Source of the DNA: Actinomycetota bacterium
GTDB taxonomy: Bacteria; Actinomycetota; Thermoleophilia; Gaiellales; Gaiellaceae
NCBI GenBank assembly: GCA_046728735.1
Contig: JBKPFG010000122.1
Span: forward strand, 1-50,794
Direction: 5' to 3'
Length of the DNA: 50,794 nt
Position 1 is the stretch's first letter; every line of letters begins with the position of its first letter. The position numbers were made by a program, and so were the translations under genes. Shown in pieces: positions 1 to 50,794 of this stretch. A model generated the notes under the pieces. That model was given only the letters and a program-made list of their open reading frames with translations, was not told the DNA's origin and searched no databases.

Positions 1-254
1 AGAAAGGTGGGGTCGAGCGTGGGTCGGATCGCGAGCGGGCCACCCCCGTGCAGCATCCCGCGGAGCCCCTCGCGGATGATCCCGGGAGCGGGGAGCGGGT
101 AGCTGAAGCTGGGGCAGACCCAGCCCGTGTTCCCGAGGGAAGCGCCTTGTCCGACCTCGTTCCGCTCGAGGACGACCACCTCGGAGCCGGCGCGGGAAAG
201 CTCGTAGGCGCAGCAGAGCCCCACGACTCCTCCACCGATCACGAGCACCCGCAC
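1..254 (-). CDS. FAD-dependent oxidoreductase (DAO / glycine-sarcosine oxidase-like), N-terminal part only; the gene runs off the left edge
   Basis: Hand translation of the reverse strand from GTG at 254-252 gives VRVLVIGGGVVGLCCAYELSRAGSEVVVLERNEVGQGASLGNTGW. This is a GxGxxG dinucleotide-binding fold followed by the GAS-x-x-N-x-G stretch typical of DAO-family flavoenzymes. It is absent from the ORF track because it is edge-truncated. Confidence 0.6.
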   Translation of the reverse strand, partial: MRVLVIGGGVVGLCCAYELSRAGSEVVVLERNEVGQGASLGNTGWVCPSFSYPLPAPGIIREGLRGMLHGGGPLAIRPTLDPTF

Positions 255-274
255 GGTCGCTACCGTACCGCCCT

Positions 275-1300
275 GTGGAAAGAGGACTGCCCCTCCTCGA
301 GCGCCTCGAGACCGACGTCGTGCTCGGCGCCGAGGGTTATCTCTTCGAGCTCGAGCGCCGCGGCTATCTCCAGAGCGGGCCCTTCGTCCCCGAGGTCGTG
401 CTCGACTACCCCAATGCGGTCCGGGAGCTCCACCGCGAGTTCCTGCGCGCCGGAGCGGAGGTCATGGTCGCCTTCACCTACTACGGCCACCGGGAGAAGC
501 TGCGGATGATCGGGCGGGAAGGCGACCTCGAGCCGCTGAACAGGAACGCGCTCAAGCTCGCCAAAGAAGCCGCGGAGGGAGGCGACGCGCTCGTTGCGGG
601 CAACATCTGCAACACGTGGGCGTACGACCCGGACGATCCCGAGCGATCGGGCGAGGTCGTCCGCGCCATGTACGAGGAGCAGGTCGGCTGGGCCGTGGAG
701 GAGGGCGTCGACTTCGTCATCTCGGAGACGAACGACTATCTCGGAGAGGCGCTCCTCGGGGTCGAAGTGATCCGGGAGAGCGGCCTTCCCTCGGTCGTCA
801 CCTTCGCCTCCACGAGCGAGACGACGATCGACGGCTTCGAGCTGGACGAGGCCTGCAAGCGGGTGGAGGACGCCGGCGCCGATGTGGTCGGCCTCAACTG
901 CTCGCGCGGGCCGGCGACGATGATGCCCATCCTCGAGCGCGTCCGTGCGGCAGTGTCCTGCCCGGTAGCGGCCCAGCCCGTTCCCTACCGGACGACCCCG
1001 GAGGAGCCGACCTTCGTCTCCCTGCACGGCGAGGGCGGGTCACGCGCGTTCCCCGTCGCACTCGATCCGTTCGTGCTCACGCGCTATGAGATGGCCGAGT
1101 TCGCGGTCGCCGCTCGCGATCTGGGTGTGAGCTACATCGGAATCTGCTGCGGCGGCGCACCGCACCACGTGCGTTCGATGGCCGAGGCCCTGGGAAGAAC
1201 CGTGCCCGCCAGCCGTTACTCGCCCGCCATGGAACTGCATCCGGTGCTGGGCGAGAACGTCGAGGAGCGAAACCGACGCTTCACGGGCTGGCAGGGCTGA
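275..1300 (+). CDS. Homocysteine S-methyltransferase family protein (betaine-homocysteine methyltransferase-like)
   Basis: 341-aa ORF with a GTG start. It shows the S-methyl_trans / BHMT-like pattern (GAEGYLFELERRGY near the N-terminus). The putative Zn-ligand cysteines are in GLNCSRG and IGICCGG. Third-codon positions are GC-rich. Confidence 0.85.
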   Translation: MERGLPLLERLETDVVLGAEGYLFELERRGYLQSGPFVPEVVLDYPNAVRELHREFLRAGAEVMVAFTYYGHREKLRMIGREGDLEPLNRNALKLAKEAAEGGDALVAGNICNTWAYDPDDPERSGEVVRAMYEEQVGWAVEEGVDFVISETNDYLGEALLGVEVIRESGLPSVVTFASTSETTIDGFELDEACKRVEDAGADVVGLNCSRGPATMMPILERVRAAVSCPVAAQPVPYRTTPEEPTFVSLHGEGGSRAFPVALDPFVLTRYEMAEFAVAARDLGVSYIGICCGGAPHHVRSMAEALGRTVPASRYSPAMELHPVLGENVEERNRRFTGWQG

Positions 1301-2720
1301 GCGCCCCCGAGCGAATCAGCTCGCGAACCGGATCGAGGTCGGCCGGCACGCCGTCGCCCTCGTCCATGAACGGGACGAGCTCCCGTACGAGGTCATAAGC
1401 TCGTTTCGTCCCGGCGCCAAGCCGTTCTGGACGCCGTAGATCGACGGCCTGGCAGGCGATGACGAGCCCGATCGCCAGGACGCGCTCGCCGAGATCGACC
1501 ATCTCCGCGACCCGGCGCGCAGCGAGCGGCGCCAGGGTCATCCGGTCCTCGATCCCTTCCGCGTGGGTGGTCGTCACGACCTCGAAGGAGACCGGGTGCG
1601 CCAGCAGGCGCGCCTCGCCGGTCAGGCCCTGCAGCGGGACCCCGAACTCGCCCAGCGAGTTCTCGGCCAGGCCCTGGCGCGGGGCCAGGGCGTCGGGCAG
1701 CCCGCTCAGCCATCCCTGCAGGAGCTTGAGCGAACGTTCGGCTGCGCTCGTAAGCGCCGGCGCGAGCGCGATCCGGAGGAAGTCGAGCGCCGCGGCCAGC
1801 GGCAGGACGTCGAAGTTCGCGATCGACACGATCCGGTCTTCCTCGGGGAGGACGAGCGGGTTCTCCTGGGAGGCGTTCAGCTCGGTCGTGACCTGACGCT
1901 GGGCGAACTCGAGCGCGTCGCGGAGGGCGCCGTGCACCTGCGGCAGGCAGCGGAACGTCAGTGGATCCTGGAGATTGCGCGCGGCACCCGGTTCCCACAG
2001 GTAGCTGCCCTCGAGCAGCACGTGGAAGCGCTCGAGCGAGGCAACGAGGCCCGGATACGGCCGAACCCTTCCGATCTCCTCGTGGAGCATCGTCACGTTG
2101 GCGGCGAACGCCTCCAGATCGAGCGCGCCGCCGGCGTCGAGTGCCGCGAGGAGGCGGGTGGCGTCCGCAACCGCGAGCGCGGCCATCCCCGTCGAGAAGG
2201 CGTTGGAGTTCAGGAGCGCGAGGCCTTCCTTCGCCTGGAGGTCGGTCTCTCCGAAGAGCGCGTACGCGAGGTCCGCCATCGGAGGCAGGTCGGCTTGCCC
2301 GAGCGACCCGAGCATCCGCACCTGCGGACGCTCGTCGTCGTTCAGCGCCATCACGAGCCGTTCGGCGAGCTCCGGACGAGCGCCCGAAGTCCCTTTCGCG
2401 AGCGTGTTCGCCAGACGAAGCATCGTCGCGCGCACGATTTCCACGGGCGCGTCCGGGCCGGTCGCGGTGCGGTGATTCGCGATCAGCGCGCGATTGAAGG
2501 CCGGAATCTCCTCGACCGGGACGGGAGTCTTCTTGCGCGCGCCAACGCCGGTCGTCATGCCGTAGACGGAGTCCCCGCGCGCGACGACCCGTTCCACGAG
2601 CGCGCGCGTCTCGCGCATGCGCTCGGACGCGGAGGCCTCGACCTCGACCGCCTCGCCGCCGCGTGCGACGCGGACGACATCTTCCACGGTCAGCCCTTCG
2701 CCCGTTAGGCGGACGGTCAC
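1281..2720 (-). CDS. Aromatic amino acid ammonia-lyase (HAL/PAL) family protein lacking the Ala-Ser-Gly MIO triad
   Basis: HAL-family blocks are present: YGMTTGVG, AKEGLALLNSNA, LQDPLTFRCLPQVHGA, ENPLV and IEDRMTLA. I place the start at GTG 2720 (VTVRLTGEGLTVEDV), which overlaps the upstream stop as GTGA. The longer ORF-track start at 2816 adds an Arg-rich tail that overlaps the upstream gene. Where HAL has GSVG-ASG-DLAPL, this protein reads GSLG-QA-DLPPM (nt 2289-2309). Confidence 0.85.
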   Translation of the reverse strand: MTVRLTGEGLTVEDVVRVARGGEAVEVEASASERMRETRALVERVVARGDSVYGMTTGVGARKKTPVPVEEIPAFNRALIANHRTATGPDAPVEIVRATMLRLANTLAKGTSGARPELAERLVMALNDDERPQVRMLGSLGQADLPPMADLAYALFGETDLQAKEGLALLNSNAFSTGMAALAVADATRLLAALDAGGALDLEAFAANVTMLHEEIGRVRPYPGLVASLERFHVLLEGSYLWEPGAARNLQDPLTFRCLPQVHGALRDALEFAQRQVTTELNASQENPLVLPEEDRIVSIANFDVLPLAAALDFLRIALAPALTSAAERSLKLLQGWLSGLPDALAPRQGLAENSLGEFGVPLQGLTGEARLLAHPVSFEVVTTTHAEGIEDRMTLAPLAARRVAEMVDLGERVLAIGLVIACQAVDLRRPERLGAGTKRAYDLVRELVPFMDEGDGVPADLDPVRELIRSGALSPASP

Positions 2721-3817
2721 CAGACCGTCCGGGCCGTCTCGGCGATCGTCTGGAGCTTCGCGCGCTCGTCCTCGATCGTGAGCGCGTTGCCGAGGATCGA
2801 GGTGGCGAAGCCGCACTGAGGCGAGAGCGCGAGACGCTCGAGCGGCACGATGCGTGCAGCCTGGCCGATCCGGCCTGCGAGCTCCTCGACGGTCTCCTGT
2901 CGTGCGCTCTTCGTCGTGACGAGGCCGAGCACGACCAGCTTGTCCTCGGGCACCTCCCGCAGTGGCTCGAAATCGCCTGAGCGCTCGTCGTCGTATTCGA
3001 GCAGGAGCCGCTCGGCGTGGACGTGGGGGAAGATCCTGGCCGCCAGCCAGTCGTACCCGCCGGAGACGAGCCAGCGACTGGCCTGGTTGCCGCGGCAGAG
3101 GTGGAGGCCGAACGTCACCCCGGGATGGTTGCCGATCACGTGGTTGTCGAGCTCGATCCCGAAGTCGAGCCAGCGCTCGGCCGGCCAGCCCCGGCGTTCG
3201 TAGAACTCGCGGTAGGAGGGATCCACGAGCAGGGGATACTGGGGCGCGTCGAGCTGGATGTAGCTCGCCCCCGCCCGGACGAGCTCGTCGACCTCCTCGC
3301 GCAGGATCTCTGCCACGGCGCCGAGGAACTCCTCCGCGCTCGTGTAGGCGCCGCTCGAGCGATCCGGTTCCCAGAAATTGGCGAATAGAGACGGGCTCGG
3401 CAGCGTTACCTTCAGCACGCGATCAGTTCGGCCGAGTGCGTACGTGAGCTCGTCCACCGAGAGAAACCGCTTGCGACGGAGCTTTCCCACCACAGCGATC
3501 GGAGGGCGCTCGACGACGAGGTCGCCAATCTCGTCCGAATGCCATTCGCCCCAGAGGAAGGCGTCGAGGTCCCAGTCGCCGAAGCCCTCCACGGCCGCGG
3601 TCATCTGGCTCTGGAAGGAGAGCCGGCGCATCTCTCCGTCGGTGACGACGTCGAGGCCGGCCTCCTCCTGGAGTCGAATCGCCTCGTCCACGGCTCGGTT
3701 CTCGACCTGCTCGAGCTCGGCCTCGCCGAGCTCTCCACGCTCGAACTGCTCGCGGGCCGCGAGCAGCTCCGGCGGCCTCAGCAGGCTGCCGACGACGTCG
3801 GTGTGGGCTTCGAGCAC
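2717..3817 (-). CDS. Cobalamin-independent methionine synthase (MetE) C-terminal-domain family protein (Meth_synt_2-like Zn methyltransferase)
   Basis: The C-terminal about 366 aa of the 561-aa ORF look genuine: HTDVVGSLLRPPELL, QLDAPQY, GLHLCRGN and LSPQCGFA (His/Cys Zn-site motifs). I chose GTG 3817 as the start (M-LEAHTDVVGSLLRP). The upstream part of the ORF is Arg/Pro-rich shadow sequence. Confidence 0.8.
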   Translation of the reverse strand: MLEAHTDVVGSLLRPPELLAAREQFERGELGEAELEQVENRAVDEAIRLQEEAGLDVVTDGEMRRLSFQSQMTAAVEGFGDWDLDAFLWGEWHSDEIGDLVVERPPIAVVGKLRRKRFLSVDELTYALGRTDRVLKVTLPSPSLFANFWEPDRSSGAYTSAEEFLGAVAEILREEVDELVRAGASYIQLDAPQYPLLVDPSYREFYERRGWPAERWLDFGIELDNHVIGNHPGVTFGLHLCRGNQASRWLVSGGYDWLAARIFPHVHAERLLLEYDDERSGDFEPLREVPEDKLVVLGLVTTKSARQETVEELAGRIGQAARIVPLERLALSPQCGFATSILGNALTIEDERAKLQTIAETARTVW

Positions 3818-3883
3818 GGGTGTAACGGTAATACCCGCCCCGCTACCATTCCCCGCGCGCGACCCGCGCCGAGGCGCCCCTCG

Positions 3884-5056
3884 ATGAGAGACATCCTCGT
3901 CCTCTGCCCGCAAGAGCGGGATCTGAATGCCATCAGGTCGGCGCGGCTCGCCGACAGCTACCGCATCCACTACGAGGGCTCCGACCTCGACCAGCTGCAG
4001 GATTTCGATCCCGTCGCGTTCCTCGGGGACCTGAACGAGGTACCGGCGGACGGTGTCATCGGCACGAAGGATCAGTCCGCTCTGCTCGCGGCCGTGCTCG
4101 CCGAGCGGCGCGGGTTGCCGGGCCCGACACCCCAGGCCCTGATCGCTTGTCAGCACAAGCCGACCTCGCGTGCTCGGCAACGGGAGGCGGCCCCGGAGGC
4201 GGTCCCTCGGGTTGCGCTCCTCGAAGACGGCGCTCCGTTCGACGTGCCCTTCTTCGTCAAGCCGGTCGTGGGGCGACTTTCGCAGAACGTGTACCGGATC
4301 GAGGACCCGAGCGACCTGCTCGGCCTCAACGAGATCGACAGCTACACGACTCGTTATGCGCAAATCGCGGCGCTGGCGGGCGCCGATCCCGAGTCCGTGC
4401 ACGGCTTCCTCGCCGAAGGGCTCCTTTCGGGGGACGAGGTCACCCTGGAGGGCTACGTCAGCGGGGGACGCGTGACGACGATCGGCGTGACGGATTCCGT
4501 CAAGTACCCCGGCACGTTCAGCTTCGAGCGCTTCGAGTATCCGTCCAGCCTCTCGGAGGCATGCCAGGACGAGCTCGCGGACGTCGCCTCACGCGTCATG
4601 CCGGCACTCGGCTTCGACGACGGGTTCTTCAACATCGAGTTCTTCATCACGGGGACGGGGCCCGCGCAGATCATCGAGGTCAACGGGCGGATCGCCTCGC
4701 AGTTCGCCCCGCTGGTCGAGGGCCTGCACGGACGCTCCACCTACGATGTTCTCTTCGAGCTCGCCTGCGGCGAGGATCCCAGGTGGGAGACCGGCCTGCC
4801 CGAAGGAGTCGCGGTCAGCTACGTCATGCGCGTCTTCGAGGACGCCTTCGTCGAGCAGGTCCCGGACCCCGAGGAGGGCGTCGAGCTGCTCGTCCGTCCG
4901 GGCCTCTTCCTCTCGGAACAGGGCCTGAACGACGCGCAGAGCTACCGGCTCGCGATTCTCTACGGGTTCGGGGAGACCCGGGAGGAGGCCGTGGAGCGCT
5001 GCCGGGCGCGGGCCGAGTCGCTCAACTTCCGGCTGGCGCCGGCGCCTGTGCGCTGA
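3884..5056 (+). CDS. ATP-grasp domain protein (carboxylate-amine ligase-like)
   Basis: ATG at 3884 (MRDILVLCPQERD). ATP-grasp blocks are present: PFFVKPVVGRLSQNVYRI, EGYVSGGRV and FFNIEFF...AQIIEVNGR. It is divergent from the MetE-like gene across a 66-nt spacer. Confidence 0.8.
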   Translation: MRDILVLCPQERDLNAIRSARLADSYRIHYEGSDLDQLQDFDPVAFLGDLNEVPADGVIGTKDQSALLAAVLAERRGLPGPTPQALIACQHKPTSRARQREAAPEAVPRVALLEDGAPFDVPFFVKPVVGRLSQNVYRIEDPSDLLGLNEIDSYTTRYAQIAALAGADPESVHGFLAEGLLSGDEVTLEGYVSGGRVTTIGVTDSVKYPGTFSFERFEYPSSLSEACQDELADVASRVMPALGFDDGFFNIEFFITGTGPAQIIEVNGRIASQFAPLVEGLHGRSTYDVLFELACGEDPRWETGLPEGVAVSYVMRVFEDAFVEQVPDPEEGVELLVRPGLFLSEQGLNDAQSYRLAILYGFGETREEAVERCRARAESLNFRLAPAPVR

Positions 5057-6521
5057 CGTTCCCGGGAAGCCCGCGCGCCTCCCGATTCGAGATTCCGACG
5101 GCACCGACGACCGCGCCCGCGAAGGCGAGCCCCGCGACGACGAGCATTCCGGCCCTGAAGGCAGCCGTCGAGGCATCGCGAAGCTCGGGGCTCGTCTGAC
5201 CCTTTGCCAGGGGAACGGCGCCGGGCGCGTCGACCCGCGCGTGGAAGACGACCGAGATCACGAGCCCGATGAGGGCGATGGCCAACAGGCTCCCCAGCCG
5301 GGAGACGGTCGAGTTGACGCCCGAGGCGATGCCCGCGTATTCCGAAGGCGCCGATTTGAGCGCGGTCGCCGTGATCGGCGCGACGAGCATCGCCAGACCG
5401 AGCGAGAGGAGCGCGAGGGCGGCGATTCCGGCCGTCCAGAAGTCGCTCTTGTCCTCGAGCAAGAGCATGCACAGCGAGCTGAGCCCGAGAAGGATCGGCG
5501 CGAGGGTGAGATAGAGCCTCGGTCCCTGCCGGTCGGCGAGCGCGCCGAATCGGGCCGCCAGGAGGAACATGACGAGGCTCGTCGGCACCTGGATGAGGCC
5601 CGCCTCGAACGGCGTGAAGCCGAGGAACTGAACGTAGAGCGTGAAGAAGACGAGCAAGCCGTAGAGCGCCGCGTAGACGATGAAGGTCTGCAGGTTGGCG
5701 GCCGCGAAGTTGCGACGCCTGAAGAGCGCGAACGGAAGCATCGGCTCGGCCGCGCGCCGCTCGTAGGCGACGAACCCGCCCAGGGCGACCACGGCGACGG
5801 CAAACGCCCAGGCATGGTCGGCGAACCCGGCGCGTGCACCTTCCACGAGGCCGTACGTGAGCGCGCCGAAGCCGAGCGCCGCGAGCACCGCGCCCGGGAT
5901 GTCCAGCCGGCCCACGCGCAGCTGCTTCCCCTCGTCGCAGCGCCCGATCTGGGCCAGGAAGACGGTGACGGCGGCGAGCGGGATGTTGAGGAAGAAGATC
6001 CACCGCCAGGAGGCCCACTCGACGAGCGCGCCCCCCGCGGGCGGGCCGGCGAGTGTCGCGACGCTCGTGAAGGCCGTCCAGAGGCCGACTGCCCGGCCGG
6101 CGTTGTCACCGTAGACGCCGCGCAGGAGGGCGAGCGAGTTGGTTGTCAGGAATGCCCCGGCGACGCCCTGGAGGAAGCGGGCGATGATCAGGACCGATTC
6201 GTTCGGCGCCGCGCCGGCGAGGATCGAGGTGAGGGCGAAGCCGGCGGCGCCGAGGATGAAGGCGTTGCGCCTCCCGTAGCGGTCCCCGATCGCACCGGCC
6301 ACCAGATAGAGCGCCGCGAGCGAGAGCGAGTAGGCGAGGAAGACCCACTGCTGGCCCGCCAGCCCGAGGTCGAGGTCGCGCTCGATCGTGGGGAGAGCCA
6401 CGATGACCACGGTCGCGTCGATGAAAGCGAGGGACGATCCCAGGATCGTGGCGACGAGCGTCAGCGTCCGACGCTGCTCGAGGCTCAGGGCCGCCATGCG
6501 CGGAGCATAAGGTGCCGCCAT
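5022..6521 (-). CDS. MFS transporter, DHA2 (EmrB/QacA-like, about 14 TMS) family
   Basis: There are many hydrophobic segments. MFS motif A is present (GAIGDRYGRRNAFILG). The length and a central loop fit the 14-TMS drug:H+ antiporters. The start is ATG 6521 (MAAPYAPRMAALSLEQ) or ATG 6497. The 3' end overlaps the convergent ATP-grasp gene by 35 nt. Confidence 0.85.
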   Translation of the reverse strand: MAAPYAPRMAALSLEQRRTLTLVATILGSSLAFIDATVVIVALPTIERDLDLGLAGQQWVFLAYSLSLAALYLVAGAIGDRYGRRNAFILGAAGFALTSILAGAAPNESVLIIARFLQGVAGAFLTTNSLALLRGVYGDNAGRAVGLWTAFTSVATLAGPPAGGALVEWASWRWIFFLNIPLAAVTVFLAQIGRCDEGKQLRVGRLDIPGAVLAALGFGALTYGLVEGARAGFADHAWAFAVAVVALGGFVAYERRAAEPMLPFALFRRRNFAAANLQTFIVYAALYGLLVFFTLYVQFLGFTPFEAGLIQVPTSLVMFLLAARFGALADRQGPRLYLTLAPILLGLSSLCMLLLEDKSDFWTAGIAALALLSLGLAMLVAPITATALKSAPSEYAGIASGVNSTVSRLGSLLAIALIGLVISVVFHARVDAPGAVPLAKGQTSPELRDASTAAFRAGMLVVAGLAFAGAVVGAVGISNREARGLPGNVSAQAPAPAGS

Positions 6522-6933
6522 GAGGAGAGGGACGCTCGCCGGGATCGCCGCCGCCGCCTTGTGGGCAGCCGCCGAGCCCGCGCTGGGCCGCGCGTTCCGC
6601 ACCTCGTACTCGGATCTGAGGCTTCTCGGCGGTCTCACGGGCACGGGCCCCCGGGCGGCGTTCACTCTTCATCTCGTGAACGGAGCGGTCTTCGGCGCCG
6701 TGTTCGAGATGCTCGGAGGCCGGGGGCCGCTACGGGGGGTGCTCGCCGCTGAGGCGGAGAATCTCGTGCTCTGGCCTGCGACCCTCTGGGCCCACCGCGT
6801 CCATCCCTCGTGTACGTCGGGAGAGTGGCCGCCACTCTTCGCCGACCGGCGGGTCTTCGCCTACGAGGTCACCGCGCACGGTCTCTTCGGCGCGGTGCTC
6901 GGCTTCCTGCTGCCTCAACCGCCCGGCGAGTAG
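6520..6933 (+). CDS. Hypothetical small membrane protein
   Basis: 137-aa ORF with an ATG start, 3-4 hydrophobic stretches and GC-rich third positions. I recognise no family. Its ATG is embedded in a CATG shared with the divergent MFS candidate start. Confidence 0.45.
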   Translation: MRRGTLAGIAAAALWAAAEPALGRAFRTSYSDLRLLGGLTGTGPRAAFTLHLVNGAVFGAVFEMLGGRGPLRGVLAAEAENLVLWPATLWAHRVHPSCTSGEWPPLFADRRVFAYEVTAHGLFGAVLGFLLPQPPGE

Positions 6934-6993
6934 GGCTGCGCCTCGGCGACGTCGAGAGGCTGGCCCCCCCGCGACCGCGGCCGGCGCGTCTCT

Positions 6994-7338
6994 CTAGTCG
7001 TCTTCGGCGTCTGGTAACGCTGCGTTGACGGACCCCGTGATGTCCTCGTCGATCGGTGGCGTCGAGGGCTCCGTCGCCCCGGCATCATCGGCTTCCGGCT
7101 CTGTGTCGGTCGCCACGTCTCCCCGGCTCCTCGTGGGCCCTCTTGCTGTCGTCTCCCCGCTCACGTAGGTGGCGCGGTCAGAGCGCTGGACGCTGCGCTG
7201 CCGACTGCGTGTGGAGACGTGTGCCCGCGAGTTTCTCTCGTTGACGTTCGCGGCGATCACGGCGTTCACGTCTCCGATCCCATTAGCGCCCTTCCCCGCA
7301 TGGCGGATACGCCGTTGGAGGATCTTCCTGATGTTCAC
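6994..7338 (-). CDS. Hypothetical protein (basic N-terminus, acidic Pro/Thr-rich C-terminus)
   Basis: The ORF is trimmed to GTG 7338, which lies 11 nt downstream of a GGGGGA Shine-Dalgarno-like run. Translation reads VNIRKILQRRIRHAGKGANGIGDVNAVIAANVNE...DEDITGSVNAALPDAEDD. I recognise no family. Confidence 0.4.
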   Translation of the reverse strand: MNIRKILQRRIRHAGKGANGIGDVNAVIAANVNERNSRAHVSTRSRQRSVQRSDRATYVSGETTARGPTRSRGDVATDTEPEADDAGATEPSTPPIDEDITGSVNAALPDAEDD

Positions 7339-7411
7339 GAAAAGGGTGTTCCCCCTTTGAAAATGCGGAAACAAGGGTCCGTTTCGGGCTCAACCGGGTA
7401 TCTCTCGGTGC

Positions 7412-8050
7412 GTGGGAATCGCCTATCCCACTCCCGGTGCGAAGGTCGTGCGCCTCCTCGACGTCGCCGTCCTCGTCTGGATCGCCGGCTGGCTCGTGCT
7501 CGCCCTGCTCGTGGCGCGCGAGGTCCGGAACCTCCGCGACCTGAGCGACACCGTCGTCGTCGCGGGCGTCGCGGTCGAGGACACGGGAGACCTGGTCGAT
7601 TCGCTCGGCAGCGTTCCGCTCGTCGGCGGCCAGGTGGGGGAGGTAGCGGATCGCGTTCGCGAGGCCGGACGGAGCGCCCAGGTGAGCGGCCGCGAGAGCC
7701 GCTCGAGCATCGACGACCTGAGCGTCCTGCTCGCGCTGGCCATCGGGCTCGTCCCGACGCTGCCTCTGCTCGGCCTCTACGCGCCGCTTCGAATCGCGTG
7801 GACACGCGATGCCAGGTCGGTTCGAAGAGCCGTCGAGTCGGATCCCGCCGATCCTGTGCTGGCCGAGCTCCTCGCCAGGCGGGCGCTGCTCACTCGTCGC
7901 TACGAGGAGATCCAGGCGGTGACGAGCGACCCCTTCCGGGATCTCGAACAGGGCCGTTTCGGCCCGCTGGCCGACCTCGAGCTCCGTCGATTGGGGCTCT
8001 CGCGGCGTACCGTTTCCGCCCGGGTCGAGCCGGGGAGGCCACGGCTATGA
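7412..8050 (+). CDS. Hypothetical membrane protein (two predicted TM segments)
   Basis: 212-aa ORF with a GTG start. Hydrophobic segments are LLDVAVLVWIAGWLVLALLVA and LSVLLALAIGLVPTLPLLGLYA. GC3 is high. I recognise no family. Confidence 0.55.
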   Translation: MGIAYPTPGAKVVRLLDVAVLVWIAGWLVLALLVAREVRNLRDLSDTVVVAGVAVEDTGDLVDSLGSVPLVGGQVGEVADRVREAGRSAQVSGRESRSSIDDLSVLLALAIGLVPTLPLLGLYAPLRIAWTRDARSVRRAVESDPADPVLAELLARRALLTRRYEEIQAVTSDPFRDLEQGRFGPLADLELRRLGLSRRTVSARVEPGRPRL

Positions 8051-8211
8051 CCGAGAAGAAGGGCGAACCCGCCACGAGGGAGGAGCTCGAGGAGCAGGAC
8101 CACGAGGAGCTTCCCGACCGCGAGGTCATGTCGATCGTCCCGATCCTCGATGCGACCGAGCCTCCGATCACCGCGGCGATCACTCCCGTCCCCGAGAAAC
8201 CGCCCGAATAG
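8047..8211 (+). CDS. Small acidic hypothetical protein (54 aa)
   Basis: ATG 8047 overlaps the preceding stop as ATGA, a translational-coupling signature. Translation reads MTEKKGEPATREELEEQDHEELPDREVMSIVPILD. The only support is the coupling and the codon bias. Confidence 0.35.
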   Translation: MTEKKGEPATREELEEQDHEELPDREVMSIVPILDATEPPITAAITPVPEKPPE

Positions 8212-8244
8212 CTCAGTCCGTCCATCCCGGTACCCTGATGGACG

Positions 8245-8697
8245 ATGAGCGCCGAAGAACTGCCCGATCCGCCTGTCGACGGCGAGGCTGACAGCGGCAT
8301 CGGAGAGCGCGTCAACGCGGTCTTCACTGCCGCGGAAAAAGCCGCGCAGCACATCGTCGCCATGGCGCGGGAGGAGGGTGAGGACATCCGCAGGCAGGCC
8401 CGGGCGGAGGCCGACGCTCTCGCCAAGCAGCTCCGTCTCGAGGCCGATCGCGAGGTCGAGAGGATCCTGGCCGAAGCCAGGGAGCACGGGGAGGCCGTGA
8501 TCGAACAAGCCAGAGCCCAGGCGCACAAGGTCGAGGACGATGCCCGCATCCGCAAGGACCGCCTCCGCGAGGAAATCCGCCTGCTCGAGGATCGCATCTC
8601 GTGGGCGCACGACGGGCTGCGAGAGGTGACGCTCCGACTCTTCCCCGGTGAGAGCGAGCCCTCCTCGGAAGAGGGCGACGCCGACTCAAACCAATAG
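8245..8697 (+). CDS. Coiled-coil protein (DivIVA / ATP-synthase-b-like charged heptad region)
   Basis: 150-aa ORF. It has a long Ala/Glu/Arg-rich helical stretch (AEKAAQHIVAMAREEGEDIRRQARAEADALAKQLRLEADREVERILAEAREHGE...). Confidence 0.6.
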   Translation: MSAEELPDPPVDGEADSGIGERVNAVFTAAEKAAQHIVAMAREEGEDIRRQARAEADALAKQLRLEADREVERILAEAREHGEAVIEQARAQAHKVEDDARIRKDRLREEIRLLEDRISWAHDGLREVTLRLFPGESEPSSEEGDADSNQ

Positions 8698-8703
8698 TCG
8701 CTA

Positions 8704-9033
8704 CTAGAGAGGCTCGGTCGGTGCGGCCGCTGCTTCGGCGGCTGACGCCAGAAAGCGTGCCACCCGTTCCGCCTCTTCCTCTTCCAGCGACACAGCCGCC
8801 TCCACCCGAGACCGGCCGGGAGCCGCTTCGCTCCAGACGCTGAAGCGAACGTGCCTCTCCTCGGGTCGAGCGCCGAAGTAGCGAGAGACCCGTAGCGCCC
8901 GGCGGTCAGCGCCCTCGATTTCCTCGTGTCCTGAGAAGAACTCCGTCACCTTCAGGCGCTGGGCCTGGCCGCACCAGGGGCAGAAGCGAAACGCCGTTTC
9001 GACTTCCCCAGCACACCGCGAGCACGTCGCCAT
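8704..9033 (-). CDS. Zinc-ribbon domain protein
   Basis: 109-aa ORF with an ATG start. The N-terminus has a CxxC...CPWC zinc ribbon (MATCSRCAGEVETAFRFCPWCG). Confidence 0.65.
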   Translation of the reverse strand: MATCSRCAGEVETAFRFCPWCGQAQRLKVTEFFSGHEEIEGADRRALRVSRYFGARPEERHVRFSVWSEAAPGRSRVEAAVSLEEEEAERVARFLASAAEAAAAPTEPL

Positions 9034-9097
9034 CCCGCCTCCTCAAGCCGTATTGAACCACTTTCTGCCCGAAGGCAAAACGTAGAATCGCCGGGCC

Positions 9098-9799
9098 TTG
9101 CCTCGCCTCGCGGTCACGGTGCTCCTGCTCGCGCTGCTGGCCGCGACGACGACGGCTTTCGCGTTGACCGAGGTGCTGAAACTCGAGCGGACGCCGATCT
9201 CGCGACCCCGCTTCAACGTGGTCTTCTCGCCCGGGTGCTCCTGCAGCCGCGACAGTGCCCGGCTTCCGATCAGGTTGAAGAAGGCGGAGACGATCGACGC
9301 GGCGATCGTCGACTCCGAGGGCGAGGAGATCCGGGCGCTCGCGGCGGCGAGCCCACGCGAGCCGGGGCGCACGGTTCTGCTCTGGGACGGGAAGGATGAT
9401 CGCGGCGCGGTCGTCCCCGACGGGATCTACCGCCTGCGACTCCACTTCGAGCGCTCCAACAGGTCGATCGTCGTCCCCAACCCGATCCGGGTGGACACGC
9501 GGGCGCCGTCGATCGAGCTCGTCAGCGTGGCGCCCCGCGCGCCGATGCCGGCCGAGGAGGTGACCGTCGCGGCGCGCTCGGACGAGAGGGCACGGCTCCT
9601 GGTGTATGCGAACGGTGAGCTCGTCGCACGGAGCCGGCTCGGCGACCCGGGCGTCTTGCGTCTCACATGGGACGGAACCGCGCGCGGGAGGCCGCTCGCA
9701 CCGGGCGACTATGCCCTCACGCTGGCGGTGCGGGACCGCGCGGGCAACATCTCCGACCAGACCGTCGCAGTTCCCGTCCAGCTCGGTCCGGGATCGTGA
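9098..9799 (+). CDS. Secreted protein with two FlgD-Ig-like (FlgD_ig-type) beta-sandwich repeats
   Basis: TTG start. The signal peptide is MPRLAVTVLLLALLAATTTAFA. Two copies of the WDG-x-(D/A)-x-G-x-x-(V/L)-x-x-G-x-Y signature are present (LLWDGKDDRGAVVPDGIYRLRL and LTWDGTARGRPLAPGDYALTL). Confidence 0.7.
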   Translation: MPRLAVTVLLLALLAATTTAFALTEVLKLERTPISRPRFNVVFSPGCSCSRDSARLPIRLKKAETIDAAIVDSEGEEIRALAAASPREPGRTVLLWDGKDDRGAVVPDGIYRLRLHFERSNRSIVVPNPIRVDTRAPSIELVSVAPRAPMPAEEVTVAARSDERARLLVYANGELVARSRLGDPGVLRLTWDGTARGRPLAPGDYALTLAVRDRAGNISDQTVAVPVQLGPGS

Positions 9800-11241
9800 G
9801 TGCCGAGCTCCTGGCACGGCTCGCGGGCCCGGTCGCCGCCGGCGGCCTCGCCCTGCTGCTGGTGGCCTCACCCCGGTGGGCCCGCCTTGCGGGTTTTGCC
9901 GCGGCAGTGATCGGCATGGCTCTGTTCGTGCCGCTTCTGCTTCCCTCCGGCGGCAGCCCCTTGCTCGTGGCCGGAGGCGGTCTCTTCGCTCTCGGGCTCG
10001 CAGTCGCCCTCGCGTTCCTCTTTCAGAGGCGACCCTGGGCGCTGCCGCTCCTCGCTCTGCTCCTGGCGCCCGCGCGTATCCCCATCCCGGTCGGCGGCGA
10101 GACGAACAATCTGCTCGTGCCGCTCTATGCGATCGTCGCGGGCGCGACGGTGTCGCTTGGCTGGAGCCTCTGGCGGGGCACGCCTCGTAGCCGCGAGTTC
10201 GGAATCCTCGCCTGGCCGCTCGCCGCCTTCGTCTCCTGGATCGGCCTCTCGATGGTCTGGACGAACGACCCGGACCGGGGCGCCGTCGAGCTGCTCGCCT
10301 TCTACTTGCCCTTCGGCCTCCTCGCGCTCGCAGTCGTCCGCCTGGACTGGAACGCGCTCGCCGTCACCTGGCTCTTTCGGCTCCTGTTGGCCATGGCGGC
10401 GCTCTTCGCCGCCGTCGGCATCGCGCAGTGGGCGACCCACACCGTTTTCTGGAACCCCAATCTGAAGGCGGACAACGCCTTCGCGACTTTCTACCGGGTC
10501 AATTCGCTCTTCTGGGATCCCTCGATCTACGGGCGCTTTCTCGTCGTCGCCATCCTCGTCGCGCTCGCCGTCCTCGTCTTCGGGCCCTGGCGGCACTACG
10601 ACGTGCTCCTGAGTCTCGCGGTCGTCCTTCTCTGGGTGGGGCTCTTCCTCTCGTTCTCGCAGTCGAGCTTTGCGGCCTTGATCGCCGGGATCCTCGTCGC
10701 CTCCGTGCTCGCTTGGCGGCGTCGCGCCCTCGCGGCCGCCGGGGCCGCAGCCGTGCTGGTCCTGACGCTGGGCGTGGTGTTCTCACATCCGCCCGGAACG
10801 CGTGAGGCGCTGGATGCCTCGTCGGAGCAGAGGCTCAACCGTGCGACGAGGGGACGGTTCGACCTCGTCAAGAACGGCGTCCGCATTGCGCTCGACCATC
10901 CGGTCGTCGGCGTTGGAGTGGGGGGATACACGAAGGCCTACCGTGACCGGGTGCAGCTACCGCCGCGCGCAAAGACCCCGGCGTCCCACACCACTCCGGT
11001 GACGGTCGCGGCGGAAGCGGGGATCGTCGGCCTGGGCCTCTTCGGCTGGCTCGCGGTGTCCGGCGCGCTCATCCCCTTCCGGCGCACGCGCTCGCCCATA
11101 GCCACCATCCGGGTGACCGGCGTCGCCTCGGGCCTCGCCTTGACCGGCATCTTCGTGCACAGCCTCTTCTACAACGCTCTCTTCGAGGACCCGCTCACCT
11201 GGGGCTTCCTCGCTCTGGCTGCCCTCGCGATGCGAGAGTGA
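9796..11241 (+). CDS. O-antigen ligase / polymerase family membrane protein (Wzy_C-like)
   Basis: The start is GTG 9796, which overlaps the upstream stop as GTGA. The protein has more than 10 hydrophobic segments. Wzy_C-like blocks are present (LFLSFSQSSFAALIAG, and a large loop followed by HTTPVTVAAEAGIVGLGLF). Confidence 0.8.
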   Translation: MSAELLARLAGPVAAGGLALLLVASPRWARLAGFAAAVIGMALFVPLLLPSGGSPLLVAGGGLFALGLAVALAFLFQRRPWALPLLALLLAPARIPIPVGGETNNLLVPLYAIVAGATVSLGWSLWRGTPRSREFGILAWPLAAFVSWIGLSMVWTNDPDRGAVELLAFYLPFGLLALAVVRLDWNALAVTWLFRLLLAMAALFAAVGIAQWATHTVFWNPNLKADNAFATFYRVNSLFWDPSIYGRFLVVAILVALAVLVFGPWRHYDVLLSLAVVLLWVGLFLSFSQSSFAALIAGILVASVLAWRRRALAAAGAAAVLVLTLGVVFSHPPGTREALDASSEQRLNRATRGRFDLVKNGVRIALDHPVVGVGVGGYTKAYRDRVQLPPRAKTPASHTTPVTVAAEAGIVGLGLFGWLAVSGALIPFRRTRSPIATIRVTGVASGLALTGIFVHSLFYNALFEDPLTWGFLALAALAMRE

Positions 11242-11277
11242 GCGTCGTGCGACCACTTCCTCGAAGGGCCTGAAGGC

Positions 11278-12582
11278 TTGCGTAAGCGCGGGCTGGGAAT
11301 CCGTCTACTCCTGTACGGCTACTGGCTGGCCGCTGCGCCGGTCCGGGGCGCGCTTCGGATCTACCTCGCATCCCGACCCGGTGCCGAGGGCGACTCCCGC
11401 CGCGTGACCTTCCTGATGCTGAGTGCCTGGGGAATGGGCGGGACGATCCGTGCCACTCACAATCTCGCCCGCTACCTCGCGGACAGCTACGACGTCGAGC
11501 TCCTCAGCGCCTTCAGGAAACGTGACGAGCCGTTCTTCCAGTTTCCGCGGGGAGTCGAGGTCACGGCGCTCGACGACAGGCGCGCCGGCTCGTCGACGGG
11601 GGGCGGCCGCCGTCGGGGGTTCCTTGCCCGCTTGCCGAGCATCCTCGTCAATCCCGCGGACGCCGCGGCCTCTGCGTGCAATCTCCGCATGGATCTGACG
11701 CTCGTCCGGAAGCTCCGGCGGCGATCCGGCTTTCTGATCGGAACGCGCCCCGGCTTCAACCTGATAGCGGCGCGGCTGCGCGTGCCCGGGCTCGTCAGCA
11801 TCGGCCAAGAGCACCTTCACCTGAGCGCTCACAGCCGGTTCCTCAGTTGGGACATCGGGCGGAACTACGGAAAGCTCGACGCGCTCGGAGTGTTGACCGA
11901 GGAGGATCTGCGCGAGTACCGGGCCTTTCTGGGCTCCGGCCCGCGCATCGTCAGCATTCCCAATGCCGCCGAGATCGGCGGAGAGGCGGCCGACCTGAGC
12001 GCGCGCACGGTCCTGGCGGCAGGCCGGCTCAACCCGCAGAAAGGCTTCGACCTCCTCGTCTCGGCGTTCGGCCGAGTCTCGAAGGAGCATCCGGACTGGC
12101 GACTCCGAATCTGCGGACACGGCCGCATGCGGGGAAGCCTGGACCGGCAGATCCGGGAGGAAGGCCTCTCGCACGTGATCGAGCTTCCAGGCGCTTGCGA
12201 TCTCGCAGAGGAGATGGCTGGCGCATCGATCTTCGTGCTCAGCTCGCGCAAGGAAGGCTTACCCGTCGTGCTGCTCGAGGCGATGAGCAAGGGGATGGCG
12301 GTCGCAAGCTTCGACTGCCCGACTGGCCCTCGGGAGGTCCTGGAAGACCATCGAAACGGGCTGCTCGTTCCCGCTCGGGACACCGATGCGCTGGCGGCCG
12401 CAATCCTCGAGTTGATCGAGGATGACGACCTCCGCCGGAGGTGCGCGGCGGCGGCGGTCGAGACCTCGAAGGCCTATACGATGGACTCGATCGGTCCGCA
12501 GTGGAAAGCCCTCCTCGCAGAGCTCGCTCGCGCCTCCGATCGCCCGCAGCCCACATCCGAGACGAATGAGACAGGCCGTTAG
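11278..12582 (+). CDS. Glycosyltransferase family 4 (GT-B, Glycos_transf_1)
   Basis: The C-terminal GT1/GT4 signature is present: AAGRLNPQKGFDLLVSAF, SSRKEGLPVVLLEAMSKGMAVAS and the E-x7-E region. The TTG 11278 start is uncertain. A shorter start near VTFLMLSAWGMGG is possible. Confidence 0.85.
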   Translation: MRKRGLGIRLLLYGYWLAAAPVRGALRIYLASRPGAEGDSRRVTFLMLSAWGMGGTIRATHNLARYLADSYDVELLSAFRKRDEPFFQFPRGVEVTALDDRRAGSSTGGGRRRGFLARLPSILVNPADAAASACNLRMDLTLVRKLRRRSGFLIGTRPGFNLIAARLRVPGLVSIGQEHLHLSAHSRFLSWDIGRNYGKLDALGVLTEEDLREYRAFLGSGPRIVSIPNAAEIGGEAADLSARTVLAAGRLNPQKGFDLLVSAFGRVSKEHPDWRLRICGHGRMRGSLDRQIREEGLSHVIELPGACDLAEEMAGASIFVLSSRKEGLPVVLLEAMSKGMAVASFDCPTGPREVLEDHRNGLLVPARDTDALAAAILELIEDDDLRRRCAAAAVETSKAYTMDSIGPQWKALLAELARASDRPQPTSETNETGR

Positions 12583-13453
12583 ACGTGTGACCGCGCCCTT
12601 GAAGCGGTCGTTCAACGCGACCCTTGGCAAGCTCACCGGCTACGAAGTCCGTCGGATCGAGGACTTCGACCGCCGGCGAGACGGGGCCGAGCGGCCGAAG
12701 GCGCGACCTGCCCCGCAGCCCGGGGACCGACTCGTTTCGGCTCCCATCTTCATCCTCTGCACTCTCCGTTCGGGATCGACGCTCCTGCGCGTCCTCCTCA
12801 ACAGCCACAGCCGGATTCACGCCCCGCACGAGTTCCATCTGCGCAACGTGGCGGTCCGGGTGACGTCCAAGTGGGCCGGCAGGGCCATGCTCGCCCGGGG
12901 CCTGGACCGCACCGAGCTCGAATACCTCCTCTGGGACCGGATCCTCCATCGAGAGCTGACGAGGAGCGGTAAGGAGCACATCGTCGTCAAGACGCCGAAC
13001 GACGTCTTCAACGTCGAGCGAATCGTCGAGTGCTGGCCGGACGCGCGCTTCATCTTCCTCCTGCGCCATCCGGGGGCGATCGCCCGCTCACGGGCCTCGC
13101 TGTGGGCCACCGTGGACGAGCGCCAGAACACCGCGCGAATCAAGCGCTACTGCGAGGCGCTCGAAGCGGCCCGTCGAAGTTATCCGGGGCACACGGTCCG
13201 GTACGAGGAGCTCACCGCCGATCCGATCCCGGTGACCCAGGGACTGTGCGAGTTCATCGGGGTGCCATGGGAAGAGCAGATGCTCGAGTACGGGCGCTTC
13301 GAGCACGGGGAGTATCGCTCGGGCCTGGGCGATTGGCGCCGGAAGATCAAGAGTGGACGGATTCAGAGCGCCGAGCCGCTCCCAGCACCGGAAGAAGTGC
13401 CGGAGGCCTTGCTGCCCATAGCGAAAGCGTGGGGGTACGTCCCCCTGCGGTAA
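12566..13453 (+). CDS. Sulfotransferase family protein
   Basis: ATG 12566 overlaps the GT4 3' end by 17 nt. A PAPS 5'-phosphosulfate-binding loop is present (ILCTLRSGSTLLRVLL), followed by the FIFLLRHPGAIARS region typical of the 3'-phosphate site. Confidence 0.8.
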   Translation: MRQAVRRVTAPLKRSFNATLGKLTGYEVRRIEDFDRRRDGAERPKARPAPQPGDRLVSAPIFILCTLRSGSTLLRVLLNSHSRIHAPHEFHLRNVAVRVTSKWAGRAMLARGLDRTELEYLLWDRILHRELTRSGKEHIVVKTPNDVFNVERIVECWPDARFIFLLRHPGAIARSRASLWATVDERQNTARIKRYCEALEAARRSYPGHTVRYEELTADPIPVTQGLCEFIGVPWEEQMLEYGRFEHGEYRSGLGDWRRKIKSGRIQSAEPLPAPEEVPEALLPIAKAWGYVPLR

Positions 13454-13485
13454 CTCAGGGTAGCCCCGAGAACTACACTCGCCCC

Positions 13486-13989
13486 GTGCGAGGGCGAGCG
13501 TCTCTGCATGAGCTCTACAGCACCTGGCATGTGCTCGTTCACGAGATCGCCAAGTTCGGGGTCGTGGGCGCAGTCAACTACGCGCTCGACGTCGGGCTCT
13601 TCAACGCCCTCGTGCTCGGGCCCCTCGACAACCGGCCGCTGACGGCGAAGACGATCTCGACGGTGGTGGCCGTGACGAGCTCGTTCTTCATGAACCGCCA
13701 CTGGACGTTCAAGCACCGGGTGAGCTCAGGCGTTGCGCGCGACTACGGCGTCTTCTTCCTGCTCAGCGCGATCGGCCTCGCCATCACTCTCGGCTGCCTG
13801 GCCTTTTCCGAGTACGTCCTCGACCAGAACAGCCTCCTGGCGCGGAACATCGCCGGCAACGTCGTCGGAGTCGCGCTCGCGATGATCTTCCGCTTCTGGT
13901 CGTACAAGCGCTGGGTCTTCCTCGCTCCGGAGACCGAAGCCGAGCGCTCGCGCGAGGCGGCCGAGGCCGCGGTGAGGACGTCGGTATGA
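13486..13989 (+). CDS. GtrA-family membrane protein (putative polyprenyl-phosphate-sugar flippase component)
   Basis: Translation reads HEIAKFGVVGAVNYALDVGLFNAL...SSFFMNRHWTF...FRFWSYKRWVF. It has four TM segments, the classic GtrA-like pattern. The start is GTG 13486. Confidence 0.8.
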   Translation: MRGRASLHELYSTWHVLVHEIAKFGVVGAVNYALDVGLFNALVLGPLDNRPLTAKTISTVVAVTSSFFMNRHWTFKHRVSSGVARDYGVFFLLSAIGLAITLGCLAFSEYVLDQNSLLARNIAGNVVGVALAMIFRFWSYKRWVFLAPETEAERSREAAEAAVRTSV

Positions 13990-14690
13990 GCGAAGTCCTG
14001 GGCGACGTCGCTCTCCAGTCGCAGACGCTCGAGGACCTCGCCTCGGCCGTCAACTACCGCCGCTGGCTGGCCTCGTTGGCGCTGCCGTATCTCGGCGAGC
14101 ATGCGATCGAGATCGGCTCCGGCCAGGGCGACTACGTGCAGGAGTGGATCGAGGCAGGGGCGAGGATGACCGCGAGCGAGGCGGAGCCGGGTCGCCTCGA
14201 GCTCCTGCGACGGCGCTTCGGTGGAGACAACCGCGTGGAGGTCGTGGAGTACACCGCGCCCTCCGACCTCGAGGGCGAGTACAGCTCAGCGGTCGCCTAC
14301 AACGTGCTCGAGCACATACCCGACGACGTCGCTGCTCTTCGTGGGTTCGGACGGCTCCTGCGCCCCGGAGGCACCGTCGTCCTGATCGTGCCCGCTTTCG
14401 AGTTCGCCATGGGGAGATTCGACCGCGCCGTCGGCCACCAGCGCCGCTACCGGCTGCGGACGCTCGGGGCCGCCCTCGAACAAGCCGGCCTGCGGATCGA
14501 GAGGCTCGACTACGTCAACTCCCTCGGGCTCCTCGCCTGGTTCGTGGGCATGCGCGTCCTGCGCCTGACCCCTGGAGAGGGGCCGATTCTGACGGTCTGG
14601 GATCGGGCCGTCATTCCCGTCCTCCGCAAGATGGAGGCGCGGTGGCGTCCGCCGTTCGGGCAGTCCGTCTTCGCGGTCGCCAGGACGTGA
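13986..14690 (+). CDS. Class I SAM-dependent methyltransferase
   Basis: ATG 13986 overlaps the GtrA stop as ATGA. Motif I is IEIGSGQGDY. The post-I/II region reads AYNVLEHIPDDVAALRGFGRLLRPGGTVVLIVP. Confidence 0.85.
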   Translation: MSEVLGDVALQSQTLEDLASAVNYRRWLASLALPYLGEHAIEIGSGQGDYVQEWIEAGARMTASEAEPGRLELLRRRFGGDNRVEVVEYTAPSDLEGEYSSAVAYNVLEHIPDDVAALRGFGRLLRPGGTVVLIVPAFEFAMGRFDRAVGHQRRYRLRTLGAALEQAGLRIERLDYVNSLGLLAWFVGMRVLRLTPGEGPILTVWDRAVIPVLRKMEARWRPPFGQSVFAVART

Positions 14691-16144
14691 CCGAGGCCCA
14701 GGCAACTCAGCCGGGAATCCGAATCGGCTCAGCCAACGCCCGCGTGGGGGCGCTTGTGGGCTTGCTGCGCCGCCACCTCGCCCTCGTCGTCCTCCTCGCG
14801 GTGGGGACCGCCCTGCGGGTGATCGCTCTTGTGGCGATCTATCCGGGCATCTGGTTCTCGGACACGAACAGCTACATGACCACCGCGGCGACGGGCACGC
14901 TGTCCCCGGTGCGCGTCCAGGGCTACGCGCTCTTCCTCGCGCCCTTTCTGCACGTCGGCGGTGCGCCGGCGTTGATCGTGCTGCAGCACCTTCTCGGCCT
15001 CGGAACGGTCGTCGTGCTCTACGCGCTCCTCGTCCGGCGTGGCCTCGACCCGCTGATTGCAGCTCTCGCCGTCGCCCCTGCCGCGCTCGACCTCTACGTC
15101 ATCGACATCGAGCACATGGTCATGTCGGAGACGCTCTTCCACCTCGCGCTCGCCGGAGCCTTCGCGTTCTTGCTCTGGAACGATCGTCCGGGCGCCACGA
15201 CGACGGCCGCGTGCGGGCTGCTGCTCGGCTACGCGGCGATCGTCCGGAGCGTCGCACTGCCGTTTCTCCTCCTCGTGCTCGTCTACATGCTCGTGCGCCG
15301 CTTCGGGCTCTACCGGATGGCGGCGTTCCTCGGGGGCTGGGTCGTCGTGATCGGCGCCTACCTGGCCATCTACGACGTCCAGCACGGCCAGGTGGCGTTC
15401 ACGAGCTACGGCGGTCGCTTCCTCTACGCGAAGGTCGCGCCCTACGCGGACTGCTCACGCCTCTCCGATCTCCCCGCCGACGAGAGGACGCTCTGTCCAA
15501 GCGGGCGACGGCTCTCGTCCAACTCCTATCTCTGGACGAAAGCCAGCCCCCTACATGGGCTGCCGCTCTCCGCCGACCCACGGATCGGTGATTTCGCGCG
15601 CCGGGTCATCCGCGAGGATCCGATCAGATACGCGAAGATCGTCGTCCGGCAAACGCTTCACTACTTCGAGCCAGGTCACCGACGGAGCAAGAACGACTAC
15701 TTCGTGAGCGTCTGGCAATTTCCGCCCGATCCGCGAACGTGGAGCTATCCGGGTTACAGAGGACCGATCCGCCCCGGGACGCCGACGTCCGCGCGCCTCA
15801 TCGACCCGCACGCAGTCGTGACGAGATCGTTTGCAGGCAGTCCCTCCGTCCACGTGCTGCCCTCTCGCCTGCTCCACGATCTCCAGCGCTTCGTCTACAC
15901 GCCCGGGCCCTTGCTCGGCGCCCTCCTCGTGCTCGTTCTGGCCGGGCTCGCCTGGCGGCCTCGGCGCCACTGGCGTCTCCGCCTGGATGCCGCTCTGCTG
16001 GCCGCCTGCGTGCTCAGTGCGCTCGTCTTCACCTCGATGGTGTCGATCTTCGACTACCGCTACGGGTTGATCGCCGTCATCTTCTTGCCGCCCGCAGGAG
16101 CCATGGCCGGAACGGCGCTCGTACGAGCCCGCAAATCGTCCTAG
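14687..16144 (+). CDS. Polytopic membrane protein, GT-C-like (putative polyprenyl-phosphate-sugar-dependent glycosyltransferase); paralogue of 25782..27242
   Basis: GTG 14687 overlaps the methyltransferase stop as GTGA. There are about 8 N-terminal TM segments with an acidic first-loop motif (YPGIWFSDTNSYM). A soluble Cys-containing loop follows (YADCSRLSDLPADERTLCP), then two C-terminal TMs. The functional assignment is inference. Confidence 0.7.
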   Translation: MTEAQATQPGIRIGSANARVGALVGLLRRHLALVVLLAVGTALRVIALVAIYPGIWFSDTNSYMTTAATGTLSPVRVQGYALFLAPFLHVGGAPALIVLQHLLGLGTVVVLYALLVRRGLDPLIAALAVAPAALDLYVIDIEHMVMSETLFHLALAGAFAFLLWNDRPGATTTAACGLLLGYAAIVRSVALPFLLLVLVYMLVRRFGLYRMAAFLGGWVVVIGAYLAIYDVQHGQVAFTSYGGRFLYAKVAPYADCSRLSDLPADERTLCPSGRRLSSNSYLWTKASPLHGLPLSADPRIGDFARRVIREDPIRYAKIVVRQTLHYFEPGHRRSKNDYFVSVWQFPPDPRTWSYPGYRGPIRPGTPTSARLIDPHAVVTRSFAGSPSVHVLPSRLLHDLQRFVYTPGPLLGALLVLVLAGLAWRPRRHWRLRLDAALLAACVLSALVFTSMVSIFDYRYGLIAVIFLPPAGAMAGTALVRARKSS

Positions 16145-17215
16145 CTACGACAGGAGCCGCGCGGCCGCACGGCGAAAGCGCAGCGGCACCCGGCGCCGCA
16201 CCCGCTTCGGAACGGCGCGAACGACCAGTCGCGAAGCTGCTCGGGATCCCGTCCTTGGCTGGCCCTTCGCCGCCCAGGCCGATGATTGGGCGATCGCCTC
16301 GGCCTCCTCGTACAACTGGACGTAGCTCACACGGGCCCCGTCGAAGTCGGCCAGCAAGGCATCGGTCTCCGTCTCGTCCTCACTCGCCAGTCGGCTGAGG
16401 AGCTCCCACACCGCCTCGGCCTGGGCGCGAAGCGTCTCCGGGATATCGAAGCCGTCCCAGCTCTCGCGCGAGCGGCTCAAGCTGGGCTCGATGAACTCCT
16501 CCACTCCCCGCAGGGAGGTCCAGGAAGCATCGCGCACCGGGTCGAGCCCGAGCCTCTCCCCGAGTCGGCCCACCGCGAGCGCCCAGTCGGCGAGCAGCTC
16601 GTCGTACCGGATGAAGGCTCGCTTCGCGTCGCGGGTCGCCCGCTCGGTGAACAGAACCTGGTTCAGCCAGCCGGCCGTGCGGCTCGCGTCGCCTTGCCAC
16701 GTCCCGTACCAGCGCTGCTTACTCCCGATCACGGCTGCGGGGTGTCGCAAGGTGGTCGCGAAGCAGGGCTGGATCCCGAGGTCCTCCGCGCAACGCTGCC
16801 AGAGCGGGAGAAACCACGAAAGGCGCGGGTCCTTGATCACGATGTTGTCCGCTTCGGCGAGCTGGCTCTTCAACCAGGACCGCAGGCGCCGCTCGGCGGA
16901 CGGGTCGAAGGACACCTCAGCCGCGAGGCTCCAGGCCGCGGGCCTGGCGTCCGAGGTCTGGACCCGTGCCCGCGTCAGCAGGTCGATATGGAAGTCGACG
17001 ACCCACTGCGACTCTGCGAACCCGCGCGGATTCGTCTCGTCGGCCGGCACCTCGGGCTGCGGAACGTGGAAGCCGAGCCGCTGCAAGATCCCTGAGAGGA
17101 CGCTCGTCCCGCTCCGGCCCGAGCCGGCGACGAGCACGAGCGTCCGTCGCGGGCTCTCAGGCGCACCGTCCCGGGCCCCTGTCGGCGTCAGCTGTCTCTC
17201 CGGCGTGTCGACCAT
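16145..17215 (-). CDS. Sulfotransferase family protein (Stf0-like P-loop type) with a basic C-terminal tail
   Basis: ATG 17215 (MVDTPERQ). The PAPS loop is LVLVAGSGRSGTSVLSGIL, and IVIKDPRLSWFLPLW is also present. The Arg-rich tail reads VPKRVRRRVPLRFRRAAARLLS. Its stop abuts the stop of the convergent gene with zero spacer. Confidence 0.75.
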   Translation of the reverse strand: MVDTPERQLTPTGARDGAPESPRRTLVLVAGSGRSGTSVLSGILQRLGFHVPQPEVPADETNPRGFAESQWVVDFHIDLLTRARVQTSDARPAAWSLAAEVSFDPSAERRLRSWLKSQLAEADNIVIKDPRLSWFLPLWQRCAEDLGIQPCFATTLRHPAAVIGSKQRWYGTWQGDASRTAGWLNQVLFTERATRDAKRAFIRYDELLADWALAVGRLGERLGLDPVRDASWTSLRGVEEFIEPSLSRSRESWDGFDIPETLRAQAEAVWELLSRLASEDETETDALLADFDGARVSYVQLYEEAEAIAQSSAWAAKGQPRTGSRAASRLVVRAVPKRVRRRVPLRFRRAAARLLS

Positions 17216-17295
17216 GCGGGCTCGATGGAGGATGGCATTTTTGACCGGCTTGCGTCTTTCCTCGTGACGTAAGCTGGCTCGGTGCGGCGACGGAG

Positions 17296-18246
17296 GTGAC
17301 TGTGACCGGAGCCCTCGAGGCCGTCCTGAAGAACCGAGAGGGTCACGAGGATTTCGACGCGCGGCGGGGCTGGTCGGAAGGCCCACTCCGCGCGGGGCTG
17401 ACCGCGGTCGTGCGGGCCAAGGACGAGGCACGAACGCTCCCGTGGGTGCTGCCCGCCCTCCTGCGAGCGGCGGACCACGTCGTGCTCGTCGACAACGGCT
17501 CCACGGACGCCACGGCGGACGTCTCCCGAGGGATCGCGCGGGAAGAAGGAGTCGAGGAGCGCCTCGAAATCCGCTCCTATCCGTTCCAGGTGTCCCGCTG
17601 CGGCCCGGAGCACCTGGCGACGCCGGCCGACTCCGTCCACAGCCTGACCTACTTCTACAACTGGTCGTTCGCGCACGTGCGAACGACGTACGTGCTCAAG
17701 TGGGATGCGGACATGGTCCTCTCGGAGGCCCTCGTTCGCATGCTCCGCGACCTGGCGTGGCAGCTGGAGGCTGCCGAGGCGGTCGTGCAGATCCCGCGCC
17801 ATCCCCTGTACGTCGCCGACGAGCACCACGGATTTCTGGACACTGTCCTCGCCAACTCCGAGCCGTGGGTGTGGCCGAACAGGCCGGGGTACGGCTTCGC
17901 GAAGGGATTCGACTGGGAGCTGACGGTTTTTTCGCCTCGAGCCCGGTGGCTCAGCCTGCCGCGCTGGACGTGCGTCGAGTTGAAGCACCTCGATGCGGAC
18001 GAGTTCTCCCACTGGTCGCACGCCGACTTCGAGCAGAGCGCGCGCACCCGGCGAAAGCTGCGTGAGCGGACGGTGTTCGAGGCCCTCGCAGCCGGAATGG
18101 AGCCGCCCGAAGGCGTCGTGCCGATCGAGGCACCCCCGGACCGGCACATCATCGAGCTGGTGCGGTCGAGCTGGCTGCGGGAAAGAGCCGCGGAGCCTGA
18201 TCCGGCCGGTAGGGTCGTGGACCGATTCACGCGCCGCGCCTCCTGA
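17296..18246 (+). CDS. GT-A fold glycosyltransferase (GT2-like)
   Basis: Translation reads LTAVVRAKDEARTLPWVLPALLRAADHVVLVDNGSTDATADV, plus a DxD-like KWDADM. The start is GTG 17296 or, more likely, GTG 17302, which lies 5 nt after a GGAGG. Confidence 0.75.
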   Translation: MTVTGALEAVLKNREGHEDFDARRGWSEGPLRAGLTAVVRAKDEARTLPWVLPALLRAADHVVLVDNGSTDATADVSRGIAREEGVEERLEIRSYPFQVSRCGPEHLATPADSVHSLTYFYNWSFAHVRTTYVLKWDADMVLSEALVRMLRDLAWQLEAAEAVVQIPRHPLYVADEHHGFLDTVLANSEPWVWPNRPGYGFAKGFDWELTVFSPRARWLSLPRWTCVELKHLDADEFSHWSHADFEQSARTRRKLRERTVFEALAAGMEPPEGVVPIEAPPDRHIIELVRSSWLRERAAEPDPAGRVVDRFTRRAS

Positions 18247-18284
18247 CGTAGTCGGGCTGACGGCGTTCGTTAGCCTGACGAGTC

Positions 18285-20177
18285 GTGTCCGAGCCAGGGC
18301 TCACCGTTGTCCAGCCGCAAAGTGGCGGGCTCGAAACGGCCCGGGGTGAGTACGTGTGGTTCGCCGAGACGGACGACACCGCCCCGGCCGAATTGGCGGC
18401 GATCTCCACGCGGCTCGAGGAAGCTCGTCCCGACGTCCTTCTGCTCGACGCGGGACCGCGCGCGCCGCGCGAGCCGTTCACGGTCGAGGAATGGCCGCCG
18501 GCGCTCGATCTCGCGCCGGGACTGGGCGGCAAGGTCTTCCGGCGGGCGTTCCTTCGCGAGCTCGGACTCGGGCCGGCTCAGGGCGATTTCGGTGAGCTAC
18601 CCCTCACCTATACGGCCTTGCTCGCCGCCGAGAGGATTGCGGCCTGGGAGGGTGGGGCGCCTCCCCCTGCACCCGAGCGGCAACCGGATCCGATTGCCGT
18701 CTTCGCCGCCTACGACCTCGTCTTCGAGGCCGCCGACGAGCTTGGCTCGGCCTTCGAGGCGAGGCGCCGATTGCTGCCGGTTTCGATGCTTCTCCACTAC
18801 CTGGCCCTGATCGAGACGCTGTCGGACGACCGGCGGACGGAGTTCTTTGCCCTGATGTCGCAGAGCTACGCGAAGCGGGCGCGGGGCGACGAGAGGGTCT
18901 CCCCGGACCGGCGCACGGAGTTCCACGCGCGGCGAACGTCCTCGGGGCGAGGCCGCGACGGGGCCCGCGCTCGCCCGATCCAGGCCCTGCGCCCTGCCAG
19001 GCGCACGGCGCTTCGTGCCTACTACGCGTTCCAACTTCGGCGACCTGTCGACAGCGATCTCGCCGTCTTCGCCGCCTACTGGTACGCGAGCGTCGCCTGC
19101 AATCCGCGCGCGATCTTCGACCGGCTGCGCGAGCTTTGCCCACGCGTTCGAGGCGTCTGGGTCGTCGACCGCGAGCACGAGGGCGCCGTCCCCGCGGGCA
19201 TCCCCTACGTCGTCGCGGGGTCGCGCCGGTACCTGCGCCTGATCGCGCGTGCGAAGTGGTTCGTCAACAACGTTGGCTTTCCGGAAGAGGTCGTCAAGCG
19301 CGACGGGACGGTCCGCGTGCACACCCACCACGGCACGCCTGTGAAGACCATGGGCCTCGATCTCCGTGACGCCTTCGTGGCCGGCTGGCGCACCGACTTC
19401 GCGCGACAGCGCCGCCGCTGGGCGCGCTGGGACTACAGCGTCACCCAGAACCGATTCACGAGCAGGGAGTGGGCCCGTGCGTATCCCGGCCCGTACGAGA
19501 CCCTGGAGGTCGGCTATCCGCGCAACGACGTGCTCGCGAACGCGACCGAGGAAGACGTTCGGCGCGTTCGGCAGGAGCTCGAGATCGATCCGAATCGAAT
19601 CGCGATCCTCTACGCGCCCACGCACCGTGAGTACGTGCCCGGGTTCGTCTCCCCACTCGAGGTCGAACGGTTCGCCGAACGGCTCGGTGACGAATACCTC
19701 GTCCTTGCCCGGACGCACTACCTCCAGGCCAGGCCGTCTTCCGAAGAGCCGCAAGCAGACCGAGTCCGTGATGTGAGCGGACATCCGTCCATCGAGGATC
19801 TCTTCCTGGCCGCGGACGTGCTCGTCACCGACTACTCGTCCGTGCTTTTCGACTACGCCGTGCTCGACCGACCCCTCGTCGTGCACGCGCCGGACTGGGA
19901 GGTCTACAGCGCTCTGCGCGGCACCTACCTGGACCTCACGGCCGAGCCGCCCGGCGTCGTCACCCGCACGGAGGACGATCTCGTCGACGCCTTTCGAAGC
20001 CGGCGGGTCTGGGGGGAGGAGGCCTCCGCCCTCCGGGCGGCCTTCCGCAGGCGTTTCTGCTCGCGCGAGGACGGCCATGCCGCCGAGCGGGTCGTGCGCG
20101 CCGTCTGGCTCGCGGAGGCAGTCGCGCCAGTCGAGGCGACCGGCGAAGCGACCCGCCGGGAGACGATCGGCGCGTGA
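18285..20177 (+). CDS. CDP-glycerol glycerophosphotransferase family protein (TagF/TagB/TarF-like) with a truncated N-terminal GT2 remnant
   Basis: C-terminal Glyphos_transf blocks are present: VHTHHGTPVKTMG, ILYAPTHRE and VLVTDYSSVLFDYAVLDRPLVVHAPD. The N-terminus (QPQSGGLETARGEYVWFAETDD) matches only the second half of the GT2 domain seen intact in 21298..24759. Confidence 0.85.
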   Translation: MSEPGLTVVQPQSGGLETARGEYVWFAETDDTAPAELAAISTRLEEARPDVLLLDAGPRAPREPFTVEEWPPALDLAPGLGGKVFRRAFLRELGLGPAQGDFGELPLTYTALLAAERIAAWEGGAPPPAPERQPDPIAVFAAYDLVFEAADELGSAFEARRRLLPVSMLLHYLALIETLSDDRRTEFFALMSQSYAKRARGDERVSPDRRTEFHARRTSSGRGRDGARARPIQALRPARRTALRAYYAFQLRRPVDSDLAVFAAYWYASVACNPRAIFDRLRELCPRVRGVWVVDREHEGAVPAGIPYVVAGSRRYLRLIARAKWFVNNVGFPEEVVKRDGTVRVHTHHGTPVKTMGLDLRDAFVAGWRTDFARQRRRWARWDYSVTQNRFTSREWARAYPGPYETLEVGYPRNDVLANATEEDVRRVRQELEIDPNRIAILYAPTHREYVPGFVSPLEVERFAERLGDEYLVLARTHYLQARPSSEEPQADRVRDVSGHPSIEDLFLAADVLVTDYSSVLFDYAVLDRPLVVHAPDWEVYSALRGTYLDLTAEPPGVVTRTEDDLVDAFRSRRVWGEEASALRAAFRRRFCSREDGHAAERVVRAVWLAEAVAPVEATGEATRRETIGA

Positions 20178-21298
20178 GGGACACCCAGGAAGGCTTGGGG
20201 CCGAAGCGGCTCGTGCTCGTGGTCGGGGGCGGGCGCGGCGCGAGTCTCCTCTCCGGCATCCTCGGCCGCTTGGGCTTCCACGTGCCCCAGCCGGAGGTCG
20301 GGGCCCGAGATACCGATCCACCTGGATTCGGCGAGCCGCGCTGGGTGGTCAGGTTCCACAGGCGGCTGCTGCGCGACCGAGGCGTGACCGTCTTCGATCC
20401 TCGCCCCTCCGCGTGGGAGAGCCTCGCCGCGCTGAGCGAGGACGAGCAGGTGATCGAGGAGCTGACGTCCTGGCTCGCGGTTCAGTTCGTCGGCTCGGAA
20501 GGAGTCGTGGTCAACGATTCGCGCAACGCCCGGTTCCTCCCGCTCTGGCGGCGCTGCGCGGACGGGCTCCGCGCGGAGAGCTCGTTCGCAACCCTGCTGC
20601 GCCACCCCGCTGGGGTCATCAGGAGCGCTCGCACCTCCTACGGCATCTGGCAGAGCGACGCGAGCAGAGCTGCAGCGTGGCTCAACGTCAACCTGCACGC
20701 CGAGCATTCCACGCGCGACTCCCGGCGTGCCTTCGTTCGCACGGAGGACCTGCTGGAGGACTGGGCGCGGGAGCTTTCTCGCTGCGGCGAGCTCCTGGAC
20801 GTTCCGTGGCTCGCCGGGGTCGACCCGGCCGACCATCCGGACGTGGAGGACCTCGTCGACCGCTCGGCCGGGCACTCCGCTCCGGACTGGGACCAGGTCG
20901 AGGTGCCCACCCCCTTGCAGGAGCTGTGTGAGGACGTCTGGGCGAAGCTCTGCGCGCTCGCCGCTCCGGGCGGTGACACGGGAGCGGCGCGGGAGGCGCT
21001 CGATGCTGCCCGTGCAGCACGCGGCGACCACCACGCCGAGGCGACGGCGCTACGGTCGCTCACGGCGGTGAGGCCACGCCTGGCAGCCGGGCCCTCACCC
21101 CAAGCGAACGGGCGCGGGCGAAGCGAGCCGCTGATGAAGCGGATCGTCCCGCTCGGCATGCGGGAGTCGTTACGGGCGAGTGACGGGCTTCCGGTGGCGG
21201 TGCGGCTGATGCTCCTCGTTCCCCTGCGTTACCGAGAGCGCATGCCGGTCCCCGCGGTGGACGCCGCGCGTCGAGTCGTGCGAGCCCTCCGGCGCTAG
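20174..21298 (+). CDS. Sulfotransferase-family paralogue with a degenerate PAPS-binding loop
   Basis: GTG 20174 overlaps the upstream stop as GTGA. The protein is colinear with 16145..17215 (LGFHVPQPEV, RFLPLWRRCA, ATLLRHPAGVI). However, the P-loop reads GGGRGASLL instead of GSGRSGTSVL, and KDPR is replaced by NDSR. Confidence 0.7.
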   Translation: MRDTQEGLGPKRLVLVVGGGRGASLLSGILGRLGFHVPQPEVGARDTDPPGFGEPRWVVRFHRRLLRDRGVTVFDPRPSAWESLAALSEDEQVIEELTSWLAVQFVGSEGVVVNDSRNARFLPLWRRCADGLRAESSFATLLRHPAGVIRSARTSYGIWQSDASRAAAWLNVNLHAEHSTRDSRRAFVRTEDLLEDWARELSRCGELLDVPWLAGVDPADHPDVEDLVDRSAGHSAPDWDQVEVPTPLQELCEDVWAKLCALAAPGGDTGAAREALDAARAARGDHHAEATALRSLTAVRPRLAAGPSPQANGRGRSEPLMKRIVPLGMRESLRASDGLPVAVRLMLLVPLRYRERMPVPAVDAARRVVRALRR

Positions 21299-24200
21299 TG
21301 ATGGCTCCGCGCGTCAGCGTCGTCGTCCCGATCTTCAACGTCGCGCCCTACCTCGAGGCCTGCCTGGAATCGCTCGCCGCCCAGACGGCCGGGGACCTCG
21401 AGGTCATCATGGTCGACGACGGCTCGACGGACGAGAGTCCCGTGATTGCGGAGCGGTTCGCAGCTCGAGACGGTCGCTTCCGGCTCGTTCGGCAGCCGAA
21501 CTCAGGTCTCGGCGCCGCACGAAACACCGGCGCCCGGCACGCGACCGGGGAGTTCCTCGCCTTCGTGGACAGCGACGACGTCGTGACCGCTAACGCGTAC
21601 GAGCTCCTCCTCGCCGCGCTCGAGGAGACCGGCTCCGATTTCGCCTCCGGCGCGGTCTTGCGCCTGACGGCCTTCGGGACCGCTTCGGTTCCGTTCCTCG
21701 CTCCTGCCTTCGAGCGCACGCGCCTGCGAACGCACATCACGCGCTTTCCCGCGCTGCGGGCCGACCGCACCGCCTGGAACAAGCTCTTCCGGCGGTCGTT
21801 CTGGGACCAACACGACCTGCGGTTTCCCGAAGGCGTTCTCTACGAGGACACCCCGACCACGCTCCCGGCTCACTACCTGGCCGGCACGGTCGACGTGATC
21901 GAGGAGCCCGTCTACCTCTGGCGGATGCGCGAGGGCGGCGACCTCTCGATCACCCAGCGTCGCACCGATCCGAAGTCGCTGCGAGATCGAGTCGCGGCCG
22001 TCGAGTACGTGAGCCGCTTCCTCGCAGACCGGAAGATGACGGTCTCCAAGGCGCTCTACGACCGCACCGTCCTCCGACACGACCTCCGCTTCTTCCTGGC
22101 GGTGCTGCCGAGCGCCGACGAGGAGTACCGGGAGCTCTTCCTCGAGCTCGTCAACGGCTTCCTCGACCGCGCGCATCCTTCCGCGATCGAACAGCTCTTC
22201 GCCATCGACCGCCTCAAGTGGCAGCTCGTCAGGCTGAGGGCGGTGCCGGAGCTCCTGGAGGTCATTCGATTCGAGATCGAGGAGCTTCCCGGGAAGCTTC
22301 CGCTTCGGAGCGGCAGACGATGGTACGGCGACTATCCCTACCGGGACGACCCCCGGCTCGCCATCCCGCAAAAGGTCTTCGAGCTCCGCGACGAGCTCGG
22401 ACCGATCGTTCGAATCGAACGGCTCGCGTGGGAGGGGGAGGAGCTTCGCATCGAGGGATACGCCTACATCGACATGCTCGGAGCGCCGGAGCCCGGATCC
22501 CGGAAGCTCGAGCTCGTCGCGAAGCACCTCGGCTGGCCGCCGAAGCGGATCCGTCTCCACACCGAGGAAGTCCATCGCCCGGACCTGACCGCGTCGAGCG
22601 CTCAGCAGCTCGTCTCGCTCGATTACGCAGGATTCGTGGCCACGCTCAACGGTGAAGGCCTCAAGCGCGGAGGCGCCTGGCGAGAAGGATCGTGGGAGCT
22701 TCGGGCTGCGATTTCCACCGAGGGGCTCGTGCGGAAGACCGAGCGGATCGATCGTGCCCCCTTGCACCCTGTCGTTCCCGCCGAGGTCGCCGATCGGGAC
22801 GGCGTCCGGGTGCGCGCGGCAGTCGGTTCTGCGGGAGAGCTCGGGATCCGGGTACGACGGCAGCGCTCGGCAGCATCCGCCGTTCGCCTGGCTGACGGCA
22901 TCGTCGAGCTCGAAGGGGAGCTCGCGCATGGGGGCGGGGGGAAGATGGCGCTCCACGTCCGCGGGCCGCAGTCGAGTCGCTCGTTCCCGGTTCACGTGGA
23001 CCGCTCCAGGCATCCGGCGAGGTTTCTCACCCGCGTGCCGGCGACCGAGCTCGGCGACGCGCGCGTCAGTCTTCACCTCGCCAACGGCCGCCGGCGTCTC
23101 CCGCTGCAGCTTCCCGAGGCGGCCACGAGGGCGATCGAGGGCCTCGGAGCTTCCGTGCTCCGGGACGCGACCTGGTCGTCCGCAGACAGGCTTCGCCTCA
23201 CTGTTCTGCTCTCGGGGACGAGCGAGAAGCAGGAGCTGTTGCTCGCCGGGCTCGGGACTCCGTGGCGCTACGTCGTGCCGCTCGTGCGCGAAGGTGAGAA
23301 CGCGATCGTCGACGTCGAGCTGACCCCCGGCGCCCTGGAGTCTCCGGGGGGTCCGCGACCGCTCGCCGAGGGCATGTACGAGTTGCTCCTCGGGCCGCCC
23401 GGATCGAGGCGAGAGGAGGCTACGCCTCTGGGGTTGGCGTCCTCGGTGCTCGAGCGGCTTCCCCTCTCGTCGCCAAACGGCCCCAGGCGCTTCCACCTCG
23501 GGGTTTCCGACGAAGGAGCGCTGGCCCTCGCCGTCGAGCGCGATCTCGAGGACGGCGAGCGGGGCGGATTCGCCCAGCGCCGACTGCGGACGTCGTTCTA
23601 TCCCGGGCGGCGCACGGAGGAGCTTCGTGACGCGGTTCTCTACGAGTGCTTCGGCGGCAGCGAGTACTCGGACAGCCCGCGCGCCCTCCACGAGGAGCTC
23701 GTCCGTAGGGGCGCCCCGCTGGAGCACCTCTGGGTCGTCCGTGACGGCGCGTTCGACGTGCCCGCGAGCGCGGTCCCGATCCGCGGGCAGAGCCGAGACT
23801 ACTACGAGGCGTACGCCCGGGCTCGCTATGTCGTGGCGAACGACCACTGGCAGCCATGGTGTCGACGACGCCCCGAGCAGGTCTGGCTCCAGGTCTGGCA
23901 CGGAGCTCCGCTCAAGTTGCAGGGAAGGGACCTGGAGGACCGGCCGCTCGCCGTCAAGGAGTACCGGCGAGCGATCGCCCAGGACCCGGAAAACTGGCAG
24001 TACGTCGTCTCGTCGGGCACTTTCGCGACGCCGATCCTCGAGTCGTCCTTCTCGCCCGCGGGTGAGATCGTCGAGACAGGGCTCCCGCGAACCGACCTCC
24101 TGCTGGCGCCCGAGCGGGAAGGGATGGCGGCCGAGGTGAGGCGGCGGCTCGGTCTGGGAGAGGAGACGGTGGTGCTGTATGCGCCCACCTATCGCGACGA

Positions 24201-24759
24201 TCTCGATTACGCCATCGGGTACAAGCCGGGCCTCGTCCGCGATCGGCCGACGTACCAGTCGGACAAGGCGTATCGCGACGGCTATCGCCTTGGATCCACG
24301 CTGGACGTCGCTGCTCTGGCCGCCGAGCTCGGCGAGGGGCACGCCGTGCTCTTCCACAAGCACGCTCGAGTCGCGGACTCGACCCCGATCCGGCTCGGGA
24401 AGGCGCGCGACGTCTCCTGGTATCCGGACGGCATGGAGCTTCTCCTCGTCGCCGACGTGTTCGTCACCGACTACTCCTCCTGGCTCTTCGACTTCGCGGC
24501 GACCGGTCGCCCGATCGTCCTCTTCGCCCCAGACCTCGAGCGATACCGCGACGAGGTTCGCGGGCTGCACGTCGACCTCGCGAGCGAAGCCCCCGGGCCT
24601 GTCGTGGCGACCACCGACGAGGTGATCGAGGCCGTGCGCGATGCCACAAGCGTACGCGCCCGGTTTCAGAAGCCGTATGAGGCGTTCGTCGCCGCCTACT
24701 GCGAGCTGGCGGACGGGCGGGCCTCCAGCCGGGTCGTCGAGCGGATCTTCGGCTTGTGA
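21298..24759 (+). CDS. Bifunctional GT2 glycosyltransferase / CDP-glycerol glycerophosphotransferase (TarF/TagF-like), 1153 aa
   Basis: The N-terminal GT2 domain is intact: VSVVVPIFNVAPYLEACLESL, VDDGSTDES and FVDSDD. A beta-rich middle region of about 430 aa is unassigned. The C-terminal Glyphos_transf blocks are LQVWHGAPLKLQG, VLYAPTYRDD and FVTDYSSWLFDFAATGRPIVLFAPD. The start is GTG 21298 or ATG 21301. Confidence 0.9.
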   Translation: MMAPRVSVVVPIFNVAPYLEACLESLAAQTAGDLEVIMVDDGSTDESPVIAERFAARDGRFRLVRQPNSGLGAARNTGARHATGEFLAFVDSDDVVTANAYELLLAALEETGSDFASGAVLRLTAFGTASVPFLAPAFERTRLRTHITRFPALRADRTAWNKLFRRSFWDQHDLRFPEGVLYEDTPTTLPAHYLAGTVDVIEEPVYLWRMREGGDLSITQRRTDPKSLRDRVAAVEYVSRFLADRKMTVSKALYDRTVLRHDLRFFLAVLPSADEEYRELFLELVNGFLDRAHPSAIEQLFAIDRLKWQLVRLRAVPELLEVIRFEIEELPGKLPLRSGRRWYGDYPYRDDPRLAIPQKVFELRDELGPIVRIERLAWEGEELRIEGYAYIDMLGAPEPGSRKLELVAKHLGWPPKRIRLHTEEVHRPDLTASSAQQLVSLDYAGFVATLNGEGLKRGGAWREGSWELRAAISTEGLVRKTERIDRAPLHPVVPAEVADRDGVRVRAAVGSAGELGIRVRRQRSAASAVRLADGIVELEGELAHGGGGKMALHVRGPQSSRSFPVHVDRSRHPARFLTRVPATELGDARVSLHLANGRRRLPLQLPEAATRAIEGLGASVLRDATWSSADRLRLTVLLSGTSEKQELLLAGLGTPWRYVVPLVREGENAIVDVELTPGALESPGGPRPLAEGMYELLLGPPGSRREEATPLGLASSVLERLPLSSPNGPRRFHLGVSDEGALALAVERDLEDGERGGFAQRRLRTSFYPGRRTEELRDAVLYECFGGSEYSDSPRALHEELVRRGAPLEHLWVVRDGAFDVPASAVPIRGQSRDYYEAYARARYVVANDHWQPWCRRRPEQVWLQVWHGAPLKLQGRDLEDRPLAVKEYRRAIAQDPENWQYVVSSGTFATPILESSFSPAGEIVETGLPRTDLLLAPEREGMAAEVRRRLGLGEETVVLYAPTYRDDLDYAIGYKPGLVRDRPTYQSDKAYRDGYRLGSTLDVAALAAELGEGHAVLFHKHARVADSTPIRLGKARDVSWYPDGMELLLVADVFVTDYSSWLFDFAATGRPIVLFAPDLERYRDEVRGLHVDLASEAPGPVVATTDEVIEAVRDATSVRARFQKPYEAFVAAYCELADGRASSRVVERIFGL

Positions 24760-24852
24760 GCTGTTGCACGGGGCACTACCGGTGAGGCAAGCTCATATAC
24801 TTGCGCCCGCTTCTCGTCCTCTCGCCCCCACGACCGACGCCATCCAGAAGAC

Positions 24853-25719
24853 ATGAACAGCAGGTCTGAAGTCACGGCCGGCGAACGCCGTCTTCCGGAA
24901 CCTCCCGTGGTCGACGTCTCGCTTCCAGCTGCAGCCGACGGAAAGCCCCTCGATGCCCTCGAGGACTTTCGCGCCCGCTATCCGGAGCACCAGTTCGCGC
25001 CGGTCGTCGTCGTCATCCCTGCGTTCAACGAGGAGGAGTCGATCGGGCCGGTCCTGGATGCCATTCCGAGCGAGGCCTGTGGCCTCACCGTCGACACCCT
25101 CGTCGTCGACGACGGGAGCAGCGACGAGACCGCGAAGGTGTCCTCGGCGCACGGCGTCTACGTTGCGACACTGCGCGAGAACTCCGGACAAGGAAGCGCT
25201 CTGCGGGTTGGCTACGAGCTGGCCCGCGAGCACGACGCGGCGTACATCGTCACGCTCGACGCGGATGGGCAATGGGATCCTGAGGTCATCCCCCTCGTGC
25301 TCGAGCCGGTCATCTCGGGGGAGGCGGACTTCGTGCTCGGGTCGCGAGTGCTCGGCCGCGCCGAGACTGACGACTCGTTCCGTCAGGCGGGAGTGCGGGT
25401 GTTCGCCATGCTCGCCAGCCTGCTCACGGGCGTGCGCGTGACCGACACCTCGAGCGGCGTGCGCGCTCTGCGTGCGGAAGTCACCGCGACCGTGAGGCAG
25501 GAGGAGGCGCAGTACCAGGCCTCCGAGCTCCTCGTCGGCGCGATCCTCCAGGGGTACCGCATCGTCGAGCGCCCGGTGGTCATGCGCAAGCGCACCGCGG
25601 GCGAGAGCAAGAAGGGTCACAACGTGTTGTACGGCTTCCGCTACGCGCGCGTGATGCTCCGCACGTGGTGGAGAGAGCGCGGCGCCCGGGACCGCGCGGC
25701 CCGCCCGCCCGCGAATTAG
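24853..25719 (+). CDS. GT2 glycosyltransferase, DPM1/GtrB-like (putative polyprenyl-phosphate glycosyltransferase), soluble type
   Basis: ATG start. Blocks present are VVVIPAFNEEESIGPVL, VVDDGSSDET, TLDADGQ and VTDTSSGVRAL. It follows one of the few real intergenic gaps (93 nt), which carries an AT-rich TATACT. Confidence 0.85.
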   Translation: MNSRSEVTAGERRLPEPPVVDVSLPAAADGKPLDALEDFRARYPEHQFAPVVVVIPAFNEEESIGPVLDAIPSEACGLTVDTLVVDDGSSDETAKVSSAHGVYVATLRENSGQGSALRVGYELAREHDAAYIVTLDADGQWDPEVIPLVLEPVISGEADFVLGSRVLGRAETDDSFRQAGVRVFAMLASLLTGVRVTDTSSGVRALRAEVTATVRQEEAQYQASELLVGAILQGYRIVERPVVMRKRTAGESKKGHNVLYGFRYARVMLRTWWRERGARDRAARPPAN

Positions 25720-25781
25720 CTCCCTTCGCGGCGCCCCTTGTTCGCGATGAGGCCCCGGCGGCGAAGGTAGTCTCCGGAGCC

Positions 25782-27242
25782 GTGTCCGTGACGACGAGGC
25801 CCGACGCGCCCACCGCCGTCGACCACCCGAACGCGGGCCGGCGACGGGAAGCTCGCTTCTTGACCGCGGCTCTGGAGCTCCTGAGACGGCACTGGGCCAT
25901 CGCGGCCGTCCTCCTGGCCGGCCTCGTCGTCCGTGTGCTCGTCGTGCTCACCTACAACCCGTTCTTCTGGTTCACGGACACGCCCGGGTACCTGAAGGGG
26001 GCCGAGATCCTCAAGCCGAACGGCACGCGGCCGTGGGGCTACTCGGCTTTCCTCCTGGTTTTCCAGCATCTTGGACTCAGCCTGCGCGAGATCGTGGTCC
26101 TCCAGCACCTTCTCGTCCTCGGCCTCGGAGTGTTGCTCTACGCGTTCCTCGTCCATCGGGGAGTCGCTCGCTGGCTCGCGGCGCTGGCGATCGTTCCACT
26201 GGCGCTGTCGCCCCTGATCGTGAACATCGAGCACCACCTGCTCTCGGATCCTCTCTTCATCATCCTCTACGCGGGTGCAGCGGTCACGCTGGCCTGGTCG
26301 GACACGCGGCCGGGGACGTACATCTGTGCGCTCGGAGGGTTTCTGGCCGCCTCCGCCGCCATCACCCGCCAGGTGGCCCTCGTCATGGCGCTCCTGCTGG
26401 TGGCGTATCTCCTCGTGCGACGCGTCGGAGCCGTTCGAGTCGCCGCCTTCGTCGTCGCATTCGCGATCCCCGTCACCGCCTACCTCTTCTGGATGCACGA
26501 GACCTGGGGGGTCTGGTCGTTCTCGACCTGGCGGGGGAAGCATCTCTACGCGCGGGTGGCGCCCATCGCTCAATGCGACCGCCTGGGGACCCTCACCGCC
26601 CAGGAACGGCTGCTCTGCGACCCGCGTCCCCTCGACGAGCGGCCCGGGCCGGAGGGTTACCTCTGGGTCGGCGAGGACGCGCCGGCCCGTTCGCTCCCGG
26701 ACAAGGTCGATCTGGCCTTCGCCCGCAAGGTGATCCTCCACCAGCCGCTGGACTATCTCCGGATGATCGGGACGGACGCGAGCCAGCTCTTCTATCCGGG
26801 CCAGCGCCAACGTCGGGGGGAGCCGTGCGTCGCGTACTGGGCCTATCCGGACCCGCTGCCGCGCGGCTGCCGCACCGACGCAGTGGGCAAGAAGATCTGG
26901 GCGACCCATCCGTTCCGGACGAACGAGAGCCTGAGCCCGCTCCTGCGGAGGTACCAGCGCACCGACTATCCGGTCGGCCCCCTGTTTCTCTTCTGCCTGC
27001 TCGTCACGGCGGTCGCTCTTCTCTGGCGCATACAGGAACCGGGCTGGCGGCTTCGCCTCGATGCCGCGTTGTTCGCCGTCTACGGGTTCGGCGTGATCCT
27101 GGCGTCGATCGCGACGGCCAACTTCAGCTATCGCTACAGCGTCCCGCTCTATGCCACCCTCCCGATCGCCGCGGCCCTTGCGGTGACGCATCTCCTGTCC
27201 TTGCGCCGCCGGACGGCCGAGCCTCGGGGGGAGTCCGCGTGA
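25782..27242 (+). CDS. Polytopic membrane protein, GT-C-like; paralogue of 14687..16144
   Basis: It shares YNPFFWFTDTPGYL, LQHLLVLGLGVLLYAFLV, a Cys pair in IAQCDRLGTLTAQERLLCDP, and the C-terminal WRLRLDAALFA...FSYRYS with the 14687 gene. The start is GTG 25782 or GTG 25788 (GGAG 8 nt upstream). Confidence 0.7.
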   Translation: MSVTTRPDAPTAVDHPNAGRRREARFLTAALELLRRHWAIAAVLLAGLVVRVLVVLTYNPFFWFTDTPGYLKGAEILKPNGTRPWGYSAFLLVFQHLGLSLREIVVLQHLLVLGLGVLLYAFLVHRGVARWLAALAIVPLALSPLIVNIEHHLLSDPLFIILYAGAAVTLAWSDTRPGTYICALGGFLAASAAITRQVALVMALLLVAYLLVRRVGAVRVAAFVVAFAIPVTAYLFWMHETWGVWSFSTWRGKHLYARVAPIAQCDRLGTLTAQERLLCDPRPLDERPGPEGYLWVGEDAPARSLPDKVDLAFARKVILHQPLDYLRMIGTDASQLFYPGQRQRRGEPCVAYWAYPDPLPRGCRTDAVGKKIWATHPFRTNESLSPLLRRYQRTDYPVGPLFLFCLLVTAVALLWRIQEPGWRLRLDAALFAVYGFGVILASIATANFSYRYSVPLYATLPIAAALAVTHLLSLRRRTAEPRGESA

Positions 27243-28465
27243 GCCGGCTCGAGGTCACCGTTCTCCTCCCTTGCCTCGACGAAGCCGAGACGGTGGGAGC
27301 GTGCGTGGAGAAAGCGCTCGGGTCCCTTCGCGAGCTCGGGGTGGAGGGAGAGGTCCTGGTCTCGGACAACGGCAGCACCGACGGCTCCCAGGAGATCGCC
27401 CGCCGGAGCGGAGCCCGTGTCATCTCCGCGCCGGAGCGGGGCTACGGAGCAGCGCTGCTCGCGGGGATCGAAGACGCCCGCGGCCGCTATGTGATCATGG
27501 CCGATGCCGACGACAGCTACGACCTGGCGAGCCTCGGCCCCTTCGTGGGGGCGCTCAGAGAAGGCCACGACGTCGTGATGGGAAACCGGTTTCGGGGCGG
27601 GATCTCCGAGGGCGCGATGCCCTGGTTGCACAGGTATCTCGGCAATCCGGTGCTCTCATGGCTCGGCCGCAAGCTCTTCGGGCTGAAAGAGGTCGGAGAC
27701 TTCCACTGCGGCATTCGCGGCTTCGACCGCCGGCGGATTCTCGCACTCGACCTCTCGATGCCCGGCATGGAGTTCGCGAGCGAGCTGGTCGTGCGGGCGG
27801 CTCTCGCCGGGTACGACATCGCGGAGGTTCCGACGACCCTGCGTCCGGCCGGCAGAACCCGTCCTTCACACCTGCGAACGTGGCGCGACGGGTGGCGGCA
27901 TCTGCGCTTCCTGCTCGTCTTCGCGCCGGCGAAGACGCTGATCTATCCCGGGGCCGCCCTCGCGGCGATCGGCCTCGTGGGCTCGGTCCTGCTTGCCATC
28001 GGACCGAGGTCGATCGGCAGCCTCACGTTCGACATCAACGCACTCGCCTACGCGTGCATCGGCGTTCTCGTCGGCGTCCAGATGATGCTCCTCGGCGGCC
28101 TCGCGACCCTCTACGGGAGCGCACACGGAATGGCGCCCGGCCGCGGCCTCAAACCTCTCCTCGCCACACTCCGCTTCGAGACGGCCGCCCTCATCGGGCT
28201 CGTGGCCATCGTGGTCGGCCTGGGAGGGTCGGTGGCCGCCATCTTCAACTGGGGGTCCGTGGGCTTCGGCGAGCTCGATCCCCGCGGGACGATTCGAATC
28301 GTGCTGCCTTCGGCGACTCTCGTCGCGCTCGGTGCGCTCTGGATCTTCACGGGGCTCGCGGGGAGCCTCATCACTCTCGGCCGGCCGACGCGTCGTACTG
28401 CCCCGCCCGGTGCACGATCTTCGGCCGCCGAGGATCCAAGCGACGAGCTCGTAGAGCAGCGGTAA
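27239..28465 (+). CDS. GT2 glycosyltransferase with C-terminal transmembrane domain (GtrB/ArnC/CsbB-like polyprenyl-phosphate glycosyltransferase)
   Basis: GTG 27239 overlaps the upstream stop as GTGA. Blocks present are VTVLLPCLDEAETVGACV, VSDNGSTDGS and MADADDSYD. About 4 TM helices follow (LIYPGAALAAIGLVGSVLLAIG...). Confidence 0.85.
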   Translation: MSRLEVTVLLPCLDEAETVGACVEKALGSLRELGVEGEVLVSDNGSTDGSQEIARRSGARVISAPERGYGAALLAGIEDARGRYVIMADADDSYDLASLGPFVGALREGHDVVMGNRFRGGISEGAMPWLHRYLGNPVLSWLGRKLFGLKEVGDFHCGIRGFDRRRILALDLSMPGMEFASELVVRAALAGYDIAEVPTTLRPAGRTRPSHLRTWRDGWRHLRFLLVFAPAKTLIYPGAALAAIGLVGSVLLAIGPRSIGSLTFDINALAYACIGVLVGVQMMLLGGLATLYGSAHGMAPGRGLKPLLATLRFETAALIGLVAIVVGLGGSVAAIFNWGSVGFGELDPRGTIRIVLPSATLVALGALWIFTGLAGSLITLGRPTRRTAPPGARSSAAEDPSDELVEQR

Positions 28466-28476
28466 GAGGGGGAACC

Positions 28477-30456
28477 TTGGCTGCGAGTCGACTCCGTGTC
28501 GCGCTCGACGTTGCGAGCGACTGCGCCGTTCTCTGGTTCGCGGTGTGGACGCTCGCCGCGTATCTGGGGATGCTGACGGACGCTCGGGTCCCCCTGCTTG
28601 TCGCCCTCTGGCTGGGGGGTTCGATCCTCGCCACGGCGGCCCTCCTCGTCCGGCGCCGCCGGTCTGCCTCCGAGCGGAGCGAAACCGTGCCTCCGGCCGG
28701 CACACCTGGTGTCCTCGGCCGCTGGCTCCCGTGGCTCGCCGCCGTCGGTGTCGCCTCCGGATTGGCGGCCGGAGTTCTCGCCGCGGCCTCACCGCCCGTG
28801 AGATGGTCGATCGCCTCGCTTGCGACCCTCGTCGCGGTCGGCTGCCTGGTTGTGGCCGGACGGTTCCGCTCGCGGGCCGCGGATCCGCCGGAGGTCGAGC
28901 GGGACGGACGCAACGCCGACCTGCTGGCGTTCGGCGTCGCGCTCGGGTTCGCGGTGCTGTCGCTCGTGATCCGCAGGGGGAACCCCGACGACGTCTTCTA
29001 CGTCAATCGCGCGACCGCGGTAGCGCAGCTCGATCGAATCCCCGTTCTCGACGTCATCTTCACTCACGAGGAGGCTCCACGCGGCGGCGGGGCCGGGCTC
29101 CCCGTGGACAGCTATTCGGCCCTTCAAGGCGCCGTGGCGCACGTCGTCGGCGTCCAGGCCCCCTCGGTGGCGTACTACGTCTTTCCGCCGCTGTTCACCT
29201 TCCTGGCCATCTGGAGCCTCTGGCGGTTGCTGCGCGCCTGGGCGCCTCAGCGGGCACTCCTCTGCTTCGCGCTCGGCTCGGCCTTCTGGCTCTTCAGCGC
29301 GCAGGCGCAGTTGAGCTCCGGCAATTACTTCCTCACACGGATCCAGCAGGGGAAGGTCGCCTTCGTGGTCTGGCTCGTGCCGACGATCTACGTCTACCTG
29401 ACCAAATGGCTGGAGGGACGAGACCTCGTCACCGGCGCGCTCTTGATCGCTGCCGGGATCGGCGCGATCGGCATGACCGGGTCAGCGACCTTCGCGGCCC
29501 CGCTCGTCTTCCTCACGGCGTTGATCGCACTCGTCGCCTGCAAGGACTGGCGCGGGCTCCCCGCACCTCTCGTCGCCGGCGCAATCCCGCTGGTCATCGG
29601 GGCCGTCGTCCTCTCGCGATTCCCGCTCTCGAAGACGGTGGGAGTCGGTCCGATGCCCGGCAATTCGTGGTTCTACCACCAGCTCTTCGGCTTCGGCTTC
29701 GTCTGCGCCGTGGCCGGGACAGCCGTCTGGCTCGCCCCCTGGCTGGCGCGACCCGGACCGCCCGCGAGGCTCGCGAGCGGGATCGCCGTCGTCACCGCCC
29801 TGCTCCTGGCGCCGGGCGTCCTCAGCCTGCTGCACGACGTCTCCGGGCTCACTGAGACTCTCCGCCGAACGCTGTGGCTGATTCCGATCCCGACCGTCGT
29901 GGGACTGCTCGCCGCGGCGCCGATCCCTCGACGGTTCGGCCGTGTTGCCCCAGCGGCGGCGACGGCCGTCGTAGCTTGCCTGCTCATCGCATTCGGCCAT
30001 CCGCTGTGGCGCTCGAGCTCCGGCGTGGAGCTCTGGGACTTCCCTCCGGCGTGGAAGGTCAGCAAGTCGCGCATGTCTACCGCGCGTGCGCTCCTGGCCC
30101 GCTATGACGGGAGCGGGCCTATCCTCGCGCGCAAGGGAATCATGCAGATGATCGCCGTCGTGACCATTGAGCCGAAGGCGGTGAACGCACGGACCCTCTA
30201 CCTCATCCGCACCCGCGAGCCGCAGACGCTGACGACGGAGCGCCTCACGCTGACCGCGTTCGTGACGGGCCTGGAGCCCATGCCCGCGGACAGCGCCGTT
30301 CGAGAGGCGCTCGCAGATCTTCGGGTGGGACTCGTTTGCCTCGCGAAGACGCGTCCGGACCTCAGTGCGCGCTTCCAAGCGTTCGCTCCTTATCGCAAGA
30401 GCTTCTCGACGCATGGGCAGGTCTGCTACGTGCCCCGAGCGAGCGTGACGGGCTAG
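28477..30456 (+). CDS. Large polytopic membrane protein (about 659 aa) with a DDVFYVNRA loop motif; tandem paralogue A
   Basis: TTG 28477 lies 3 nt after an AGAGGGGGAA Shine-Dalgarno-like run. There are more than 12 hydrophobic segments plus a C-terminal soluble domain of about 140 aa. It is colinear with 30464..32449. I recognise no named family. Confidence 0.75.
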   Translation: MAASRLRVALDVASDCAVLWFAVWTLAAYLGMLTDARVPLLVALWLGGSILATAALLVRRRRSASERSETVPPAGTPGVLGRWLPWLAAVGVASGLAAGVLAAASPPVRWSIASLATLVAVGCLVVAGRFRSRAADPPEVERDGRNADLLAFGVALGFAVLSLVIRRGNPDDVFYVNRATAVAQLDRIPVLDVIFTHEEAPRGGGAGLPVDSYSALQGAVAHVVGVQAPSVAYYVFPPLFTFLAIWSLWRLLRAWAPQRALLCFALGSAFWLFSAQAQLSSGNYFLTRIQQGKVAFVVWLVPTIYVYLTKWLEGRDLVTGALLIAAGIGAIGMTGSATFAAPLVFLTALIALVACKDWRGLPAPLVAGAIPLVIGAVVLSRFPLSKTVGVGPMPGNSWFYHQLFGFGFVCAVAGTAVWLAPWLARPGPPARLASGIAVVTALLLAPGVLSLLHDVSGLTETLRRTLWLIPIPTVVGLLAAAPIPRRFGRVAPAAATAVVACLLIAFGHPLWRSSSGVELWDFPPAWKVSKSRMSTARALLARYDGSGPILARKGIMQMIAVVTIEPKAVNARTLYLIRTREPQTLTTERLTLTAFVTGLEPMPADSAVREALADLRVGLVCLAKTRPDLSARFQAFAPYRKSFSTHGQVCYVPRASVTG

Positions 30457-30463
30457 CTCGCTC

Positions 30464-32449
30464 GTGTCGGCCAGCCTGCTCCGGCGAACCCTCGACTTCG
30501 TAAGCGATTGGGCGGTGCTGGCCTTCGCGGCCTGGACGTTGATCGCCTACGTGGGAATGGCCACGCACGCCCGCGTGAGCCTCATGACGGTCGCCTTTCT
30601 CATCATCGTGCCGATCGTCGGTTGCTGCTTGTTCGCGCTCGGTCGCCGCGCCCCGGCGGCCACGGAAAAGGTCGAGCGCGAGGAGGCTCCCCGACCACGC
30701 CGTGCGCTGCCGCTCTGGGGGGTCGCCGGAGGCTTGACCTCCGCCGTGCTCACGGCGGCCGCGCCCGGCCTCCCTTGGCCGGTTCTGTGGCTTCCGGCTC
30801 TCGCAGGAGTCGGGCTGGCGGTCGCCGACGGTCGCTTGCGCCTCGCGGAGCAGGCCTGGACGGAGAGCGTCAGCGGCTGGGCGGCGGACCTCGTCGCGGC
30901 CGGCGGCGGCGTGGTCTTCTCGGTGATGTCGCTCTTCATCAACGACCAGAACGCGGACGACGTCTTCTATGTCAACCGAGCGACCGCGACCGCGCAGCTC
31001 AACCACATCCCGGTCCGCGACGTGATCTTCACCGATGAGCGCGCGTCCCGGCTCGGAGGCACGGGGCTGCCCGTCGAGGCTTACGCGGCGCTCGAGGGCG
31101 CCATCGGACGCCTGTTCGGCGTCCACGCCGCCTCGATCGCGTACTACGTCAGCCCTCCGGTGATGACGTTTCTCGCCACGTGGGCGCTCTGGCGACTCCT
31201 GCGGTCCTGGGCCCCCGCCCGGGCGCTCGTCTGCTTCGCCCTCGCCTGTGTCTTCCTCGTGTGGAGCGCTCAGGTCGACCTGAGCGCCGGCCACTTCTTC
31301 CTGACCCGCCTCTGGCAGGGGAAGGTCGTCTTCGTCGCCTGGCTGGTTCCCACGCTCTACGCCTATCTGACGCGCTGGTTGGGACGGCGGGAAGCGCTGA
31401 CGGGGGTCTTGCTCGTCGGGTCCGGTGTCTGCAGCATTGGTCTCACGAGCTCGGCGACGTTCGTCGTGCCCCTCATGGTCGCCGCTGCGGCCCTTCCCCT
31501 GCTCGCCGCGAGGCGCTGGCGCGGGTTCCCCGTGCTCGCGGCGACGGCCGGCGTTCCGTTCGTGATCGGCTTCGTCGCCACGCGGACGCATCCGCTGGGC
31601 GATCGGTTCCCAGGCGGGGTGCTGCCGACCGAGTGGTACTACCAGGCGATGTTCGGCGCCGGGGTCGTGAGTGTCATCGCCGCGGCAGCTCTCTGGTCGG
31701 CGCCCTGGCTCGCCCGTGCGGGCCCGGCGCGGGCGGTCACGACGGGGATCGCGATCATCGCGGTCGTCCTGCTGGCCCCGTACGTCTTCCGGGGGCTGAG
31801 CGAGGTCTCGGGGCTGACGGGGAGCCGCGCCCTGCGCAGAGCGCTCTGGGTGATCCCCTTCCCGCCGCTCGTGGGCCTGCTCGGGGCCGTTCCGGTGCTG
31901 ACGCTCGTCGAGCGTCTGAGACCCGTGCCGGCAAGGCTGCGCCCCGCGGCCGCTCTCGCACCGGCCCTGCTCGTCGCGGTGGCGCTCGTGGCCTTCGGGG
32001 CGCCGCTCTGGGCGGGAGACGCCCACTGGGAGTCGCGGCCCACCTGGAAGACGAATCAAGCCGCGTTGCGCACGGGGCGGGCGATCCTCGCCCGCTACGA
32101 CGGTGCGGGCCCTGTCCTCGCCGACCAACGAGTGATGAAGGCGATCGCGTTGCTCACGGTCGAGCCGAAGGCGGTCAACCCGCGCACCTGGTATGCGCTG
32201 CTGACGAAGGAGCCCCCCGAGCGGACGAAGGAGCGTCTTGCCCTGACCCGCCTCGTCATGGAGCCGGACGACCCGCCGCCCGCCGCGGAGGTTCGCGCCG
32301 CCCTCGCCGCTCTCCGAGTCGGGCTCGTCTGTGTCCCCGAGCAGCACACGAGCATCGTGGACACGGTGGAGCAGGCCGGCTACGAGGAGGTCTTTCGGGT
32401 CCGCAGGCAGGTGTGCCTCGCACGGACGGCGGGAGTACCTGCTTCGTAA
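30464..32449 (+). CDS. Large polytopic membrane protein (661 aa) with a DDVFYVNRA loop motif; tandem paralogue B
   Basis: GTG start 7 nt after the stop of paralogue A. It shares DDVFYVNRATA.AQL..IPV.DVIFT, FFLTR.QGKV.FV.WLVPT.Y.YLT.WL and ARYDG.GP.LA...M..IA..T.EPKAVN.RT.Y with paralogue A. Confidence 0.8.
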   Translation: MSASLLRRTLDFVSDWAVLAFAAWTLIAYVGMATHARVSLMTVAFLIIVPIVGCCLFALGRRAPAATEKVEREEAPRPRRALPLWGVAGGLTSAVLTAAAPGLPWPVLWLPALAGVGLAVADGRLRLAEQAWTESVSGWAADLVAAGGGVVFSVMSLFINDQNADDVFYVNRATATAQLNHIPVRDVIFTDERASRLGGTGLPVEAYAALEGAIGRLFGVHAASIAYYVSPPVMTFLATWALWRLLRSWAPARALVCFALACVFLVWSAQVDLSAGHFFLTRLWQGKVVFVAWLVPTLYAYLTRWLGRREALTGVLLVGSGVCSIGLTSSATFVVPLMVAAAALPLLAARRWRGFPVLAATAGVPFVIGFVATRTHPLGDRFPGGVLPTEWYYQAMFGAGVVSVIAAAALWSAPWLARAGPARAVTTGIAIIAVVLLAPYVFRGLSEVSGLTGSRALRRALWVIPFPPLVGLLGAVPVLTLVERLRPVPARLRPAAALAPALLVAVALVAFGAPLWAGDAHWESRPTWKTNQAALRTGRAILARYDGAGPVLADQRVMKAIALLTVEPKAVNPRTWYALLTKEPPERTKERLALTRLVMEPDDPPPAAEVRAALAALRVGLVCVPEQHTSIVDTVEQAGYEEVFRVRRQVCLARTAGVPAS

Positions 32450-32473
32450 CGGCTTTGGTACTATCGAACGCCT

Positions 32474-32497
32474 GCGCGCTAGCGCGCCATTTTTCTT
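32474..32497 (+). terminator. Candidate intrinsic terminator: GC hairpin within a 14-nt perfect palindrome, followed by a T-run
   Basis: GCGCGCTAGCGCGC (32474-32487) is self-complementary (5-bp GC stem, 4-nt loop). It is followed by cATTTTTCTT in an otherwise very GC-rich region, 25 nt after the stop of 30464..32449. The stem is short, so confidence is low. Confidence 0.3.
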
Positions 32498-32521
32498 GAC
32501 GACCGGAGCAGAGGGGTACGT

Positions 32522-33790
32522 GTGCGCGTTCTGATCTTGGGTGGAGACGGGTTCTGCGGGTGGCCGACGTCGCTGCATCTGTCGCAACGCGACCACGACG
32601 TTCTCATCGTCGACAACTTCGCTCGCCGCAACGCGGACACCGAGCTCGAGGCCTCCTCGCTCACCCCGATCGCGCCGCTCGGCATTCGCCTCCGCGCGTG
32701 GCAGGAGCTCACGGGCCGTGAGATCGGCTTCGAGCGCCTGAACGTCGCCGAGGACTACCACCAGCTCCTCGATCTCGTCGCCCGCTGGAAGCCGGATGCG
32801 GTCGTGCACTTCGCGGAGCAGCGCGCGGCGCCGTACTCGATGAAGAGTTCCTGGCACAAGCGCTACACGGTCGACAACAACGTCAACGCGACGCACAACC
32901 TGCTCGCCGCGCTCGCCGAGTCGGGCGTGGACGCGCACGTCGTGCACCTGGGCACGATGGGCGTCTACGGGTACGGCGCGGCGCCCGGCGTGAAGATTCC
33001 CGAGGGCTACCTGGGCGTGAAGATCGAGGCGGACGACGGCACCGACATCGAGCAGGAGATCCTCTTCCCTGCGAACCCGGGCAGCGTCTACCACATGACG
33101 AAGACGCTCGACCAGCTTCTCTTCGCCTACTACAACAAGAACGACGAGGTGCGGGTCACCGACCTCCACCAGGGGATCGTCTGGGGCACGCAGACCGAGG
33201 AGACCCGCCTCGACGAGCGTCTGATCAACCGCTTCGACTACGACGGAGACTACGGGACCGTCCTGAACCGCTTCCTCATGCAGGCGGCGATCGGCTACCC
33301 GCTCACCGTCCACGGCACGGGGCGGCAGACGCGGGCGTTCATCCACATCCAGGACAGCGTTCGCTGCATCCAGCTCGCCGTCGAGAACCCGCCGGCACAC
33401 GGCGAGCGGGTCCGGATCTTCAACCAGATGACCGAGACACATCGCCTGATCGATCTCGCCGAGCTCGTGTCCCGGCTCACCGGCGCGCAGATCGACTTCG
33501 TCGAGAATCCGCGCAACGAGGCGCCGGAGAACGATCTCTTCGTCGAGAACCGCCAGCTCCTCGACCTCGGGCTCGTGCCGATCACGCTAGAGGAGGGCCT
33601 TTTGAACGAGGTCGCCGAGATCGCGCAGACGTATGCGCATCGCTGTGACCGCGACAAGATCCCGGCCCGGTCTCTCTGGCGTCCCGTCCAGCGTGAGGGC
33701 GAGCGAGCGGGGCAGCCCGTCTACAGCGCGAACGGCGACTCTGGCGAGGACCAGGTCGTCATCGACGAGCGCTACCCGGTCTCCTCGTAG
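32522..33790 (+). CDS. sqdB: UDP-sulfoquinovose synthase (SQD1 / SqdB / Agl3 family SDR)
   Basis: GTG start 6 nt after AGAGGGG. SQD1-type blocks are present. These are MRVLILGGDGFCGWPT, LIVDNFARR, SLTPI, VVHFAEQRAAPYSM, VVHLGTMGVYGY, SVYHMTKTLD (YxxxK) and the long insertion typical of this family. Ordinary 4-epimerases lack them. Confidence 0.8.
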   Translation: MRVLILGGDGFCGWPTSLHLSQRDHDVLIVDNFARRNADTELEASSLTPIAPLGIRLRAWQELTGREIGFERLNVAEDYHQLLDLVARWKPDAVVHFAEQRAAPYSMKSSWHKRYTVDNNVNATHNLLAALAESGVDAHVVHLGTMGVYGYGAAPGVKIPEGYLGVKIEADDGTDIEQEILFPANPGSVYHMTKTLDQLLFAYYNKNDEVRVTDLHQGIVWGTQTEETRLDERLINRFDYDGDYGTVLNRFLMQAAIGYPLTVHGTGRQTRAFIHIQDSVRCIQLAVENPPAHGERVRIFNQMTETHRLIDLAELVSRLTGAQIDFVENPRNEAPENDLFVENRQLLDLGLVPITLEEGLLNEVAEIAQTYAHRCDRDKIPARSLWRPVQREGERAGQPVYSANGDSGEDQVVIDERYPVSS

Positions 33791-33792
33791 AC

Positions 33793-34737
33793 ATTCCCGC
33801 TCGAGCTCTCGTCACCGGTGCGTGCGGCTTCATCGGGGCGAACCTCGTCCCCAGGCTCCTGGCCCGGAACGTCGAGGTGCGCGCGCTCGACAACTTCTCG
33901 CGCGGGAGCAGCGACTATCTGAGCGGGATCGAGGCCGAGATCGTCGAGGCCGACATTCGCGATGACCAGGCTGTCGCGCGCGCGCTCGGGGGGGTCGACA
34001 CGGTCGTGCACCTCGCTGCGTTCGGCTCCGTCGTCGAGTCGGTCGAGGATCCCGTCGAGAACTTCGACGTCAACGTGCGCGGGACCCTCGTCGTCCTGCG
34101 GGCGGCCGCGGCAGCAGGCGTCCAGAAGCTCGTCTTCGCCTCCACGGGCGGGGCGATCATGGGCAACGCGCCGCCGCCGGTGGACGAGACCACGATGCCC
34201 TGGCCGATCTCGCCCTACGGGGCCAGCAAGCTCTGCGGGGAGGCCTACTGCCATGCTTTCGCCGGCTCGTTCAGCCTGCCGATCGTCGCTCTGCGCTTCG
34301 CGAACGTCTATGGGCCGATCTCCGAGCACAAGAAGGGTGTCGTCACCAACTTCATCAAGCACGCCCTGCGCGGCGAGCCGATCGTCGTCTACGGGGACGG
34401 GACGGCCAGCCGCGACTTCCTCTACGTGGACGATCTCTGCGACGGAATCTGCTCGGCAGTGGACGCGGACCTGCAGGACGAGGTCGTTCACCTCGCTTCC
34501 GGCGAGGAGACCACGATCAACGACCTGGCGCGGCTGATCCTCGACCTGACGGACGCTCCCGGGACGCCGATCCTCTACGAGGAGCGCCGACGGGGAGAGG
34601 TGGAGCGCACCTTCGCGCGACCGGAGAAAGGGGCCGAGCTCCTCGGCTTCGAGCCTGCGCACACGCTGGCGGAAGGGCTGCGGAAGACCGTCGAGTGGTT
34701 CGCCGAGCGGGAGCGCACGCCCTCGGCGGTCAGCTAG
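33793..34737 (+). CDS. NAD-dependent epimerase/dehydratase (UDP-hexose 4-epimerase-like SDR); start codon unresolved
   Basis: Blocks present are SPYGASKLCGEAY (YxxxK), RFANVYGP and VVYGDGTASRDFLYVDD. The first ATG/GTG/TTG in frame is GTG 33877. The Rossmann motif ALVTGACGFIGANL is encoded upstream of it, at 33805-33846. ATT 33793 is the only near-cognate candidate, so the 5' coordinate is tentative. The 3' end is firm. Confidence 0.7.
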   Translation: MPARALVTGACGFIGANLVPRLLARNVEVRALDNFSRGSSDYLSGIEAEIVEADIRDDQAVARALGGVDTVVHLAAFGSVVESVEDPVENFDVNVRGTLVVLRAAAAAGVQKLVFASTGGAIMGNAPPPVDETTMPWPISPYGASKLCGEAYCHAFAGSFSLPIVALRFANVYGPISEHKKGVVTNFIKHALRGEPIVVYGDGTASRDFLYVDDLCDGICSAVDADLQDEVVHLASGEETTINDLARLILDLTDAPGTPILYEERRRGEVERTFARPEKGAELLGFEPAHTLAEGLRKTVEWFAERERTPSAVS

Positions 34738-34803
34738 GAGGGGTTGGCGGAGTGTCGCTCGTCGCCGGGACTCGCTGGTCGTTCTGAGGCTGCGGACGCC
34801 GGG

Positions 34804-34834
34804 CGCCCTCGTATCGACTCTAGATACGGGGGCG
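34804..34834. other. Inverted repeat (12-bp stem with one G-T pair, 7-nt loop) between convergent genes
   Basis: CGCCCTCGTATC gactcta GATACGGGGGCG lies in the 179-nt spacer between the epimerase (+) and the phosphodiesterase-family gene (-). There is no T-run on either side. It is a possible bidirectional terminator of the U-tract-less type. Confidence 0.25.
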
Positions 34835-34916
34835 ACTCGTCTATCTGAACGCGGATGCGTTAGGGCGATCCGGCGCGCCTCCGGCGGCACAGCCGATGTT
34901 TCGTCAAACCTTCCTA

Positions 34917-36296
34917 CTAGACGAGGCTCTTGCCTTCCATCTCGGCGGGCACGGGCTCGCCGAGCAGCTCGAGGAGGGTGGGGGCGATGTCGAAGATCGC
35001 TCGCTGCTCGCCCTGGCCTGGCTCGACTCCGTCCCCTGCGAGGACGTAGACGCCGTCGGGCGCGTGGTTGGCGTCGTCCGGGCCCGTGTCGTTCTCGAAC
35101 ACGTGGATGCTCCCCGTCCCGACCTGGCCGATGCTCCGCCAGGCGAGGTCGCCGAAGTAGACGAGGAGGTCGGGCGGGATCCCGTTCCGCTCGTCGTAGA
35201 GGTCCTCCGGTCGGTAGGCGATCGTGCCGATCGGCCTGCCCTGGTCGTCGCCCAGGGCCTCGAGCTTCTCCTTCAGCTCCTCGCGAAGCGTGTCGAACTC
35301 GTCGGCCTGCACGGTGCCCGCGGGCTCTCGGCCCGCGACGTTGAGGTTGAGGCGGCAGTAGTAGCCGCCCTCGCCCCAGGCCCGGGTCCGCTCCCAATCC
35401 ACGAGCTCGGGCCGTAGTGGCGCGGGCTCGGCGGGCTCCTCCTTCAGAGCCAGATATCCCTCCGCGCGCAGCCACTCGTTGATGCAGATGCCTCCGTCGA
35501 TGCGCTTGGCGCCGTGGTCGGAGACGACCAGCACCGCCGTCTCGTCGTCGGCGAACCGGAGAAGCCTGCCGATCTTCTCGTCGAGGGCGCGGTAGTAGTC
35601 GAGCATCGCCCCTTCGAAGGGGTTCCCGGGCTCGTGCAGCCGGTGCTCCGGGTCGCTGTAGCGCCAAAAGGCGTGGTGCATCCGGTCGGTGCCCATCTCG
35701 ACCATGAAGAAGAGGTCCCAGGGCCTCGTCTCCAGGAGGTGCTCCGCGACCCGGAAGCGCCGCTCGGTCATCTCCTCGATGTCGGCCAGGAGCCGGTCCT
35801 TCTCCGAGGTGCGGAAGTTGTCGACGTCGACCATGTAGCGGCCGACGAGGCCCTCGATCTCCTCCTTCAGCTCGGGAGGATGCGTGTACTGGGCCTGCTC
35901 GGTGTCGGGAGTGAGGAAGCACGAGATCATGACGCCGTTCACGGGCGTGACCGGGTACGTGGGCGGGACCCCGATCACGATCACGGGTCTCCCTCGCGCG
36001 GAGAGGAGATCCCACACGCGCGGAGCTCGCACGGAGCGCGAATCGGCGATCGAGAGCCCCTTGTAGGAATGGTCGCGCCGGTTGCGGAACCCGTAGATCC
36101 CGAGCGCGCCGGGGCTCCGCGAGGAGGTCATGCAGGCCCAGGCAGGCACGGTGATGGGCGGGTCGCAGCTGCGCAAGACGCCGTAACGCCCGCGCGAGAG
36201 GAGGGAGTCGATGTGCGGGAGCTGGTCGCGCCAGCGCTCGAAGAGGAACTCGGGCGGAGCGCAGTCGAGGCCGATGACCATGGCTCGGGAGGCCAT
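34917..36296 (-). CDS. Alkaline-phosphatase superfamily protein (type I phosphodiesterase / nucleotide pyrophosphatase family)
   Basis: ATG 36296 (MASRAMVIGLDCAPPEF). The metal/nucleophile region is CDPPITVPAWACMTSS. Also present are VVSDHGA and ANHAPDGV. I see no signal peptide or TM segment. Confidence 0.8.
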   Translation of the reverse strand: MASRAMVIGLDCAPPEFLFERWRDQLPHIDSLLSRGRYGVLRSCDPPITVPAWACMTSSRSPGALGIYGFRNRRDHSYKGLSIADSRSVRAPRVWDLLSARGRPVIVIGVPPTYPVTPVNGVMISCFLTPDTEQAQYTHPPELKEEIEGLVGRYMVDVDNFRTSEKDRLLADIEEMTERRFRVAEHLLETRPWDLFFMVEMGTDRMHHAFWRYSDPEHRLHEPGNPFEGAMLDYYRALDEKIGRLLRFADDETAVLVVSDHGAKRIDGGICINEWLRAEGYLALKEEPAEPAPLRPELVDWERTRAWGEGGYYCRLNLNVAGREPAGTVQADEFDTLREELKEKLEALGDDQGRPIGTIAYRPEDLYDERNGIPPDLLVYFGDLAWRSIGQVGTGSIHVFENDTGPDDANHAPDGVYVLAGDGVEPGQGEQRAIFDIAPTLLELLGEPVPAEMEGKSLV

Positions 36297-36353
36297 GGAG
36301 CGCGATGCTAGCGACGGGGAGGCCGGTGCCGCCTCGTTATCCTTCCGCCGGGC

Positions 36354-37859
36354 ATGGCCAATCGAGCACTTGTCGTCGGCTGGGACGGCGCCGACTGGGA
36401 CATTCTCGACCCGCTGCTCGCCGCCGGCGAGCTGCCGACCGTGCGCGCGCTCGTCGAACGGGGACGGAGGGGCATCTCGCGGTCCTGCATGCCGTCCCAT
36501 TCCTGGGCCGCCTGGCCCACGTTCCTGACCGGTCGCGATCCCGGCGGTCACGGGGTCTTCGACATCCTCGAGTACCGCCCCGGGGCCTCCCGCCGCCTCC
36601 CGGTCTCATACGGGTCGATCCTCGCGCCGACGTGGCCCGAGCGGCTCTCGCAGGCCGACAAGACCTCGATCGTCATCAACGTGCCGCTGACGTATCCGGC
36701 GCCCGAGATCCGCGGCGCCCTCATCGCGGGCGGCCCGATCCCGCCGGGCACGACGTACAGCCATCCGGCGGAGCTCGGGCCGCGCCTCGGCTGGCCGATC
36801 AACGGAGGCTCGTGGACGACCTTTCGCAACAAGCCCGTCGAGCTCGTCGACGAGCTCGAGGAGCTGACCCGGAAGCGGGCCGCCGCGGCGCGCACGCTGC
36901 TCGACGAGGAGGACTGGGACGCGGCCTGCGTCGTCTTCGTCTCGCCGGACCGGGCCCAGCATTGCCTGCTCGAGTACGTCCACCCGGGCCATCCCGGCTA
37001 CTCGGAGGCGGCCGCCACCCCGGTCGCCGAGCGCGTCCGTGGCCTCTATCGGCTCCTGGACGCGGAGCTCGCCACGCTGCTCGAGCGCGCCGACGAGAAC
37101 GACCTCGTCGTGCTCATGTCCGACCACGGCCATCAGCCCGTCACCCGCTCGGTGTCGATGAACAAGATCCTCGAGCAGGAAGGGTTCCTCCGCTTCGGAG
37201 CCGGCTCGACCCTCGTCAACCTCCTCTCCTGGGGACGTGTGCGGGCCGTTGCCCGCGTCGTCTACGACAAGCTGGGCCTCCACGGGCGGGTGGCCGTACC
37301 GACGCCGCCGCTCGATTGGTCGCAGACGCGCGCATACACGAGCGTCGTCTCGACGGGAGAGGGCGTGTCGGTCAATCTCGTCGGGCGCGAGCCGCACGGG
37401 ACGGTTGCCCGCGCGGATTACGAGCGGGTTCGCGATGAGATCGCGGACGCGCTGCTCGCCTTCGAAGACCCCGACACCGGCACCCGGCCGATCGGGCACG
37501 TCGTCCGCAAGGAGGAGGTGCTCTCCGGTCCCTACCTCGACCGGGCGCCCGACCTGCTCCTGCAGCCGGCACCGCTCTACAGCCTCGCGCGGGCACGTCA
37601 TCTCGTCGCACCGGCGGACTGGCTCTCGGGCGATCATCGACCCGAGGGCATCTACGCCATGGCCGGTCCCGGGATCCCCGACGAGCTCGGGCCGGAGATG
37701 TCGCTCGCCGGCTTCGCCGGGCTGATCGCGGGCGCGGTCGGCCTTCAGCCGGACGAGGAGTGGAGCAGCACGCCGTCCGCCGAGCCGGTCGGCGTCTACA
37801 GCGAGGAGCAGGAGCGGCAGGTCGAGGAGCGGCTCCGCGGCCTCGGGTATCTCGAGTAG
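36354..37859 (+). CDS. Alkaline-phosphatase superfamily protein (type I phosphodiesterase / nucleotide pyrophosphatase family), divergent paralogue
   Basis: Translation begins MANRALVVGWDGADWDIL. Also present are CMPSHSWAAWPTFLTGRDPGGHGVF, LMSDHGH, GDHRPEGI and the C-terminal EERLRGLGYLE. I see no signal peptide or TM segment. Confidence 0.8.
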   Translation: MANRALVVGWDGADWDILDPLLAAGELPTVRALVERGRRGISRSCMPSHSWAAWPTFLTGRDPGGHGVFDILEYRPGASRRLPVSYGSILAPTWPERLSQADKTSIVINVPLTYPAPEIRGALIAGGPIPPGTTYSHPAELGPRLGWPINGGSWTTFRNKPVELVDELEELTRKRAAAARTLLDEEDWDAACVVFVSPDRAQHCLLEYVHPGHPGYSEAAATPVAERVRGLYRLLDAELATLLERADENDLVVLMSDHGHQPVTRSVSMNKILEQEGFLRFGAGSTLVNLLSWGRVRAVARVVYDKLGLHGRVAVPTPPLDWSQTRAYTSVVSTGEGVSVNLVGREPHGTVARADYERVRDEIADALLAFEDPDTGTRPIGHVVRKEEVLSGPYLDRAPDLLLQPAPLYSLARARHLVAPADWLSGDHRPEGIYAMAGPGIPDELGPEMSLAGFAGLIAGAVGLQPDEEWSSTPSAEPVGVYSEEQERQVEERLRGLGYLE

Positions 37860-37890
37860 CACCCCTGAGAGCCCGCAGGAGGCCCCTGCT

Positions 37891-39345
37891 GTGAGGGAGG
37901 AGCGCACGATCCTCACGGGCACGGCCGTCAACGTCGTCGGCCTGGTCGTCGGCGTGTTCGCCGCGCTCGGCGTTCAGATCCTCCTCGGACACGCGCTCGA
38001 GCCAGGCGCGTTCGGCCTCGTCACGGTCGCGGTGCAGGTCGCCTTCGTCGCCTCGGCGGGGAGCCGCTTCGGCATGGACATGGCCGCGGTGCGTCTCGTC
38101 GCCATCGGGCGCGGAGCGAGCAGCGTCGACAACCTCAGGAGCCTCGTCGAGCGCTGCGCCCTGGTCGCGGTCGCGGCCAGCGTGGTCGTGGCGGCGCTCC
38201 TGGCCGCCTCCGCGCCGCTCTACGACGGGTACACGCGGGTGATCGCACTGGCCTCCTTGAGCGTGCCCTTCATCGCCGTGACCAACGTCTATCTGGGGGC
38301 GACCCGCGGGCTCGGGCAGATGCGCCAGACGCTCTACGTGTTCTGGATCGGCCAGCCCGTCGTCTGGATCGCGGTTGCGGCGGCGGCCGTCGCCGTGGGC
38401 GGAGCGACCGATGCGGCGGTCCTCTCCTACGACTGCTCGTGGATCGCGGCGGCGGTGGCGGCGCGAGCGCTCTGGCGGCGGGAGGCAGCGCCGTACAGCG
38501 GGCGCGCCGCAAGCCGTGAGGAGGTGCGAGGCGCCCTCCGCTACGGGCTGCCGAGAGCGCCGGCCGCATTGCTCGCCCAGGCCGTCTTCTGGGCCGACCT
38601 CTGGGTGCTGGCGGCCTTCGAGCACGGCAACGAACTGGACGCCTACTCCGCGGCGGCTCGCATCTCGCAGGTGCTCCTCCTCTTCCTCACTTCGCTCAGC
38701 CTCGTCTTCTCGCCCTTCGCGGCCGACCTCCACGCGCGCGGGGAGCGTCAGCGTCTGGACGAGCTCTTCAAGCGCAGCACACGCTGGGCGCTGACGGCCA
38801 CGCTCCCGCTTCTGATCGTGCTCTTCGTGGCGGCCGACGACGTTCTGCATGCGTTCTCGGCCAGGTTCGAGATCGGCGAGAACGCGCTGCGCATCCTCCT
38901 GCTCGGGCAGACGGTCAACGTCGCCACCGGAAGCGTCGGGTTCATCCTCATCATGACCGGCTTCACCGGCGTCGACCTCATCGACAACGCGCTCGGGATC
39001 GCGCTCCTGGTCGGCCTCGCTGCCGCGCTGACGGCGGCGTTCGGGATCGAAGGGACGGCGACCGCCTCGGCCGTCAGCGTCGCCGGACTGAACGTGCTGC
39101 GCCTCTTCCAGGTGCGCCGCCGCATCGGGATCCAGCCGTACGACCGCACCTACGCCGGGCTCGTCGTACCCGCCGCCGCAGCGGCCCTTGCCGCGCTCGG
39201 GGCGCACGCGGCGCTCGCGGAAGAGTCGTGGCTGTTCTCGCTTGCCGCCACGTCCGCCTGCGGGCTCATTGCCTACGTCGCGCTGCTGCCGCTCGCCCTG
39301 CCGGCCGAGGAGCGGGCGGTCCTGCGGGCGAAGCTCCCCGCCTAG
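37891..39345 (+). CDS. Polysaccharide/oligosaccharide flippase, MOP superfamily (Wzx / Polysacc_synt-like)
   Basis: GTG lies 8 nt after AGGAGG. The protein is 484 aa with about 12-14 TM segments. The N-terminal pattern TGTAVNVVGLVVGVFAALGVQILLGHAL...FGLVTVAVQV is typical of Wzx-type flippases. Confidence 0.8.
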   Translation: MREERTILTGTAVNVVGLVVGVFAALGVQILLGHALEPGAFGLVTVAVQVAFVASAGSRFGMDMAAVRLVAIGRGASSVDNLRSLVERCALVAVAASVVVAALLAASAPLYDGYTRVIALASLSVPFIAVTNVYLGATRGLGQMRQTLYVFWIGQPVVWIAVAAAAVAVGGATDAAVLSYDCSWIAAAVAARALWRREAAPYSGRAASREEVRGALRYGLPRAPAALLAQAVFWADLWVLAAFEHGNELDAYSAAARISQVLLLFLTSLSLVFSPFAADLHARGERQRLDELFKRSTRWALTATLPLLIVLFVAADDVLHAFSARFEIGENALRILLLGQTVNVATGSVGFILIMTGFTGVDLIDNALGIALLVGLAAALTAAFGIEGTATASAVSVAGLNVLRLFQVRRRIGIQPYDRTYAGLVVPAAAAALAALGAHAALAEESWLFSLAATSACGLIAYVALLPLALPAEERAVLRAKLPA

Positions 39346-40166
39346 ACGTCCTCGAGGGCGACCTCGCTCTCGCCGACGTCGAGGAACCTCGTGTACGCCT
39401 CGATCACGGGCTCCGGCTCGTCACGCATCCTGATCCGACCCTGATGGAGCCAGACGACCTCCGTGCAGAGGTCGCCGATGCTCTTGAGCGCATGGCTCAC
39501 GATCATGATCGCCTGCGCCTGGTCGCAGAGCTCCTGGATCTTCTCGAAGCACTTGTGCTTGAAGCGGGCGTCGCCGACCGAGAGCGCTTCGTCGATGAGG
39601 AGGATGTCGGGGTCTGCATGCACCGCGACCGAGAAGGCGAGGCGGCCGTACATGCCGGACGAATAGGAGCGCATCGGCAGCTCCATGAAGTCGCCCAGCT
39701 CGGCGAACTCAGCGATCTCCTCGTACTTCGCCTCGATCTGCTCGCGCGTCAACCCGGCGGCGAGCCCACCGAGGACGACGTTGTCGCGGCCGGTCAGGTC
39801 GGCGTTGAAGCCGACGCCGAGCGCGAGCAGCGTGCTCACGCGGCCCCAGACCTCGATGCGCCCCTCGGTGGGAGGGAGAATGCCGGCGACCGCTCTCATG
39901 AGCGTGGACTTGCCGGCGCCGTTGACGCCGACGATCCCGAGGATCTCTCGCGGCGGCACCTCGAAGCTCACGTCGCGGAGCGCGTGGACCTCCCGCACGC
40001 TCCGCTCGCGCCGGCCGAGACGAATCAGCGCCTTCTTCAGCGTCGGCTTCTTCTCGTAGGTCGTGCGGTAGGAGACCGAGAGCTGGTCGACCTTGACCGC
40101 GAAGTCGCCGTATACGTCACCGTTGGTCGCGGCGATTGCGCTCTCAGATGCGGACGGCAAACTCAC
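39342..40166 (-). CDS. ABC transporter ATP-binding protein, polysaccharide/teichoic-acid export type (TagH/Wzt/KpsT-like)
   Basis: Walker A is GVNGAGKSTL, the signature is YSSGMYGRLAFS, and Walker B is ILLIDEALSVGD. The stop overlaps the flippase stop in a shared CTAG. Confidence 0.9.
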   Translation of the reverse strand: MSLPSASESAIAATNGDVYGDFAVKVDQLSVSYRTTYEKKPTLKKALIRLGRRERSVREVHALRDVSFEVPPREILGIVGVNGAGKSTLMRAVAGILPPTEGRIEVWGRVSTLLALGVGFNADLTGRDNVVLGGLAAGLTREQIEAKYEEIAEFAELGDFMELPMRSYSSGMYGRLAFSVAVHADPDILLIDEALSVGDARFKHKCFEKIQELCDQAQAIMIVSHALKSIGDLCTEVVWLHQGRIRMRDEPEPVIEAYTRFLDVGESEVALEDV

Positions 40167-41034
40167 GCTCCCTCGAGATGAAGATGAGAGCTCCGACGAG
40201 AAACGTCACGACCGCACCGGCCACTCCCCAGAGCATGTAGCCCGCATTCGGGTTTTGTCCCTGGTTGACGACGTCGCTCAACGAGGCGATGAGTGGAAAC
40301 AGCGGGTTCACGGCCATGAGCGGCTTGAACTTGTCCGGGACCTCGCTCGCGAAGTAGAGCACCGGCGAGAGGTAGAGCCAGATGCGGGTGAAGTAGGGAA
40401 GGAAGTTGGCGAAGTCGCGGAAGTAGACCTGAGCCGTGGCTGCGAGCATGGCGGCGCCGGCCGCGAAGACGACGAGCAGCGCGAGGATCGGAATCGTCCA
40501 GAGCAGATGCCAGCCGACCGGGAGACCGGCGATAGCGTGAACGCAGGCGTACACGATGATCGTCGGCACGAACTGCGCGAACGAGGTGAGCACCGACGAG
40601 AGCGGGAGAAGGGTGCGCGGAAAGGCGGTGTTGAGGATGAGGCGCCCGCCTCGTACGACGGAGCGGGCACCCTGGGAGAACGACGTGCTGACCAGCCGGA
40701 ACGCGAAGAGACCCAGCATGAGATGGGCGAGAAAGCCGATCCCTCGGCTTCCTCCCCCGATGATGTAGACGAGGATGAAGTAGACGAGCCCGAGGAGAAG
40801 CGGGTTGACGACGAGCCACAGCTGGCCGAGCGCGGTGTTGTAGTGCTGAACCCGGAGGTTCGCCTTCGCCAGCTCGTACGCCAGATGGCGGCGCTCCCAG
40901 AACGTGCGCAGGTATGCGCCCATGGGCGGCAAGCCGATGGGGTGGGGCTCGTAAACGTGCCGCTCGGGCAGCGTCCCGCCGGCATCGGCCGGTGTCGCGG
41001 CGGGCTGCTCGCGTGAAAGGCTCGGCGCTTCCAA
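40144..41034 (-). CDS. ABC-2 type transporter permease (TagG/Wzm-like)
   Basis: The protein has six TM segments. ABC-2 blocks are present (YNTALGQLWLVVNPLLL, and the FRDFANFLPYFTRIWLYLSPVLY region). It lies upstream of, and overlaps, the ATPase gene. Confidence 0.85.
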   Translation of the reverse strand: MEAPSLSREQPAATPADAGGTLPERHVYEPHPIGLPPMGAYLRTFWERRHLAYELAKANLRVQHYNTALGQLWLVVNPLLLGLVYFILVYIIGGGSRGIGFLAHLMLGLFAFRLVSTSFSQGARSVVRGGRLILNTAFPRTLLPLSSVLTSFAQFVPTIIVYACVHAIAGLPVGWHLLWTIPILALLVVFAAGAAMLAATAQVYFRDFANFLPYFTRIWLYLSPVLYFASEVPDKFKPLMAVNPLFPLIASLSDVVNQGQNPNAGYMLWGVAGAVVTFLVGALIFISREREFAVRI

Positions 41035-41065
41035 GGTCTGCTCAGGTTAGTCGCTCGAAGCGGCG

Positions 41066-41929
41066 TCAGATGACCGGAGGGCGGCCCGCGCGCGTCATGC
41101 GCCAGATCGTGCGCCAGCGCACCGGCTTGCGGCTTCCTGCCGGCTCCCGCAGTCCGTCGCGGTAGCCGCGAACGGCCTCGCGGGCGTCGCGCCTCGAGCG
41201 GAGGCCCGCACCGGTGCGGAGGGCCCAGACGGCGACGTGCACCGTGGCCAGCGGCCAGGGGAGGTTGCGCCGCGCCAACCAGACACGATTCCGGGCCGCC
41301 AGGTAGGGGACCTGACGCCGTTCTCGCGCGGCGGGTGCGGGATGCATGGCCAGCAGATCGCCCGCGTACCAGACGTGGTAACCGCGGTCCAGGATCCGCC
41401 AGGCGAGGTCGATCCCCTCGTGGAAGTAGAAGAACTCCGCCGGCCAGCCGCCGATTTCCTCGAACACGGACCGGCGCGCGACCGTTGCTCCCTCGCACAG
41501 CGCTACCACGTCGCTGCTCCGGCTTCGATCTCCGACGCGCAGTCGCGGAACCCAGTGGCGGGGCTCGGGACGCCCGGCAGGATCGGCGAGACGCAGCTGA
41601 AGCGCGCCGAGGGTTGCATCCCGTTCGAACATCTCGCCAACCCGCGCGAGTGTGTCGTCCTCGGCGAGGTAGGCGTCATCGTCGAGAAAAACGAGCAGCT
41701 CGCCCGCAGCCTGCGCCGCCCCCGCGTTTCTCCCGGCTGTCGCGCCGATGTTCTCCCGCAGTGCGAGCGCCCTAGCCTCGCTCGGAAGACCTGCCGGTTC
41801 GCAACCGTTGCCGACGACCACCAGGTCGGTTTCGACGCTCTTCTGGGTCAGCACGGACTCCACGGCCCGCTGCACGTCGTTCGGGCGAGAGCCCTGGGTG
41901 ACCACCACGCAGCCGAAGGACGGGGTCAC
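41066..41929 (-). CDS. GT2 glycosyltransferase (rhamnosyl/galactofuranosyl-transferase-like soluble GT-A)
   Basis: Blocks present are CVVVTQGSRPNDVQRAVESVL, VVVGNG, NIGATAGRNAG, FLDDDA and EGIDLAWR. GTG 41929 overlaps the upstream stop as GTGA. Confidence 0.85.
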   Translation of the reverse strand: MTPSFGCVVVTQGSRPNDVQRAVESVLTQKSVETDLVVVGNGCEPAGLPSEARALALRENIGATAGRNAGAAQAAGELLVFLDDDAYLAEDDTLARVGEMFERDATLGALQLRLADPAGRPEPRHWVPRLRVGDRSRSSDVVALCEGATVARRSVFEEIGGWPAEFFYFHEGIDLAWRILDRGYHVWYAGDLLAMHPAPAARERRQVPYLAARNRVWLARRNLPWPLATVHVAVWALRTGAGLRSRRDAREAVRGYRDGLREPAGSRKPVRWRTIWRMTRAGRPPVI

Positions 41930-42696
41930 TGGAGACGGTTCGAGGAGAGGATGATGGCCAGGTGACCGAGAGCGACCAGCGCCGCGACGACGAGGCGGGC
42001 GCCCAGCAGGATACGAGTTGCTAGCAGGTCGTCTCTGGCCGTGTCCAACAGGGCTGCGGCGAAGGCGAGCATGGTCAGCTCGATCGGGTTGAAGAGTCGA
42101 AAGAGCGGCACCGCGCCTGCGAGGCGGCGCGCTGAGCGCAAGCTCTGCGAGCGCGGGTCACGCGAGGCGTCTGCGTCTGCCAACGCGAGCTTCCCCTCGC
42201 GACCGCGAACCGAGTGGACGAGCTCGCTCTCGAGGCTGACGAGAAGCACGAGCAGCGAAGCGAGCAGGCCCAGAGCAGTCCAGCCGCCGACCGAGCTCCA
42301 GCCGCCGTCGGCTCGAACGCCCAGAGCAGCCGCCAGCGCCGCCTGCGTGACTGCATGGCTGAGCCCGTCCAGGTAGACGCCGCGCGACGAGCGGCTCTGT
42401 CGCCACCGCGCCACCTCGCCGTCCACGCAGTCGAAGAGAAGCCAGAGCTGCAGCAGAAGCGTCGCCCCGAGCGCCGCGGGCCAGCCGGGCAGGGAGAGCA
42501 CGAGGGCTCCCAGCAGGCCGCTGGCGATCATCAGACCGGTGACCTGGTTGGCCGTGATCGGGGTAGCGACGAACGCCCGGGTGGCGTACGGCGAAAGGCG
42601 GCGCATGTAGAGGCGGCCGGCCCAGTGCTCCTCGTCGCGTCGTCCGAGCACCTCGTCGGGCTGAGTCAGTGCCCGGATCTCAGCGATCGAGGGCAT
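41926..42696 (-). CDS. CDP-alcohol phosphatidyltransferase family membrane protein (copy B)
   Basis: ATG 42696 (MPSIAEIRAL). The family motif is DCVDGEVAR...G..LD (D-x2-DG-x2-AR). The protein has about 6 TM segments. Confidence 0.8.
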   Translation of the reverse strand: MPSIAEIRALTQPDEVLGRRDEEHWAGRLYMRRLSPYATRAFVATPITANQVTGLMIASGLLGALVLSLPGWPAALGATLLLQLWLLFDCVDGEVARWRQSRSSRGVYLDGLSHAVTQAALAAALGVRADGGWSSVGGWTALGLLASLLVLLVSLESELVHSVRGREGKLALADADASRDPRSQSLRSARRLAGAVPLFRLFNPIELTMLAFAAALLDTARDDLLATRILLGARLVVAALVALGHLAIILSSNRLQ

Positions 42697-43735
42697 CGAC
42701 GAACTCCTGCACGCGGGCTTCGATCTCCGCCTCCGCGAGATCGAGGTGCTCGAGGATCGTGTACCGGTCCGGACGGGTCGAGGGGGCGTGAGCGACGGCG
42801 GCGGCGAACTGGGCGGCCGTGAGGCCGAGGTCGGCCGGGAGCCGGGCGACGCCGTAGCGGGCGAGCGCGTCGTCCAGCGCGCCGAGGTTCTCGTCTTCAC
42901 GGAGGAACGAGGCGAAGAGCGCGCCGACCGCGACCTGCTCGCCGTGGCTGGCCGCACCGGGGTAGAGGGCGTCGATCGCGTGGGAGATCTCGTGGCAGGC
43001 GCCGCTGCAGGGCCGACTCGAGCCCGCGAGCGCCATTGCGAGGCCGCTGAGGACGAGGGCCTCGGCGAGGCCGGCGAGAAACTCCGGCGACGCCAGCTCC
43101 TCGTCGCGGTGGAGCAGAGACTCGGCCGCCGAGCGTGCGAGGGCCGCCGCGAGACCGTCGATGGGCTCGCCGCGCTCGCGGCCTGCCAGCTCCCAGTCGG
43201 CCAAAGCGCTGAGGTTGCTGAGCGCGTCGCCGACTCCCGAGCGAAGCTGCTCGGGCGGGCAGGTGCGCACATAGTCCAGGTCGACGAAGACCGCGATCGG
43301 AAGATGGACGCCGTACGAGCCTTTGTGGCCGTCGTACTCGAGCGAGGCGACCGGCGAGGCGATGCCGTCGTGCGCGAGGTTGGTCGCGACCGAGACCATG
43401 GGCAGCCCGGTGAGGCTCGCGGCGTACTTCGCCACGTCGAGCGTGCGCCCGCCGCCGATGCCCACGACCGCGTCGTAGGAGCCCGTGCTCAGCGAGTCGG
43501 CGAGCTCCGCTGCAGCCTCCCGCGTACCGCCCTCGACCGGATAGACGTCGGCGTTTTGGAGCGCGGGGCCGATATCGGTGACCACGCGTTCCCCCTGGCC
43601 GGGGCCGACGACGACCGCTACGTGGCCCTGGGACGAGATGCGGCTGTCGTTTAGGAGCTCGGCGAGACCCTTGACCGCGCCCGAGCGGATCTCGACCGTC
43701 AGCGGGCACGCGACCATCCGCGCTAGTAGCGGCAT
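42680..43735 (-). CDS. Iron-containing alcohol dehydrogenase fold, sn-glycerol-1-phosphate dehydrogenase-like (EgsA/AraM family)
   Basis: Blocks present are VVGIGGGRTLDVAKYAA, PMVSVATNLAHDGIASPVASL and SHGEQVAVG. The DGIASP block is what I associate with G1P dehydrogenases rather than GldA or DHQS. The start is ATG 43735 or ATG 43717. Confidence 0.7.
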   Translation of the reverse strand: MPLLARMVACPLTVEIRSGAVKGLAELLNDSRISSQGHVAVVVGPGQGERVVTDIGPALQNADVYPVEGGTREAAAELADSLSTGSYDAVVGIGGGRTLDVAKYAASLTGLPMVSVATNLAHDGIASPVASLEYDGHKGSYGVHLPIAVFVDLDYVRTCPPEQLRSGVGDALSNLSALADWELAGRERGEPIDGLAAALARSAAESLLHRDEELASPEFLAGLAEALVLSGLAMALAGSSRPCSGACHEISHAIDALYPGAASHGEQVAVGALFASFLREDENLGALDDALARYGVARLPADLGLTAAQFAAAVAHAPSTRPDRYTILEHLDLAEAEIEARVQEFVDALDR

Positions 43736-44454
43736 TCGATCTCCCTCGCCCTCGCGAGATCGGCGTGGTCGTCCACTTCGACCCAGTCCACGTCTCCGAT
43801 CGGCGCCGCGTGCACCTCGCCGCCGCGGTCGACGAGCTCCTGGAAGCCACCCTCGTAGTAATCCGAGGGATCCCGCCGCCAGGTCGCCTCGAGCGCATCC
43901 GCGAGCTGCTCGGCGGCCGGGGGCTCGACGAGCGTGACGCCGATGTACTCGCCCTGGGCGGCGGCCGGGTCGATCTCCTTGCTGACGGTCCGCAGGCTGC
44001 CGTCATCGGCGAGGAGCACCTTCATCTCCTCCCGGCCGAGCCGCTTCAACGTGTCGACCGCGAGCAGGACACCCGGGCCCCGGGCGGCGAGCAGGCTCTT
44101 CTCGACCGATGCCGGGTGCACGGTGTCGCCGTTCACGAGCAGCGCGCCATCGCGGAAGGCCTCTCGCGCGAGCCAGAGTGAATAGGCGTTGTTCCACTCC
44201 TCCGCGCGCTCGTTGAAGAGGAGCTCCAACCTGACGTCGTGGCGCCGCTCGAGCCCGTCCCGTTGCTCGGCCACGCGTTCGGCTGCGAAACCCGTCACGA
44301 CGACCACCTCTCGGAGGCCGACCGAGCGGAGATTCGCGAGGGACCGGTCGAGGATCGTGCGCCCGTTGGAGAGTGGCAGCAGCGCCTTCGGGAGCTCGTT
44401 CGTCAGAGGCTGGAGCCGGCGCCCGGGGCCGGCCGCGAGCACGATGCCCTTCAT
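43723..44454 (-). CDS. Nucleotidyltransferase (LicC / IPCT-like cytidylyltransferase, NTP_transf_3 type)
   Basis: ATG 44454 overlaps the upstream stop as ATGA. Blocks present are MKGIVLAAGPGRRLQPLTNELPKALLPL, WNNAYSLWLA and LVNGDTV. Confidence 0.85.
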   Translation of the reverse strand: MKGIVLAAGPGRRLQPLTNELPKALLPLSNGRTILDRSLANLRSVGLREVVVVTGFAAERVAEQRDGLERRHDVRLELLFNERAEEWNNAYSLWLAREAFRDGALLVNGDTVHPASVEKSLLAARGPGVLLAVDTLKRLGREEMKVLLADDGSLRTVSKEIDPAAAQGEYIGVTLVEPPAAEQLADALEATWRRDPSDYYEGGFQELVDRGGEVHAAPIGDVDWVEVDDHADLARAREIECRY

Positions 44455-45557
44455 CCTGCGCCCTCGACGGACGCCTCCCGCATGGACCGGCTCCACCTGA
44501 GCGCGGCCTCGGCCGCGTAGAGAGCCGCGAGCAACCCGGCGGCGACGGCGAGGCCGATCGTCAGCACGTCCGCAAGCGCGAGGACGACCACGAGGAGGAC
44601 GTGTCCTTCCCAGCCGCCTCCCAGAGCGCGGGCGCGGGTTGCGGAGCCCTCGCCCTGCTCGAGGCGACTGAGGGTGTCGTACTGGTGGAACGCGAGAACC
44701 GCGAGGAAGGCGAAGCAGGCGGGGAGTGCGTCCGGGTCGGCCAGGTCGACGATCGCGATCACGACTCCGAATTCCAGTGCGCGCGCGAGCTGGGCCGAGA
44801 GCCAGCTCAGGGTGGCCGCGCCCATGATCCGGGCGGCGAGCGGGCCGTCGTCCCGATAGACGCCGTAGTCGCGCCTCTCGGCCCCACCGCTGAGCAGTCG
44901 CCTCGTGAGCGGGGACGCAGTCGCGAGAGCTCCCCAGGCAAGGAGGATGACGAAAGTGACCCGGGGGGTGAAGAGAGCGGCGGTGAGCGAGATGACGAGG
45001 AAACGCTCGCCGATCGGGAAGGCGAAGATCCGTGCGGGCCAGACCCGGAGGCCGCTGCGGGCCTCGAGCGCCTCGGCTCGCCCCTTCCCGGCCGCGTACG
45101 CGGCGTCTCCTAGATGCCGAACTGTCAGCAGCGCGAGGGCGCAGCACGCGAGGAGCCAGACGCCCTCGTCGTAGCCGCGTGCGGCTCCGACGGCCAGCCC
45201 GGCATAGACCAGGTGCTCCTTCGTCCTGTCGAGGACCGAGTCGAGCCACGCGCCCAGGCTCGAGAACGTAGCCGTGTAGCGCGCCAACTGGCCGTCGACG
45301 CAGTCGGCCGTGAACGACAGCTGGAGCACGAGCGCTCCAGCGACCGAAGCCCAGCGCGTCCCGACCCCGAAACATGCCGCCGCCGCGGCCCCGAGAGCGA
45401 ACGAGACCAGGGTGACGGCATTCGGTGTCCAGCCCCGGACGGCGGCGAAGCGGGCGAGATGCTTGGAGTACGGGCTGACGAGGAACGTGGCGAAGAAGCC
45501 GTCGTTCGACTTCACCGCTGCGTCCAGCCTCGCCCGCTCTTCGGCCCGAATGGTCAT
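44451..45557 (-). CDS. CDP-alcohol phosphatidyltransferase family membrane protein (copy A) with an extra C-terminal membrane domain
   Basis: The family motif is DCVDGQLAR...G.WLD. An additional C-terminal hydrophobic domain of about 170 aa follows. The start is ATG 45557 (MTIRAEERARL) or GTG 45581. It is the first gene of the minus-strand operon. Confidence 0.75.
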   Translation of the reverse strand: MTIRAEERARLDAAVKSNDGFFATFLVSPYSKHLARFAAVRGWTPNAVTLVSFALGAAAAACFGVGTRWASVAGALVLQLSFTADCVDGQLARYTATFSSLGAWLDSVLDRTKEHLVYAGLAVGAARGYDEGVWLLACCALALLTVRHLGDAAYAAGKGRAEALEARSGLRVWPARIFAFPIGERFLVISLTAALFTPRVTFVILLAWGALATASPLTRRLLSGGAERRDYGVYRDDGPLAARIMGAATLSWLSAQLARALEFGVVIAIVDLADPDALPACFAFLAVLAFHQYDTLSRLEQGEGSATRARALGGGWEGHVLLVVVLALADVLTIGLAVAAGLLAALYAAEAALRWSRSMREASVEGAG

Positions 45558-45639
45558 GCCGACATCATCGCCGCCCTGCACATGATCATGGCGCGCACCG
45601 ACGGCGACGCGGAGGCCCGTCGTTACGATTTCGCGCGCG

Positions 45640-46782
45640 ATGGTGCTGAAGATCTTGTTCTGGACGAGCCTCGGCTTGCTCCTCTGGACGCACGTGGGCT
45701 ATCCGCTCGCGATCGGCCTCCTGGCGGCGATCGCACGACGGCGCGTTCGGAAGGTGGACATAACGCCGACCGTCGCCGTGATCGTGGTCGCCCACGACGA
45801 GGAGGACGTTCTCGACCGGCGGCTCGAGAACCTGTCCGCGCTCGACTATCCGCCGGAGCGGCTGGAGATCGTCGTGGCCTCGGACGGCTCCCGAGACCGA
45901 ACCGATGAGATCGTGGAGGCTCACGCCTCTCGGGACCGACGGATCAGCCTGCTGCGGCGTCCGCGGGAGGGCAAGCTCGCCGCGCAGGATGCCGCGGTCG
46001 ACGTCGTGACGGCTGAGGTCGTCGCCTTCTCCGATGCAAACGCGATCTGGTCGTCCGACGCCCTGCGCGCGCTCGTGCGCAACCTCGGGGACCCGAGGGT
46101 GGGGTACGTCTGCGGCCAGCTCCGCCTCGAGGATTCCGGCGGGACGAATCGCGAGGGCTGGTACTGGCGCTACGAGCTGTGGCTCAGGGAGAGGGAGTCG
46201 CTGGCAGGCTCCGTCACCGGCGGCAACGGAGCGATCTACGCTGTGCGACGGGCAGATTACGTGGCCACGCAGCCGGAGTTCGCGCACGACATCGGGCTGC
46301 CTTACCTCATGGTGCAGCGAGGTCGCCGCGCCGTGTACGAGCCCGAGGCAATCGCCGTCGAGCGACCCTCACGCGATGCGGAAGACGAATTTCGGCGCAA
46401 GACGAGGATGTTCGCCCGCAGCTGGCCTCACGTCCTGCGAGGCTGGATGTTTCGGGGCGGGTCGCCCCTCTACTTCTTTCAGCTCATTTCCCACCGAGCC
46501 CTGCGCTACGGCAGCGGCCTTCTCCACCTCCTCCTGCTGGTCACGAACTTCGCGCTCGTCAGAGAAGGCCTCGTGTACGAGCTCGCCCTGTCGGCCCAGC
46601 TCGCCTGGCTCGTCCTGGTGCTCGCCGGCAGGTTGCGTCTCCCGCTTCCCGGCGCGGCGCTCGCCTATTACTACTTCCTCGTGACCCTCGCGACCATCGT
46701 CGGCCTCGTGAGCTATCTGCGCTTCGGCGTTCCGGCCGTCTGGGAGAAGGCGGGGGGGACCCGACCGGAGGCAACCTCGTGA
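45640..46782 (+). CDS. Membrane-embedded GT2 glycosyltransferase (PgaC / cellulose-synthase-like architecture)
   Basis: An N-terminal TM is followed by VAVIVVAHDEEDVL, VASDGSRDRT, FSDANA, GGNGAIY and EDEFRRKTRM, then C-terminal TMs. Confidence 0.85.
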   Translation: MVLKILFWTSLGLLLWTHVGYPLAIGLLAAIARRRVRKVDITPTVAVIVVAHDEEDVLDRRLENLSALDYPPERLEIVVASDGSRDRTDEIVEAHASRDRRISLLRRPREGKLAAQDAAVDVVTAEVVAFSDANAIWSSDALRALVRNLGDPRVGYVCGQLRLEDSGGTNREGWYWRYELWLRERESLAGSVTGGNGAIYAVRRADYVATQPEFAHDIGLPYLMVQRGRRAVYEPEAIAVERPSRDAEDEFRRKTRMFARSWPHVLRGWMFRGGSPLYFFQLISHRALRYGSGLLHLLLLVTNFALVREGLVYELALSAQLAWLVLVLAGRLRLPLPGAALAYYYFLVTLATIVGLVSYLRFGVPAVWEKAGGTRPEATS

Positions 46783-47468
46783 GCAGGCCCTCGACCGACG
46801 GCTACGAGCGCCGAAAGAGGCTGCTCGACCTCGTCATCGCTGTGCCGGTAGGAGTGGTGCTCGCCCCTCTGATCGGTGCGTTTGCCGCTGCCGTCAAGCT
46901 CGAGAGTCGCGGTCCCGTCTTCTTTCGTCAGGAGCGCGTCGGCCGCCACGGTCGTCCCTTCGAGATTCTGAAGCTGCGCACGCTCCGCCACGAGCCGCCT
47001 GCGGGGCCGGCCGACTTTCTCATCCGGGCGGACGACGACCGCATCACGCGGGTGGGGGCGTTCTTACGGCGCTGGTCGCTCGACGAGCTCCCGCAGCTCT
47101 GGAACATCATCCGCGGAGACATGAGCATCGTCGGTCCTCGCCCGACTCTGCGGTACCAGGTCGACCAGTACACGCCTTTTCAGCTTCGGCGGCTCGAGGT
47201 TCTCCCGGGCATCACCGGGTGGGCACAGATTCACGGCCGCAACTACCTGAGCTGGCCGCAGCGGATCGAACACGACGTCTGGTACGTCGACCACCGCTCG
47301 TTCTCACTCGATCTCCGCATCCTTCTGGCCACGCCCAGGATCCTGCTGACGCCGCGGTCCATCTACGGCGACGCCCAAGGGGACTGGGGTGAGCGGGCGA
47401 CGACCGCTAACCGAGGGGACGAGCAGGAACACCGGCAACCCGGGCCCCATCCGGAACGTCCGCGATGA
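46779..47468 (+). CDS. Small bacterial sugar transferase (PglC/WecP-like polyprenyl-phosphate hexose-1-phosphate transferase)
   Basis: GTG 46779 overlaps the upstream stop as GTGA. Blocks present are KRLLDLVIAVPVGVVLAPL, VFFRQERVG..G.PF.ILKLRT, DELPQLWNIIRGDMSIVGPRP and PGITGWAQI. Confidence 0.85.
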   Translation: MSRPSTDGYERRKRLLDLVIAVPVGVVLAPLIGAFAAAVKLESRGPVFFRQERVGRHGRPFEILKLRTLRHEPPAGPADFLIRADDDRITRVGAFLRRWSLDELPQLWNIIRGDMSIVGPRPTLRYQVDQYTPFQLRRLEVLPGITGWAQIHGRNYLSWPQRIEHDVWYVDHRSFSLDLRILLATPRILLTPRSIYGDAQGDWGERATTANRGDEQEHRQPGPHPERPR

Positions 47469-48036
47469 CCACGGCTCCAGCGGCGACGAGCGCCCCTCTG
47501 CCGATCTGAACCCCTTCGATGACGACGGCGCCGATCCCGACGTGGGCGCCTTCACCGACTGCGGCGAGACCCGCGAGCCGGACCCCGGGCGCAAGATGTA
47601 CGTGGGCGCCGATCCGGCAATCGTGCTCCACGATCGCTCCGGTGTTCACGATCGTGTCCTCACCGATCTCCGCGCCGGCGTTCACGATCGCTCCCGCGAG
47701 CGCCTGCACTCCCTCGCTCAGGACGGCCCACGGGGAGACCGTGGCCGAGGCGTGCACGATCACCGGGAGCTCGAAGCCGGCTGCGAGGAGGCGCTCGAAC
47801 GCGCCGCGCCGCGGCCAGCTGTCACCGATGCCTCCGACACCGACGAACGCATGTGCGGCGTGCTCCCGTAGCTCCGGAAGCTCGGCGGAGGGGACCACCC
47901 GGGTCCCGAAGATCTCGCTTCCGGCTTTCCCCGGGTCGTCGTCGACGATTGCGGCGACCTCGTAGAGGTCCGACGACCGCAGCGCTTCGAGCACCGACTT
48001 GGCATGAGTCCCGGCGCCGAGGCCCACGATCGGCAT
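47407..48036 (-). CDS. Hexapeptide-repeat sugar N/O-acetyltransferase, NeuD/PglD family
   Basis: ATG 48036 (MPIVGLGAGTHAKSVLEAL). The N-terminal Rossmann-like domain is followed by left-handed beta-helix repeats (IGEDTIVNTGAIVEHDCRIGAHVHLAPGVRLAG...). The 3' end overlaps the convergent transferase gene by 62 nt. Confidence 0.8.
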   Translation of the reverse strand: MPIVGLGAGTHAKSVLEALRSSDLYEVAAIVDDDPGKAGSEIFGTRVVPSAELPELREHAAHAFVGVGGIGDSWPRRGAFERLLAAGFELPVIVHASATVSPWAVLSEGVQALAGAIVNAGAEIGEDTIVNTGAIVEHDCRIGAHVHLAPGVRLAGLAAVGEGAHVGIGAVVIEGVQIGRGALVAAGAVVIADVPDGARVAGVPARPLG

Positions 48037-48119
48037 GCGTTCACGTTTTTCGGAGAGCACGCGCCGATCATAGGGCTGGTCCTCAGGCGCCATCGGTACC
48101 CTGGCCACCGGCTCTGAGG

Positions 48120-49529
48120 ATGTCTCACCGCCTCGTGTATCCGTCCGCGCTCGTCGCCGTGCTCGCGCTCGGCGTCTCGGCGTGTTCGAGCGGAGAAGAG
48201 ACGGCCACGACACCTGCGCCGCGAGCTGCGACGCCGACCGTCGAGCAGCCTGCGCCGCCCGCTCCCGTCGCCGTCATCGGCGTTCGCGACGGCGACACGT
48301 CGAAGCCCGTTCGAGACGCGACCTTGAAGCTCGGGGACGAGACCCTGGAGCTCGGGTCGAAAGGGGTCGCCCGGCTCGCGCCTCGCCCCCGCGCCACGGT
48401 GAAGGTATCCGCCCGCGGCTACGGCCCCCGGGTCGTCGACGTCAGCTTCCGGCGACAACTGGTGCAGAGCATCGATCTCTGGCGCCCTGCCGCCCAGTGG
48501 CCGGTCTACGGGGCGAATCCCGCGCGGACGCAGGCTCACTCGGGGATCAAGCTCAGGCCGCCCTTCCGGGTGCTCTGGCGGCGGGACCTTGGCGCCTTGC
48601 TCGAGTTCCCGGCCGTCGTCTGGAACGGCGTGGCCTACGTCAACAGCCTCGACGGGTGGCTGCGTGCCCTCTCGATGAAGAACGGGCACGTTCTCTGGCA
48701 CAAGAGGGTGGGAAGCAGGATGGCGTCCTCTCCCGGCCTCGATCCCAAGCGCGGGCTCCTCGTGACGACGTCGATGACTCCCGGCTCCATGAAAGTGCTC
48801 ACGATGAAGACCGGTCACGTCCACTGGAGCCTCTCCACCGGGCGCACCGAGCCCTCGCCGGTCGTTCGGAACGGCCTGGCCTACGTCGGCGCCGCCAACG
48901 GGAACGTGTACGCGCTCGACCTCGCTCGCAAGCGAGTGAAGTGGGTCTTCCACGGCGGATCGAAGATCACCGGTAGCCCGGCGCTCCAGGGTCGGCGGCT
49001 CTTCGTCGGAGATTACGCGGGGCGGGTGTTCGCCCTCGATGCTCGCACGGGCAGGCGTCTCTGGACGAACGGCGTGAGCGGCCGCGTGTACGGGACGACC
49101 CCGGTTGCCGGCGGCCGGGTCTTCGCGCCCTCGGTGACCTCGGGGCTGTCGGCGTTCTCCGCTCGGAGCGGCCGCCTGCTCTGGCACATCCCGGTCAGCG
49201 CCTACCTCTACTCCTCGCCCGGCGTCTATCGCGGACGCGTCTACTTCGGCGCGTACACCGGGTACGTCTACTGCGCCTCGGCGAGCTCGGGTCGCATCCT
49301 CTGGGCGAGATCCGCCGGCGGAGCGGTGTCGGGCGCCATCGAGATCGTGGACGGCCTCGTCTACGCCGGGAGCTTCGGGGGCCGCATCACGGCGTGGGAC
49401 TGGCGCAGCGGCCGAAGGGTCTGGACCTTCTCGCACGGCCGGTACGTGCCCGTCTCGGGGAGCGCGGCCGCCCTCCTGCTCCACAGCGCCCGCTCGATCT
49501 GGGCCGTCACCGGTAGGAAACGGCACTGA
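48120..49529 (+). CDS. Lipoprotein with PQQ-like (BamB-type) beta-propeller repeats
   Basis: ATG 48120. The lipobox-type signal is LVAVLALGVSAC. A Pro/Ala linker follows, then repeated G.(V/L)YA.D...G...W blades (NGNVYALDLARKRVKW, AGRVFALDARTGRRLW, ...). Confidence 0.75.
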   Translation: MSHRLVYPSALVAVLALGVSACSSGEETATTPAPRAATPTVEQPAPPAPVAVIGVRDGDTSKPVRDATLKLGDETLELGSKGVARLAPRPRATVKVSARGYGPRVVDVSFRRQLVQSIDLWRPAAQWPVYGANPARTQAHSGIKLRPPFRVLWRRDLGALLEFPAVVWNGVAYVNSLDGWLRALSMKNGHVLWHKRVGSRMASSPGLDPKRGLLVTTSMTPGSMKVLTMKTGHVHWSLSTGRTEPSPVVRNGLAYVGAANGNVYALDLARKRVKWVFHGGSKITGSPALQGRRLFVGDYAGRVFALDARTGRRLWTNGVSGRVYGTTPVAGGRVFAPSVTSGLSAFSARSGRLLWHIPVSAYLYSSPGVYRGRVYFGAYTGYVYCASASSGRILWARSAGGAVSGAIEIVDGLVYAGSFGGRITAWDWRSGRRVWTFSHGRYVPVSGSAAALLLHSARSIWAVTGRKRH

Positions 49530-49540
49530 CCCTCCGACGC

Positions 49541-50776
49541 GTGGTAATCGGCCTCGTCGTGCTCGTGCTCCTTCTGGCCGCGGGTGCCGGCGCCGCCTGG
49601 TGGTGGAACAAGCGCGAGACGCAGGACGTGCGCGGGTCGTCGACGAGAGAGTTCGACACCACCGAGGTGGTGAGCACCCGCCCCGAAGAGGAGGTCGACA
49701 CCGAGCCCTGGCCCATCTACGGGCTGACCCCTGACCGGACGCGCAACGCCGTCGATTTCGACCATCGGCCGCCGTTCCGGCGCGTCTGGGTGGTCAAGGG
49801 ACGCGGTCTCCTCGAATTCCCTCCCGTGATCGCGTACGACCGCCTCTACTTCTCGAACGCGGTCGGGGTCTTCTCCGCCATCTCCGCGGAAACAGGCAAG
49901 CTGGTCTGGCGCCGGCGAATGGGCTACGTCACCGCGGCGTCGCCCGCGGTGGGCGATGGGATCGTCTACCAGCCCTTCATGAATCGCCTGGGCCAGGAGC
50001 GCGGCGCCTCCTCGGGCCTCGTCGTAGCGCTGGACGCCGAGACCGGCGACGAGCTGTGGCGCTTCAAGGCCGGAGCGGTCGAATCGTCTCCCTTGCTCGT
50101 GCAAGGAAGCCTCTACTTCGGGAGCTTCGACGGGAATGTCTACTCACTCGACGCGCGGACGGGGAAGGCTCGCTGGAAGTCCAAGACCGGGGGGCGCGTG
50201 AAGGGAGGGCCGGCGCTCTCGCACGGCGTCCTCTACACCGGCTCGTACGACGGAAAGGTCTATGCGTTGGACGCCGCGACCGGGCATCGACGCTGGGTTG
50301 CGAAAGGACAGAGCGGGCTCTTCGGGTCGGGCACCTTCTATGCCGGGCCCGCCGTTGCCTACGGGAGGGTCTTCATCGGGAACACCTCCGGCAAGGTCTA
50401 CGCGTTCGGGGCGAAGTCGGGCGACCTCCTGTGGTCGAAGACGACAGCGAATTACGTCTATTCGTCGGCGGCCGTGGACGATCGCCGGATCTTCGTGGGC
50501 TCCTACGACGGCCACTTCTACGCGCTCGACGCCGCGACCGGCGATGCCGCATGGAGCTTCGACGCCCGGGGTCAGATCTCGGGCTCGCCGACGATCATGG
50601 CGGGCGCGGTGTACTTCTCCACGCTCGCCGGCAAGACGTACGCGCTCGACACCCGCAACGGGAAGGTCGTGTGGACGTTCCCTGACGGCCGCTACACGCC
50701 GCTGGTCGCGGATTCGGAGCGAACGTACATCGTCGGCAGAGGCAAGATCTACGCCTTCACGGCGCGGAAGCCGTAG
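49541..50776 (+). CDS. Membrane-anchored PQQ-like beta-propeller repeat protein
   Basis: GTG start. The N-terminal TM is VIGLVVLVLLLAAGAGAAWWW. Eight or so blades follow (DGNVYSLDARTGKARW, DGKVYALDAATGHRRW, SGKVYAFGAKSGDLLW, DGHFYALDAATGDAAW, ...). Confidence 0.75.
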   Translation: MVIGLVVLVLLLAAGAGAAWWWNKRETQDVRGSSTREFDTTEVVSTRPEEEVDTEPWPIYGLTPDRTRNAVDFDHRPPFRRVWVVKGRGLLEFPPVIAYDRLYFSNAVGVFSAISAETGKLVWRRRMGYVTAASPAVGDGIVYQPFMNRLGQERGASSGLVVALDAETGDELWRFKAGAVESSPLLVQGSLYFGSFDGNVYSLDARTGKARWKSKTGGRVKGGPALSHGVLYTGSYDGKVYALDAATGHRRWVAKGQSGLFGSGTFYAGPAVAYGRVFIGNTSGKVYAFGAKSGDLLWSKTTANYVYSSAAVDDRRIFVGSYDGHFYALDAATGDAAWSFDARGQISGSPTIMAGAVYFSTLAGKTYALDTRNGKVVWTFPDGRYTPLVADSERTYIVGRGKIYAFTARKP

Positions 50777-50794
50777 GGGCTACGCGGCCTCGGC

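Follow-up and report, generated by a model that had tools for sequence, protein, structure and literature searches.

The 50,794-nucleotide stretch analysed here (the window), which comes from an uncultured soil actinobacterium, carries on its + strand two adjacent genes of the DUF6077 family, both predicted to encode GT-C fold glycosyltransferases: gene A (28477-30456, 659 aa), of what we call the A-type subfamily, and gene B (30464-32449, 661 aa), of the B-type subfamily. Gene A starts with TTG, 11 nt downstream of the previous gene's stop codon and with a GAGGGGG 5-11 nt on its 5′ side, and gene B starts with GTG, just after the 7-nt spacer (30457-30463) that the initial annotation had reported. 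There the two products were described as paralogues colinear over their whole length, which BLASTP bears out (314 identities in 672 positions, 47%, E 2e-170, colinear from end to end), and the estimate by eye of 50-60% identity in the core was fair, the computed value being 52%. The four N-terminal helices are less alike (38%), as is the C-terminal domain (44%), whereas the first long outside loop reaches 63%.

Pfam and NCBIfam searches confirm that A and B stand in an operon-like row with GT2 genes of the polyprenyl-phosphate type. The closest of these (27239-28465, + strand, 408 aa; GtrB/AglJ-like, with a C-terminal membrane domain) is a candidate polyprenyl-phosphate sugar synthase; it begins with a GTG that overlaps the previous gene's stop codon, it matches GT2 in Pfam, its best NCBIfam matches are all polyprenyl- or dolichyl-phosphate glycosyltransferases, though below their cut-offs, and its orthologues bear PF26629 (GT2_TM_C). 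The second candidate synthase is a soluble, Dpm1/PpgS-like GT2 of 288 aa (24853-25719, + strand), which in many relatives is fused to the product of the next gene. Between the two lies the third GT-C candidate of the row, a polytopic, PMT_2/ArnT-like protein of 484 aa (25788-27242, + strand), whose copy in the window has no Pfam match, whereas its homologues carry PF13231 or PF02366, often with an N-terminal GT2 fusion and a length of 740-790 aa. Directly downstream of B is a gene for an SQD1-like UDP-sulfoquinovose synthase (32522-33790, + strand, 422 aa), syntenic in related contigs, which matches NCBIfam NF041015 with E 4.8e-102 (below cut-off) and Arabidopsis SQD1 (1qrr) end to end with E 2.4e-90, and which is a possible source of a donor sugar.

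The wider surroundings are those of a polymer cluster. Poly(polyol phosphate) backbone genes occupy 18285-24759 (+ strand), namely a TagF-like gene (630 aa), an unassigned gene of 374 aa and a GT2-TagF fusion (1153 aa), the TagF-type proteins matching Pfam Glyphos_transf with 379.5 and 281.3 bits. Further downstream come a MOP-family (Polysacc_synt/MatE) membrane protein (37891-39345, + strand), a candidate flippase for lipid-linked sugar or repeat units, and, on the − strand, a TagGH-like ABC transporter pair of ATPase and ABC-2 permease (39342-41034), which would serve polymer export and is syntenic in the related contigs L001-L005 and L053-L055. Two CDP-alcohol phosphatidyltransferase genes are also found in the window, whilst Pfam scans detected no GtrA-type gene among the window genes scanned and no genes of a pentofuranose-donor pathway in the window.

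A and B had been taken as proteins of unrecognised family, but both belong to a named one, Pfam DUF6077 (PF19554), with 46.1 bits for A and 85.5 bits for B, above the gathering threshold of 27. The match spans roughly residues 20-375, and PF19554 is carried by all 120 homologues among the matches listed; no paper on the family was found in the literature library searched. Its profile, run against PDB sequences with E up to 10, matched nothing, and the missing AftA chain argues against membership of GT85. Profile similarity to the PMT, PMT_2 or ArnT-like families (GT39, GT83) is lacking as well: at E up to 1 neither protein has a PMT, PMT_2 or STT3 match in Pfam, and an hhalign comparison of DUF6077 with the PMT_2-like family encoded at 25788-27242 yields a probability of 4.4%; nor did YfhO appear among the Pfam matches at that threshold. 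Our verdict on A and B is that they add, at family level and from a family so far uncharacterised, to the GT-C kind.

The initial reading of a GT-C fold is backed by modelling B with AlphaFold2 (pLDDT 91.8, pTM 0.93): for this model Foldseek returns GT-C enzymes from the PDB at all of ranks 1-17 (probability 0.93-1.00, TM 0.28-0.46) and another EmbB at rank 19, the first match outside GT-C being a CLC channel (probability 0.08, TM 0.09). AftA (8if8) is the best match (E 1.4e-5, TM 0.42-0.46), and yeast and human STT3, AglB, EmbA/EmbB and AftB are also found; the same PDB entries are named as diagnostic matches for teichoic-acid GT-C enzymes in a review (PMC8035078). On this model the fold class of B is GT-C, with TM-scores to the best GT-C structures (0.4-0.46) that remain below 0.5. 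A crude hydropathy scan agrees with the many hydrophobic segments and the tail of about 140 aa first noticed (141-148 aa), and the segments, put at more than 12, are read from the AlphaFold secondary structure of B as 15 transmembrane helices, four of them N-terminal accessory helices and eleven forming the core. The short loops predicted inside have 22 Lys and Arg in 102 residues and the outside loops 9 in 118, and it is because of this excess that the DD pair, whose side of the membrane had been in question, and the C-terminal domain are predicted to lie outside. The latter, an alpha/beta domain of 150 aa (residues 512-661; 31997-32449, + strand), has two cysteines, C623 and C651, which no close relative lacks and which reach at least 90% conservation among diverse members. 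Modelled alone it reaches pLDDT 85.3, and its Foldseek matches are weak: the best is the C-terminal domain of AglB-S2 (E 0.05, probability 0.82), the luminal part of DPY19 (TM 0.47-0.51) and ArnT are others, and none reaches E 0.001.

As the initial annotation had it, both proteins contain the string DDVFYVNRATA, in which we see a putative catalytic Asp pair; the position given for A (28987-29019, + strand, residues 171-181) was correct, whereas that for B was off by one base and should read 30956-30988 (+ strand, residues 165-175). With four accessory helices ahead of the core, the motif comes after the fifth helix rather than the first. D165 and D166 of B stand at the very start of the first long outside loop, directly before a loop helix (166-179) that is followed by a second one (207-218), so that, in the model, the GT-C hallmark of a conserved acidic residue at the start of a long outside loop with two helices is present. 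From this position in the secondary structure, the pair is the putative counterpart of the Asp used for catalysis in AftA, PglB or ArnT. It is kept across the family, as one would ask of such a motif: D165 is retained in 98 and D166 in 97 of 98 close relatives, and each is 99% conserved in 128 diverse members (median identity 30%), where D186, G286 and K287 are 100%, R459 98% and R282 94% conserved.

Comparison with AftA (GT85; 8IF8), the priming arabinofuranosyltransferase of Mycobacterium tuberculosis, shows how far the resemblance goes. AftA too has accessory N-terminal helices before an 11-helix core, an essential Asp (Asp128) that, like the DD pair of B, starts a first long outside loop with two helices, a conserved Arg on the same loop helix as the Asp, as in DUF6077, and a periplasmic alpha/beta C-terminal domain, which in AftA covers the active site, where B has the predicted outside domain described above. 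The differences are just as clear: identity in the structural alignment is 14-15%, with no similarity at the profile level, the accessory helices are two instead of the four of B, the motif is D128xxxR132 instead of DDxFYxN(R), and the Pfam scans of the window show no decaprenyl-phospho-arabinose pathway genes, the linked donor synthases being GT2 enzymes. The GT53 arabinosyltransferases EmbA and EmbB, in turn, share with A and B the tandem arrangement of paralogous GT-C genes and the accessory helices which shift the catalytic Asp to a later loop, and they are among the structural matches of B (7bvf, 7bx8, 6x0o); however, they are about 1,040-1,090 aa long with large carbohydrate-binding domains, against 659 and 661 aa, their Foldseek identity is 13-14%, and no Emb chain is matched by the DUF6077 profile among PDB sequences.

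In spite of their tandem position, A and B do not come from a recent duplication: on sequence grounds they represent different subfamilies, the A clade being recovered in 100 of 100 bootstraps. Of the 83 clade-specific positions, 42 fall in outside loops or the C-terminal domain and not one in an inside loop, and because the divergence is concentrated there, A and B probably differ in the sugar that they add or in the position that they modify. Could they, nevertheless, act as one obligate heterodimer on one polymer, like EmbA-EmbB or Pmt1-Pmt2? This would refine rather than replace the main reading, and it has some appeal: a gap of 7 nt separates the two genes within an operon-like row, the A-then-B order is retained in the related contigs L053, L054, L055 and L060, and the closest structural relatives are dimeric (the AftA homodimer, whose interface is formed by the accessory N-terminal helices, and EmbA-EmbB, 7bvf). 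However, B-type genes occur alone in L056 and L058, A-related ones alone in L003, L005 and L059, and all 52 species loci have a single DUF6077 copy; since singletons of each type exist, no partner is required, and we regard an obligate pair as unlikely, though the best placed of the alternatives.

The same contigs bear on the donor. The initial annotation had both enzymes served by the GT2 immediately upstream, which is too simple. In ten contigs from closely related organisms, the sample on which any pairing rule rests, the GT2_TM_C gene accompanies the B type in seven of seven and is found in none of the three with A-related genes only, whilst the A type in related contigs is accompanied by a soluble GT2 and a PMT_2-like GT-C. 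Because its co-occurrence follows the B type and not the A type, we infer that the GtrB-like GT2 (27239-28465) probably serves B, the more distant gene, and that the soluble GT2 (24853-25719) probably serves A.

What stands of the initial reading is therefore the GT-C fold, the conserved DD motif, predicted to face outside, and the GT2 genes in the row, and what falls is the family status, the simple GT2 pairing and, as discussed below, the degenerate partner. Solved GT-C enzymes suggest a mechanism by analogy: in the cytoplasm a GT2 would transfer the sugar of a nucleotide sugar to polyprenyl phosphate, the lipid-linked sugar would be flipped across the membrane, and the DUF6077 enzyme would take it, on the outer face, into its membrane core, where the phosphate may be held by the invariant R282/K287 and R459. 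The acceptor hydroxyl would then be activated by the first of the two Asp residues that open the first long outside loop, whilst the outside C-terminal domain may cap the site and aid acceptor selection. The most likely acceptor is the teichoic-acid-like polymer that the TagF-type enzymes of the cluster produce and its ABC transporter exports.

Two described systems follow a comparable logic. [quoted passage not shown] The likeness is one of system logic only, with diagnostic PDB matches common to B (6EZN_F, 6S7T_A, 3WAJ) and a context of TagF-type and ABC-exporter genes at the A/B locus; DUF6077 differs in having no YfhO Pfam match, 15 predicted helices in B where 8-13 are cited for those of Firmicutes (PMC8035078), no GtrA-type flippase among the window genes scanned, the MOP-family protein being the sole candidate, and a host from Actinomycetota. 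In the three-component extracytoplasmic glycosylation of the Citrobacter youngae O antigen, with a MATE-family flippase and a GT136 GT-C (PMC11127046), a polymer of the ABC route is likewise modified by a GT-C after polymerisation, and the cluster has a MATE/MOP-type flippase and auxiliary epimerases; its donor, however, is polyprenyl-phosphoribofuranose from a PRPP-dependent synthase, in place of the GT2 synthases of the A/B locus.

Taken together, A and B are likely to be two catalytically competent GT-C fold glycosyltransferases of DUF6077, fed by GT2 enzymes and acting on a TagF polymer; given the predicted fold, their most likely task is to attach sugars, on the outside of the cell membrane, to a teichoic-acid-like wall polymer. 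The analysis itself establishes paralogy, family membership, fold class, conservation of the motif, predicted topology and gene context, and activity, donor, acceptor and enzyme pairing are deduced from these. The assignment of the acceptor depends on the lineage, because among the 52 species loci a polyprenyl-phosphate-type GT2 lies within 10 kb of DUF6077 in only 16, and a TagF-like gene in only 9. A different acceptor, be it secreted or membrane proteins (as in PMT-like O-glycosylation), a membrane glycolipid or a lipoglycan, would suit the closest folds, which glycosylate proteins (STT3, AglB) or lipid-linked glycans (AftA, AftB, Emb), as well as the two CDP-alcohol phosphatidyltransferase genes of the window and the lack of a TagF gene within 10 kb in most Actinomadura loci. 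Yet genes of TagF-like or TarIJ-like type and ABC-2 exporters recur beside DUF6077 in several distant genera (TagF-like genes in Actinomadura, Spirillospora and Nocardioides, a TarI/TarJ-like gene in Tetrasphaera), no gene for an acceptor protein is evident, and a separate PMT_2-like enzyme is already at the locus, so another acceptor appears somewhat less probable than the obligate pair.

With the wall polymer as acceptor, it is hard not to speculate about the SQD1-like gene. Should it make UDP-sulfoquinovose, one of the two GT2s could load this onto the lipid carrier, and A or B could then attach the sulfonated sugar to the teichoic-acid-like polymer outside the membrane. The DUF6077 proteins of this soil actinobacterial clade would then be the first GT-C transferases with a polyprenyl-phosphate-sulfoquinovose donor, and their product an anionic wall polymer with sulfonate decoration, of a kind not known from bacteria; this is a long shot.

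That one of the two might be catalytically dead and serve its partner as a scaffold or regulator has nothing in its favor but the general experience that tandem pairs can include a degenerate paralogue, and no result of the analysis speaks for it. Against it, A and B both retain all 25 positions at least 90% conserved in the 128 diverse members (DD, D186, R282, G286, K287 and R459 included), and orthologues at 65-82% identity in both clades have these residues too; because of this neither gene appears degenerate, and the option raised initially is very improbable. Least credible of all is that A and B are transporters, as their many helices and the label 'MFS family permease' of family members in some JGI records would have it, for MFS, LeuT, CLC and MATE structures match at noise level (probability at most 0.10, TM 0.08-0.12), no MFS Pfam match appears even at E up to 1, and a conserved acidic motif and a soluble domain, both predicted outside, are typical of GT-C.

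The results of this work favour the reading of gene A (28477-30456, + strand; TTG start with GAGGGGG just upstream) and gene B (30464-32449, + strand; GTG start, 7 nt after gene A) as glycosyltransferases of the GT-C type, proposed in the initial annotation and now supported by fold, motif, topology and context. An alignment of 98 sequences gave a confident AlphaFold2 model of B (pLDDT 91.8, pTM 0.93), and in a Foldseek comparison to the PDB its first 17 matches are all GT-C glycosyltransferases (AftA, yeast and human STT3, archaeal AglB, EmbA/EmbB and AftB), with probabilities of 0.93-1.00 and TM scores up to 0.46; another EmbB follows at rank 19. The same PDB entries are given as diagnostic matches for such enzymes in a review of teichoic-acid glycosylation (PMC8035078). 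A transporter fold, the outcome named beforehand as speaking against the GT-C reading, appears in the same search at noise-like scores, with transporters and channels at probabilities of 0.10 or less and TM of about 0.1. The GT-C assignment comes from the predicted structure; comparison of sequences does not tie the proteins to the known families. The DUF6077 profile, DUF6077 being the family to which both proteins belong, has one chance match among all PDB sequences (YodM, E 0.29), and hhalign gives it a probability of 4.4% against the family of the PMT_2-like GT-C encoded nearby, hence no link.

Read from the helices of the model, B has 15 membrane helices, four of them N-terminal (residues 5-34, 38-62, 82-99 and 105-121; numbering is that of B throughout) and the remaining 11 forming a predicted core that starts at residues 139-158, with an alpha/beta domain modelled at residues 512-661. 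An accessory nature of the four N-terminal helices fits with many distant members aligning to B only from about residue 145 on. Lys and Arg count 22 in 102 residues of the short loops assigned to the inside, as opposed to 9 in 118 of those assigned to the outside, and therefore the N-terminus should lie inside, and the loop with the acidic motif DDVFYVNRATA and the C-terminal domain outside; the extracytoplasmic position of the motif, on which the GT-C reading had been made to depend, is thus what the topology predicts. Its two aspartates, D165 and D166, immediately precede a short loop helix (166-179), and a 27-residue stretch leads from there to a second loop helix (207-218). As modelled, this layout of helices, loop and outer domain resembles the one described for AftA, where an 11-helix core follows two accessory helices, the first long loop consists of a pair of crossed helices and opens with the catalytic Asp128, a conserved Arg sits on the same loop helix, and the active site is covered by an alpha/beta domain in the periplasm (PMC10265970). 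Folded alone, the C-terminal domain of B (pLDDT 85.3) gives weak Foldseek matches only, the best of which are outer domains of GT-C enzymes, namely the C-terminal domain of AglB-S2, DPY19 and ArnT.

D165 is present in 98/98 and D166 in 97/98 relatives at 45-82% identity. Across a diverse set of 128 members (median identity 30%, minimum 24%) both are kept at 99%, and the conservation of the pair, whose failure in orthologues had been named as a refutation of the GT-C reading, is evident. In the same set D186, G286 and K287 are conserved at 100%, R459 at 98%, R282 at 94%, and C623 and C651 at at least 90%. Family-wide, the motif reads D-D-[VAT]-[YF]-Y-V-N-[RLK]-[SA] and a second one R-x-W-Q-G-K. 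The phosphate of the lipid might be bound by the conserved basic residues, and C623 and C651 are a candidate disulfide pair.

Initially described as belonging to an unrecognised family, both proteins pass the Pfam gathering threshold for DUF6077 (PF19554), a family already named. Neither has a family match in NCBIfam, no papers were found in the literature searched for DUF6077 or PF19554, and wider searching for surveys that treat GT-C DUFs gave nothing relevant. A word-indexed search found 181 relatives, with PF19554 in all 120 among the matches listed, whilst exhaustive searching of public data with the profile brought up 1,715 representatives at E <=0.001, each standing for a cluster formed at 50% identity; 368 of these reach E <=1e-30. 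Reference genomes that carry the family belong to Actinomadura, Spirillospora, Nocardioides, Tetrasphaera, Jatrophihabitans, Aeromicrobium, Rhizomonospora, Gaiellaceae and uncultured Actinomycetes, always with one copy per locus. The closest of them is only 52% identical, and the organism of the window is therefore without a close reference; the stretch itself, with a G+C of about 69% and the strong third-position G+C bias of a typical actinobacterium, was found only in soil metagenomes. Cluster members are named by their sources only as 'hypothetical protein', 'DUF6077' or 'MFS family permease'. The last label is carried by P0026, P0033, P0035, P0053 and P0070, and neither profile nor fold comparison agrees with it. 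With the GT-C reading a Pfam family of unknown function gains a testable one, and the permease labels on some of its members are corrected.

The description of A and B as tandem colinear paralogues, each carrying DDVFYVNRATA, holds: they share 47% identity over their full length (BLASTP, E 2e-170), with 38% in the four N-terminal helices, 52% in the core, 63% in the first long outside loop and 44% in the C-terminal domain. On the + strand, translation places the motif of A at nt 28987-29019, as initially located, and that of B at 30956-30988, one base away from its earlier position. A 658-aa gene behind the pair in L060, a related contig, was considered as a third DUF6077 copy and rejected, being no relative of the family; such large membrane-protein genes lie behind the A-type/B-type pair in some relatives (L060 12089-14065, L057 4679-6655); no Pfam domain is recorded for them, and BLASTP shows no resemblance to B. 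Recent tandem duplication is rejected as well, since A and B are sisters in 0/100 bootstraps of a neighbour-joining tree. An A clade (100/100) and a B clade (95/100) are supported there; A falls together with genes present in single copy, among them those of L003, L005 and P0039, and B with P0012, P0014 and P0021. Lastly, a degenerate partner among the two had been offered as an alternative, which is unsupported because both have the conserved residue at each of the 25 positions with 90% or more conservation in the family. A and B are better seen as intact members of two subfamilies, with orthologues 65-79% identical in the A-type and 68-82% in the B-type. Between the two clades 83 positions are fixed differently; inside loops contain none of them, and 42 fall in the C-terminal domain or in loops on the outside, a distribution in keeping with a possible difference in substrate.

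Upstream of gene A lies a 408-aa GT2 with a C-terminal membrane domain (27239-28465, + strand), whose orthologues carry PF26629 (GT2_TM_C) and whose best NCBIfam matches, below their cut-offs, are all polyprenyl- or dolichyl-phosphate glycosyltransferases. It is preceded by a 484-aa polytopic protein (25788-27242, + strand) with no Pfam hit of its own, whose homologues carry PMT_2 or PMT, often with an N-terminal GT2, and by a soluble GT2 (24853-25719); these two are fused into one protein of 740-790 aa in many relatives. With the soluble GT2 as its partner, the 484-aa protein is the third GT-C candidate of the locus. The order soluble GT2, PMT_2-like gene, membrane GT2, A, B and an SQD1-like gene recurs in the metagenome contigs L053, L054 and L055. 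The GT2_TM_C gene is present where A and B are (the window, L053, L054, L055 and L060) and where B stands by itself (L056, L058), and absent from the contigs with A-related genes only (L003, L005, L059); in L061 no such GT2 adjoins the gene (P0018), which falls outside the close B clade. From ten related contigs we infer that the membrane-anchored GT2 feeds B, and that the soluble one feeds the PMT_2-like enzyme and probably A. The earlier idea that the adjacent GT2 serves both genes thus gives way to one in which it probably serves B and not A, being absent where only A-related genes occur. One row with three GT-C candidates and two lipid-sugar synthases would be a compact system for seeing how donor and acceptor specificity is split among paralogues.

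The acceptor is suggested by the rest of the row, where a Wzy_C protein, a GT4, two sulfotransferases and a methyltransferase are accompanied by a TagF-like polymerase and then a 1,153-aa GT2-TagF fusion, after which come the soluble GT2, the PMT_2-like gene, the GT2_TM_C gene, A and B. These are followed by the SQD1-like enzyme and a second epimerase and, further on, two proteins of the phosphodiesterase family and a flippase of the MOP type. The opposite strand carries an ABC-2 exporter. The window genes that were scanned include no GtrA-type flippase. Distant DUF6077 members adjoin TagF-like genes in Actinomadura, Spirillospora and Nocardioides, a TarI/TarJ-like CDP-ribitol synthase in Tetrasphaera, or ABC-2 exporters. 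The association is not universal: a polyprenyl-phosphate-type GT2 lies within 10 kb in 16/52 DUF6077 loci, and a TagF-like gene is at 9/52. A DUF6077 enzyme would, in this proposal, decorate a poly(polyol phosphate)-type polymer once it is exported. The multi-component scheme of extracytoplasmic glycosylation of Firmicutes, mycobacteria and enterobacteria would so reach little-studied Actinomycetota of soil, along with cultured genera such as Actinomadura and Nocardioides; what is new is the family, the kinds of enzyme and system being already known.

Several neighbours deserve mention in their own right. The fusion (21298-24759, + strand) joins an N-terminal GT2 to a C-terminal TagF-type glycerophosphotransferase domain; proteins of 1,144-1,146 aa represent it in L054, L055, L056 and L060, and at 33-35% identity it adjoins DUF6077 in Actinomadura and Spirillospora loci. 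A divergent pair of type I phosphodiesterase/nucleotide pyrophosphatase genes (PF01663; 34917-37859) is kept in related contigs. Its listed ORFs overlap at their 5' ends in the window, minus-strand relatives have 454-459 aa, and the true start of the minus-strand gene probably lies further in. An LPG_synthase_TM gene (PF03706) lies directly downstream of DUF6077 in Tetrasphaera (L021 11964-12974, - strand) and Jatrophihabitantaceae (L006 12005-13096, - strand), and a DUF6541 membrane protein upstream of the DUF6077 gene in L006; both may be further components of these systems. On the - strand at 41929-45581 an Fe-ADH_2 protein (about 42680-43735), of a family that includes glycerol-1-phosphate dehydrogenases, sits between two CDP-alcohol phosphatidyltransferase genes, best matched by archaetidylinositol- or phosphatidylinositol-phosphate synthases and one of them also with DUF5941. 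These genes may serve to make an unusual lipid anchor or an unusual polyol-phosphate head group.

Directly after gene B comes the SQD1-like UDP-sulfoquinovose synthase (32522-33790, + strand), which aligns over its whole length with SQD1 of Arabidopsis (1qrr; E 2.4e-90, as against 1e-14 for the PDB family that comes second) and matches NCBIfam NF041015 at E 4.8e-102, below the cut-off. Its presence in an actinobacterial teichoic-acid-type cluster is unusual. Since it adjoins B and stays 82-90% identical in related genomes, where the DUF6077 genes are at about 50% and the neighbours far more diverged, sulfoquinovose is a possible, if speculative, donor for the DUF6077 enzymes, raising the possibility of a sulfonated wall glycan. 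Between the two genes, 24 nt past the stop of B and ahead of the SQD1-like start, lies a GC-rich hairpin, GCGCGC-TAGC-GCGC, followed by CATTTTTCTT (32473-32496, + strand). In a genome of 70% G+C it may be called terminator-like; three such sites were found in the region as against 4.7 expected, which is within chance. The cluster also has two genes of the Sulfotransfer_3 family (12422-13453, + strand; 16148-17431, - strand), and in L059 and L061 the DUF6077 genes have sulfatase and sulfotransferase genes beside them. Taken with SQD1, these genes suggest glycans that carry sulfate or sulfonate groups.

Follow-up and report, generated by a model that had tools for sequence, protein, structure and literature searches.

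Where would a bacterial envelope locus obtain CDP-glycerol when no TagD is seen beside its TagF-like genes, and which enzymes would use it? The question is raised by a 50,794-nucleotide stretch (the window, analysed here in full) of contig JBKPFG010000122.1 from a member of the Gaiellaceae. An earlier note, made from the sequence alone, had proposed a route to a CDP-activated polyol phosphate that is independent of TagD and feeds a GT2 glycosyltransferase and an ABC-2 exporter. On balance we favour reading the operon concerned as a self-contained, TagD-free module by which an exported glycopolymer of the envelope receives glycerol phosphate.

Results

The genes form one tightly overlapping seven-gene operon on the minus strand at 39342-45581, in which the first four genes and their junctions lie exactly at the coordinates given in the earlier note.

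44451-45581, minus strand: CDPOH1, 376 aa, CDP-alcohol phosphotransferase with DUF5941
43723-44454, minus strand: NT, 243 aa, LicC/IPCT/PntC-type nucleotidyltransferase
42680-43735, minus strand: FeADH, 351 aa, dehydrogenase of the glycerol-1-phosphate dehydrogenase (G1PDH) clade
41926-42696, minus strand: CDPOH2, 256 aa, small CDP-alcohol phosphotransferase
41066-41929, minus strand: soluble GT2 glycosyltransferase, 287 aa (Pfam PF00535)
40144-41034, minus strand: ABC-2 type exporter permease, TagG/Wzm-like (Pfam ABC2_membrane)
39342-40166, minus strand: ABC exporter ATPase, TagH/Wzt-like (Pfam ABC_tran)

CDPOH1 and NT meet at ATGA (44451-44454), NT and FeADH overlap by 13 nt (43723-43735), FeADH and CDPOH2 by 17 nt (42680-42696), and CDPOH2 and the GT2 share GTGA (41926-41929). 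As all four junctions overlap, they were counted as translational coupling in support of a module. The four upstream frames each have a GC3 of 0.84-0.91, indicating that the genes are real, and every motif previously quoted for their products was located in the proteins. The true start of CDPOH1 is probably the ATG at 45557, since a 99%-identical database protein has 368 aa.

The dehydrogenase had been left to be placed among EgsA/AraM, GldA and DHQS. Judged by its sequence, FeADH (Pfam Fe-ADH_2; motifs GIGGGRTLDVAKYAA at residues 92-106 and NLAHDGIASP at 119-128) is a member of the G1PDH (EgsA/AraM) clade, not GldA or DHQS, and it keeps the metal-binding triad. It matched the NCBIfam G1PDH model NF002022 over its full length with 241 bits, under the curated cutoff of 413 bits for this archaeal equivalog, against 58 bits for GldA and 39 for AroB. 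In searches of the PDB, the sequence scored 152, 142 and 131 bits with 3ce9, 4rgq and 5fb3, and the family profile 336, 284 and 290 bits; 3ce9, the top match, carries the deposited name 'glycerol dehydrogenase'. With the profile, archaeal G1PDHs reached 284-290 bits compared with at most 125 for GldA and at most 63 for DHQS, and only 176 bits were obtained with the B. subtilis-type AraM 9h4x, a G1PDH proven by experiment. These NCBIfam and PDB profile scores speak against a GldA or DHQS identity. The metal-binding Asp/His/His of M. jannaschii G1PDH align with D170, H248 and H264 of FeADH; across 41 diverse homologues both histidines are invariant, D170 is nearly so (at least 90%), and the flanking motifs are conserved too. 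Streptomyces homologues fall inside G1PDH in published phylogenies (PMC5059525, PMC6431249). FeADH is thus predicted to convert DHAP, with NAD(P)H, to sn-glycerol-1-phosphate.

NT (Pfam NTP_transf_3/NTP_transferase; motifs MKGIVLAAGPGRRL at residues 1-14 and NNAYSLWLA at 88-96) had been described as LicC/IPCT-like, and PDB profile scores bear this out, with full-length matches to LicC (92.6 bits), T. maritima 4jd0 (70.6) and the PntC-type 6pd1 (70.3) standing above those to sugar-1-phosphate enzymes (at most 52). It groups with cytidylyltransferases for small phospho-alcohols and is predicted to be a CTP:glycerol-1-phosphate cytidylyltransferase of the LicC/IPCT/PntC type; it does not belong to the TagD family. 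NT adjoins FeADH in 79 of 80 genome loci (tblastn). A natural fusion of the two, P0221, has an NT part with 33% identity (E 2e-32) and a small CDP-alcohol transferase encoded directly downstream, and in P0349 an NT-like domain is fused to a CDP-alcohol transferase.

PF01066 was found in both proteins that had been called CDP-alcohol phosphatidyltransferases. In CDPOH1 a 6-TM catalytic domain is fused to a C-terminal helical membrane domain, DUF5941 (PF19365), which is the extra membrane domain noticed before. Its DCVDGQLAR (residues 93-101) opens a complete family motif, D-x2-DG-x2-AR-x8-G-x3-D-x3-D (residues 93-118). The top PDB sequence matches were AF2299 and IPCT-DIPPS, and the AF2 model (pLDDT 84, pTM 0.87) matched AF2299 in Foldseek with E 2e-6; over its whole length it aligned with CHPT1/CEPT1, which are 10-TM enzymes (TMq 0.55-0.59), with an rmsd of 7-9 A and weak likeness outside the six core helices. 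CDPOH1 orthologues were present in 52 of the 71 judgeable loci, and missing from the loci of Kitasatospora as well as from some of Thermoleophilia type (L001), of uncultured Actinomycetes (L004) and of Microthrixaceae (L005); CDPOH1 is accessory to the module.

CDPOH2 (top PDB match AF2299; DCVDGEVAR at residues 89-97) called for one refinement: where the family motif has its fourth Asp, this protein has His (D..DG..AR-x8-G-x3-D-x3-H). Among 75 orthologues this position was His in 28, Ala in 47 and Asp in none, the Ala occurring across most Streptomyces and only in loci that also have CDPOH1. The fourth Asp is usually regarded as the catalytic base of these enzymes, so CDPOH2 may be inactive in the Ala-bearing Streptomyces. 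CDPOH2 was present in 74 of 80 loci and, because it travels with NT and FeADH, is the module's core transferase. CDPOH1 and CDPOH2 are both nearest to AF2299 and IPCT/DIPPS, the branch using a soluble CDP-alcohol donor. We know of no CDP-alcohol phosphotransferase that uses a glycan acceptor or polymerises.

Pfam and NCBIfam matches agree with the earlier note that the operon runs on into a GT2 and a TagG/TagH-like ABC-2 exporter. Orthologues of the GT2 occurred in 66 of 78 loci, those of the Gaiellaceae relatives L081-83 and L001 lacking it, and its sequence gave no match among PDB sequences. The permease scored 50 bits with the NCBIfam galactan export permease (orthologues in 69/76 loci). 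The ATPase (orthologues in 65/72 loci) had its best NCBIfam match, of 218 bits, in the teichoic-acid export ATPase, followed by galactan Wzt at 198 bits, both under the equivalog cutoffs, and consists of the nucleotide-binding domain alone, without a C-terminal carbohydrate-binding domain. By analogy, the cargo of this exporter would be a polymer. Two genes diverge from the operon.

45640-46782, plus strand: GT2, divergent from the operon (Pfam)
46779-47468, plus strand: initiating phosphoglycosyl transferase, Bac_transf family (Pfam)

These are candidate builders of a lipid-linked acceptor; neither an LCP ligase gene nor one for a lipid anchor could be recognised in the window. The divergent Bac_transf gene also stands beside the operon in L081-83, an association confined to Gaiellaceae. 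A TarS-like glycosyltransferase is inserted into the operon of locus L007.

Conservation was counted over the 80 best-matching genome loci. All seven genes were found in the same order and strand in 49, and NT, FeADH, CDPOH2 and both ABC genes together in 68, a recurrence that is more than chance; the seven-gene order is common to Thermoleophilia, Streptomyces and Actinopolymorpha. The genes occur in 843-856 of 929 complete Streptomyces genomes (~92%; PMC13118837 supplement), where a 2026 synteny survey classes them as orphans (PMC13118837). In Streptomyces the operon, predicted to be SCO6752-6758 and its orthologues, abuts a hopanoid lipid cluster, an adjacency limited to the Streptomyces/Kitasatospora lineage. 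The triad of NT, FeADH and CDP-alcohol transferase was also found in unrelated low-GC bacterial contigs, within Wzx/Wzy-type polysaccharide loci that hold initiating Bac_transf genes, GT4s and aminosugar genes, and Pfam annotation of these loci brought up no TagF-like gene. The conserved operon order, the NT-G1PDH fusion and the triad in polysaccharide loci support a functional coupling of the genes.

The window was then considered for TagD and for TagF-like users of CDP-glycerol.

18354-20177, plus strand: TagF-like CDP-glycerol glycerophosphotransferase (PF04464, 380 bits)
21298-24759, plus strand: TagF-like with an N-terminal GT2 domain (PF04464, 281 bits)

The two TagF-like genes reported earlier are therefore present, and TagD remained invisible, as reported: neither HxGH nor RTxGISTT was found in the six frames of the window, nor a TagD-type Pfam cytidylyltransferase among its 40 called genes. 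The TagF-like enzymes are possible extra users of CDP-glycerol, and their genes are outside the conserved module. In most genomes such genes are not adjacent to the module, and few of the best 80 loci have one at a distance of 10 kb or less from FeADH, so that feeding them would be at best a secondary role.

Discussion

The module reading draws on the family placements, the translational coupling, the conserved gene order, the fusions P0221 and P0349 and the triad in polysaccharide loci. FeADH would reduce DHAP to sn-glycerol-1-phosphate, from which NT, with CTP, would form CDP-glycerol, predicted to be the sn-1 enantiomer. The CDP-alcohol phosphotransferases, of the AF2299/DIPPS branch, would then, with release of CMP, take glycerol phosphate from this soluble donor and attach it on the cytoplasmic side to a hydroxyl of a membrane-bound lipid-linked glycan or glycolipid; CDPOH2 would be the core enzyme, and CDPOH1, with its DUF5941, would carry out a second transfer or chain extension or act as a partner subunit. 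The GT2 would add a sugar, and the TagGH-like ABC-2 transporter would export a teichoic-acid-like polymer carrying glycerol phosphate. The teichoic-acid flavour comes from the TarS-like insertion in L007 and the TagF-like genes in the window, and a local acceptor route is suggested by the divergent phosphoglycosyl transferase and GT2. We infer the substrates, the stereochemistry, the acceptor, single as against polymerising transfer, and the final product.

NT and FeADH might instead replace TagD as suppliers of TagF-type polymerases, the CDP-alcohol transferases being peripheral (lipid anchor or linkage unit). This appears fairly unlikely, and overlaps the favoured reading, so both could hold. 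It would account for two TagF-like genes without a TagD motif in the window, for the duplication of NT in 76 Streptomyces genomes (PMC13118837 supplement) and for S. griseoluteus L064, whose second NT-FeADH pair has neither CDP-alcohol transferases nor an exporter with it and stands 5-9 kb from a GT4, a GT2+TagF-like gene and a TagF-like gene. In vitro, CDP-1-glycerol is a substrate of at least one TagF-like polymerase, but another, Cps3D, is inactive on the pure compound (PMC8262930); moreover, TagF-like genes are seldom near the module, and in the distant low-GC lineages the transferase accompanies NT-FeADH where no TagF-like gene was seen.

It is unlikely that FeADH makes a different phospho-polyol, or that the polyol is phosphorylated elsewhere, the donor being, for example, CDP-2-glycerol, a CDP-tetritol or a CDP-pentitol. 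CDP-2-glycerol is the donor in the pneumococcal Gtp1-3 pathway, and LicC-like cytidylyltransferases take several small phospho-alcohols and phosphonates. FeADH falls short of the G1PDH cutoff (241 vs 413 bits), and NCBI's pipeline calls its homologues just 'iron-containing alcohol dehydrogenase family protein', where JGI names them G1PDH. Nevertheless, the G1PDH model was matched full-length with a score fourfold that of the next-best family, the profile placed solved archaeal G1PDHs above AraM, the metal ligands and the motifs around them have been kept, the Streptomyces homologues lie inside G1PDH, and the operon has no kinase gene, which fits an already-phosphorylated substrate. A Kennedy-type lipid route, in which CDP-(sn-1)-glycerol would react with diacylglycerol or a different membrane lipid to form phosphatidylglycerol or a related glycerophospho(glyco)lipid, to be glycosylated by the GT2 and flipped by the ABC transporter, seems distinctly unlikely. 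The Kennedy enzymes CHPT1/CEPT1, with which the CDPOH1 model aligns, work with a soluble CDP-alcohol as donor and a lipid as acceptor, phosphatidylglycerol carries its headgroup glycerol in the sn-1 configuration (PMC7086022), and a hopanoid cluster adjoins the Streptomyces operon; yet the structural likeness is weak past the six core helices, the hopanoid adjacency is lineage-bound, exporters of the TagGH/Wzt type would by analogy carry polymers, and other phyla have the triad in Wzx/Wzy loci with initiating phosphoglycosyl transferases. It is very improbable that the genes make a soluble phosphodiester that serves as a solute, in the manner of di-myo-inositol phosphate, diglycerol phosphate or glycerophosphoinositol. 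An IPCT-like NT, transferases closest to AF2299 and IPCT-DIPPS, and NT-like/CDP-alcohol transferase fusions like IPCT-DIPPS would suit it, but a glycosyltransferase and a polymer-type exporter are conserved in the operon, the triad lies within polysaccharide loci, nearly all of the mesophilic Streptomyces have the module, and neither an inositol-1-phosphate synthase nor a solute phosphatase turned up in the window.

The interpretation of the earlier note was upheld in silico in all its testable elements and is graded as supported. Its remark that the gene combination is biochemically uncharacterised agrees with the searchable literature, in which we found no characterisation of a route from glycerol-1-phosphate through CDP-glycerol to a polymer; one paper calls CDP-1-glycerol "likely absent" in bacteria. 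If the favoured module reading holds, the "archaeal" mirror-image glycerol phosphate, sn-glycerol-1-phosphate, is apparently bacterial here, from soil Gaiellaceae to Streptomyces, and membrane enzymes normally known from lipid synthesis would serve an exported cell-surface polymer. The as yet unexplained LtaS-independent lipoteichoic acid of Actinobacteria also has a candidate route in this operon.

The operon and its surroundings

The window (50.8 kb, about 70% G+C) was annotated by a codon-usage gene call followed by Pfam scans, and the nearest named relatives of its proteins were found in metagenome-assembled genomes of Gaiellaceae and Thermoleophilia. Translation reproduced the four overlapping minus-strand genes described in the earlier note, together with all of the motifs quoted for them, and the junctions were as claimed, with ATGA at 44451-44454, overlaps of 13 nt and 17 nt, and GTGA at 41926-41929. 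The third-codon-position G+C of these four genes was 0.84-0.91. Pfam and NCBIfam agreed that the operon runs on into a GT2 and a TagG/TagH-like ABC-2 exporter, giving seven genes:

Genes of the operon
44451-45581 (-), CDPOH1, CDP-alcohol phosphotransferase, 376 aa, with DCVDGQLAR at residues 93-101
43723-44454 (-), NT, nucleotidyltransferase, 243 aa, with MKGIVLAAGPGRRL and NNAYSLWLA
42680-43735 (-), FeADH, G1PDH-like dehydrogenase, 351 aa, with GIGGGRTLDVAKYAA and NLAHDGIASP
41926-42696 (-), CDPOH2, CDP-alcohol phosphotransferase, 256 aa, with DCVDGEVAR
41066-41929 (-), GT2, operon continuation
40144-41034 (-), ABC-2 permease, operon continuation
39342-40166 (-), ABC ATPase, operon continuation, top NCBIfam match a teichoic-acid export ATPase

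A 368-aa database protein, 99% identical to CDPOH1, suggests that the true start of this gene may be the ATG at 45557. The exporter proteins are members of the TagG/TagH-type ABC-2 family, and the two top NCBIfam scores of the ATPase, 218 bits to the teichoic-acid export ATPase (cutoff 538) and 198 bits to the galactan Wzt (cutoff 400), are both below cutoff and are divided between a teichoic-acid and a galactan substrate. A PDB sequence search with the GT2 of the operon found no relative.

The 40 called genes and their Pfam matches showed that the window holds a large envelope-glycopolymer region. It contains Wzy_C, GT4, two sulfotransferases, GtrA and a methyltransferase; two TagF-like genes (18354-20177 and 21298-24759), several GT2s, two DUF6077 proteins and epimerases; and two PF01663 phosphodiesterases and a MOP flippase. 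Adjoining the operon are a GT2 and a Bac_transf initiating transferase (46779-47468), both transcribed divergently from it, and a PglD-like acetyltransferase. The earlier note had reported two TagF-like genes but no TagD, and this was borne out, as the HxGH and RTxGISTT motifs occur in none of the six frames of the window; the TagF-fold genes lie 15-25 kb from the operon and none is within the conserved operon. Among the called genes of the window, Pfam identified no LtaS-type PF00884 protein and there was no MIPS-family match, and Rfam and tRNA scans of the window gave no RNA gene.

FeADH groups with sn-glycerol-1-phosphate dehydrogenases

FeADH matched Pfam Fe-ADH_2 with 111 bits, consistent with an Fe-ADH/DHQS-like fold. 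Over its full length it scored 241 bits against the NCBIfam model of sn-glycerol-1-phosphate dehydrogenase (G1PDH; NF002022), as compared with 58 for GldA and 39 for AroB (3-dehydroquinate synthase). The score of 241 bits is below the curated equivalog cutoff of NF002022 (413 bits) because the model was built on archaeal EgsA, and bacterial members score under it. In the PDB the best match of FeADH was 3ce9, a structural-genomics entry labelled glycerol dehydrogenase, followed by the archaeal G1PDHs 4rgq and 5fb3 and then by 9h4x, with true GldA enzymes scoring about 100 bits lower than these. A family profile built from 41 diverse homologues made the contrast sharper (3ce9 336, 5fb3 290, 4rgq 284 and 9h4x 176 bits, against no more than 125 for GldA and 63 for DHQS). 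Proteins of the 9h4x type are AraM enzymes with G1PDH activity. D170, H248 and H264 of FeADH align with the metal ligands of the M. jannaschii enzyme, D148, H226 and H247 in the numbering of Carbone et al. 2015, which the alignment offsets bear out. Among the 41 homologues H248 and H264 do not vary and D170 is nearly invariant. Thus, by profile scores and metal-ligand residues, the dehydrogenase sides with EgsA/AraM G1PDH and not with GldA or DHQS, in agreement with the G1PDH-like assignment first made for it.

In published phylogenies, homologues from Streptomyces and other actinobacteria fall within the G1PDH clade, with their function either left open or linked by speculation to archaeal-like lipids (PMC5059525, PMC6431249). 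The exact FeADH sequence is encoded by no contig of the assembly collection.

NT is a predicted phospho-alcohol cytidylyltransferase

NT carries an N-terminal nucleotide-binding motif of the G-x-G-x-R-L type (LAAGPGRRL, residues 6-14). A profile built from 13 orthologues gave full-length matches, over about 235 residues, to LicC, a phosphocholine cytidylyltransferase (92.6 bits), to T. maritima 4jd0 (70.6 bits) and to 6pd1, a PntC-type aminoethylphosphonate cytidylyltransferase (70.3 bits), whereas sugar-1-phosphate nucleotidyltransferases acting on mannose- or glucose-1-phosphate scored at most 52 bits. Since the phospho-alcohol enzymes outscore the sugar-1-phosphate enzymes, NT is predicted to be a cytidylyltransferase of a small phospho-alcohol, which upholds its earlier description as LicC/IPCT-like. 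It is not TagD-like, as Pfam assigns the two to different fold families. sn-Glycerol-1-phosphate (G1P) as its substrate, with CTP as co-substrate, is predicted from genetic linkage and from fusion to a G1PDH-like enzyme.

Two CDP-alcohol phosphotransferases with different active-site motifs

Both CDPOH1 and CDPOH2 are nearest to AF2299 and the IPCT-DIPPS enzyme, the branch that uses soluble CDP-alcohols. CDPOH1 has a complete D-x2-D-G-x2-A-R-x8-G-x3-D-x3-D motif, DCVDGQLARYTATFSSLGAWLDSVLD, which is kept in 55 of 58 orthologues. The corresponding motif of CDPOH2, DCVDGEVARWRQSRSSRGVYLDGLSH, ends in His and the fourth Asp, the putative catalytic base, is absent, though the Pfam PF01066 match still passes (32.9 bits against a cutoff of 22). 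Of 75 CDPOH2 orthologues from the 80 best-matching loci, 28 have His at this fourth position and 47 have Ala, while none has Asp. The Ala form occurs only alongside CDPOH1 (46/46 loci), and where CDPOH1 is missing CDPOH2 has the His form (15/15). CDPOH1 is dispensable, being absent within 10 kb in all 13 Kitasatospora loci and in L001, L004 and L005, all of which keep CDPOH2. This distribution, confounded as it is by phylogeny (Streptomyces versus Kitasatospora), would fit a self-sufficient His form and a CDPOH1-dependent Ala form; the two transferases may thus divide the work between them or form a heterodimer.

When CDPOH1 was modelled with AlphaFold (pLDDT 84, pTM 0.87), its first six helices superposed on AF2299 (Foldseek E 2e-6), PIP synthases and IPCT-DIPPS, so that CDPOH1, as modelled, has the six-TM catalytic fold. 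The remainder is formed by DUF5941, and the whole model aligned loosely with the 10-TM enzymes CHPT1/CEPT1 (TMq 0.55-0.59, rmsd 7-9 A); Foldseek returned no match for the DUF5941 fold beyond this loose alignment with TM7-10 of CHPT1/CEPT1. Since DUF5941 has invariant polar residues of its own (E270, Y301, D302 and W324), it is likely to be functional, not a passive anchor. A literature search found no papers on DUF5941.

Conservation of the operon across genomes

The FeADH family profile was used to scan one genome per GTDB species, and the 80 best loci among the at least 600 matches listed were compared by tblastn and clustering. These 80 come from Gaiellaceae, other Thermoleophilia, Microthrixaceae, Streptomyces, Kitasatospora, Kribbella and Actinopolymorpha. 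All seven genes are present in identical order and strand in at least 49 of them, and at least 68 have NT, FeADH and CDPOH2 along with the two exporter genes, both counts being lower bounds as contigs end short at some loci. TagF-like genes are absent near the operon in most of the 80, and in Gaiellaceae an initiating phosphoglycosyl transferase is divergent from it.

A 2026 synteny survey of Streptomyces lists genes of this module as 'orphans' syntenic with tagG, tagH and araM; among 929 complete genomes the CDP-alcohol transferase was present in 856, the GT2 in 843 and NT in 855, with duplication of NT in 76 (PMC13118837). In the Streptomyces and Kitasatospora loci (L010-L080) the operon lies directly upstream of a hopanoid cluster, at about +4.8 to +11 kb from FeADH, which comprises two squalene/phytoene synthases, an amine oxidase, a polyprenyl synthase and a squalene-hopene cyclase. 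By synteny with this cluster we infer that SCO6752-6758 is the S. coelicolor counterpart of the operon; a literature search for these gene numbers gave two passing mentions. SCO6753 is reported to be PhoP-dependent and to have a PHO box (PMC4173021), which, given that mapping, would fit a phosphate-rich polymer.

Several loci depart from the common arrangement. In an uncultured Actinomycetota (L007, 11056-12297) a TarS-like glycosyltransferase (GT2 plus TarS_linker) is inserted between FeADH and CDPOH2, and in an uncultured Actinomycetes genome lacking CDPOH1 (L004, 7555-8517) a Stealth-family hexose-1-phosphate transferase is found just upstream of NT. In Kribbella (L051, 11148-11858) a Y_phosphatase3-family phosphatase takes the place of the CDP-alcohol transferase and exporter after the NT-FeADH pair, and the cassette may be put to a different use there. 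S. griseoluteus (L064, 9273-11062 and 13616-21037) has a second NT-FeADH pair between rne and rplU-rpmA-obg; this pair is without transferases or exporter, and at 5-9 kb from it there are a GT4, a TagF-like gene and a GT2+TagF-like gene.

Gene fusions and a portable three-gene core

A homologous fusion protein, P0221 (579 aa), joins a full NT to a G1PDH-like domain, with 33% identity to the NT of the window (E 2e-32) and 40% identity in the dehydrogenase part. It is encoded on a metagenome contig of GC 0.29 (L084, 10001-11740) and a small CDP-alcohol transferase gene is immediately downstream; the contig also carries a GT4, a radical-SAM gene, a GT2, a Wzx-type flippase and a PF01663 gene. In a second fusion, P0349, an NT-like domain is joined to a CDPOH1-like transferase.

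A metagenome scan seeded with P0221, followed by local HMM searches, recovered loci of three kinds. Four additional contigs (40-43% G+C) carry the triad of NT, FeADH and CDP-alcohol transferase, three others have only the NT-FeADH pair, and a stand-alone egsA-like gene is present at about 70 loci. L086, a contig whose DnaA and BamD-like genes point to a diderm host, has Wzy_C, a GT4-Bac_transf fusion, an acetyltransferase and a DegT aminotransferase after the triad. In L099 the triad has a Wzx flippase on one side, and on the other a second NT, a PF01663 gene and another CDP-alcohol transferase. The three-gene core is therefore a portable cassette of polysaccharide biosynthesis loci with differing export systems.

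AlkP-superfamily genes, mostly PF01663 type I phosphodiesterases, recur beside the triad in unrelated lineages. In the Gaiellaceae relatives L081-83 the gene is of the PF00884 sulfatase/LtaS superfamily and follows the exporter. These neighbours might be phosphotransferases or polymer-trimming enzymes.

AlkP-superfamily genes beside the triad
34917-36296 (-), window
36354-37859 (+), window
1060-2160, L084
10567-12198, L099
13558-14964, L081-83

Proposed pathway and alternative readings

From the gene content, family placement, conservation and fusions observed here we infer, as the simplest reading, a pathway of five steps, the chemistry of which is predicted throughout. FeADH would reduce DHAP to G1P, which NT would convert to CDP-glycerol. 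At the cytoplasmic face, one or both CDP-alcohol phosphotransferases would then place glycerol phosphate on a glycolipid or a lipid-linked glycan, the GT2 would add sugar, and the ABC-2 transporter would export the product. The transferases may add single units or polymerise, and CDPOH1 and CDPOH2 could either form a heterodimer or act one after the other, in the manner of primase and polymerase. A teichoic-acid-like product is supported by context, namely the TagH-like ATPase, the TarS-like gene of L007, the TagF-like genes and the divergent initiating transferase.

The NT-FeADH pair may also, or even mainly, feed TagF-type polymerases, as suggested by the second pair of S. griseoluteus with its nearby TagF-like genes, and one TagF-like polymerase does take CDP-1-glycerol in vitro; another, however, refuses it (PMC8262930), and the scarcity of TagF genes around most of the 80 best loci speaks against this as the general role. 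That the donor is a different CDP-polyol is argued against by the strong, full-length G1PDH match of FeADH. A Kennedy-type lipid pathway could draw on the modelled resemblance of CDPOH1 to CHPT1/CEPT1 and on the sn-1 headgroup of phosphatidylglycerol, but it fits poorly with the polysaccharide-locus context. In view of the same context, the exporter and the GT2, a soluble solute is unlikely and was rejected as the main reading.

Archaeal-type ether lipids were also considered and rejected, as no PcrB/GGGPS or UbiA-type prenyltransferase was found among the called genes of the window or the Pfam-scanned neighbours of the operon in related loci. The polyprenyl and squalene synthase neighbours in Streptomyces are members of the hopanoid cluster.

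Comparison with known systems

The glycerol phosphate pathway proposed here resembles the IPCT/DIPPS system of Archaeoglobus, Thermotoga and Rubrobacter, which makes di-myo-inositol phosphate. There a LicC-like cytidylyltransferase produces a soluble CDP-alcohol, the donor for a six-TM CDP-alcohol phosphotransferase from the branch to which CDPOH1 and CDPOH2 are nearest; the nearest solved structures belong to this system, and there too both enzymes are adjacent or fused. In contrast, the alcohol predicted for the operon is G1P from a G1PDH-like enzyme, whereas theirs is inositol-1-phosphate from MIPS, and the operon has two transferases, one with DUF5941 and one without the fourth Asp. The GT2 and ABC-2 exporter linked to it speak for a surface polymer and against a cytoplasmic solute.

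With the TagD-TagB/TagF-TagGH wall teichoic acid pathway of Bacillus and Staphylococcus the operon shares a CDP-glycerol donor at the cytoplasmic face (predicted here), a TagH/TagG-like ABC-2 exporter and associated glycosyltransferases, including the TarS-like one of L007. Unlike that pathway it has no member of the TagD family, its precursor is predicted to be sn-1 and not sn-3, and its transferases are integral-membrane CDP-alcohol phosphotransferases whereas those of the teichoic pathway are peripheral TagF-fold enzymes (PF04464). As MIPS, TagD and LtaS are missing from the window and the conserved module has no TagF-fold enzyme, the operon belongs to neither pathway.

LicC/LicD phosphocholine and PntC aminoethylphosphonate systems likewise use a LicC-fold cytidylyltransferase to activate a small phospho-alcohol for glycopolymer decoration, and pneumococcal Gtp1-3 provide CDP-2-glycerol by LicC-type activation for surface glycans. 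In those systems, however, transfer is by LicD/fukutin- or TagF-type enzymes and not by a CDP-alcohol phosphotransferase, and the substrate does not come from a G1PDH-like enzyme. The Kennedy enzymes CHPT1/CEPT1 share with the CDPOH1 model a soluble CDP-alcohol donor and a six-TM core with extra C-terminal helices, but have only 14-16% identity to CDPOH1 with high rmsd, and DUF5941 has its own invariant polar residues. AraM with PcrB in B. subtilis and EgsA in archaeal lipid synthesis are of the same clade as FeADH, with the same predicted conversion of DHAP to G1P (PMC5059525, PMC6431249); the G1P of the operon, in contrast, is predicted to be nucleotide-activated and not prenylated.

The operon would work like a hybrid, with the LicC-fold cytidylyltransferase and soluble-donor transferase of IPCT/DIPPS and the CDP-glycerol, glycosylation and ABC-2 export of the teichoic-acid pathway, and its precursor enzyme has its origin in archaeal lipid synthesis. 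It would be a form of phospho-polyol glycopolymer synthesis.

Novelty and significance

The earlier note had considered the combination biochemically uncharacterised, and in agreement with this the searchable literature, which leaves out most subscription papers, contained no functional study of the operon genes. On the linkage of G1PDH, cytidylyltransferase or CDP-alcohol transferase with teichoic acid it yielded only the 2026 Streptomyces synteny survey, and neither the searched literature nor the supplement of that survey held a usable statement on TagD in Streptomyces.

CDP-1-glycerol has been described as "likely absent in bacteria", with all known bacterial Gro1P moieties derived from phosphatidylglycerol (PMC8262930); the operon predicts against both statements and is directly testable. 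Actinobacteria that make lipoteichoic acid (LTA), e.g. Streptomyces and Thermobifida, are without LtaS, and how they make it has been an open matter since 2009 (PMC3196553). The operon is near-universal in Streptomyces and brings G1P and CTP activation together with membrane phosphotransferases and a TagGH-like exporter, which makes it a concrete candidate for LtaS-independent LTA synthesis. The bacterial G1PDH clade, mainly of Firmicutes and Actinobacteria, has been cited in 'lipid divide' arguments as possible evidence of archaeal-type lipids (PMC6431249), and the gene context found here argues for a glycopolymer role instead. The operon touches two open questions, occurs in nearly all genomes of a model genus and is easily tested.

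The boldest form of the proposal, which we hold only tentatively and consider rather unlikely, is that the operon encodes the first bacterial CDP-sn-1-glycerol pathway and a third, unrecognised class of surface-polymer glycerophosphotransferase besides the TagF and LtaS types, and that in Streptomyces and its relatives among the Actinomycetota it is the long-sought way of making poly(glycerol phosphate) (lipo)teichoic acid without LtaS. If true, this would also explain the existence of a deep bacterial G1PDH clade without archaeal-type lipids. The proposed pathway would carry the CDP-alcohol phosphotransferase family beyond lipid and solute synthesis into glycan modification. The stereochemistry of a wall polymer decides which hydrolases, e.g. 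GlpQ, degrade it (PMC7086022), and may also affect recognition by antibodies and phages.

Other features of the window

The stretch at 9796-17215 contains Wzy_C, GT4, GtrA and methyltransferase genes with sulfotransferase-family genes at 12587-13453 (+) and 16145-17215 (-), a set that suggests a sulfated glycan. In L001 and L081-83, too, the operon is flanked by sulfotransferases. The regions 14642-16144, 20174-21298 and 25782-27242, inside the glycopolymer cluster, are well-supported coding regions (374-500 aa) with no Pfam match at E <= 0.001. The DUF6077 proteins are two tandem paralogous large membrane proteins (28477-30456 and 30464-32449) inside the glycopolymer region. At the left end (275-6665) is an unrelated small cluster of a homocysteine S-methyltransferase, an aromatic amino-acid lyase, an ATP-grasp protein and an MFS transporter. 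PQQ-like/BamB-like beta-propeller proteins form a tandem pair at 48120-49529 and 49541-50776, and the same family is found near the operon in L081-83.
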